Shown: piece by piece, positions 1 through 33,548 of the stretch
Layout of the letters: each line of letters starts with the position of its first letter
Position numbering within the stretch: position 1 is the stretch's first letter
Origin: Deltaproteobacteria bacterium
Lineage (GTDB): Bacteria; Desulfobacterota; Desulfobacteria; Desulfobacterales; C00003060
Length of the DNA: 33,548 nt
Direction of reading: 5' to 3'
Assembly (NCBI GenBank): GCA_030592345.1
Contig: JAUVJO010000003.1
Span: 1-33,548, forward strand
Notes under the pieces: generated by a model
Database searches by the model: none
What the model was told of the DNA's origin: nothing
The model's input: only the letters and a program-made list of their open reading frames with translations
Position numbers and translations under genes: made by a program

Positions 1-1
1 C

Positions 2-50
2 TTTGCTCCCTGCTCCATGCTCCCTGCTCTTTGCTCTATGCCCCTTGCTC
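2..50. repeat. Heptamer tandem array (NNTGCTC)x7
   Basis: tttgctc cctgctc catgctc cctgctc tttgctc tatgccc cttgctc; overlaps the last codons and stop of the GT2 gene; may extend left of the window. Confidence 0.85.
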
Positions 51-833
51 TTTCACCAGCCCGTTGGAACATGTGTATTCACTTGATTCCACAACCTTTC
101 TCAGAAGCTCATCATTTGTGGAAAGTCGTGTCTTGTCATGGTCCGGATGCCAGAGGTGGAAACAGATGGCCATAAATGGGTGCTCTTTTCTCTTCAGACC
201 GTAACGGTAAAAACGAACCGCGAGTTCAGAGTCTTCCCGTCCCCATCCCTCAAAGTCTTGATTGAATCCATTAACAGCGCATATGTCCTTCCTAAAAAAA
301 CTCATGTTACAACTGCGCATTCCACGCAGCCTGGTGGAGGAATACGAAGGGAAGCATGTAAGTCTTACTATGTGATGACTATTTGATATATCTCGTCTGA
401 GAGCATACCCCAGGAGTCTAGGCGTGGAATTTGCATCCTCATGCGTAAAGGTGAGGGAAAGCCTTTTGCTTATAAGAACCCTCTTGCCCTGGAAGAAGTA
501 GCCTGGCTCGGCAAGCAAAAGGTGATCTTCAATAAAGTGCTTTTCAGGAATGCAGTCTCCGTCAAGCAGGACTATGTACTCTCCTTTTGATCTCTTGATT
601 GCTTTGTTTCTGATTTCTGCGGCTCTGAATCCCCGATCCTCTTGCCACACGTGTTGTAGCGAATACGAGGAACAGGCAATGAAGTGGCGAACTGATTCAA
701 CAGCCTCTGCTCCGGAACCGTCATCAGCCACGATGACCTCATCGGCCATCCTGGTTTGATTCCCCAGACTTTCCAACACCTTGACCAATGTCTCCGCTCG
801 GTTGTAAGTAGTTATGATAACTGATACTCTCAC
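36..833 (-). CDS. Glycosyltransferase family 2 (probably LPS/surface glycan)
   Basis: VSVIITTYN start, VIVADDGS, DxD motif (LLDGDC), C-terminal GFNQDFEGWGREDSE; last gene of the lipid A cluster in the window. Confidence 0.9.
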   Translation of the reverse strand: MRVSVIITTYNRAETLVKVLESLGNQTRMADEVIVADDGSGAEAVESVRHFIACSSYSLQHVWQEDRGFRAAEIRNKAIKRSKGEYIVLLDGDCIPEKHFIEDHLLLAEPGYFFQGKRVLISKRLSLTFTHEDANSTPRLLGYALRRDISNSHHIVRLTCFPSYSSTRLRGMRSCNMSFFRKDICAVNGFNQDFEGWGREDSELAVRFYRYGLKRKEHPFMAICFHLWHPDHDKTRLSTNDELLRKVVESSEYTCSNGLVKEQGA

Positions 834-875
834 GTATACTGCTCCAACTCAGGTCTTTCGTAATCGTTTTCCCCT

Positions 876-1049
876 TCAGCTTTCTATCGGCTTTGCTTCG
901 TCAATTAGCATGATGGGAATGTCATCCTTGATTTCATAAAGGAGCTTACACTTATCACAGATAAGACCGTCCTTTTTATCGTTGAGATAAATATCCCCTT
1001 TGCACTTTGGACAGGCCAAAATATCCAACAACTCCTGGCTGATTGTCAT
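876..1049 (-). CDS. ycaR: Trm112/YcaR family small protein (UPF0434)
   Basis: LLDILACPKCKG...CDKC..YEIKDDIPIMLIDEA; ATG at 1049 after GGAGG; usual position downstream of lpxK. Confidence 0.9.
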   Translation of the reverse strand: MTISQELLDILACPKCKGDIYLNDKKDGLICDKCKLLYEIKDDIPIMLIDEAKPIES

Positions 1050-1115
1050 ACCTTTACCTCCCTTCGTAAGAATGATTGAGTGGTCGAATGATTTTCTAAT
1101 CAACCAATCGACCGC

Positions 1116-2228
1116 TTAAATGGACAACGCCCAGGTCTTGATATACTCTTCAAAGGCTTCTGTATCATCTCCGAAGGAGATGGTAATCTCCAGAACTAAC
1201 AATTGCGGCGATGATGGAATATCAGTCGAAATATTGACGTAATCCTTCTCAGTTGTAATGATGCTATCAACGTTCAGGTCTCTTGCCGTCTCCCAAATGA
1301 GCCTCAGGTCGTGATGGCTATACCGATGATGGTCAACAAAGTCAAGGAAGCCTGAAATATTTCCTTCAAGCCCGGCAATGGTTTCACGAAAAGACTCATT
1401 TCGGGCAATACCGGAAAACGCAAAGAGGTTTCGTCCTTTCAGACCGGCTACATCGAGCACCTCTTTGCGGCCGGCCGCAAAGAGCATTTCAGGGACATGC
1501 TTGCACCGGAAAACCGGACGCCCGTGGGCGCTGATGATAGAGCGCTCTTGAGTTAAATTGCTCCCATCCGCTCGCCATCGAGTCAGAACAAAAGCGCTGG
1601 CACGTTTTATATGTTCCACGGGCTCACGCAGCGTGCCCCTTGGGATACAATAGCCGTTACCAAAAGGATGCGTACTGTCCAAAAGCAATAGGTCCAGATC
1701 CCTTTTCAAGGCCAGGTGCTGAAACGCATCATCAAGAACCAAAACTGATGACCCAAAACTGGAGAAGGCGCGCCTGCCTGCCTGATAGCGGTTTTTCCCG
1801 ACGAGCAAAGGGACTCCCTTGAGTTTCGAAGCCAACAGTTGAGGTTCGTCCCCTGATGACCGCACTCCCATCAATGTGGCCTTGCCATCCGATACAATTC
1901 CCCCCAAACACTGGGCCTGCCCCCCATATCCCCGGCTAATAACAGCTACATCGAGGCCAAGCCCTTTCAATAGAGTTGCCACATGGTGCACCATTGGGGT
2001 TTTTCCAGTGCCTCCCATGGTTATGTTGCCTATCGAAACAACCTTGCACGGCAGGCTCTTTTGTTTCAAGACGCCCTTATTGTACAGATGTAGCCGGAAT
2101 CTCACGGCCACTTGATAAACTTTAGAGCATGCATAGAGCAAGAATTCAAGAGGTGATGAAAAGGCACGGGAAGCCATATCGCATCGAGTCATCACTCGCT
2201 CTACCTTACGTCCCAAAAGACTCACCAT
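1116..2228 (-). CDS. lpxK: Tetraacyldisaccharide 4'-kinase
   Basis: SIGNITMGGTGKTP P-loop, ISRGYGG, GDEP, LDDAFQH, PRGTLREP, TTEKD motifs. Confidence 0.96.
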   Translation of the reverse strand: MVSLLGRKVERVMTRCDMASRAFSSPLEFLLYACSKVYQVAVRFRLHLYNKGVLKQKSLPCKVVSIGNITMGGTGKTPMVHHVATLLKGLGLDVAVISRGYGGQAQCLGGIVSDGKATLMGVRSSGDEPQLLASKLKGVPLLVGKNRYQAGRRAFSSFGSSVLVLDDAFQHLALKRDLDLLLLDSTHPFGNGYCIPRGTLREPVEHIKRASAFVLTRWRADGSNLTQERSIISAHGRPVFRCKHVPEMLFAAGRKEVLDVAGLKGRNLFAFSGIARNESFRETIAGLEGNISGFLDFVDHHRYSHHDLRLIWETARDLNVDSIITTEKDYVNISTDIPSSPQLLVLEITISFGDDTEAFEEYIKTWALSI

Positions 2229-2282
2229 ATAGTGACCTCTATCACGCTCATTGCAAGGGCTCAGCCAGTGCCAAAATCGTGT

Positions 2283-3359
2283 TCAATCGGCATTGAGTAG
2301 CATGAAGGTCCCAAGGCATGCAAATATGAAGTTAGTTAACCATGCTGCTATCATCGGTGGCAAGATCTCCCCATATCCCAACGACAGACAAAAGCTGTAA
2401 ATGGTCCAATAAAGAAATGCCATCACAATACCTGAAAAAATACTACTGGCAAGCCCTTCCTTCTTTTCCCTCCAAAGGGCCAAACCAACCCCTGCAATAC
2501 TCATGATAATGCATACAAAGGGAAAGGCTATTTTGGCACTTAGGTCTACCCTATAAGTTGTAGCATCGTATCCTTCTTGTTCAACCTCCCGTATATATCC
2601 GGACAGCTCACTGTAACTCATTTCCTCACACTTCTTCACAACCCTGCTTAGATCTTCGGGAGCAAATTCGAGTTTTTCAGTACTTTCCGGCAGACAGGTG
2701 ACCTTATAGCTTCCATCATCTTCCAATAGAACCTGCTCAATGACATCAAAGAAATGCCATCTCCCTCCGGAATAAACACCCTTTTGAGCATCAAGGCATC
2801 TTATCAGGCGGAACTGCTCGTCAAAAAAATTCAGCGTTACGCCAAATATCGCCTTATCAGAAGGCATGAAATACTTAATGAGGAAAATGGAGCGATTACC
2901 TTTGATCCAGATATTCTTTTCCCTGGAGGTAACTGCAGATTCCTTTCTGACTTCACCTTGCCATATCTCATTTGCTCTCCTCATGGTCATCGGGACTAAA
3001 GACTCGCTAAAGAAAAAAAGGAGGGCGCTAAATATTGCGGCTATAACAAGAATAGGCTTGAAGAGACAACGGACACTCACTCCACCGCTTTTTAAGGCTA
3101 CTATCTCATTGTTCCTGACCATGAGACCAAAGACTATTATCACAGCCAGCAAAAGACCCACAGGTGTTATCTGGGCCACTATAAAAGGAATCCTGAGCGC
3201 AAAAAACACAACGGCCCTTGACAGGGCCACCTTGGCCTCTACAAAGTTATCAATTTTCTCGAAAAAATCAACCGCGAGATATATGCCCACCACACTGCTA
3301 AGCACCATACAAAAATACTTCATCAATTCTCTGATCAGGTATTTGTTAAGTACTGTCAT
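2283..3359 (-). CDS. lptG: LPS export ABC transporter permease LptG
   Basis: YjgP/YjgQ pattern (NNEIVALKSGGVS, 3 TM + periplasmic domain + 3 TM, AAWLTN); follows lptF. Confidence 0.92.
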   Translation of the reverse strand: MTVLNKYLIRELMKYFCMVLSSVVGIYLAVDFFEKIDNFVEAKVALSRAVVFFALRIPFIVAQITPVGLLLAVIIVFGLMVRNNEIVALKSGGVSVRCLFKPILVIAAIFSALLFFFSESLVPMTMRRANEIWQGEVRKESAVTSREKNIWIKGNRSIFLIKYFMPSDKAIFGVTLNFFDEQFRLIRCLDAQKGVYSGGRWHFFDVIEQVLLEDDGSYKVTCLPESTEKLEFAPEDLSRVVKKCEEMSYSELSGYIREVEQEGYDATTYRVDLSAKIAFPFVCIIMSIAGVGLALWREKKEGLASSIFSGIVMAFLYWTIYSFCLSLGYGEILPPMIAAWLTNFIFACLGTFMLLNAD

Positions 3360-4541
3360 CTAACTTGCTTTTCCCGAACGAATTTTTTCCCATTGTGTGT
3401 CAAGAAAACCGGTCAGTTTGGCCAACAGGGGACGCTCCCTTGCACTTGAAATTAGAAGGTACATACCAACGGCCCCGATCACCAGGTTGGGACCCCACAT
3501 AGCAATAATGGGTGCGCAGGTCCCTGCTTCACCAAGAACCCAGCCAACGGACATCAGCACATAGTAAACGAGAAAAAAAAACAGACCAAGCATCATTCCA
3601 AAAGACCGCTTTGCAAAGTTTGATTGAATCCCCAAGGGGACAGCTATAAGACCGAGGACAAAACATGCAAAGGGAATGGAAAACTTCTCATGATATTGCA
3701 TCAAGGTTGAATAGTATTCGGCATTTTTTTGTGCAGCCTTCTTCAAACTCTCGCGCAGTTCCGCTAAACTCATCTCTCTTCTGCTTTTCTGGCTCTGTTT
3801 CTTGGCGGATAGCACCTGGGCAAGTTCAACATTGATATCATAGGTGTCGAAACGAATAGAGTGGACAGCCTTACTCTTCTGATCGACCTGATTAACAATT
3901 CCGTTGAACAGTGTTAATCGGAACGCAGCTTTTCCAGTCTCGCCAAGGAGTTTTCCCTTGGGAGCAATAATAGTGCTTACCATCCCGGGAGTTTGCCGAT
4001 CTTCAACAAAAATATCGGTGAGGGTTTTCTCATGCGGATCGATTTCACTGACATAAAGCATGATACCATCGAAACTGTCGTTAAACCTTCTCTCTTTTAA
4101 GCCTATATGAATATTTGATGTGGCGGCTTCAAGCAATAGAGCCTTAGAAGAAAGCTGCCCCCACGGAGATCCAAATATGCACACGAAACCGGTCACCAGG
4201 CACCCGACAAGACAGAAAACGAATACTGCGGGCAGAAGCCCATAAATGCTAAGCCCGCCAGCTTTCATAGCAATGATCTCATTGTCATTTGATAATCTCA
4301 GGAAGGCAAGTAGCACACCCATCATGATCGACACAGGGAGTACAAAGACCAGGAAACGAGGTATGGCGTATATCAACAGGAGAAGGATAGAAGACAGGCT
4401 CACGCCATGGTTTATGACCAGGTCGGTAACATCCAGTATTTTGGCCATCTGGAAAATAAAGGTAAATACTACCAGGTTGATGATAAAAGGAGGTATCATC
4501 TCCTTGAACACATATTTTGCAATAATGCTATTTACTTTCAT
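3360..4541 (-). CDS. lptF: LPS export ABC transporter permease LptF
   Basis: RLSNDNEIIAMKAGG, EKFSIPFAC, MWGPN motifs; start moved to MKVNS (4541), overlapping the msbA stop. Confidence 0.92.
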   Translation of the reverse strand: MKVNSIIAKYVFKEMIPPFIINLVVFTFIFQMAKILDVTDLVINHGVSLSSILLLLIYAIPRFLVFVLPVSIMMGVLLAFLRLSNDNEIIAMKAGGLSIYGLLPAVFVFCLVGCLVTGFVCIFGSPWGQLSSKALLLEAATSNIHIGLKERRFNDSFDGIMLYVSEIDPHEKTLTDIFVEDRQTPGMVSTIIAPKGKLLGETGKAAFRLTLFNGIVNQVDQKSKAVHSIRFDTYDINVELAQVLSAKKQSQKSRREMSLAELRESLKKAAQKNAEYYSTLMQYHEKFSIPFACFVLGLIAVPLGIQSNFAKRSFGMMLGLFFFLVYYVLMSVGWVLGEAGTCAPIIAMWGPNLVIGAVGMYLLISSARERPLLAKLTGFLDTQWEKIRSGKAS

Positions 4542-6327
4542 GCGTCTTCTGGCAATTGTTGTTCTCAAACTGCATTTTGTAGAGTTTGCAATACTCGCCT
4601 TGGCGGGCCATGAGTTCCTCATGTTTGCCATCCTCTACAATCTGCCCGTTTACAATTACGACTATACGATCAGCATGATGGATTGTGGAAAGCCTGTGCG
4701 CGATCACAAAGGTCGTGCGACCCTGCATCAGGTTTTCAAGGGCGTGCTGAACGGCCAGTTCCGACGCGGTATCAAGTGAAGAAGTAGCTTCATCCAGGAT
4801 AAGGATAGGTGCATTCTTCAGAAGTGCACGCGCAATACAAATGCGTTGCTTTTCCCCTCCGGAAAGTCGCACCCCCTTCTCACCCACCACGGTATTGAAT
4901 GAGTCAGGAAACCCTTGAACAAAATCATAGGCGTAGGCTGCCTTTGCCGCTGCTATGATGTCTGACTCGGATGCATTCAGATTACCGTAGGCAATATTGT
5001 TGTAAACCGTATCATTAAAAAGAATGGGGTCCTGGGTTACTATCCCTATCTGATTGCGAAGTGATTTGATCGTCATACCCCTGATATCGTGCCCGTCGAT
5101 GAGGACAGCGCCTTCGGTTACATCGTAAAAGCGAGGAATCAAGTTCACCGAAGTCGTCTTGCCTCCACCACTCGTTCCCACCAGGGCCAGAATTTCGCCG
5201 CTCTTCACTTCAAGGTTGATATTTCTTAGGACCATTTGGTCTTCGTACTTGAAAGAAACATTACGAAAAATCACTGAGTGACGCCCCGCATCGAGAGCCA
5301 CAGCGTCTTGCCGTTCTTCGATTTCCGAAGACATATCGAGGATATGATAGATTCGAACTGCTGCGGCCATGCCTTCCTGGATCATGTTGTTCAGTTCGCT
5401 GATCCTCTTGATAGGTTCGTACAACATGATCAGAGCTGTCATGAAAGAAAAGAACGTCCCCGGAGTTGATGTCCCTTGGATCACCTTGTTTCCGCCATAC
5501 CAGATTATGAGTGTGATACCGATGCCCCCCAGGAAGTGCATGACAGGCGAAGATAAGGATCTGACCATTACGGCCTTCATTTCATACTGAAATAATCGAA
5601 GCGTCTTTTCAAAAAAGCGCCTGTTTTCATAGGGCTCCATCCCGAAAGCCCTTACAATTTTCGTGCCCGTAAAGGTCTCGTGGAGCAGCGAACTTACGTC
5701 AGCCATGGCTTCCTGGGTCCTGGTGCTGAATTTTCGCATTCGCCTGCCAAATTTCACAATGGGGATCACAGCCAGTGGTAAAACAGTGATTGCAATCAAG
5801 GCCAGCTTCCAATCTCGATAGAAAATAACACAAAGTAACCCTATGATCGTAAAGAAATCCCTTAGTATCCCGGTAACGGCTTGGGATACCATCGACATGA
5901 CAATGTTAACGTCGTTCATAATTCTTGCCATCAGCAGGCCGGTGTCATGTTTGTGGAAAAACGACAAGGACAACACCTGAATGTGACTGTAGAGTTTGTC
6001 ACGCAACTGCTTGACAAGGTTATGTCCGACATAACTCATGAGATATGCCTGACCAAAAAAGGCCGCTCCTCTAAACAGGTAGAGTAAGATGATAACAAGT
6101 GGAAGGAGCATCAACATGGTCTTGTCTTTGTCAACAAAGATATCGTCCATTACAGGCTTGACAAGATAGGCCGTCGCGGCAGTCAACCCTGCCACCACCA
6201 TCATACACAACATGGCCGAAAGGAGGCGAAGCCACTGTGATATTACAAGGGTAAAAATCCGGCGGGATACACTTGGCAAGTCGGTGCCTTTTGTTTTTTT
6301 GTAGGCGTTCACAGGTTCAGAGTTCAC
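4528..6327 (-). CDS. msbA: Lipid A export ABC transporter (TMD+NBD)
   Basis: Multi-TM N-terminal half, Walker A GTSGGGKTT, signature LSGGEKQR, Walker B ILILDEATS; lipid A cluster context; start uncertain because it lies in a repeat. Confidence 0.92.
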   Translation of the reverse strand: MNSEPVNAYKKTKGTDLPSVSRRIFTLVISQWLRLLSAMLCMMVVAGLTAATAYLVKPVMDDIFVDKDKTMLMLLPLVIILLYLFRGAAFFGQAYLMSYVGHNLVKQLRDKLYSHIQVLSLSFFHKHDTGLLMARIMNDVNIVMSMVSQAVTGILRDFFTIIGLLCVIFYRDWKLALIAITVLPLAVIPIVKFGRRMRKFSTRTQEAMADVSSLLHETFTGTKIVRAFGMEPYENRRFFEKTLRLFQYEMKAVMVRSLSSPVMHFLGGIGITLIIWYGGNKVIQGTSTPGTFFSFMTALIMLYEPIKRISELNNMIQEGMAAAVRIYHILDMSSEIEERQDAVALDAGRHSVIFRNVSFKYEDQMVLRNINLEVKSGEILALVGTSGGGKTTSVNLIPRFYDVTEGAVLIDGHDIRGMTIKSLRNQIGIVTQDPILFNDTVYNNIAYGNLNASESDIIAAAKAAYAYDFVQGFPDSFNTVVGEKGVRLSGGEKQRICIARALLKNAPILILDEATSSLDTASELAVQHALENLMQGRTTFVIAHRLSTIHHADRIVVIVNGQIVEDGKHEELMARQGEYCKLYKMQFENNNCQKTHESK

Positions 6328-6331
6328 CGTT
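6300..6331. repeat. GTTCA-based short array with a GTARNCGTTCAC-type terminus
   Basis: tgtaggcgttcacaggttcagagttcaccgtt; related units at 20121-20164, 21488-21530, 21693-21710 and 28388. Confidence 0.65.
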
Positions 6332-6354
6332 ACCTATATTCCTCAATCCCTAAT

Positions 6355-6398
6355 CACAACTTTAGGCACTTTAGCTCACTTCAGACACTTTAGACACT
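6355..6398. repeat. CACTTTAG(N)N 9/10-mer array
   Basis: cacaactttaggcactttagctcacttcagacactttagacact; near-identical to 9600-9643. Confidence 0.85.
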
Positions 6399-6403
6399 CG
6401 AAA

Positions 6404-7105
6404 CTAATCTATCCTGTGACCATAGTATCGGTCCACCACTTTCGTGATTCTGTTGAGTTCATCTTCAAGCCTCAGGCGATAAGACTCGTGGCCTTTTGCA
6501 TCGATTTTTGTGGGAACGGAAACAGGTGTGCCAAAAATAACGCGACACTCAGTAAAGGGATAAGGAAGGAGAAAGCGGTCCCAACTGGCAAAGATTTTTA
6601 TCCTCTTGGCACCGTAACTCACAGGGACAATAGGATACCCTGTCTTTTGAGCCAAGGCGATCACACCAGGCTGAACCTTGAACCGCGGACCCCCTGGACC
6701 GTCCGGAACCATCCCTCCAGGACGAATATCTTTTTTGAGGGCCTTGATCAGTTTGGTCATTGCTCGAAGGCCGTGCCGCGAAGTAGATCCGCGGATGGTC
6801 TCGTGGCCCTGCCGTTGGAGTATCTGTGCCATGATCTCCCCGTCCTTGGATTTGCTGACAAGGATGGCTGCACCCCACCCCTTGTAAAGGTAGCTAATCA
6901 TCAATATCCTCGAATGCCAAAAGGTAAAGATGAATCTCCTTGACTCAATCAGAGATCGAGCCTTCTCTAAGTCAACGAAGCGAATCCGCATCGTGGAGCA
7001 GATCAGATCGACCAAACCTTTCCCCAGCCAGCCGACCAGCCGCCACTTCAAGCTGTCGGATTGCGGATTGCGAATTGCGAGTTTAGAATTTAGGTAAAAC
7101 GTCAT
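6404..7105 (-). CDS. DUF374 / lysophospholipid acyltransferase family protein
   Basis: FWHSRIL, LVSKSKDGE, IRGSTSR, PDGPGGP, SWDRFLLPYPF motifs; typical neighbour of msbA/lpxB. Confidence 0.88.
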   Translation of the reverse strand: MTFYLNSKLAIRNPQSDSLKWRLVGWLGKGLVDLICSTMRIRFVDLEKARSLIESRRFIFTFWHSRILMISYLYKGWGAAILVSKSKDGEIMAQILQRQGHETIRGSTSRHGLRAMTKLIKALKKDIRPGGMVPDGPGGPRFKVQPGVIALAQKTGYPIVPVSYGAKRIKIFASWDRFLLPYPFTECRVIFGTPVSVPTKIDAKGHESYRLRLEDELNRITKVVDRYYGHRID

Positions 7106-7184
7106 TATTGATATTTATTCAACACGTATGGTCGAAAAAAACTATTTACCGCAGAGAACGCAGAGAAAAAACTTGATAAATTCA

Positions 7185-8339
7185 TTAGCCTGCGGCCCCC
7201 TTATGCTCACGCGAAAGCAGACTCATGGCTACCTCTGCAGCCCGTTTCGAGGCACCCGGAGCGCCCAATCTCTGTGGCACACGGAGCAGTTGGTGTCGCA
7301 TCTCGGAAAGACAACTTTTATCTCTCAGCATCTGTAATGTATGGTGGGCGATTTTTTCGGCCGAGGCCTCGTGCTGAATCAGCTCCGGCACGATCGGTCT
7401 TCCCGCCACCAGGTTGACCAGGCCAATATGTTTTACCCGAATCATACGCTTTCCGATCCAATAACTGAAACCCGACACCTTATACACGATGATCATGGGC
7501 GTGCCTGCTATGGCCGCCTCCAAGGTTACGGTCCCGGAAGCTGTCACGATCAACGCAGCTTCATCCAACACGTCACCGAGCCTGCCAGAAACGATCAAGA
7601 ACTTCTCAGCCCTCCCCTTGGTAATAGCCTCCACCAAAGTCCTGTCCACCGTAGGGGCCACAGGTATGGCAAAACTGACACCCGGCATCTTCTCCGAGAC
7701 AATACCTGCCGCCTGCACCATAGTTGGAAGAAGACGCATAATCTCCGAGTTTCGGCTCCCGGGCAACAATCCGATCAGCAGGCCACCTTTGTTAAGGCTT
7801 TTCTTTTTCTTAGTAGGTGTCACGGAAATCACGCTGTCTAGTAAAGGATGCCCAACAAAGGTCACGGGGACATGCCATCTTTTGTAATACGCCACCTCAA
7901 AAGGAAAGATCACGACCATATGATCAACCACTTTCTTGATCTTTTTCACTCTGCCGGCCCGCCATGCCCATATCTGAGGACTAATGTAATACATGACCGG
8001 GATACCCAGTTCCCTGGCCATCGTGGCAACGCGCAGGTTAAAGTCGGGAAAATCGATAACAATAAGGAGAGCAGGGCGGAGCCTTCTCAAGTCTTCCTTG
8101 GCAACCCTGAGTGCACTGAGAAGGATTCTAAACTTTAAAAAGGCCTCGGAAATTCCAACAACAGCTATTTGAGAATTATCAACTCTTATGCCAACGCCTG
8201 CTTGTCGAAGGAGATTGCCACCTATGCCGAAAAACTCGAGCCCAGGGTTAAGCTCTTGCATTGCCTTCACAAGACGTGCACCGTGCATGTCGCCGGAGGC
8301 TTCTCCGGCAATAACCATGATTTTTTGTGTTGCGCTCAT
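7185..8339 (-). CDS. lpxB: Lipid-A-disaccharide synthase
   Basis: IAGEASGDMHG, IDFPDFN, YISPQIWAWR, VGHPL, LLPGSR, SGTVTLE. Confidence 0.97.
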   Translation of the reverse strand: MSATQKIMVIAGEASGDMHGARLVKAMQELNPGLEFFGIGGNLLRQAGVGIRVDNSQIAVVGISEAFLKFRILLSALRVAKEDLRRLRPALLIVIDFPDFNLRVATMARELGIPVMYYISPQIWAWRAGRVKKIKKVVDHMVVIFPFEVAYYKRWHVPVTFVGHPLLDSVISVTPTKKKKSLNKGGLLIGLLPGSRNSEIMRLLPTMVQAAGIVSEKMPGVSFAIPVAPTVDRTLVEAITKGRAEKFLIVSGRLGDVLDEAALIVTASGTVTLEAAIAGTPMIIVYKVSGFSYWIGKRMIRVKHIGLVNLVAGRPIVPELIQHEASAEKIAHHTLQMLRDKSCLSEMRHQLLRVPQRLGAPGASKRAAEVAMSLLSREHKGAAG

Positions 8340-8488
8340 TATTTACCCGTGAAGTAAAAATATCCGACACAGAATCTTCGTCAGTATCAGCAAAGGGGTG
8401 CGGTTTTGTGGCTTGTATCGAGGATCGGTCTGCGGCAAAAAGTTCTTCAAAAAAACGCAACCGGCAAGCGAGGCATGCATAAAATAAC

Positions 8489-9457
8489 CTAAGTTGATCG
8501 ACTTTCGGCCAGAGTCCTGCTGCTTGCCTCAATCTGCTCAATGATGTCCAGGGCGACACTGAGAGCGTTTCGGCCGTCATGCGCTGAGACCAATGGCGAC
8601 TGTCGAGTCCTTACTGACTCCACAAATGACCTTATCTCTGTTTCCAAAGAATCGGCCTTTTCAAAGGTCGATCGTTCCATGGACATCCCCGGGACAGGAA
8701 GATCAGTCCCTGGGCCATCCTTTCGGATGATGGTAATATCGTGGTTTGCATAATCCACGGAAACATAAGTGCCCTTCTGAAAGAAGCGTATCTTTCGCAT
8801 GTTTTTTATTGAAATCCGGCTGGCAGTCACGTTTGCAACACAACCATTATTAAAAATCAAGCGTGCGTTGGCAATATCTACGCGTGAAGACATGACTGGA
8901 ACTCCAGCGGCATGCATGCTCTCGAGATCGGAGTCTACAAATTTCAATATGATGTCGATGTCATGTATCATTAAATCTAAGACGACATCGACTTCTGTTC
9001 CCCTGTCCTTAAAAGCACTTAAACGGTGCGACTCTATGAACAATGGCTCGTCTACCACCTTGCTCAGTGCTATGACCGCTGGATTGAATCTTTCCAGATG
9101 GCCCACCTGGATGATCGAGCCATGGGAATCAGCAACTCTAATGAGAGCATCCGCTTCCTCAAGGGTCTCTGTTATGGGTTTTTCGACCAACGTATCCACA
9201 CTGTTTTCCAGGAAATCACGGCTAACGGGAAAATGAACCGGTGTAGGCACAACTACGCTTACCGCGTCCACCTTACCTATGAGATCCCTGTAATCCGTGA
9301 ATGATTCGGTTCCAAGCAGATTGGCAACAGCTTCTGCCCTGTCGGCAACAATATCCACAACGCCCACCAGCTCAACGTTTTCCAGGCGCGCATATTTCTC
9401 GGCATGAAACTTACCGAGATAACCCACTCCAACAACCCCAACACGTATAGGTTTCAT
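8489..9457 (-). CDS. Gfo/Idh/MocA NAD-dependent oxidoreductase (GnnA-like, possible UDP-GlcNAc 3-dehydrogenase)
   Basis: GVVGVGYLG Rossmann motif, LVEKPI, VGHLERFNPA, DLMIHDID; sits between lpxI and lpxB. Confidence 0.85.
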   Translation of the reverse strand: MKPIRVGVVGVGYLGKFHAEKYARLENVELVGVVDIVADRAEAVANLLGTESFTDYRDLIGKVDAVSVVVPTPVHFPVSRDFLENSVDTLVEKPITETLEEADALIRVADSHGSIIQVGHLERFNPAVIALSKVVDEPLFIESHRLSAFKDRGTEVDVVLDLMIHDIDIILKFVDSDLESMHAAGVPVMSSRVDIANARLIFNNGCVANVTASRISIKNMRKIRFFQKGTYVSVDYANHDITIIRKDGPGTDLPVPGMSMERSTFEKADSLETEIRSFVESVRTRQSPLVSAHDGRNALSVALDIIEQIEASSRTLAESRST

Positions 9458-9473
9458 AGTTTATTCACTAATA

Positions 9474-9643
9474 TAAAGTGCCTAAAGTGAACTAAAGTGA
9501 GCTAAAGTGTCTAAAGTCAAGAAAAGGAGGATTTCAGGAATTGAGGTCGGATAGATATCTTTCAATTCACAATTCCCCGGTTCCCCAATCCTTAATAATC
9601 ACAACTTTAGGCACTTTAGCTCACTTTAGACACTTTAGGCACT
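9474..9643. repeat. Inverted pair of TAAAGTG 9/10-mer arrays
   Basis: 9474-9517 (taaagtgcc taaagtgaac taaagtgagc taaagtgtc taaagt) faces the reverse-complement array at 9604-9643. Confidence 0.88.
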
Positions 9644-9647
9644 TGTC

Positions 9648-10454
9648 TTACTCCATACCTATTATCGCAATCCCGTTCTCATCCGCTACCCTTACCATCT
9701 CGTCCCTATCAAATACGACTGTATTGTCTGCCTCAACTGCCAGGACCGAGGCGCAAACATCAGACATGGCCTGAATGGTATTGACTCCGACGGCAGGCAT
9801 GTCAAATCGCATGTCCTGGTTTGGCTTGCTTGCCTTCACAACGACAGTTTTTTTTCTTCCAAGCTCCCCTCCTCGTTTTATGGTGGCATCAGTACCATCA
9901 ATCGCCTCAACTGCCATCACTGCCCTGTCTCTGACAACCACCGTCTGACCGATATCCAGCCTTCCGATCTCCTTTACTATACGCCACCCAAAATGCACGT
10001 CAGCCATCTCAGCCCTAGAGGGCTTGCGACGTGTCCAAATGCCTTTTTGTGCCAGGATCTCCGGCACCAAAAAAGTGGAGGCATGCATGGTAATGCCTGC
10101 CTTTTCCAGTTCGTCGGCAAACGCACGAAGAACTCCATCATCCTGCGTGTGGTCCATGGTGGCCAGAACCTTCAGTGCCCTTAGGTCAGGCCTTACATCA
10201 GAAAACATTCTGGTCTTTGTAATAGCCCCAGCCATTACCGCATCCCTGACTCCATGGTCCCTAAAAAACGAAATGAGTCGATTCACCTGGCCCAGCTTGA
10301 TCCACTTTGTCGCCTCCACAAACGTCTCCAGGCGACCTTCTGTTTCTCCCACATGCGCTACAGCGTAAACCCTTAATCCCTTTTTCCGGGCTGCCCTTGA
10401 AAAAACAACAGGAAACTGTCCGCTTCCCGCAATTAGTCCTATACGTTCCATCAC
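9648..10454 (-). CDS. lpxI: UDP-2,3-diacylglucosamine diphosphatase LpxI
   Basis: IGLIAGSGQFP, LDIGQTVVV, AVEAIDGTDATIKR, KPNQDMRFDMP. Confidence 0.94.
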   Translation of the reverse strand: MMERIGLIAGSGQFPVVFSRAARKKGLRVYAVAHVGETEGRLETFVEATKWIKLGQVNRLISFFRDHGVRDAVMAGAITKTRMFSDVRPDLRALKVLATMDHTQDDGVLRAFADELEKAGITMHASTFLVPEILAQKGIWTRRKPSRAEMADVHFGWRIVKEIGRLDIGQTVVVRDRAVMAVEAIDGTDATIKRGGELGRKKTVVVKASKPNQDMRFDMPAVGVNTIQAMSDVCASVLAVEADNTVVFDRDEMVRVADENGIAIIGME

Positions 10455-11224
10455 CTCGTTATCCCACGCTCCGAGGACTTGATAAATTCTACCAGACTAG
10501 TAACCTCGGGGGCCTGATCGACCTCTGCATTGACCCTTTCGATCGCTTCGTTCAACGTCAACCCCAGGCGAAACACGATGCGATAGGCCTTTTTAAGAGC
10601 AAGGACCGTCTCTGTTTGAAAATCACGCCGCTTCAGCCCAACGACATTCAACCCGTGGAGTTTTGCCCGGGGCGTACCCGAGGCAAGCATGTAGGGCGGA
10701 ACGTCTTTTGTAACCGCAGTGACAGCCCCCACAAAGGCAAAGTCTCCGATCCGTACAAATTGGTGGACCGCCACAAACGCCCCCAAGGTCGCGTAATCTC
10801 CCAGCTTGATATGACCACCCAGGCTTGCAGCATTGGCAAGGATAACCTTTCGGCCAGTGAAGCAGTCGTGAGCAATGTGCACATAGGCCATCAAAAAATT
10901 CTCTTCCCCAATTTCGGTCATTCCCCCCCCGAACCCGGTTCCACGGTGAATCGTCACGAATTCACGAATGGTAGTTCCACGACCGATTCTCAAAAAAGTT
11001 TTTTCCCCTCTGTATTTAAGATCCTGGGGCATGGCACCTATGGCCGCGTGCTGAAAAATCGTGCAATCCGGTCCAATGGTCGTATACTGGTCGATGGTCA
11101 CATGAGCACCAATGGTAGTGCCAGCATGTATTTGAACGTCAGGACCTATAACAACATAGGGCCCGATTTCTACATCAGGATCGATCAAGGCATTTGAATC
11201 AATCACAGCCGTAGGATGTATCAT
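10451..11224 (-). CDS. lpxA: UDP-N-acetylglucosamine acyltransferase
   Basis: MIHPTAVI start (ATGA overlap with the fabZ stop), hexapeptide repeats, PQDLKY, IREFVTIHRGT, HIAHDC, VHQF. Confidence 0.97.
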   Translation of the reverse strand: MIHPTAVIDSNALIDPDVEIGPYVVIGPDVQIHAGTTIGAHVTIDQYTTIGPDCTIFQHAAIGAMPQDLKYRGEKTFLRIGRGTTIREFVTIHRGTGFGGGMTEIGEENFLMAYVHIAHDCFTGRKVILANAASLGGHIKLGDYATLGAFVAVHQFVRIGDFAFVGAVTAVTKDVPPYMLASGTPRAKLHGLNVVGLKRRDFQTETVLALKKAYRIVFRLGLTLNEAIERVNAEVDQAPEVTSLVEFIKSSERGITR

Positions 11225-11667
11225 GGCTTTTCTCCTGTCATGGCCGTGATCTCGGCATCTGCAACCAGCTTTCCGTCCACTGTTGCCTTGCATAACATTC
11301 TTGATACGTTTCCGCGTCTTCTAGTCCAGATTATTTCAAACACGAGTTGGTCTCCCGGAACGACGGGTTTTCTGAAACGGGCCTTATCAATGCCCATGAA
11401 GTAGACCGGGCCCCCCCTCTTTTCCTCCGGCAGAGAAGCATAAACAAGCACACCTCCTATCTGCGCCATGGCTTCAACAATGAGCACACCCGGCATAACG
11501 GGTGTTCCCGGAAAATGGCCCTGGAAAAACGGTTCATTTATTGTAACATTCTTAATGCCGACAATGCGTTCATCCGGCACCAGTTCGATAATCCGATCAA
11601 CCAAAATAAAGGGATACCGGTGGGGCAAGAGCTCCATGATCTTCAGGATGTCATATACCATTTTCAC
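11221..11667 (-). CDS. fabZ: 3-hydroxyacyl-ACP dehydratase
   Basis: [39 protein letters not shown]. Confidence 0.97.
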
Positions 11668-11680
11668 TTCTAATTCCTTT

Positions 11681-12703
11681 TTATACCTTTTCCAGTTCTT
11701 CGATTCGCCCCTCCAGCTCTCTTAGCTTCTTTTTCATATCAGGAAGTTTCGGAATAATATTAGAAACTCTTAACCACAACCGATGGGGCATGCCGGGACT
11801 ACCGGTGACGACCTGACCATCAGGTACAGACTTGGCAATCCCCGCTTGGGGTCCGATAGTCGCACGGTCACCAATGTTAAGATGTCCTGCAATTCCTGCC
11901 TGGGCGGCCAGAATCGCATGGTTTCCGATCGTAACACTACCGGATATGCCCACTTGAGCGACAAGGACAGTATCTTCACCCACCACTACATTGTGAGCAA
12001 TTTGAATCAGGTTATCTGTCTTCACGCCCCGTTTGATCCAGGTCTTGCCAAAGGTGGCTCGATCTATCGTATTGCAGGCACCGATCTCAACATCATCATC
12101 GATACGCACGATACCAACCTGGGGAATCTTATAGTACTTATCGCCATCAGACGCAAAGCCAAAGCCTTCGCTGCCGATCACAGATCCTGCCTGGATGATA
12201 ACTCTGTTACCAATCTGGCAACGGTCCAAAATAGACACATTGGGATGCACAACCACATTGTTTCCGATCTCCACGCTGTTGCCAATCATTACTCCGGCGT
12301 GGAGAGTGACGCAGTCACCCAGGGTGACGTCGTCTCCGATGAATACACCTGCATATATTGAGATCTCTTTGCCGTGCCTGAACTTCTTGCCCACATGTGC
12401 TTGTTGGCTGATACCAATCACTGGCCGTGAAACAGCGTGGAACAGGCCCGAAACCTTCGCTAAAGCCAAATAAGGGTTTTCAACACGCACAAGGATCTTC
12501 TTGGATCGATCAATCTCAAACGGGACAATCACCGCACTGGCACCGGTCTCATCAATCCGTTCCCTGTACCTGGCAGATGTGGCAAAGGTTATGTCCTCAG
12601 GGCCGGCTTCATCAAGGGCGGCAACACCCCGAATGATACAATCACCGGGACCTGCCAGCTCACCCCCGACAAGCTCGGCAATCTTGCCTACGGTCAGTTC
12701 CAT
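11681..12703 (-). CDS. lpxD: UDP-3-O-acylglucosamine N-acyltransferase
   Basis: Hexapeptide repeats, [33 protein letters not shown]. Confidence 0.97.
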
Positions 12704-12750
12704 TTCCTGTCACCCATTTGACGTCATTTATTTTAGATAATCGTTTTTCA

Positions 12751-12810
12751 TTCGATGTTGGACGTTCGATGTTCGATGTTCATCTTTTAATATGTTCGAC
12801 GTTCATCTTT
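12751..12810. repeat. Heptamer array (GTTCGAT-like)
   Basis: ttcgatgttggacgttcgatgttcgatgttca...atgttcgacgttca; followed by a CCTGTGAACGTTTA end at about 12840-12853. Confidence 0.75.
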
Positions 12811-12867
12811 CAAAACAATCCCGTACGGCATAAATGTAACCTGTGAACGTTTAAAACAACTTAGCGC

Positions 12868-13446
12868 TTATGACTCTTTTTCCTCTGACCTGCCTGTTGA
12901 TTTGTCTTTCTTTCCTGCACGTTTTGTATCCAGGACATCATACGCCTCTATGACCCGGTCTGTGATATCAATGGTATCTGGTGCATAGACCACACCCCCA
13001 AACCGGCGTTCGAGAATCAATAAATAGCCCTCTCGCCTTCCTATTTCTTCAGCAATCTCAAAAACGTCTTTTTTGATCTCATCAGAGAGCTTAAGGTTCA
13101 GGTCCTTTAGATTTTCCAGGTACCGTCTTTTGAGAGACTGTAGATCGTTTGCCATGATCCGAAAGTTCCGTTCCTTTTCCTCGCGGGCTTCCAGGCTCAT
13201 GACCAGGGCCTTCTGCTCAAGGGACTTCTGCAATTCCTCAATCTTAGCCTCTTTTTCTTTAAGGACCTGTTCCATTTTCTTTCCTTGGCTCTTGATCTCA
13301 ACAGCAGATCGCTTACCGGCAATCGAGGCGTCGATTACCGTTTGGAAGTCTATAATCCCTATTTTTGCCACCTCGGCCCCGTAAACGACTCCGGCAGTAC
13401 AAAACAAACAGAAAATGACAGATATAAAAACCGTACGCATCTTCAT
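12868..13446 (-). CDS. skp: OmpH/Skp periplasmic chaperone
   Basis: Signal peptide, KIGIIDFQ, coiled coil, IDITDRVI; ATG 13446 after AAGGAGG; between bamA and lpxD. Confidence 0.92.
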   Translation of the reverse strand: MKMRTVFISVIFCLFCTAGVVYGAEVAKIGIIDFQTVIDASIAGKRSAVEIKSQGKKMEQVLKEKEAKIEELQKSLEQKALVMSLEAREEKERNFRIMANDLQSLKRRYLENLKDLNLKLSDEIKKDVFEIAEEIGRREGYLLILERRFGGVVYAPDTIDITDRVIEAYDVLDTKRAGKKDKSTGRSEEKES

Positions 13447-13464
13447 GAAAAACCTCCTTGTCTT

Positions 13465-13505
13465 GTCATTGGTCATTTGTGAACCAACGACGAATGACAA
13501 ATGAC
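13465..13505. repeat. Inverted GTCATT heptamer hairpin
   Basis: gtcattggtcatttgt ... acgaatgacaaatgac; same unit family as 18106-18202. Confidence 0.7.
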
Positions 13506-16169
13506 TCAAAATGCCGCCCCCATGGCAAACTCAAAGCGTCCCTCACCTTTCTGACCTTGTTTATCATCCAAAATGTAACCATACTCCAAACGAATCGGAC
13601 CCATGGGCGAAAACCACCGGATACCATATCCTATACTGCTTCTGAGCTCTCCGAGGTCCATATTTTCTCCATTTTCATAGGACATTCCCGTATCGTAGAA
13701 AAGCACACCCTGCAAACCTGACTTCTTTACAATGGGAAACATAAACTCCACATTGAATTGCAGCATCTTGTTCCCGCCGATCGGATCATCAGTATCCGGA
13801 TCCTTGGGACTGATATCTCGCCATTCATAACCCCGCACCGAGCCTATACCTCCCAGGTAGAAACGTTCCCATACTGGCACCTTGCCGGTACTGTTTCCGC
13901 CGATAAAGCCGATGCGGCCATGTAACAGGCCGACCGTATCCCATAAAAGGGGGAAATACCATCCGGAATCCCCCACAAACTTGGTATAGCCAATATCTCC
14001 GCCAAAAGGTATGCCTGCGTGCTTGACCGTAATACTATGATCCGAGCCTTTAGTAGGCTGGAAGACCCGGTCTCTTGAATCGCGGTGCAAAACCGCGGTA
14101 ATGGTGTGGGCTACGTTTATCCCCTCCATATCCCTGATGGCATAGGAAGCGTCTTCGGTAAGATTTCTGATGTCACTCCGGTCATAGTTATACGACAGGA
14201 AGGCTCTGGTGTAATCAAGAACCGGATACCCAAACCGAATGGTCCCTCCAGTGCTATCCTTGTCATACGTGTCATAGTCCATCTCCGTCATATAAAGATC
14301 AAAACCTGCTACCAGGGGCATGTCAAAAAGCCACGGTTCAGTGAAGCCAAATGTGAAGGTATTTCTTCTGCCGCCCAGTTGGCCAAGGAGGTTCAAGGTA
14401 TATCCTTTCCCAAGAAAGTTCCTTTGTGAAATCGAGGCCATAAAAAACAGTTTGTCCACAGAACTGAAGCCACCGCCAAAGCTGAATGTTCCGGTTGGTT
14501 TTTCTGTCACGTCGAGCTTGAGGATAATCTTGTCATCAGCGCTACCTTTTGCCGTGTTTATCTTGATGTCCTCAAAATAATCAAGGCGGTGGAGGTTTTG
14601 CGCCCCCCTCTTTAATCGCTTCCCGCTATAAAGTTCCTGCTCATACACGTTGAGCTGTCTGCGGATGACCTTGTCCCTGGTCTTGGTGTTGCCGGCAATT
14701 ACGATCTTTTCGAAATAAACGAGTGGTCCCTTGTTGATCACATATGTGATATTGGCCTTGTGTTCTTCAAAGTCCTGATCAATACGCGGTGAAATATCAG
14801 GGTAAGCATAGCCTGCATCCGAGTATATGTCCCCCAGAGCAAGGAGGTCTTGTCTTATCACTTCCCGGTTGTAGACCCCTTGCCTGCAAATCCTTATCTT
14901 CTCAAGCAAGATATCTTTCGGCTGAATCAGGTCTCCCTCAAGGTCAACTCTGCCAACCTTAAACTGGGGCCCCTCTTCTATCTTGATAGTGATATGAATC
15001 CAGCGCCCATCATAGGTAATCTCTGGCTCACCAACTCTTGCCTGAATGTAGCCGTGATTGTGATAGTAAGCAGCTATCTTGGATACATCCTGGTCCAAGA
15101 CTTCATAATCCAAATCGCCCGATGACGTAAGCAACGAAAACCAATCCTTCTCCGCTGTCTTCATCACGTCCTCCAACGTATCGTCATCAAAGGCATTGTT
15201 TCCCTCAAAAGAGATTACCTTGACAAAGACCTTCTCACCCTCTTTGATGACAAAAATAACATCAGCACGAGTATCTGAGACAGGCTCTATCTCATAGCTT
15301 ACCTCGACATGATGATAACCCTTTTCTTTGTAAAGATTTTCAATCTCACTTTGGGCATCTCGAAGGCTGTTGACGTTTAGGACAGACCCTTGTCTCATGT
15401 GGATCAAGTCTTTGATCTTTTCATCATCCAATGCATTGTTGCCTTTGACTTCGATGTTACGAAGCGTCTCCTTTTCCGTAACCTGAAAAGTCACAACCTT
15501 GCCTTCAGGCGTGTTGCTGGCCTCTACTCGAACGTCACCAAAATACCCCATCCTGAAAACCGATTTTACGTCATCCTGTATGTGCTTTGCCAGATACGTA
15601 TCACCCTTCTTAGTCTTGACAACCCTTTTTATGGCCTCAGTTTCTATCCGCTTGTTCCCCATGATCACGACCTGTACGACCTTCTCCCGTTTGAGTATCT
15701 TCATACTAAGGTCGCGGCCCAGTTGACGAACCGAATCTTCCAGGCTCTCAATGCCTTCCCCTTCCACATAAAAGGCATCCGGAAGCTTTTCACCGTAGGA
15801 CTCTACCATTTTGGCATCCAGGCTGTAACGTTTATCCATCTGCGTGAAGCTTCCCCAAATGACAAAATCGGCACCAACGCTCATGCCCAATGAACGGTAA
15901 TGATCCACGCCCAAGACTGCTTTACCCGTGGGGATCGGTTCACCTGCAAACGGTGCCTCTACGGCCAAAACACTATCCTCTTTGAGTTGCTGCACAAGCA
16001 GGGTCTGAATGTGGTCCCTCAAGGACTCGGCCCCTTCAGGGGTATGCACCTCAAAGGGCAAAACGACCACTGGCACACTCTCCTGGGCCAAAACACTCGG
16101 CCACCACGCCAACAAAATCACAACAGCAGACAACCAGTGTCTAAGTATATGTCTCTGTAAACGTATCAT
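13506..16169 (-). CDS. bamA: Outer membrane protein assembly factor BamA with N-terminal extension
   Basis: Signal peptide, POTRA repeats (GNTKTRDKVIRR), VRGYE loop-6 motif, WFSPMGPIRLEYG, C-terminal Phe. Confidence 0.96.
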   Translation of the reverse strand: MIRLQRHILRHWLSAVVILLAWWPSVLAQESVPVVVLPFEVHTPEGAESLRDHIQTLLVQQLKEDSVLAVEAPFAGEPIPTGKAVLGVDHYRSLGMSVGADFVIWGSFTQMDKRYSLDAKMVESYGEKLPDAFYVEGEGIESLEDSVRQLGRDLSMKILKREKVVQVVIMGNKRIETEAIKRVVKTKKGDTYLAKHIQDDVKSVFRMGYFGDVRVEASNTPEGKVVTFQVTEKETLRNIEVKGNNALDDEKIKDLIHMRQGSVLNVNSLRDAQSEIENLYKEKGYHHVEVSYEIEPVSDTRADVIFVIKEGEKVFVKVISFEGNNAFDDDTLEDVMKTAEKDWFSLLTSSGDLDYEVLDQDVSKIAAYYHNHGYIQARVGEPEITYDGRWIHITIKIEEGPQFKVGRVDLEGDLIQPKDILLEKIRICRQGVYNREVIRQDLLALGDIYSDAGYAYPDISPRIDQDFEEHKANITYVINKGPLVYFEKIVIAGNTKTRDKVIRRQLNVYEQELYSGKRLKRGAQNLHRLDYFEDIKINTAKGSADDKIILKLDVTEKPTGTFSFGGGFSSVDKLFFMASISQRNFLGKGYTLNLLGQLGGRRNTFTFGFTEPWLFDMPLVAGFDLYMTEMDYDTYDKDSTGGTIRFGYPVLDYTRAFLSYNYDRSDIRNLTEDASYAIRDMEGINVAHTITAVLHRDSRDRVFQPTKGSDHSITVKHAGIPFGGDIGYTKFVGDSGWYFPLLWDTVGLLHGRIGFIGGNSTGKVPVWERFYLGGIGSVRGYEWRDISPKDPDTDDPIGGNKMLQFNVEFMFPIVKKSGLQGVLFYDTGMSYENGENMDLGELRSSIGYGIRWFSPMGPIRLEYGYILDDKQGQKGEGRFEFAMGAAF

Positions 16170-16170
16170 C

Positions 16171-16860
16171 TCAATTCACTGGCACTGTTTTGCCGTCTAT
16201 TAACGTCACCTGACGGGACAGTCTTTCTGCCAATTTCATATTGTGGGTGACGATCACGGCGGTAACACCGTCATCGCGGTTTAATGAAATCAAAAGGTCA
16301 TGTATGGTTTCACCAGTCTTGGTATCGAGGTTCCCCGTTGGCTCGTCTGCCAACAACACGGAAGGTTTGAGCACCAAAGACCTGGCCACAGCGACCCTTT
16401 GTTGTTCACCACCGGAGAGTTCCCCTACCTGGTGCCTGAAGCGATGCTTCATGCCCACACGTACCAATATGGCTTCGGCCAGTTCAGACGCCTCTTTGGC
16501 GTTCATCCCTTTTATCAAAGCGGGCATCATAGTGTTTTCGAGGGCGTCAAATTCCGGCAGCAGATGATGAAATTGAAATACAAAACCAATGGTCTGATTG
16601 CGGAAAGAAGCGAGTCTCTCATCATCATAACCAAAAACGCTCTTGCCTTTGAAAAGAACATCTCCACTATCCGGCCGTTCCAAGGTCCCCAGCACATGCA
16701 GAAGGGTTGACTTGCCCACCCCGGAGGCCCCAACAATGGCAACCATCTCTCCTTGCTCGATTTCCAAAGAGACACCTTGCAGCACGTCCACCCGGTTGCC
16801 ACTCGTGATGAACGATTTGTGAACCCCTATGACGCTTATCAACGGCTGCTGGCTATTCAT
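16171..16860 (-). CDS. lolD: Lipoprotein-releasing ABC transporter ATPase
   Basis: GASGVGKSTLLH, GFVFQFHHLLPEF, LSGGEQQRVAVAR, LADEPTGNLD. Confidence 0.94.
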   Translation of the reverse strand: MNSQQPLISVIGVHKSFITSGNRVDVLQGVSLEIEQGEMVAIVGASGVGKSTLLHVLGTLERPDSGDVLFKGKSVFGYDDERLASFRNQTIGFVFQFHHLLPEFDALENTMMPALIKGMNAKEASELAEAILVRVGMKHRFRHQVGELSGGEQQRVAVARSLVLKPSVLLADEPTGNLDTKTGETIHDLLISLNRDDGVTAVIVTHNMKLAERLSRQVTLIDGKTVPVN

Positions 16861-18109
16861 ACCTGATGGCTGCTGCTGGCTCCAATCTGGACGCTTGATA
16901 CGACGGGTAGAGAGTAGCCAGAAAGCTAATGGCTAGGGCCGATAGCGCTATGATAGTCACGTCCAGCACCTGGACTTTGACGGGGAGCGTAGAAATATAG
17001 TACACGTCGCTCGGAAGCTTCACGAATTCGTACCGCTTTAACAAATAACAAAGCAAACCGCCTCCCATCAAGCCGAGGATAGTCCCCACCACGCCAATGA
17101 TAAGACCGTCCATCACAAAAATTCGCATGATGCTCTTTGCCTTGGCACCCATGGATTTCAGGATAGCAATTTCCTTGGTTTTATCCATGACCATCATGAT
17201 CAGCGTGCTGATAATATTGAAGGCAGCCACTAAAATTATCATTACCAGAATGATAAACATGACAACCTTCTCCAGTTTTAAGGCCGAAAGAAAATTCCTG
17301 TTCATCTGCATCCAGTCTTGAGTCCAATAACCTGGTCCTAAGTGCTCCAGGATGGCATCAGAAATGCGCTTGACACTATAGACGTCATCCACCCTCACCT
17401 CTATGCCATGGACCGTATCTCTAAGCTTCAGGAGTTGCTGTGCTGATTCAATCGAAACATAGGAAAAAGTCGTGTCATAGTCGTACATCCCTGAATCAAA
17501 CAGAGCCACGACACTGAATTTCTTCATACGTGGCACCCGACCCCCAATCGGTGTAAGGCTTCCGCTTAAGGGTGAGATGACGTATAGTTCGTCTCCCGGA
17601 TTCGCTGTCAGCAGCCTGGCAAGCTCCTTTCCTAAGATGATCCCGGGAGGGGGTGCTGTTTCTGTCACTGTCCGCGAGCTGTTCTCTTGAGCCAATGCTT
17701 GCAAATCGGTCCCCTTCATGCACTTTTCCAAATCCAACACCCGACCAGCCCGCGAAGGGTCGATTCCCTTCAAGATGGCCCCGGAAACAGAGGGGCCGCA
17801 CCGAAGCATCACTTGACTGTGAATGAAAGGAGCTGCAGCCTCCACCCCCTCCACGGCCTCAATCTCCTTGATGACCTCATTATACGACTTCAGTTTGCCC
17901 ATTCGACTCATGACTCGGATATGGGCATTCATTCCAAGGATTTTTGACTTGATATCCGCGCTGAATCCGGTCATAACCGCCAGCACGACCATCATAGCCA
18001 TAACGCCCAGCATGACCCCTGCGATAGATATCAGGGCGTTAATTGAAATAAAAACCTGTCTCTGTTTTGCCCGAAGGTACCTAAGGCACACGAAGAATTC
18101 AAATCTCAT
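16853..18109 (-). CDS. lolE: Lipoprotein-releasing ABC transporter permease (single LolC/E-type gene)
   Basis: LRYLRAK, VLAVMTGF, AAFNIISTLIMMV, EIAILKSMGA, ATLYPS..ASRLEPA. Confidence 0.92.
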   Translation of the reverse strand: MRFEFFVCLRYLRAKQRQVFISINALISIAGVMLGVMAMMVVLAVMTGFSADIKSKILGMNAHIRVMSRMGKLKSYNEVIKEIEAVEGVEAAAPFIHSQVMLRCGPSVSGAILKGIDPSRAGRVLDLEKCMKGTDLQALAQENSSRTVTETAPPPGIILGKELARLLTANPGDELYVISPLSGSLTPIGGRVPRMKKFSVVALFDSGMYDYDTTFSYVSIESAQQLLKLRDTVHGIEVRVDDVYSVKRISDAILEHLGPGYWTQDWMQMNRNFLSALKLEKVVMFIILVMIILVAAFNIISTLIMMVMDKTKEIAILKSMGAKAKSIMRIFVMDGLIIGVVGTILGLMGGGLLCYLLKRYEFVKLPSDVYYISTLPVKVQVLDVTIIALSALAISFLATLYPSYQASRLEPAAAIRYE

Positions 18110-18202
18110 TGGTTATTTGTCACTGGTTATTTGTCACTGGTTATTTGTCATTTGTCTCTTGTCACAAGTGGTAAACGAATCATACCAATGACAAATGACC
18201 AA
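18106..18202. repeat. GTCAYT/GTTATT heptamer array with inverted tail
   Basis: (ggttatttgtcact)x2 ggttatttgtcatttgtc... ending ccaatgacaaatgacc; contains the lolE ATG. Confidence 0.8.
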
Positions 18203-18203
18203 C

Positions 18204-18364
18204 TATACCTCGGAAGGTCACAAGTTGCGCTTTTCTCGGTGAGTCATGAGCATCAAGAGCAAGGCGCGAAGGCGCGGAATAGCTGGCTATTGCAAGCCTG
18301 AGCAACACGGCTATTAATGTTCATGGCCGGCGAAAAAGTGTCATTTGTGGCCTTTCGAGGTATA
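18204..18364 (+). mobile_element. 161-bp TA-ended palindromic MITE-like element, family B copy 1
   Basis: TATACCTCG...CGAGGTATA ends, long imperfect inverted arms, AAGGC...AACAC core; near-identical to 23581-23741; 1 bp from the lysS stop. Confidence 0.85.
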
Positions 18365-18365
18365 A

Positions 18366-19844
18366 CTAATAACTAATATTCTTTAACAGGGGAAAGAGGA
18401 TCACTTCACGGATGGAAGGCGCATCGGTCAGCAACATGACAAATCTGTCAACGCCGATGCCTTCACCCGCTGTTGGAGGCATGCCGTATTCGAGAGCTAA
18501 CAGGTAGTCTTCGTCCATGTAGTGTGCTTCTTCGTCACCTTCCTCACGATTTTTAGCCTGATCCAAGAAGCGCTTTTTCTGGTCAATAGGGTCGTTGAGT
18601 TCCGAAAACCCGTTGGCGATCTCGTAGCCTCCAATAAAGAGCTCGAATCGCTCGGTCATATCAGGGTCCGAGCTGCTCCTCCTGGCAAGTGGCGAGATTT
18701 CCACTGGATAGCCTGTAATAAAAGTGGGCTCGGTCAGTTTGGGCTCCACTAATACGTCGAAAAGCTTTGTCAGGATCTTGCCTCTCCGCCCTTTTTTCGT
18801 AATGTGGATCCCTTTGGATTCGGCAAAATCGAGCAATCGCTTCCGATCATTGAACAGGGAAGAATCAATGCCGCCCAGATCACTCAGTGCTTCCTTCAGT
18901 GTTAATCGTCGCCAAGGTCCATCCAAGTCAATGTTCATCCCCTGGTATGTAAAATGAGTCGCCCCAAAAACCCGCTGGGTCACGAATCGGAACATCTCCT
19001 CGGTAAAATTCATAAGATCGTCATACGTCGCATAAGCCGCATAGAATTCCAACATGGTGAATTCCGGATTGTGTCGGCTTGAAACACCTTCGTTTCTGAA
19101 ATTTCGGTTTATTTCAAAAACTCGATCAACCCCCCCAATCACCAATCGCTTTAGATAGAGCTCGGGTGCTATCCGCAAGAAAAGCTCCATGCCTAATGCG
19201 TTATGAAATGTTTTAAATGGGGTAGCCTCAGCCCCGCCGGGGATGGGCTGCATCATGGGTGTCTCCACCTCGAGGAAACCCTGTTCAAGTAGATAGTCCC
19301 TAAAGGCTCGAATAATTCGTGCCCTGTTGATAAAAATGTCCCGGACACCCGGGTTCATAATCAAGTCAAGATACCTCTGGCGGTAACGCTTCTCCGGGTC
19401 CCTTAGTCCGTGGAATTTTTCGGGCAGTGGCCTAACCGCCTTACAAAGCAGGCAAATCCCTTTGGCCAAAAGAGTCCATTCACCTGTCTTTGTCTGAAAT
19501 ATTGTCCCCTTGATTCCGATGAAGTCACCAATGTCAACTTGTTTGAACAACTCGTAGGCATCTTCGCCAACCTCGTCTTTTTTTACGTAAGCTTGAAGCT
19601 GCCCCGTGTAATCCTTGAAATGGAGGAACGCAGCCCTTCCGAAAGACCTGAGCCCGACAATCCGGCCAGCCATTGCAAAAAAAGTCGAATCATCGGCAGC
19701 CGTATCTTTTTTGCCAATATGCTTCCTTACGTCCTCGACACTGTGAGACACCTTGAAATCGTTGGGATAAAGCTCGACACCCTGGTCAGCCAGTGCCTTT
19801 GCTTTTTCTCGTCGTTGGCGAACAACTTCACTCGATTCGTCCAC
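18366..19844 (-). CDS. lysS: Lysyl-tRNA synthetase class II
   Basis: PLPEKFHGL, RYRQRYLDL, FLEVETPMM, RIAPELYLKRL, FRNEG, HNPEFTMLE, YGMPPTAGEGIG; GTG start at 19844 chosen. Confidence 0.98.
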   Translation of the reverse strand: MDESSEVVRQRREKAKALADQGVELYPNDFKVSHSVEDVRKHIGKKDTAADDSTFFAMAGRIVGLRSFGRAAFLHFKDYTGQLQAYVKKDEVGEDAYELFKQVDIGDFIGIKGTIFQTKTGEWTLLAKGICLLCKAVRPLPEKFHGLRDPEKRYRQRYLDLIMNPGVRDIFINRARIIRAFRDYLLEQGFLEVETPMMQPIPGGAEATPFKTFHNALGMELFLRIAPELYLKRLVIGGVDRVFEINRNFRNEGVSSRHNPEFTMLEFYAAYATYDDLMNFTEEMFRFVTQRVFGATHFTYQGMNIDLDGPWRRLTLKEALSDLGGIDSSLFNDRKRLLDFAESKGIHITKKGRRGKILTKLFDVLVEPKLTEPTFITGYPVEISPLARRSSSDPDMTERFELFIGGYEIANGFSELNDPIDQKKRFLDQAKNREEGDEEAHYMDEDYLLALEYGMPPTAGEGIGVDRFVMLLTDAPSIREVILFPLLKNISY

Positions 19845-19881
19845 AGTACACCGATACCTCACCGAAAAGTTTAAGAAATCT

Positions 19882-19910
19882 TTGCTAGCCCATTTGCCAT
19901 AACGTGTCAA
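19882..19910 (-). promoter_or_regulatory. Putative sigma70 promoter of lysS
   Basis: TTGACA-N17-TAGCAA on the minus strand. Confidence 0.5.
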
Positions 19911-19950
19911 GGCAAAAGGCCGGGCTTAACTAGGCCACAGGGTTCGAAGA

Positions 19951-20055
19951 TATAGACTTTCAAATATTAAATTTCACAAGGCCAGAGGGAGGAGGCTGTA
20001 TTGTAATACGCCGACGACTGATAACGCAGTGAAATTTAATACGTGAAAGTCTATA
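19951..20055 (+). mobile_element. 105-bp TA-ended palindromic MITE-like element, family A copy 1
   Basis: TATAGACTTTCA..ATTTCAC / GTGAAAT..AAAGTCTATA arms around AAGGCCAGAGGGAGGAGGCTGTATTGTAATACGCCGACGACTGATAACGC. Confidence 0.9.
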
Positions 20056-20120
20056 GACAGGCAATGAGGGAATAACGGCCCTTGAATCGGACCATGAGGC
20101 TTGAGACAAAAAAAGGGAAA

Positions 20121-20164
20121 AGTTCAGGGGTTCAGAGATTCAGGGTTCACCGAAACCCTGAACC
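20121..20164. repeat. GTTCAG short-unit array with inverted CTGAACC tail
   Basis: agttcaggggttcagagattcagggttcaccgaaaccctgaacc. Confidence 0.65.
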
Positions 20165-20238
20165 TTTTAACACCTGCAAAGAGGACAGCCCTGCAATCCG
20201 CATTCCGAAATACTTGAGAAGCCACTTCATCCACCGCG

Positions 20239-21450
20239 CTATTGGCCAACCATGCCTGCCATCTTGAAGATAGGCAAATACATGGAAACAACCAACCCCC
20301 CGATCGTCACACCCAAAAAGACCATCATAAAGGGCTCAATCATGGCTGTCAGGCTGGAAACAGCAGCATCCACCTCATCATCGTAGTAATCGGCTATCTT
20401 CTCGAGCATGGCATCCAAGGCCCCTGTAGATTCACCCACACCCACCATCTGACACACCATGGAAGGAAAGACCCCACTTTCTGCCAGGGGGGCTGCCATT
20501 GTTTGTCCCTCGCTGATAGCAGCGCGGACTTTGTAGACAGCCGACTCAACGGTCTTGTTACCTGCGGTCCTTGCCGTAATTTCGAGCCCGTCCAAGATTG
20601 GCACCCCACTACTGATCATGGTCCCCAGTATGCGTGTAAATTTGGCCACGGCGACCTTGCGAAGAAGCGGGCCAAAGACGGGTAGCTTCAGCAAATACTT
20701 GTCCACGAGGACACGCCCCTTTTCAGTCTTGTAAAATCGCCTGAATGCAAAGCCCAAAACCACAACAGCACCAATCATGTACAGGATGTTGCCTTTGACA
20801 AACCTGCTGAGTTCTACGACTATCTTGGTAGGTGCTGGGAGTTCACCGCCGAAATCTTTAAACATTTGTTCGAAAGTGGGAATTACAAAGACCAAGATTA
20901 CTCCAATGACCAAGACAGCAACGCAAAGGACTATAATAGGATAAGTCATGGCAGACTTCACCTGTTTTTTAAGCTTCTCAGCCTTTTCCATGTACGCGGA
21001 AAGGCGGTTTAGAATCGTATCCAAGATGCCGCCCGTCTCTCCTGCTGCCACCATATTGACAAATAGATCATCAAATATGTCCGGGTACTTCTTCAACGCA
21101 TCTGCGAGCGTCGCCCCACCCTCCACAGACTCCTTGATCTGCTTTAGCATCTTCTTAAACGTCTTGTTTTCTTGCTGAGAACACAAAATATCGAGACACT
21201 GAATCAGCGGAAGTCCGGCATTGATCATGGTTGCAAATTGCCTTGCAAATACCACCACATCAACGCGTCGCACCTTGGGTTGCAAGAAGGAAACGTTTTC
21301 AAACAGGTCCTTAGGCTTTTTCTTTATCTTGGTAGGCTTGATTTGCATGCGGCGCAGTTGAGCCTGCGCGGCGTCCTGATCAGCAGCCTCTAATTCTCCC
21401 TTGTGGATCATTCCTTTCCTGTCTTGACCCTGCCATAGATAGATTGGCAT
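20239..21450 (-). CDS. pilC: Type IV pilus platform protein (T2SS GspF family)
   Basis: FARQFATMINAGLP, GETGGILD, KSAMTYP, SSGVPIL, GESTGALD, SMYLPIF; ATG 21450 after GAGG. Confidence 0.95.
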   Translation of the reverse strand: MPIYLWQGQDRKGMIHKGELEAADQDAAQAQLRRMQIKPTKIKKKPKDLFENVSFLQPKVRRVDVVVFARQFATMINAGLPLIQCLDILCSQQENKTFKKMLKQIKESVEGGATLADALKKYPDIFDDLFVNMVAAGETGGILDTILNRLSAYMEKAEKLKKQVKSAMTYPIIVLCVAVLVIGVILVFVIPTFEQMFKDFGGELPAPTKIVVELSRFVKGNILYMIGAVVVLGFAFRRFYKTEKGRVLVDKYLLKLPVFGPLLRKVAVAKFTRILGTMISSGVPILDGLEITARTAGNKTVESAVYKVRAAISEGQTMAAPLAESGVFPSMVCQMVGVGESTGALDAMLEKIADYYDDEVDAAVSSLTAMIEPFMMVFLGVTIGGLVVSMYLPIFKMAGMVGQ

Positions 21451-21552
21451 ACGACACCTCTGCTCGCTATTCACACTAATTTGGGTTGACGTTCACAGGT
21501 TCAGAGTTTCCCGCTGAAAGCGGGGTTCAGTGTCACCCTTCTTTTGTTAGCC

Positions 21553-21665
21553 TATAGACTTTCACATATTAAATTTCACAGCGTTATCGGTCGTCGACGT
21601 ATTACAGTATTACAATACAGCCTCCTCCCTCTGGCCTTGTGAAATTTAATATGTGAAAGTCTATA
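21553..21665 (-). mobile_element. Family A copy 2 (113 bp, reverse orientation, internal 8-bp duplication)
   Basis: Perfect 28-bp arms; gtattaca duplicated at 21599-21614; lies between GTTCAG (21488-21530) and CTGAACC (21693-21710) arrays. Confidence 0.9.
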
Positions 21666-21737
21666 GCTCGTAGGACAATTAAGATTACGGTAAACCCTGA
21701 ACCCTGACGGTTATTTTCAAAATTTGTGGAAATTTTA

Positions 21738-21766
21738 TTGACAAGCAGAAAAAAGAGCAATATATA
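21738..21766 (+). promoter_or_regulatory. Putative sigma70 promoter of the PxxKW gene
   Basis: TTGACA-N17-TATATA with an AT-rich upstream region. Confidence 0.6.
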
Positions 21767-21822
21767 TTTAGGTTTTAGTGTAACTGTTTTACACATCATA
21801 AACAAGAAAGGAGGTGGTTCCA

Positions 21823-22101
21823 ATGGACTGCACAACCGTAAAGCCGGACACGGAATGCGTATTCATGACGAAGAAAGGTTGTTCCTTTAATGGCGGCACT
21901 TGCCATGCCATCGTGGAACAATGCGAAGGATGTGACCGCACCTCAAAATTTCCTTCTGGATGGTACTGCACGGCTTGTCCAGACCCTTCACTAAAATGGA
22001 AAAGAGGCAATTGTAACTTTGCCACCCATGTGAAGGATACAGCCAAGAGCAAGGTTGACAAGACGAATCCGCTCAAGGCATCCAAGCGAAATGCCCACTA
22101 G
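21823..22101 (+). CDS. PxxKW family cysteine-rich small protein
   Basis: Strong SD AAGGAGG; CEGC, YCTACPDPSLKW, CNFATH, NPLKASKR motifs; 9 Cys in 92 aa. Confidence 0.88.
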   Translation: MDCTTVKPDTECVFMTKKGCSFNGGTCHAIVEQCEGCDRTSKFPSGWYCTACPDPSLKWKRGNCNFATHVKDTAKSKVDKTNPLKASKRNAH

Positions 22102-22128
22102 TGTTACGTCTTAGTCAATGGTCATTGG

Positions 22129-22245
22129 GTAAACGTTCACCGTTTTCCGTTCACCGTTTTCCGTTCTTCGATAAGCACAACGGGAATTATGTCCCGATAT
22201 CCCCGGTGGACGGACAACGGATAACGGACTTCGGTTAACGATTAC
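22129..22245. repeat. Inverted CCGTT-based heptamer element with GTAAACGTTCAC / GTTAACGATTAC ends
   Basis: cgttcac cgttttc cgttcac cgttttc cgttc ... ggacggacaacggataacgg, between convergent genes. Confidence 0.7.
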
Positions 22246-22247
22246 GA

Positions 22248-23444
22248 CTAGACCAGCTTTCCAAGTGCAACCTCTATCCTGTTGAGACCTTCCTCTATTG
22301 TCTCAAGATTTGTTGCACAGGAAAATCTGATAAAATCCTCTGCACCAAAGGCACTCCCCGGCACAAGTGCGACCCGTGCCTCGGTCAAAAGGTACTCACA
22401 CAGATTGCTGGAGCCCTCCACAATCTTCCCGTCTTGGCGATCTGCCTTGAAATAGTGGTTAAAATCGGCGAAGGCATAAAAGGCGCCTCCTGGCATGTTG
22501 CAATCAACACCAGGTATGGCATTCAATCGTTTTACGAGGTATTTGCACCGCTGCTCAAAGGCTTGAACCATTTCCAGGACCGAATCCTGCGGACCGTTCA
22601 ATGCAGCGATCCCTGCCCTCTGAGCAATGGAATTGGGATTTGAAGTACTTTGGCTCTGGATTTTTGTCATTCCTGCAATCACTTCGCGGGCCCCGCCCAC
22701 ATACCCGATGCGCCATCCTGTCATGGCGTAGGTTTTCGACAATCCGTTGACAACAAACGTCTTTGATTTGAGACCTTCGCTTACCTGCGCAATGCTGTGA
22801 AAGGGTTTGCATCCAAAAATCAGCTTTTCGTAGATTTCATCTGAGACCACCGAGATATCGTGTCTTTCGACAACCTCAGCCAAGGCTTCCAGTTCCGATC
22901 TGGTGTAGACCGATCCTGTCGGGTTGGAAGGACTGTTAAGAATCAAGAGCTTGGTTCGTGGTGTGATGCATGCCTCAAGGGCATCAGGGGATAACTTGAA
23001 GTCTTGGGATTGCCTTGTTTCTGCAATAACAGGGCTCGCTCCTGCCAGAACCACAATCGGAGGATAGGAGACCCAATAGGGGGCTGGAATGATTACCTCA
23101 TCACCAGGGTTCAACGTGGCTTGTGCCAGGTTGTAAAGCACGTGTTTGCCTCCGCACGATACCATGACCTCTTCACGCTCGTAACTCAGGTTGTTGTCTC
23201 GGCGAAGTTTTTTTATGATGGCGTCCTTGATCTCAGGCATGCCCCCTACGGCAGTGTATCGCGTGAAGCCCCCCTCCATGGCCCGCACGGCCTCCTGGCA
23301 AATATGTTTCGGCGTATCGAAATCAGGCTCTCCAACACCAAAGCTGATCACATCTACCCCAGACTCTCGCATGGACACGGCCTTTGCATTTATGGCTAAG
23401 GTCGGAGAAGGCTTGACAGCCTTGATTCGTTCAGACACCAGCAT
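22248..23444 (-). CDS. aspC: PLP-dependent aminotransferase class I/II (aspartate aminotransferase-like)
   Basis: GVGEPDFDTP, PYWVSY, LNSPSNPTG, SDEIYE, NGLSKTYAMTGWRIGY (PLP lysine). Confidence 0.9.
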   Translation of the reverse strand: MLVSERIKAVKPSPTLAINAKAVSMRESGVDVISFGVGEPDFDTPKHICQEAVRAMEGGFTRYTAVGGMPEIKDAIIKKLRRDNNLSYEREEVMVSCGGKHVLYNLAQATLNPGDEVIIPAPYWVSYPPIVVLAGASPVIAETRQSQDFKLSPDALEACITPRTKLLILNSPSNPTGSVYTRSELEALAEVVERHDISVVSDEIYEKLIFGCKPFHSIAQVSEGLKSKTFVVNGLSKTYAMTGWRIGYVGGAREVIAGMTKIQSQSTSNPNSIAQRAGIAALNGPQDSVLEMVQAFEQRCKYLVKRLNAIPGVDCNMPGGAFYAFADFNHYFKADRQDGKIVEGSSNLCEYLLTEARVALVPGSAFGAEDFIRFSCATNLETIEEGLNRIEVALGKLV

Positions 23445-23580
23445 GATAACCACTCACTCTATTCTAGGCTACTCCCGGTTTCCATTGGAGGCCCTGCTGA
23501 GCAGGATTCTCCTTGCCCGCAAGGCCATTACAACAACCTCAAGCAATACGGATTTTTTGAAAAGTTAGTTTTTCTTGACC

Positions 23581-23741
23581 TATACCTCGGAAGGTTATAA
23601 ATGGCGATTTTCTCGGTGAGTCATGAGCATCAAGAGCAAGGCACGAAGGCGCGGAATAGCTGGCTATTGCAAGCCTGAGCAACGCGGCTATTGATGTTCA
23701 TGGCCGGCGAAAAAGTGTCATTTGTGGCCTTTCGAGGTATA
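23581..23741 (+). mobile_element. 161-bp TA-ended palindromic MITE-like element, family B copy 2
   Basis: Same ends and core as 18204-18364 (core AAGGC...AACGC). Confidence 0.85.
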
Positions 23742-23835
23742 ACATGGTAGACTCATTATAAATCAAAAAGCTCAAGAAAGACGAATCTACCTTACTATAA
23801 ATAACTATCAGACTTCGGACCGAAAGGCAATTCCT

Positions 23836-26121
23836 TTGAAAAAGAAAAGTTTGTTAAGGCATTTTTCTTTGAAAATAAAAACAGATCGCATCACCATCGC
23901 AGGGAAATGGACGTTGTATTACGTCCTGATCGGCCTTATTGCCGGCCTGGGCTCCGTCGCCTTTCAATATCTTTGCCAGATAGGGTCACACGTTTTCTTG
24001 GATCAAATGGCCGGCTACAGTCCACCCTCACCTGCCGGAGAACCTCACCTGTTTTCACCAACAAACACACCATTCAATCGTTGGATACTCTTGTTTCTGC
24101 CAGCCTTGGGAGGCATCGTTAGCGGATGGCTGGTCTATACCTTTGCCCCCGAGGCAGAAGGCCATGGGACAGATGCTGCCATTGATTCGTATCACAATAA
24201 GGGAGGATTTGTGCGTGGAAGAATACCGTTTATCAAAACTATTGCCTCCGCGCTCACCATAACCTCGGGCGGTTCAGGGGGCCGCGAGGGACCGATCGCC
24301 CAGATTGGGGCTGGCTTTGGTTCTTACCTTGCCACAAGGCTTGGACTCTCTGACAGGCAACGTCGAATTATGTTGGCAGCAGGCATTGGTGCCGGTGTCG
24401 GAAGCATCTTCCGCGCGCCGCTGGCAGGAGCGCTATTTGCTGCCGAAGTCCTTTACCGAGAGCCTGAGTTTGAAGCAGAAGTGATCATCCCTTCCGGCAT
24501 TTCGTCGGTCGTTGCTTACTGTGTCTTTTGCCTGGTGTTCGGATGGGGGTCCCTGTTTGAATCTCAGGATTTTCTTTTTCGAAACCCCTTGGAACTGGGC
24601 CCCTATATTGTGCTCGCCTTTGTCTTGGTTGGAGGCGGGATATTGTATATCAAGTCCTTTTATGGGGTGCAGCACGTTTTCAGGGAGTTCAAGATTCCCA
24701 ATCACATCAAACCGGCCATTGGAGGTCTGTGCACCGGTGTTATCGGTTTCTTTCTCCCTGCAACTCTTTCCTTCGGCTACGGCTATGCGCAAATGGCCTT
24801 AAACAACGAGGTCCCCGCCCTCTTCGGGTTTCCGACGCTTTTCCTCCTGGCCCTGGCCTTTGGAAAGATATTGACCACTGCTTTTACAATCGGCTCCGGA
24901 GGCAGTGGCGGCGTATTTGGCCCATCCATCGTTATCGGTGGGGCCTTGGGGGGGGCAGTGGGCAGGATTTTTCATGCCATCATGCCAGGTATTGTGGTCG
25001 AGCCAGGGGCATTTGTAGTTGTGGGCATGGCCGGGTTCTTTGCTGCTGTGTCCAATGCCCCGATCTCGACGATAATTTTTGTCAGCGAAATGACTAATTC
25101 ATATCACCTGCTGCTGCCCAGCTTACTGGTTTGCTCACTTGCTTACTTGCTCTCGCGAAATTGGACAATTTATATCAAGCAAGTGCCAAGCAGGATAGAT
25201 TCCAATGCACACCGCGGCGATTTCTTTGTGGATGTGCTTGGTACCATCAGGGTGAAAGAAATCCTCGGCCAGGTGAGAAGAGTGGAACTGATCCCTGAAG
25301 ATATGCCGCTCACGGCTTTCAGAAGGATGTTTTCCTCAACAGACCAGCACTATTTCCCGGTCGTAAATAAGGAGGCCCGGCTGACTGGAATATTTTCCAT
25401 TAATGACGTCAGGGGCGTTATCTTTGATCAGGAAATCGGCAGTCTCGTGGTCATGAAAGATATCGCCAACCCGGACATTATTGTTACAACCCCATCTGAA
25501 GACCTCAGTGAGGTACTCAAGAAGTTTACCATTCGCAACCTTCACAGGCTCCCGGTCGTTAAGGACGAAGATCATTCCATTCTGCTCGGGATGTTAGATA
25601 GAAGGGAGGTCATCCAGTATTACAACCAGAAAGTCGAAGTGATTAAGTCAAGACACGATAGAGAAGATATTGAGAAAAACCACGAAATCAGCCAACTCAA
25701 ACACGTACGCGTGCGCCAGGCCATGAGGAGAGACACGGAAACAATCCTGGCGAGTATGCCACTCAAGGAACTAAGGGAATTTATTTTTCAATGCAAGTAT
25801 AGCAGTTTTCCTGTAGTTGATGCCCTGGGTCTTTTGAGGGGCGTCATTTCCTTAGCTGATTGCCAGAAGGCCTTTGATGAAAAGACCGAAAAAGCGCTGA
25901 CAGCGCAAGAGATCGCCACCCGTGATCTCGTCACTGTGACTGAAGATGATACACTGTTCTTGGCCCTTACCAGAATCATTCAAGGAGATTTCTCCATACT
26001 CCCCGTAGTGAGCAAAGAGAATCCCAAATTGCTCCTGGGCGTTATCAGCCGCAGGGATATCATGTCCACATATGACGATATTGTAATCAAAAACGTGGCC
26101 AGAGATACATCAGCCGCCTGA
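23836..26121 (+). CDS. ClC family chloride channel / H+ antiporter with two CBS pairs
   Basis: GHGTD, GREGP, FRAPLAG, GGVFGP, APIS..FVSEMT motifs; two C-terminal CBS pairs; TTG start uncertain. Confidence 0.92.
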   Translation: MKKKSLLRHFSLKIKTDRITIAGKWTLYYVLIGLIAGLGSVAFQYLCQIGSHVFLDQMAGYSPPSPAGEPHLFSPTNTPFNRWILLFLPALGGIVSGWLVYTFAPEAEGHGTDAAIDSYHNKGGFVRGRIPFIKTIASALTITSGGSGGREGPIAQIGAGFGSYLATRLGLSDRQRRIMLAAGIGAGVGSIFRAPLAGALFAAEVLYREPEFEAEVIIPSGISSVVAYCVFCLVFGWGSLFESQDFLFRNPLELGPYIVLAFVLVGGGILYIKSFYGVQHVFREFKIPNHIKPAIGGLCTGVIGFFLPATLSFGYGYAQMALNNEVPALFGFPTLFLLALAFGKILTTAFTIGSGGSGGVFGPSIVIGGALGGAVGRIFHAIMPGIVVEPGAFVVVGMAGFFAAVSNAPISTIIFVSEMTNSYHLLLPSLLVCSLAYLLSRNWTIYIKQVPSRIDSNAHRGDFFVDVLGTIRVKEILGQVRRVELIPEDMPLTAFRRMFSSTDQHYFPVVNKEARLTGIFSINDVRGVIFDQEIGSLVVMKDIANPDIIVTTPSEDLSEVLKKFTIRNLHRLPVVKDEDHSILLGMLDRREVIQYYNQKVEVIKSRHDREDIEKNHEISQLKHVRVRQAMRRDTETILASMPLKELREFIFQCKYSSFPVVDALGLLRGVISLADCQKAFDEKTEKALTAQEIATRDLVTVTEDDTLFLALTRIIQGDFSILPVVSKENPKLLLGVISRRDIMSTYDDIVIKNVARDTSAA

Positions 26122-26132
26122 AATATCGGGGG

Positions 26133-26393
26133 GGGCGTGTCCAGAACTTTGGGGATGCACTTATGAAACGACTTGCGCCACATTTGTGGAGTACATTAAG
26201 TGCCTAAAGTGAGCTAAAGTGCCTAAAGTTAAGGTGTTCTGCCTATTTTAAATATGTTGCGCCGGAGACGCACTGCTTAATCCCGCTAAAGGCAGGACTC
26301 ACTTTCTTGCAATAATAAAACTGTTTCTTCAAGTCCTTAATCCCGCTAACAGCGGGACTCACTTTAGACACTTCAGGCACTTTAGCTCACTTT
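26133..26393. repeat. Composite element: ~65-bp leader, inverted TAAAGTG arrays and two TCCCGC mini-palindromes
   Basis: 26133-26229 matches 33371-33481; arrays at 26197-26229 and 26360-26393; tcccgctaaaggcagga at 26281 and tcccgctaacagcggga at 26341. Confidence 0.8.
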
Positions 26394-26438
26394 CTTTCTT
26401 CAGAAGGATGCGGAAAAGTTGTTGTCTCCCCACAGTTA

Positions 26439-27200
26439 TTAGATAAGCCCGTCGCGAGGTCTATATTTGACTTCCCTCAGGAACAACCCATGAGGGGGAG
26501 CTGTCTTGCCTGCCTGTTTGCGATCCTTTGAAAGCAGAATCTCCCTAAACTCCTTTGGCGATGTTTTTCCCATACCCACATCTACCAGACTGCCAACGAT
26601 GTTTCGCACCATGCACCGCAAGAACCCGTCGGCCTCAATACTGAAAACCAGGTAGCCGTCTGCATCCTTTGCTGCGAAGCTCACATCCACTACAGTTCGT
26701 ACCGACTGGGTTCTGGGGCTACCGCTTGCCTCAAAGGCCGAAAAGTCGTGCTTACCTTTCAGGTAAAACATGGCCGTCCTCATGGCACCAAGATCAAGGC
26801 ACTTTTTGATGTGCCAGACGTACTTCCGAAAGATGGCCGCCGGGAGGGGCCGATTCAAGATACGATAATCGTAAATCTTGCTCCAGGCATCGTATCGGGA
26901 ATGGAACGTGTCAGGGACTTCTTTGCAATCTTTTATCACTATGTCTGCTGGCAGCAGGCTGTTTAAGCCCCTTTTGAAGATGTCAGGTGTGAGCTTTGTA
27001 GCGACCGAAAAGTTGGCGACCTGGTTTAGGGCGTGTACGCCAGCATCGGTCCGTCCAGACCCGATAACAGCGACCGAACGTCCGGTCATGGTCTTGAGCG
27101 CAGCTTCAATCGTGCCCTGAATCGTGGGAGTCACCTTCTGGCGCTGCCATCCATGATAATCCGTGCCGTCGTACTCGATAATAAGCTTGAAGTTGGACAA
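26439..27200 (-). CDS. truA: tRNA pseudouridine(38-40) synthase
   Basis: IEYDGTDYHGWQRQ, GSGRTDAGVHA, GKHDFSAF, FLRCMVRNIVG, TAPPHGLFL. Confidence 0.97.
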   Translation of the reverse strand: MSNFKLIIEYDGTDYHGWQRQKVTPTIQGTIEAALKTMTGRSVAVIGSGRTDAGVHALNQVANFSVATKLTPDIFKRGLNSLLPADIVIKDCKEVPDTFHSRYDAWSKIYDYRILNRPLPAAIFRKYVWHIKKCLDLGAMRTAMFYLKGKHDFSAFEASGSPRTQSVRTVVDVSFAAKDADGYLVFSIEADGFLRCMVRNIVGSLVDVGMGKTSPKEFREILLSKDRKQAGKTAPPHGLFLREVKYRPRDGLI

Positions 27201-27204
27201 TGGA

Positions 27205-27323
27205 TAAAGTGCCTAAAGTGAGCTAAAGTGAGCTAAAGTGCCTAAAGTTAAAAGAAAAAACCAAATTTTTGCAAAGAGTTTCCTCAGCTTGCAACCAAAA
27301 TTAAGCTCACTTTAGCACTTCAG
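27205..27323. repeat. TAAAGTG array with degenerate inverted partner
   Basis: taaagtgcc taaagtgagc taaagtgagc taaagtgcc taaagt ... gctcactttagcacttcag. Confidence 0.82.
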
Positions 27324-27330
27324 TTCCCTG

Positions 27331-28368
27331 TCAAAGAGGAAAGGGTACTTGGTCCAGGCCTGCTGTCTCTGGAAATCCAAACATGATATTCATGTTCTGC
27401 ACGGCCTGCCCGGAGGCGCCTTTTACCAGGTTGTCAATAGCAGACACAAGGATCAGGCGTTTTGTGCGCTCCGCTACCCTGACTCCGATGTCGCAAAAAT
27501 TTGTCCCTTTCACGTGCCGCGTGTCCGGAAATTTGCCAGGCGGACAGATCCGAACAAAAGGTTTATTCTCAAAAAAAATATCAAGACAGGAAGTTACGTC
27601 CTGTGTGGAAATAGACTCTTTCAGGCCAACGTAAGTCGTGGTTAGCATCCCCCGTGTCATGGGAACCAGGTGGGGTACAAACGTGATGTGAATCGCGCGT
27701 CCGGCAAACAGGCTCAATACTTCGTCCATCTCCGGGTTATGTCGATGCTCTGCCACCTTGTACGCCTTAAAACCTTCATTGACTTCACAAAAGAGCGTCG
27801 CCAGACTCACGGACCGGCCTGCACCACTGGCGCCTGACTTTGAATCTGAAATGATGTTCTCCAGGTCCACAAACCTGGCCTTCACAAGAGGTAGCAACGG
27901 TAGAACGACACTGGTGGGATAGCACCCCGGGTTGCCAATCAGAGAAGCATTCCGGATCTCGCTGAAATAGATTTCAGGAAGCCCGTAAACCGCAGATTCA
28001 AGCAAATCTTTTGCCTGATGCGGTTCATACCATGCCTCGTACAAAGCAGGATCCTTGAACCTGAAATCCGCGCCAAGATCAATGACCTTCTTGCCTTGGC
28101 CAATAAGCCCTGGCACCACGGCCATGGATGCCTTGTGTGGAAGGGCGGTAAAGACAACGTCACTCGCCTCGGAGACAGCCTCTTCAGAAAACGGTTGGCA
28201 TGTCAAATCCACAATACCGGCCATGCTCGGATAAATATCCGAAAAGCGAGTGCCCACGTACTGCCGGGAGGTAATCATCGATAATCTTGCATGAGGATGA
28301 CCTGACAGAATCCTTACCAGTTCTGCCCCGGCATAGCCAGTGGCACCAACAACTGCGGCCCTAACCAT
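27331..28368 (-). CDS. argC: N-acetyl-gamma-glutamyl-phosphate reductase
   Basis: VGATGYAG, ALPH, DLGADFR, GNPGCYPT, SGASGAG, HRHNPE, IDNLVKGASGQAVQN. Confidence 0.97.
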   Translation of the reverse strand: MVRAAVVGATGYAGAELVRILSGHPHARLSMITSRQYVGTRFSDIYPSMAGIVDLTCQPFSEEAVSEASDVVFTALPHKASMAVVPGLIGQGKKVIDLGADFRFKDPALYEAWYEPHQAKDLLESAVYGLPEIYFSEIRNASLIGNPGCYPTSVVLPLLPLVKARFVDLENIISDSKSGASGAGRSVSLATLFCEVNEGFKAYKVAEHRHNPEMDEVLSLFAGRAIHITFVPHLVPMTRGMLTTTYVGLKESISTQDVTSCLDIFFENKPFVRICPPGKFPDTRHVKGTNFCDIGVRVAERTKRLILVSAIDNLVKGASGQAVQNMNIMFGFPETAGLDQVPFPL

Positions 28369-28387
28369 ATCGCCTCCTAAGAAAGGG

Positions 28388-28604
28388 TGTAACCGTTCAC
28401 GGGGCTCAGATGAATGGTTGCGGTTGCGCTACTCGTTACGGTTATCGTTGTGCGTTGTGCGGCTCCAAAAACAACTCAACCGACAGACGACAGACGTACT
28501 GTTTTCAAGGCGCAAGCCGCAAACGAGTCGCGCAACCGATAGACGACAGACAGCCAAGGGGCTAAGGTCTTACTCCCAACACATGAACCCCGTGAACGGT
28601 TACA
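28388..28604. mobile_element. 217-bp MITE-like element with 21-bp terminal inverted repeats and 6-bp flanking direct repeat
   Basis: TGTAACCGTTCACGGGGCTCA / TGAACCCCGTGAACGGTTACA (1 mismatch); AAAGGG at 28382-28387 and 28605-28610; internal stems and GACAGAC heptamers. Confidence 0.7.
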
Positions 28605-28662
28605 AAAGGGTATACTTCACACGGCCACGAACTGCGTTTTCTTGAGAGAGGGAAACACAGGC

Positions 28663-28767
28663 TATAGACTTTCACATATTAAATTTCACAAGGCCAGAGG
28701 GAGGAGGCTGTATTGTAATACGCCGACGACCGATAACGCCGTGAAATTTAATATGTGAAAGTCTATA
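28663..28767 (+). mobile_element. Family A copy 3 (105 bp)
   Basis: Consensus arms and core. Confidence 0.9.
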
Positions 28768-28851
28768 TATACCAGAACTATCCGAGGGGCACAAGCAAGT
28801 GAAACAGTGAAAGGAGCAAAACCATCAGGCAGGAAAGCCAACGATTCAGCG

Positions 28852-29091
28852 TCAGTGTCTGTTGCCCTGGCGGCCGCTGAAACGATATGTGATTCTCCCC
28901 CGTGAGAGGTCGTACGGCGAAAGTTCTACAGTTACCGTGTCTCCCGGAAGGATCTTTATCGAATATTTGCGCATTTTTCCACACGGATGAGCAAGTATCT
29001 GATGCTTGTTCTCCAACTCTACCTTATAGTTGCCGTGGGACATATCCTGGATGACTTTGCCGCGTACTTCAATGGCGTCTTCTTTTGCCAC
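28852..29091 (-). CDS. infA: Translation initiation factor IF-1 (divergent, probable paralog)
   Basis: [39 protein letters not shown]; GTG start 7 nt after AAGGAGGTGA. Confidence 0.9.
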
Positions 29092-29197
29092 TATCAATTC
29101 ACCTCCTTGTGTAGGGCATATTCATGACACTAGCTCCGCTTTTCTCCGCAATCGGAATAATGGAATTGTGGAATATTGGGTTTAAAAGGGTTTCTAC

Positions 29198-29302
29198 TAT
29201 AGACTTCCACATATTAAATTTCACAAGGCCAGAGGGAGGAGGCTGTATTGTAATACGCCGACGACCGATAACGCTGTGAAATTTAATATGTGAAAGTCTA
29301 TA
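29198..29302 (+). mobile_element. Family A copy 4 (105 bp)
   Basis: Consensus arms (1 mismatch) and core; 16 bp from the rpsI stop. Confidence 0.9.
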
Positions 29303-29318
29303 GTCAAAGGCTTCTAAG

Positions 29319-29708
29319 CTACCGCTTGGAATACTGGAAGCGGGCGCGAGCCCCTTTTTGACCGTACTTTTTTCGTTCTTTGATCCTTGGGTCCCGTGTA
29401 ACAAAACCAGCCCTTTTCAGAACCAGTCTGAATTCCGGATTCACCTGAAGCAACGCCTTGGTGATACCATGCCGAATGGCAGCCGCCTGACCGGAAATCC
29501 CGCCGCCCGAGACATTGACGTTTATGTCATAGCTACCATACGTATCAGTCAAAACCAGAGGTTGCTCCACAATCATCTTGGCAGTTTCCCTGCCAAAATA
29601 ATCATCGATACTCCGCTTGTTGATAACAATGCTTCCTTTTCCTGGTTTAAGCCATGTTCTGGCCACCGAGGTTTTCCGCTTTCCAGTACCATAATAAGCT
29701 TCTGGCAT
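29319..29708 (-). CDS. rpsI: 30S ribosomal protein S9
   Basis: [45 protein letters not shown]. Confidence 0.99.
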
Positions 29709-29717
29709 AAAAAACTC

Positions 29718-30152
29718 CTAGACCTGAGGTCGCAGTGGTTGAGGCCGCTGTGCCACATGTGGGTGATCTGGTCCTGCATAAATTTTGAGTTTTGTTAGCA
29801 TTTTACGACCGAGTCTATTTTTTGGAAGCATCCCGCGGACAGCACAGGTGACCAAATCCTCAGGCCGCTTATGCAAAAGCTGTTTGGCGGTCATAGACTT
29901 AAGCCCCCCGACGTAACCACTGTGGCGATAGTACATCTTCTGGTCCCACTTCGCGCCTGTCAAAGCGACTTTAGCCGCATTAATCACAATGATGTGATCC
30001 CCAGTATCAATATGGGGCGTATAAATGGGTTTATGCTTTCCCGAGAGTCGAACGGCAACCAGGCTGGCGAGTCTGCCCAAAACACACCCGTTCGCATCAA
30101 TGACGTACCATTTTCTTCCAACTTCTTTTGGTTTTGCAGAATAAGTTTTCAT
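29718..30152 (-). CDS. rplM: 50S ribosomal protein L13
   Basis: [47 protein letters not shown]. Confidence 0.99.
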
Positions 30153-30193
30153 GATTCGGTCTCTCTCTGAGTGTTAAGTGCTATAAAAGGGTG

Positions 30194-30223
30194 ACCATAA
30201 ATCCCATCAGTTCGCAATGTCAA
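30194..30223 (-). promoter_or_regulatory. Putative sigma70 promoter of rplM-rpsI
   Basis: TTGACA-N18-TATGGT on the minus strand. Confidence 0.55.
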
Positions 30224-30270
30224 GGGAAAAATCACTCTTTGTTGCGCAAGCGCACTGGCGCTCAAACTTC

Positions 30271-30299
30271 TTGACAAACGCTCCGGATTCTAATACGTG
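30271..30299 (+). promoter_or_regulatory. Putative sigma70 promoter of adk
   Basis: TTGACA-N17-TACGTG. Confidence 0.45.
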
Positions 30300-30313
30300 A
30301 GCGATCTTAGGTG

Positions 30314-30567
30314 GTGCCTGAACGAAAGTTACCCTTCCGTGTCATTTCGAGCGAAGTGAGAAATATGTTGTTTGTTGTTTACGGATTTCTTCCCGCTATA
30401 GGCTTTAAGATAAAGATTTTGGGAAGGCTAGAGGGAGGAAGGCGTACTCGTCGTACGTTGACGACCGATAACGCATCCAAAATCTTTATCTTAAAGCCTA
30501 TAACAGCGTGATCGAAATAACAACTAAAGCAGCCCCAACGAGAAGAAGGGGATTTCCGTTCAGGCAC
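30314..30567. repeat. Nested inverted-repeat elements in the putative adk leader
   Basis: Outer GTGCCTGAACG..CCCTTC / GAAGGG..CGTTCAGGCAC; middle TGTCATTTCGA (30340) / TCGAAATAACA (to 30522); encloses family A copy 5. Confidence 0.75.
30397..30502 (+). mobile_element. Family A divergent copy 5 (106 bp)
   Basis: Perfect 26-bp arms TATAGGCTTTAAGATAAAGATTTTGG; core AAGGCTAGAGGGAGGAAGGCGTAC..GTACGTTGACGACCGATAACGC. Confidence 0.87.
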
Positions 30568-30596
30568 TAAGCAAACTTACAAGAAAGGAGAGGAGT

Positions 30597-31271
30597 ATGA
30601 ACATTTTGATGTTTGGACCAAACGGCAGTGGCAAGGGGACACAAGGGGCGATCGTAAAGGACAAATACAATCTGCCCCATGTTGAATCAGGGGCAATATT
30701 CCGTGAAAATATCGGTAAAGGTACGGAAATCGGCGTCAAGGCCAAAGAATATATTGACCGCGGCGAATTAGTGCCGGACGAAATCACCATTCCGATGATT
30801 CTGGACCGCCTGAAACAAGACGATTGCAAAAATGGCTGGCTCTTGGATGGGTTCCCGAGAAACAAAGTACAGGCCATAAAACTGGATGAAGCCCTGAAGG
30901 CCGCTGGCTTGGATCTGGATATTGTGGTCGAGGTGCTTCTGGATAGAGAAATTGCCAAGAACCGTATTATGGGGCGCAGGTTGTGCGCGAACGACAACAA
31001 TCATCCGAACAACATTTTTATTGACGCAATAAAACCGGATGGCGACAAGTGCCGTGTATGCGGTGGCGATCTTTCAACACGGTCCGACGATCAGGATGAA
31101 GATGCCATCGGCAAACGCCACGCTATTTACTACGATACTGATACCGGCACGTTGGCAGCGACTTATTATTTCAAAGATCTCGCTGAAAAAGAAGGCAAAA
31201 TCAAATATATTAACCTGGATGGCTCCCCCGGCGTAAAAGAGGTAACGGCAGATTTGATGTCGAAACTGTAA
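30597..31271 (+). CDS. adk: Adenylate kinase, Desulfovibrio-type metal-binding LID
   Basis: GPNGSGKGTQ, GELVPDEIT, LLDGFPRN, LID C-X5-H-X15-C-X2-C, RSDD. Confidence 0.96.
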   Translation: MNILMFGPNGSGKGTQGAIVKDKYNLPHVESGAIFRENIGKGTEIGVKAKEYIDRGELVPDEITIPMILDRLKQDDCKNGWLLDGFPRNKVQAIKLDEALKAAGLDLDIVVEVLLDREIAKNRIMGRRLCANDNNHPNNIFIDAIKPDGDKCRVCGGDLSTRSDDQDEDAIGKRHAIYYDTDTGTLAATYYFKDLAEKEGKIKYINLDGSPGVKEVTADLMSKL

Positions 31272-31332
31272 GGACATCCAGAACAACTTCTGTGCCTGCC
31301 CGGAACAACCAGGTTTCAGGCAGGCATGCATT

Positions 31333-31447
31333 TATAGACTTTCAGATAATTAATTTCACAAGGCCAGAGGGAGAAATCCGAGTAAGGCGTACGTTGTCGA
31401 GGATTTTGACCGATAACGCCGTGAAATTATTTATCTGAAAACCTATA
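31333..31447 (+). mobile_element. Family A divergent copy 6 (115 bp)
   Basis: Arms TTTCAGATAATTAATTTCAC / GTGAAATTATTTATCTGAAA; core extended by a GAAATCC/GGATTTT stem; between convergent adk and PilZ genes. Confidence 0.85.
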
Positions 31448-31473
31448 GCTCCGCTGTTCACGCATCATGCATC

Positions 31474-31866
31474 TCAAACATCATGGGCCTGTGGTGCTAC
31501 ACCCGTGGTGTAGACCTTAAGAAAAAGATCCAGTTGCGAAACCTTGTCTTCTGTGAGTCCCACAAACTGCACACCACACTGTTTGGTCATGAAGGTCTCA
31601 AACACTATGCGACTGGCATCATCAGACTTACGCTTTGGCATGTCATAGACGACCCTACACGGCACCTTGGCCAAATGAAAATCATTGCCGGAAAGAAAGA
31701 TATCTAATTGGGAGGCTTCCTGGTCTGAATCTTCATCAGTTATATACTCAAAAGCCAAGCCGCCTATGCTTATATTTTTGATCTTCCCAACTCTGGCAAA
31801 AGTGGACCCAAGTGCAGCGAATGCACTATCATGCGGCACGAACCGAATTTGTCTTCTCTGTTCCAT
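31474..31866 (-). CDS. PilZ domain protein (putative c-di-GMP receptor)
   Basis: RRQIR (RxxxR) and NISIGG (D/NxSxxG) motifs, GVQF strand. Confidence 0.85.
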   Translation of the reverse strand: MEQRRQIRFVPHDSAFAALGSTFARVGKIKNISIGGLAFEYITDEDSDQEASQLDIFLSGNDFHLAKVPCRVVYDMPKRKSDDASRIVFETFMTKQCGVQFVGLTEDKVSQLDLFLKVYTTGVAPQAHDV

Positions 31867-32100
31867 TGCCCCTCTATTTCACCTCAAAATTGATCCGGTT
31901 GATTAGAAAGATCCACAAACCTAACTTTGACCCGTTACACATAGTCATCTTCGTTTTCATTTTTGCGGGAAAATTCGGTGACTGTCAAGGATTATTCTTG
32001 GGGGTGATAAAATGGGTATGCCCTCTACCTACCCCTTCGCTCCAAGAGCTGAAAAAGGGTTTTGTCGATGTTCCAATTGTGCTGAAGCCCCAAAGTTAGG

Positions 32101-32187
32101 TGGTGCCGAAGGGGAGACTCGAACTCCCACGGGCGTACACCCACTAGACCCTGAACCTAGCGCGTCTACCAGTTCCGCCACTTCGGC
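32101..32187 (-). tRNA. tRNA-Leu (anticodon CAG)
   Basis: GCCGAAG acceptor stem, D arm with TGGTAGAC, anticodon arm CTAGG-TTCAGGG-TCTAG, long variable arm, GTTCGAG T loop, encoded CCA. Confidence 0.98.
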
Positions 32188-32192
32188 ACTTC

Positions 32193-32297
32193 TATAGACT
32201 TTCACATATTAAATTTCACAGCGTTATCGGTCGTCGGCGTATTACAATACAGCCTCCTCCCTCTGGCCTTGTGAAATTTAATATGTGAAGGTCTATA
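32193..32297 (-). mobile_element. Family A copy 7 (105 bp, reverse orientation)
   Basis: Consensus arms and core; ends 5 bp before tRNA-Leu +1. Confidence 0.9.
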
Positions 32298-32334
32298 AAC
32301 TCAGAAAAAGATTGATTTTGTAACGAGAGTATTC

Positions 32335-32363
32335 TAACTAGAACATTTCACTTTGTTTGTCAA
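32335..32363 (-). promoter_or_regulatory. Putative sigma70 promoter of tRNA-Leu
   Basis: TTGACA-N17-TAGTTA on the minus strand. Confidence 0.45.
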
Positions 32364-32384
32364 GGAGCATATAAGGCGATCAGC

Positions 32385-33314
32385 ATGGAACTCATTAATC
32401 ATCTCGGCGAAATTTCCAAACCATTCAAGAATGCTGTTGTTACTATTGGTAACTTTGACGGTGTTCACATCGGACATCGAGCCCTTTTCCGCCAGGTCAT
32501 GGAAAAGGCCCGAAGCATAGGGGGCACATCTGTGGTCATGACGTTTGAGCCCCATCCCATCCGGGTCCTTAACTGTAACAAGCACTTTCCGCTCATAACC
32601 CTTTATGAACAAAAGCTTGAGTTGATTGGCGCTATAGGCATAGACACGCTGGTATGTGTGCCATTTACCCAGGAGTTCGCTGCGACCCCGGCCCACACGT
32701 TTGTCAAAGAGATCCTATGTGAATTGATTGGCATGAAGTCGGCGGTAGTGGGCCAGGATTACAGCTTTGGAAAAAAGAGGGAAGGCAACATCTCCTTGCT
32801 CAGGGAAATGGGAACAACTTATGGTTTTGAAGTGATTATTTCAGGATGGGTTAAACTGGGCGATCGTCGCATTAGCAGCACCAAGATTCGAAATCTGGTA
32901 TTGGAAGGCAACGTCGAGGAAGCTAAGGAACTCCTGGGCCGCCACTATCAGGTTCGAGGGACAGTCATGCGGGGCCGGGATCGAGGAGGAAGACTACTCG
33001 GTTTCCCTACGGCCAACCTGAAACTCTACGATGAACTCTCCCCCAAGGGGGGTGTATATGTGGTGACCGTGGAGTGCCATGGCAATACCCACAAAGGTGT
33101 TGCCAATATCGGATACAGCCCAACGTTTGATAATGGCGAGTTCAGCATAGAGGCCCACATCTTTGATTTTGATCAGGATATTTATGATCAACCCATACGT
33201 GTGAATTTTATCCAACGCCTGCGCGGTGAAAAGAAGTTTCCCGGACCTGAAGCCCTGGCTGCCCAAATAGGTCTCGATATTGAGAAGGCTCGGGGTATCC
33301 TGTCTAACGTGTAG
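32385..33314 (+). CDS. ribF: Bifunctional riboflavin kinase / FAD synthetase
   Basis: TIGNFDGVHIGH, TFEPHP, VGQDYSFG, ISSTKIR, GRLLGFPTANL, IEAHIFDF, LRGEKKF. Confidence 0.97.
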   Translation: MELINHLGEISKPFKNAVVTIGNFDGVHIGHRALFRQVMEKARSIGGTSVVMTFEPHPIRVLNCNKHFPLITLYEQKLELIGAIGIDTLVCVPFTQEFAATPAHTFVKEILCELIGMKSAVVGQDYSFGKKREGNISLLREMGTTYGFEVIISGWVKLGDRRISSTKIRNLVLEGNVEEAKELLGRHYQVRGTVMRGRDRGGRLLGFPTANLKLYDELSPKGGVYVVTVECHGNTHKGVANIGYSPTFDNGEFSIEAHIFDFDQDIYDQPIRVNFIQRLRGEKKFPGPEALAAQIGLDIEKARGILSNV

Positions 33315-33370
33315 GTTGCGTGCCGAGTCTATGCACCATTCCCCTGCCACTTGACTGACCCATCCACACC

Positions 33371-33538
33371 GGGCGTATCCAGAACTCTTGGGGGATGCAT
33401 TCTCTTGAAACGACTTGCGCCGCATTTGTGAAGTACATTAAGTGCCTAAAGTGAACTAAAGTGAGCTAAAGTGCCTAAAGTAAAGGATGATATCCATTTG
33501 TGTTAGAGAAGTACTTGCTGGAAAAGTGCCTAAAGTTG
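33371..33538. repeat. Second copy of leader + TAAAGTG array (runs towards the window end)
   Basis: gggcgtatccagaact..gaaacgacttgcgcc.catttgtg.agtacattaagtgcctaaagtg matches 26133-26229; further unit at 33523-33537. Confidence 0.82.
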
Positions 33539-33548
33539 AAAGACAAAA

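Follow-up and report, generated by a model that had tools for sequence, protein, structure and literature searches.

The repeats described here, families A and B, are non-autonomous DNA transposons (MITEs) that insert at TA, duplicate this dinucleotide, and take up their orientation at random. We place them in a new superfamily of MITEs whose core is strand-specific and under unusual constraint, although a covariance model of the A core has no significant match to family B, which speaks against a formal superfamily. Our reading as a whole, which we consider probable, is that these TA-inserting MITEs are moved in trans and that the core is a cis-acting foldback that serves their spread. The usual definition of a MITE rests on its ends, with the interior regarded as filler. 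In these MITEs, it is the interior fold that is the most conserved part; this fold is strand-specific and is found again both with unrelated arms and in other phyla.

The window, that is, the whole stretch of DNA that was analyzed, comprises 33,548 nt from a Deltaproteobacteria bacterium (GCA_030592345.1, contig JAUVJO010000003.1, positions 1–33,548, forward strand). An earlier note on this DNA had named nine copies, and all nine were re-found at their positions: seven of family A, in three sub-types (A1, A5, and A6), and two of family B.

18204–18364, + strand: family B copy 1, 161 nt long, with a TA at either end and ~57-nt arms
19951–20055, + strand: family A1 copy, 105 nt with the two TA counted; core match 19974–20031 (75.3 bits)
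21553–21665, − strand: family A1 copy, 113 nt, apical loop with an 8-nt duplication; core match 21577–21642 (67.7 bits)
23581–23741, + strand: family B copy 2, 95% identity to family B copy 1 (18204–18364)
28663–28767, + strand: family A1 copy, equal to the genome-wide consensus; core match 28686–28743 (76.8 bits)
29198–29302, + strand: family A1 copy; core match 29221–29278
30397–30502, + strand: sub-type A5; core match 30420–30478 (74.6 bits)
31333–31447, + strand: sub-type A6; core match 31356–31423 (41.4 bits)
32193–32297, − strand: family A1 copy, polymorphic; core match 32217–32274

In the window copies, the family A core reads AAGGC-C-A-GA-GG-GA-G-GA-GGC(T)GTATT-GT-AATAC-GCC-GA-C-GA-CC-GA-T-AACGC, identical to the letters given before. 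The variants described earlier were likewise present. The fifth A copy (A5, 30397–30502) has an exchanged apical hairpin, GGCGTAC-TCGTC-GTACGTT, in which GGCGTAC/GTACGTT includes G·T pairs, and different inner arms (AAAGATTTTGGG) over an unchanged basal core. The sixth (A6, 31333–31447), a copy of the 125-nt form in which the apex is shortened, carries an additional helix, AAATCC/GGATTT, inserted between the GA/GA pairs, and a fourth GA/GA pair. The family B copies contain AAGGC-RC-GA-AGGC...GCCT-GA-GC-AACRC, with AAGGC-GC-GA-AGGC...GCCT-GA-GC-AACAC in copy 1. That the core stays nearly constant between different arms and apices, as had been claimed, is seen both within this genome and across phyla.

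These elements have the attributes by which bacterial MITEs are recognized. They are 105–161 nt long, non-coding, and multi-copy, with inverted terminal arms of 27 nt in family A and about 57 nt in family B. The assembly contains 248 TIR-paired A-type elements (A1 173, A5 50, A6 12, plus rarer forms) and 42 complete copies of family B, and 16-mers that occur at least eight times make up about 4.6% of it. Movement can be read from two kinds of junction. Six copies of family B with GGAATAGCTGG in the apex hold a nested A element, GGAATA[TAGAC...GTCTA]TAGCTGG; these insertions amount to 103 extra nt with the TA duplicated, and both orientations are represented. The A1 copy at 32193–32297 is missing from contigs of two other metagenome studies (runs X10 and X11), where the empty-site joint 32192->32296 skips 103 nt with ends TA..TA, two letters being assignable to either side. 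The six nests and the empty site in two studies thus provide both target-site duplication and presence/absence polymorphism, and the 2-bp TA duplication is the one found in MITEs mobilized by IS630/Tc1-mariner elements. The target consensus is C-TA-G, with C before TA in 239 of 494 half-sites and an A/T-rich position −3. No preferred orientation was found relative to local GC skew (109 against 97) or gene direction (105 against 101), and the complete G082 chromosome has 23 plus and 33 minus copies, interspersed. This randomness argues against IS608-like single-strand insertion. IS200/IS605-derived elements and REPINs have no duplication and no long TIR, insert with a strand bias, and have a Y1 transposase as partner. 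An IS200/IS605-derived (PATE) or REPIN identity does not fit the long TIRs, the TA duplication, and the absent strand bias seen here.

The A core with different arms occurs in at least 102 stretches of the species-genome collection. Among the matches listed, these are mostly from Desulfobacterales, and the other carriers are MAGs labelled Nitrospinota, Balneolaceae/Fodinibius (with diverged arms), and Pseudomonadota. One Nitrospinota MAG of 1.4 Mb has 106 copies, compared to 0 in the control. Between phyla, the core is near-invariant and the inner arms are almost wholly different yet still paired, while it should be considered that this set was gathered by the core itself and that its constancy there is partly by construction. 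In family C (genome G322), unrelated arms surround AAGGC...AACGC with the same GA-G-GA/GA-C-GA ladder. Across 401 genomes of the phylum of G322, a set outside which Neisseria and the enterobacteria lie, only a handful showed more matches to the architecture pattern than the control. In the window, the A-core covariance model found exactly the seven A copies at E ≤ 8e-10, with the next match at E 1.5. The cross-matches that the earlier note anticipated did not materialize: neither family B (8.9 bits, E 1.7) nor ERIC (7.3 and 6.9 bits, E about 2) gave a significant hit, which is evidence against a formal superfamily.

The fold itself is pronounced, with z-scores from −7.5 to −11.3 and 0 of 200 shuffles folding equally well. 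The AAGGC strand was the better folder in 67 of 73 unique elements. Family B copy 1 folds as RNA at −84.6 kcal/mol on the + strand and −56.0 on the opposite strand, and the A1 copy at 28663–28767 at −52.1 vs −47.9 kcal/mol. The gain in the window copies is modest (4–5 of about 50 kcal/mol with RNA parameters, <2 kcal/mol with DNA parameters), and in family C it is nil. The arms played no part in defining the strand; in them, the AAGGC strand has 43 G·T wobbles vs 10 A·C, and elements with more G·T than A·C number 23 vs 4 (p = 3e-4). Core mismatches are 233 G·A vs 36 C·T. The earlier claim that GA ladders and G·T wobbles mark the AAGGC strand therefore holds.

Covariation of the core, which had also been proposed, was borne out in part. 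One clean pair and the variable apex covary, and the rest of the conserved core gives no signal; most of it never varies and is consequently uninformative on pairing. The core pair left free by the search pattern was GC in 53, AT in 18, GT in 5, and AC in 2 of 78 unique cores (short and long forms). In alignment A2, 22 cells had changes on both sides, where shuffling gave 4.7; none of the 500 shuffles attained the observed value. Template switching can mimic compensatory change in palindromes without selection. In some old copies (L133, L140, L144, and L148), the core has decayed while the arms remain intact.

To account for these patterns, we propose that the transposase that supplies the mobility of A and B in trans is most likely a DDE enzyme of the IS630/Tc1-mariner kind, which would recognize the inverted repeats by their outer ~16 bp. 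The AAGGC/AACGC loop, followed by a helix that alternates Watson–Crick pairs with tandem G·A mismatches, forms a special centre. Still-spreading lineages in several phyla have kept it almost unchanged, whereas their inner arms and apical hairpins have been swapped or have covaried. Because the mismatches are purine–purine and only one strand has G·T wobbles, the constraint would act on how the AAGGC strand folds by itself rather than on a site bound as double-stranded DNA. In old copies, the core seems to decay at the pace of the arms, which suggests that it works for the element's own spread rather than for the host. We read the core as a cis-acting foldback that holds the two ends together, is bound during mobilization, or both. 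If transcribed, the element would form a long hairpin, as printed for ERIC, and the ERIC of enterobacteria appears to be laid out on the same plan.

The earlier note had seen no mobilizing enzyme in the window, and none was found there or in the assembly. No full-length IS with matching ends encoding DDE_3 (PF13358) was found in the assembly, 10 other carriers, or 30 DDE_3 loci of the order, most of these genomes being incomplete MAGs in which absence is not proven. DDE_3 itself is absent from this assembly and the complete G082, G280, and G321–G325 (8 of the 11 carriers looked at). Nor does this domain follow the MITE copies in its distribution (7 of 17 MITE-rich genomes vs 123 of 301 genomes of the order overall), and where it occurs, the IS ends, inspected at 30 DDE_3 loci, differ from the MITE ends. 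Several candidates were discarded. L011 is an IS630-like element with different ends, and L012, also an IS630-like IS, has inserted into the apical TA of an old MITE and is no parent element. The ends of DDE_Tnp_1 elements (assembly and five carriers) differ, as do those of IS4/IS5-type elements in G082 and further genomes. A search for PF13586 in the assembly found nothing, and none of five genomes had IS982 (PF13612). Y1_Tnp occurs in 261 of 301 genomes of the order, a near-ubiquity that gives no signal for or against a partner role. Longer members enclosing an ORF, another suggested lead, were not seen: facing TIR pairs 400–3000 nt apart in the assembly enclose host genes. The 29 TIRs without the core motif in the following 60 nt had no recurring IS interior, and tblastn with the ORFs of IS loci matched flanking host genes only.

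Other explanations of the conserved core need to be weighed. There is some chance, though we would not expect it, that the core has been kept by descent and hitch-hiking. A few recently successful master copies would have spread, partly through horizontal transfer, while recombination or nested insertion reshuffled the modules. In that case, the resemblance to B, C, and ERIC would be fortuitous, or would go back to a common origin and have no function today. Within-genome copies are indeed 98–100% alike, diversity is roughly even along the element (154 A1 copies), the TA-rich apical loop is a proven insertion target, and some TIR-ascertained elements have the same ends with other interiors (L118, L119, L147, L149, and L155). 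The missing matches of the covariance model to B and ERIC also fit. However, descent would not readily produce a core that is near-invariant across phyla while differing inner arms still pair, mismatches all of the type that one strand tolerates, or a free pair that covaries via G·T intermediates. Moreover, AAGGC/AACGC mirrored in A, B, C, and ERIC would have a probability of about one in a million per loop if random, by our own estimate and not a computed test.

The core may instead act as RNA, with the hairpin of a read-through transcript controlling the processing, stability, or translation of neighbouring messages and good-fold copies being retained. In the available parts of the literature, RNA-level roles are reported for ERIC, which is co-transcribed and linked to RNase E cleavage (PMC3184786), and for Correia (RNase III). 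The strand-specific G·U and G·A content and the larger asymmetry with RNA than with DNA parameters are consistent with such a role. The AAGGC strand is sense between co-directional genes in 88 vs 64 cases, but this excess is non-significant (p = 0.06, crude ORF calls). The core also decays in old copies, and the Rfam comparison that had been suggested linked the elements to no described RNA family, a tRNA being the sole match in the window at the gathering score and noise all that appeared at E ≤ 10. We consider it unlikely that the core acts as RNA.

That the element moves as a folded single strand, with an enzyme recognizing the AAGGC-strand hairpin with paired ends and not two separate double-stranded ends, seems to us very unlikely. 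Such recognition would account for the missing classical transposase beside A/B, ERIC, and Correia, and DDE_3 is absent from most carriers examined. Pairing is kept over the whole length with G·T on one strand only, arms included, and inner arms covary though three sub-types with different inner arms were recently active in one genome. However, insertion shows no strand bias in the complete chromosome or against skew, unlike IS200/IS605, the TA duplication and symmetric ends fit double-strand integration, and the Y1 distribution is silent. It is scarcely credible that a host protein, such as a nucleoid protein bending the element as proposed for IHF in Correia, binds the two halves of the core as double-stranded DNA: while AAGGCYAGARGGAG and GAYYGATAACGC are strongly conserved in primary sequence, neither half is an inverted copy of the other (they agree at 7 of 13 positions, each mismatch being GA vs TC), no IHF-like consensus was seen by eye, and the G·T bias in the arms would be left without explanation.

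A foldback core in TA-inserting MITEs invites comparison with known repeats, first of all with ERIC, to which the earlier note had likened these elements. At the level of layout, the resemblance is real. An architecture-only pattern, consisting of the family-A layout alone, found four sites in E. coli K-12 vs two in the control, and three of the four are ERIC copies, with GA/GA loops. To our knowledge, no resident transposase of ERIC has been identified, and its means of movement has not been worked out. We take ERIC to be the same as MITEEc1. Like family A, it is ~105–127 nt long with TA at both ends and a hairpin over the whole length, has AAGGC at positions 28–32 behind a 27-nt arm with AACGC mirrored opposite, and contains tandem GA/GA loops 1–2 pairs apart; its AAGGC strand, too, folds better (−54.5 vs −40.9 kcal/mol). 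Unlike family A, it has unrelated arms and a host of a different phylum, and its GA ladder lies behind an inner AAGC/ACGC loop, whereas that of A lies behind the outer AAGGC. The two share layout only, and family A has no significant match to ERIC in sequence. The ERIC/IRU entry is printed as MITEEc1_IS630 (PMC11602168).

The Correia elements of Neisseria (CREE/NEMIS) were compared by descriptions only. According to the available parts of these sources, they start with TATAG and have 26-nt inverted repeats, a TA duplication, and a length of 104–157 nt (PMC5039591, PMC2649163, PMC1431543), and the part of PMC2649163 available gives no mobilizing mechanism as determined. Families A and B share the TATAG-starting ends and the TA duplication, and are of similar size. 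In the available part of one old gonococcal paper, the repeat is followed by AAGGC, and AACGC by the repeat, as in A. Beyond TATAG, however, the 26-bp Correia repeat as these partial texts describe it (PMC5039591, PMC2649163) is unrelated to A and B, and the IHF site and promoters attributed to Correia elements were not seen in A/B. RUP of Streptococcus pneumoniae, given as ~107 nt with a TA target and inverted repeats in the accessible part of its source (PMC2229807), and other IS630-derived MITEs resemble A and B in these same three features. For RUP, IS630-Spn1, whose ends match, has been proposed as the partner, whereas a partner of A/B was not found.

Kinship of these elements with ERIC and Correia is plausible but unproven. 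It is quite improbable, in our judgment, that the AAGGC/AACGC loop and G·A ladder are the recognition module of a widespread mobilization system handling a folded single strand, which would make ERIC, Correia, and the Desulfobacterales, Nitrospinota, and Balneolaceae elements one class. If the link is false, these repeats add a further, very abundant family to the MITEs by which metagenome assemblies are broken. The same plan is visible in ERIC and, as far as the partial sources go, perhaps in Correia, two textbook repeats for which no means of movement has been established. Should the link prove true, cultured Desulfosarcina carriers together with E. coli would offer a direct route to the mover and to the purpose of the G·A ladder.

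The elements studied here belong to a highly successful superfamily of TA-duplicating MITEs. The nine copies that the earlier note had read between 18204 and 32297 are all present, and its description of their core, AAGGC...AACGC with a tandem G·A ladder, is correct in every detail.

Elements in the window, each located with a repeat finder and by direct reading
18204-18364, family B
19951-20055, family A1
21553-21665, minus strand, family A1
23581-23741, family B
28663-28767, family A1
29198-29302, family A1
30397-30502, sub-type A5
31333-31447, sub-type A6
32193-32297, minus strand, family A1

The sole Rfam match within the window is a tRNA (32104-32187), and a permissive Rfam scan of three MITE copies returned noise only. 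Other repeats occur in the same stretch. A tandem 14-nt repeat (TCACTGGTTATTTG, 3-4 units, family D14) lies at 18106-18161, immediately upstream of the first B copy. A separate dispersed repeat, with a short CTAAAGTG-like unit, forms arrays in both orientations at 6351-6399, 9473-9529, 9596-9644, 26164-26260, 26358-26382, 27204-27260, and 33406-33548; metagenome contig depth is very high in the bins with the arrays at 26164-27260.

The assembly to which the window belongs, G000 (3.26 Mb, 444 contigs, 89.7% complete), contains 248 A-type elements whose ends are paired (173 A1, 50 A5, 12 A6, plus rarer forms, 127-137 nt long) and 42 complete family B copies. With copies broken by contig ends included, the 3' core motif of A occurs 363 times and that of B 109 times. 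Identity among copies is mostly 98-100%, and 148,920 bases of the assembly fall in segments of 16-mers that occur at least 8 times. There are also variants on the theme. In sub-type A7 copies (e.g., C361:810, C98, and C1:4744) and a 258-nt element at C288:874, a 17-nt hairpin, TCCCGCTTTCAGCGGGA, substitutes for the core AAGG or is found inside other MITEs; the hairpin may itself be mobile, as an even smaller unit. Another MITE, about 195 nt long (C248:17710, and C166 on the minus strand, about 2943 from the contig end), combines A5-like ends with a different interior, which is rich in CTGGATAC-like repeats.

Evidence of movement comes from occupied and empty sites. Where family B usually has the apical loop GGAATAGCTGG, six copies carry GGAATA, an entire A element (TAGAC to GTCTA), and TAGCTGG, which makes them 103 nt longer; the nested A element is inverted in one of the six. 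Contigs from two other metagenome studies jump from 32192 to 32296, a gap of exactly 103 nt, and the A copy beside the tRNA gene is therefore an insertion polymorphism. The skipped segment has TA at each end, and two letters can be assigned to either side. Only 5 nt separate this copy from the 5' end of the minus-strand tRNA gene, which places it in the promoter region of that gene. Of 494 half-sites, 239 have C immediately before the TA, and position -3 is rich in A and T; the preferred target is C|TA|G. Insertion orientation is random, whether scored against local GC skew (109 versus 97) or the prevailing gene direction (105 versus 101); between co-directional genes, from crude ORF calls, the split was 88 versus 64 (p = 0.06). 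On the complete 4.07-Mb chromosome of a relative, G082, copies on the plus strand (23) and on the minus strand (33) are intermixed with no replichore pattern. Random orientation fits symmetric integration into double-stranded DNA and not insertion into a single-stranded template.

The earlier note had proposed that one core sits between different arms, and this is true both within G000 and in several phyla. The sub-types in G000 are alike over the first 14-16 nt of their ends (TATAGRYTTTMASATA), and the basal core, AAGGCYAGAGGGAG...GACCGATAACGC, is identical in A1, A5, and A6. Over the 12 inner nt of each arm the sub-types match hardly at all, with complementarity retained. The apex also differs: GTATT/AATAC in A1, GCGTAC/GTACG in A5, and in A6 an extra AAATCC/GGATTT helix with one more GA/GA pair, for which a rarer form has AAACCC/GGGTTT, a compensatory change. 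When elements were collected by their ends alone, the majority had the A core and six had other interiors.

Beyond this assembly, a core-pattern scan with one genome per species returned at least 102 stretches. Among the matches listed, the titles are chiefly Desulfobacterales, Desulfosarcina, or seep sulfate reducers, together with several MAGs labelled Nitrospinota, Balneolaceae/Fodinibius, and Pseudomonadota. Carriers include complete Desulfosarcina chromosomes and cultured strains of Desulfosarcina cetonica and D. alkanivorans. The Nitrospinota MAG (1.4 Mb) had 106 matches to the architecture pattern versus 0 in the control. In the Balneolaceae elements the arms have diverged strongly and the ladder persists, with G·T substituting for a G:C. 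Family C, in a genome labelled Pseudomonadota, has unrelated arms and has in common with A the AAGGC...AACGC core and the GA-G-GA / GA-C-GA ladder.

Several measurements bear on selection for the fold. Covariation in the arms is strong, but it is less telling because inverted repeats necessarily covary. Among 78 unique cores (short and long forms), the one core pair left unconstrained by the search pattern was GC in 53, AT in 18, GT in 5, and AC in 2. In a 43-sequence core alignment, in which most columns are invariant, changes on both sides occurred in 22 cells versus 4.7 in shuffles (0 of 500 shuffles equalled the observed value), and the score drops once pairing partners are slid. Because the sequences are related, neither these counts nor the strand counts below represent independent events. 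Diversity along the element is roughly even across 154 A1 copies.

Mismatches and wobbles are biased to one strand. Core mismatches were G·A in 233 cases versus C·T in 36, and the AAGGC strand folds better in 67 of 73 unique elements (means of -45.1 versus -39.2 kcal/mol). The G·T wobbles that the earlier note had seen on the AAGGC strand are borne out in the arms, which were not used in defining the strand: 43 non-Watson-Crick positions there are G·T and 10 are A·C, and elements richer in G·T number 23 versus 4 (p = 3e-4). For the window copies, the energy advantage of the AAGGC strand is 4-5 kcal/mol as RNA and less than 2 with DNA parameters; in family C it is nil.

No transposase with ends matching these MITEs (TAGRYTTTMASATA) was found, in the window, as the earlier note had stated, or in the wider search. 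DDE_3 (PF13358, the transposase domain of the IS630 kind) was not found in G000, in the complete G082, or in six other carriers, and in carriers that do have it the IS ends differ from the MITE ends. Short-read bins lose multi-copy IS. Nor did DDE_3 follow MITE load: it was present in 7 of 17 genomes with at least 10 end motifs versus 123 of the 301 genomes surveyed in the same order, in which roughly 70 genomes carry the end motif. An IS630-like IS with a two-frame transposase (L012:1334-2650, in G293:C268) lies inside an old A-type MITE and adjoins an intact copy. It was considered as a parent; it has its own short inverted repeats and sits in the apical TA of the old copy, and is therefore a nested insertion. 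G082 has about 100 DDE_Tnp_1 matches, including about 45 copies of one 390-aa transposase, whose ends (GTCCGGTTAAGTTTTTGCAT) are unrelated to the MITEs, and it was rejected as a partner. We suggest that the elements would be moved in trans by a DDE transposase specific for TA. In old copies the core has decayed with the flanking arms intact, and because of this decay the core may be read as a cis-acting fold that serves propagation.

Our analysis adds proof of TA duplication, the cross-phylum spread, strand statistics, and a test against ERIC; no described Desulfobacterales MITE was found in the main texts of the literature searched. The likeness between A and B is one of plan. A covariance model of the A core found all 7 window A copies (E <= 8e-10); the cross-match to family B that the earlier note had set as a test came to 8.9 bits (E 1.7) for one copy, at noise level, with the other copy unlisted, and by that test the proposed link fails. 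Family B has an AAGGC/AACRC loop whose two sides occupy mirrored places, 57 nt from one end and 56 nt from the other; next come GC:GC, a single GA/GA, and AGGC:GCCT. Its long-arm differences, read by eye, are all G·T on the same strand, and its fold comes to -84.6 versus -56.0 kcal/mol.

The proposed resemblance to ERIC held in layout and not in the model score. The family A layout (TATA, 23 letters, AAGGC, 30-60 letters, AACGC) had 4 matches in E. coli K-12 versus 2 in the control, and three of the four are ERIC copies, identified against the ERIC-type sequence printed in PMC2759123, Table 1a. In two of these three loci, the best match of the A-core model fell on the ERIC core with the register preserved, scoring 7.3 and 6.9 bits (E about 2), a placement that carries no weight because the loci were preselected with part of the same motif. 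When folded, ERIC shows GA/GA loops, with GA-GT-GA facing GA-AC-GA and a further GA facing GA next to the apical helix, and its AAGGC strand reaches -54.5 kcal/mol versus -40.9 for the other strand. The parts available of two reviews (PMC2229807 and PMC3184786) and of the 2024 census (PMC11602168) contain no statement of a core common to ERIC and Correia elements, and PMC2649163 describes the Correia mobilising mechanism as not determined. Family A and ERIC share an architecture, as do families A, B, and C; for Correia elements a likeness is possible, as their repeat variants begin TATAG (PMC5039591, PMC2649163) and a 1987 gonococcal paper appears to have AAGGC directly after the repeat, and AACGC directly before it, two times each.
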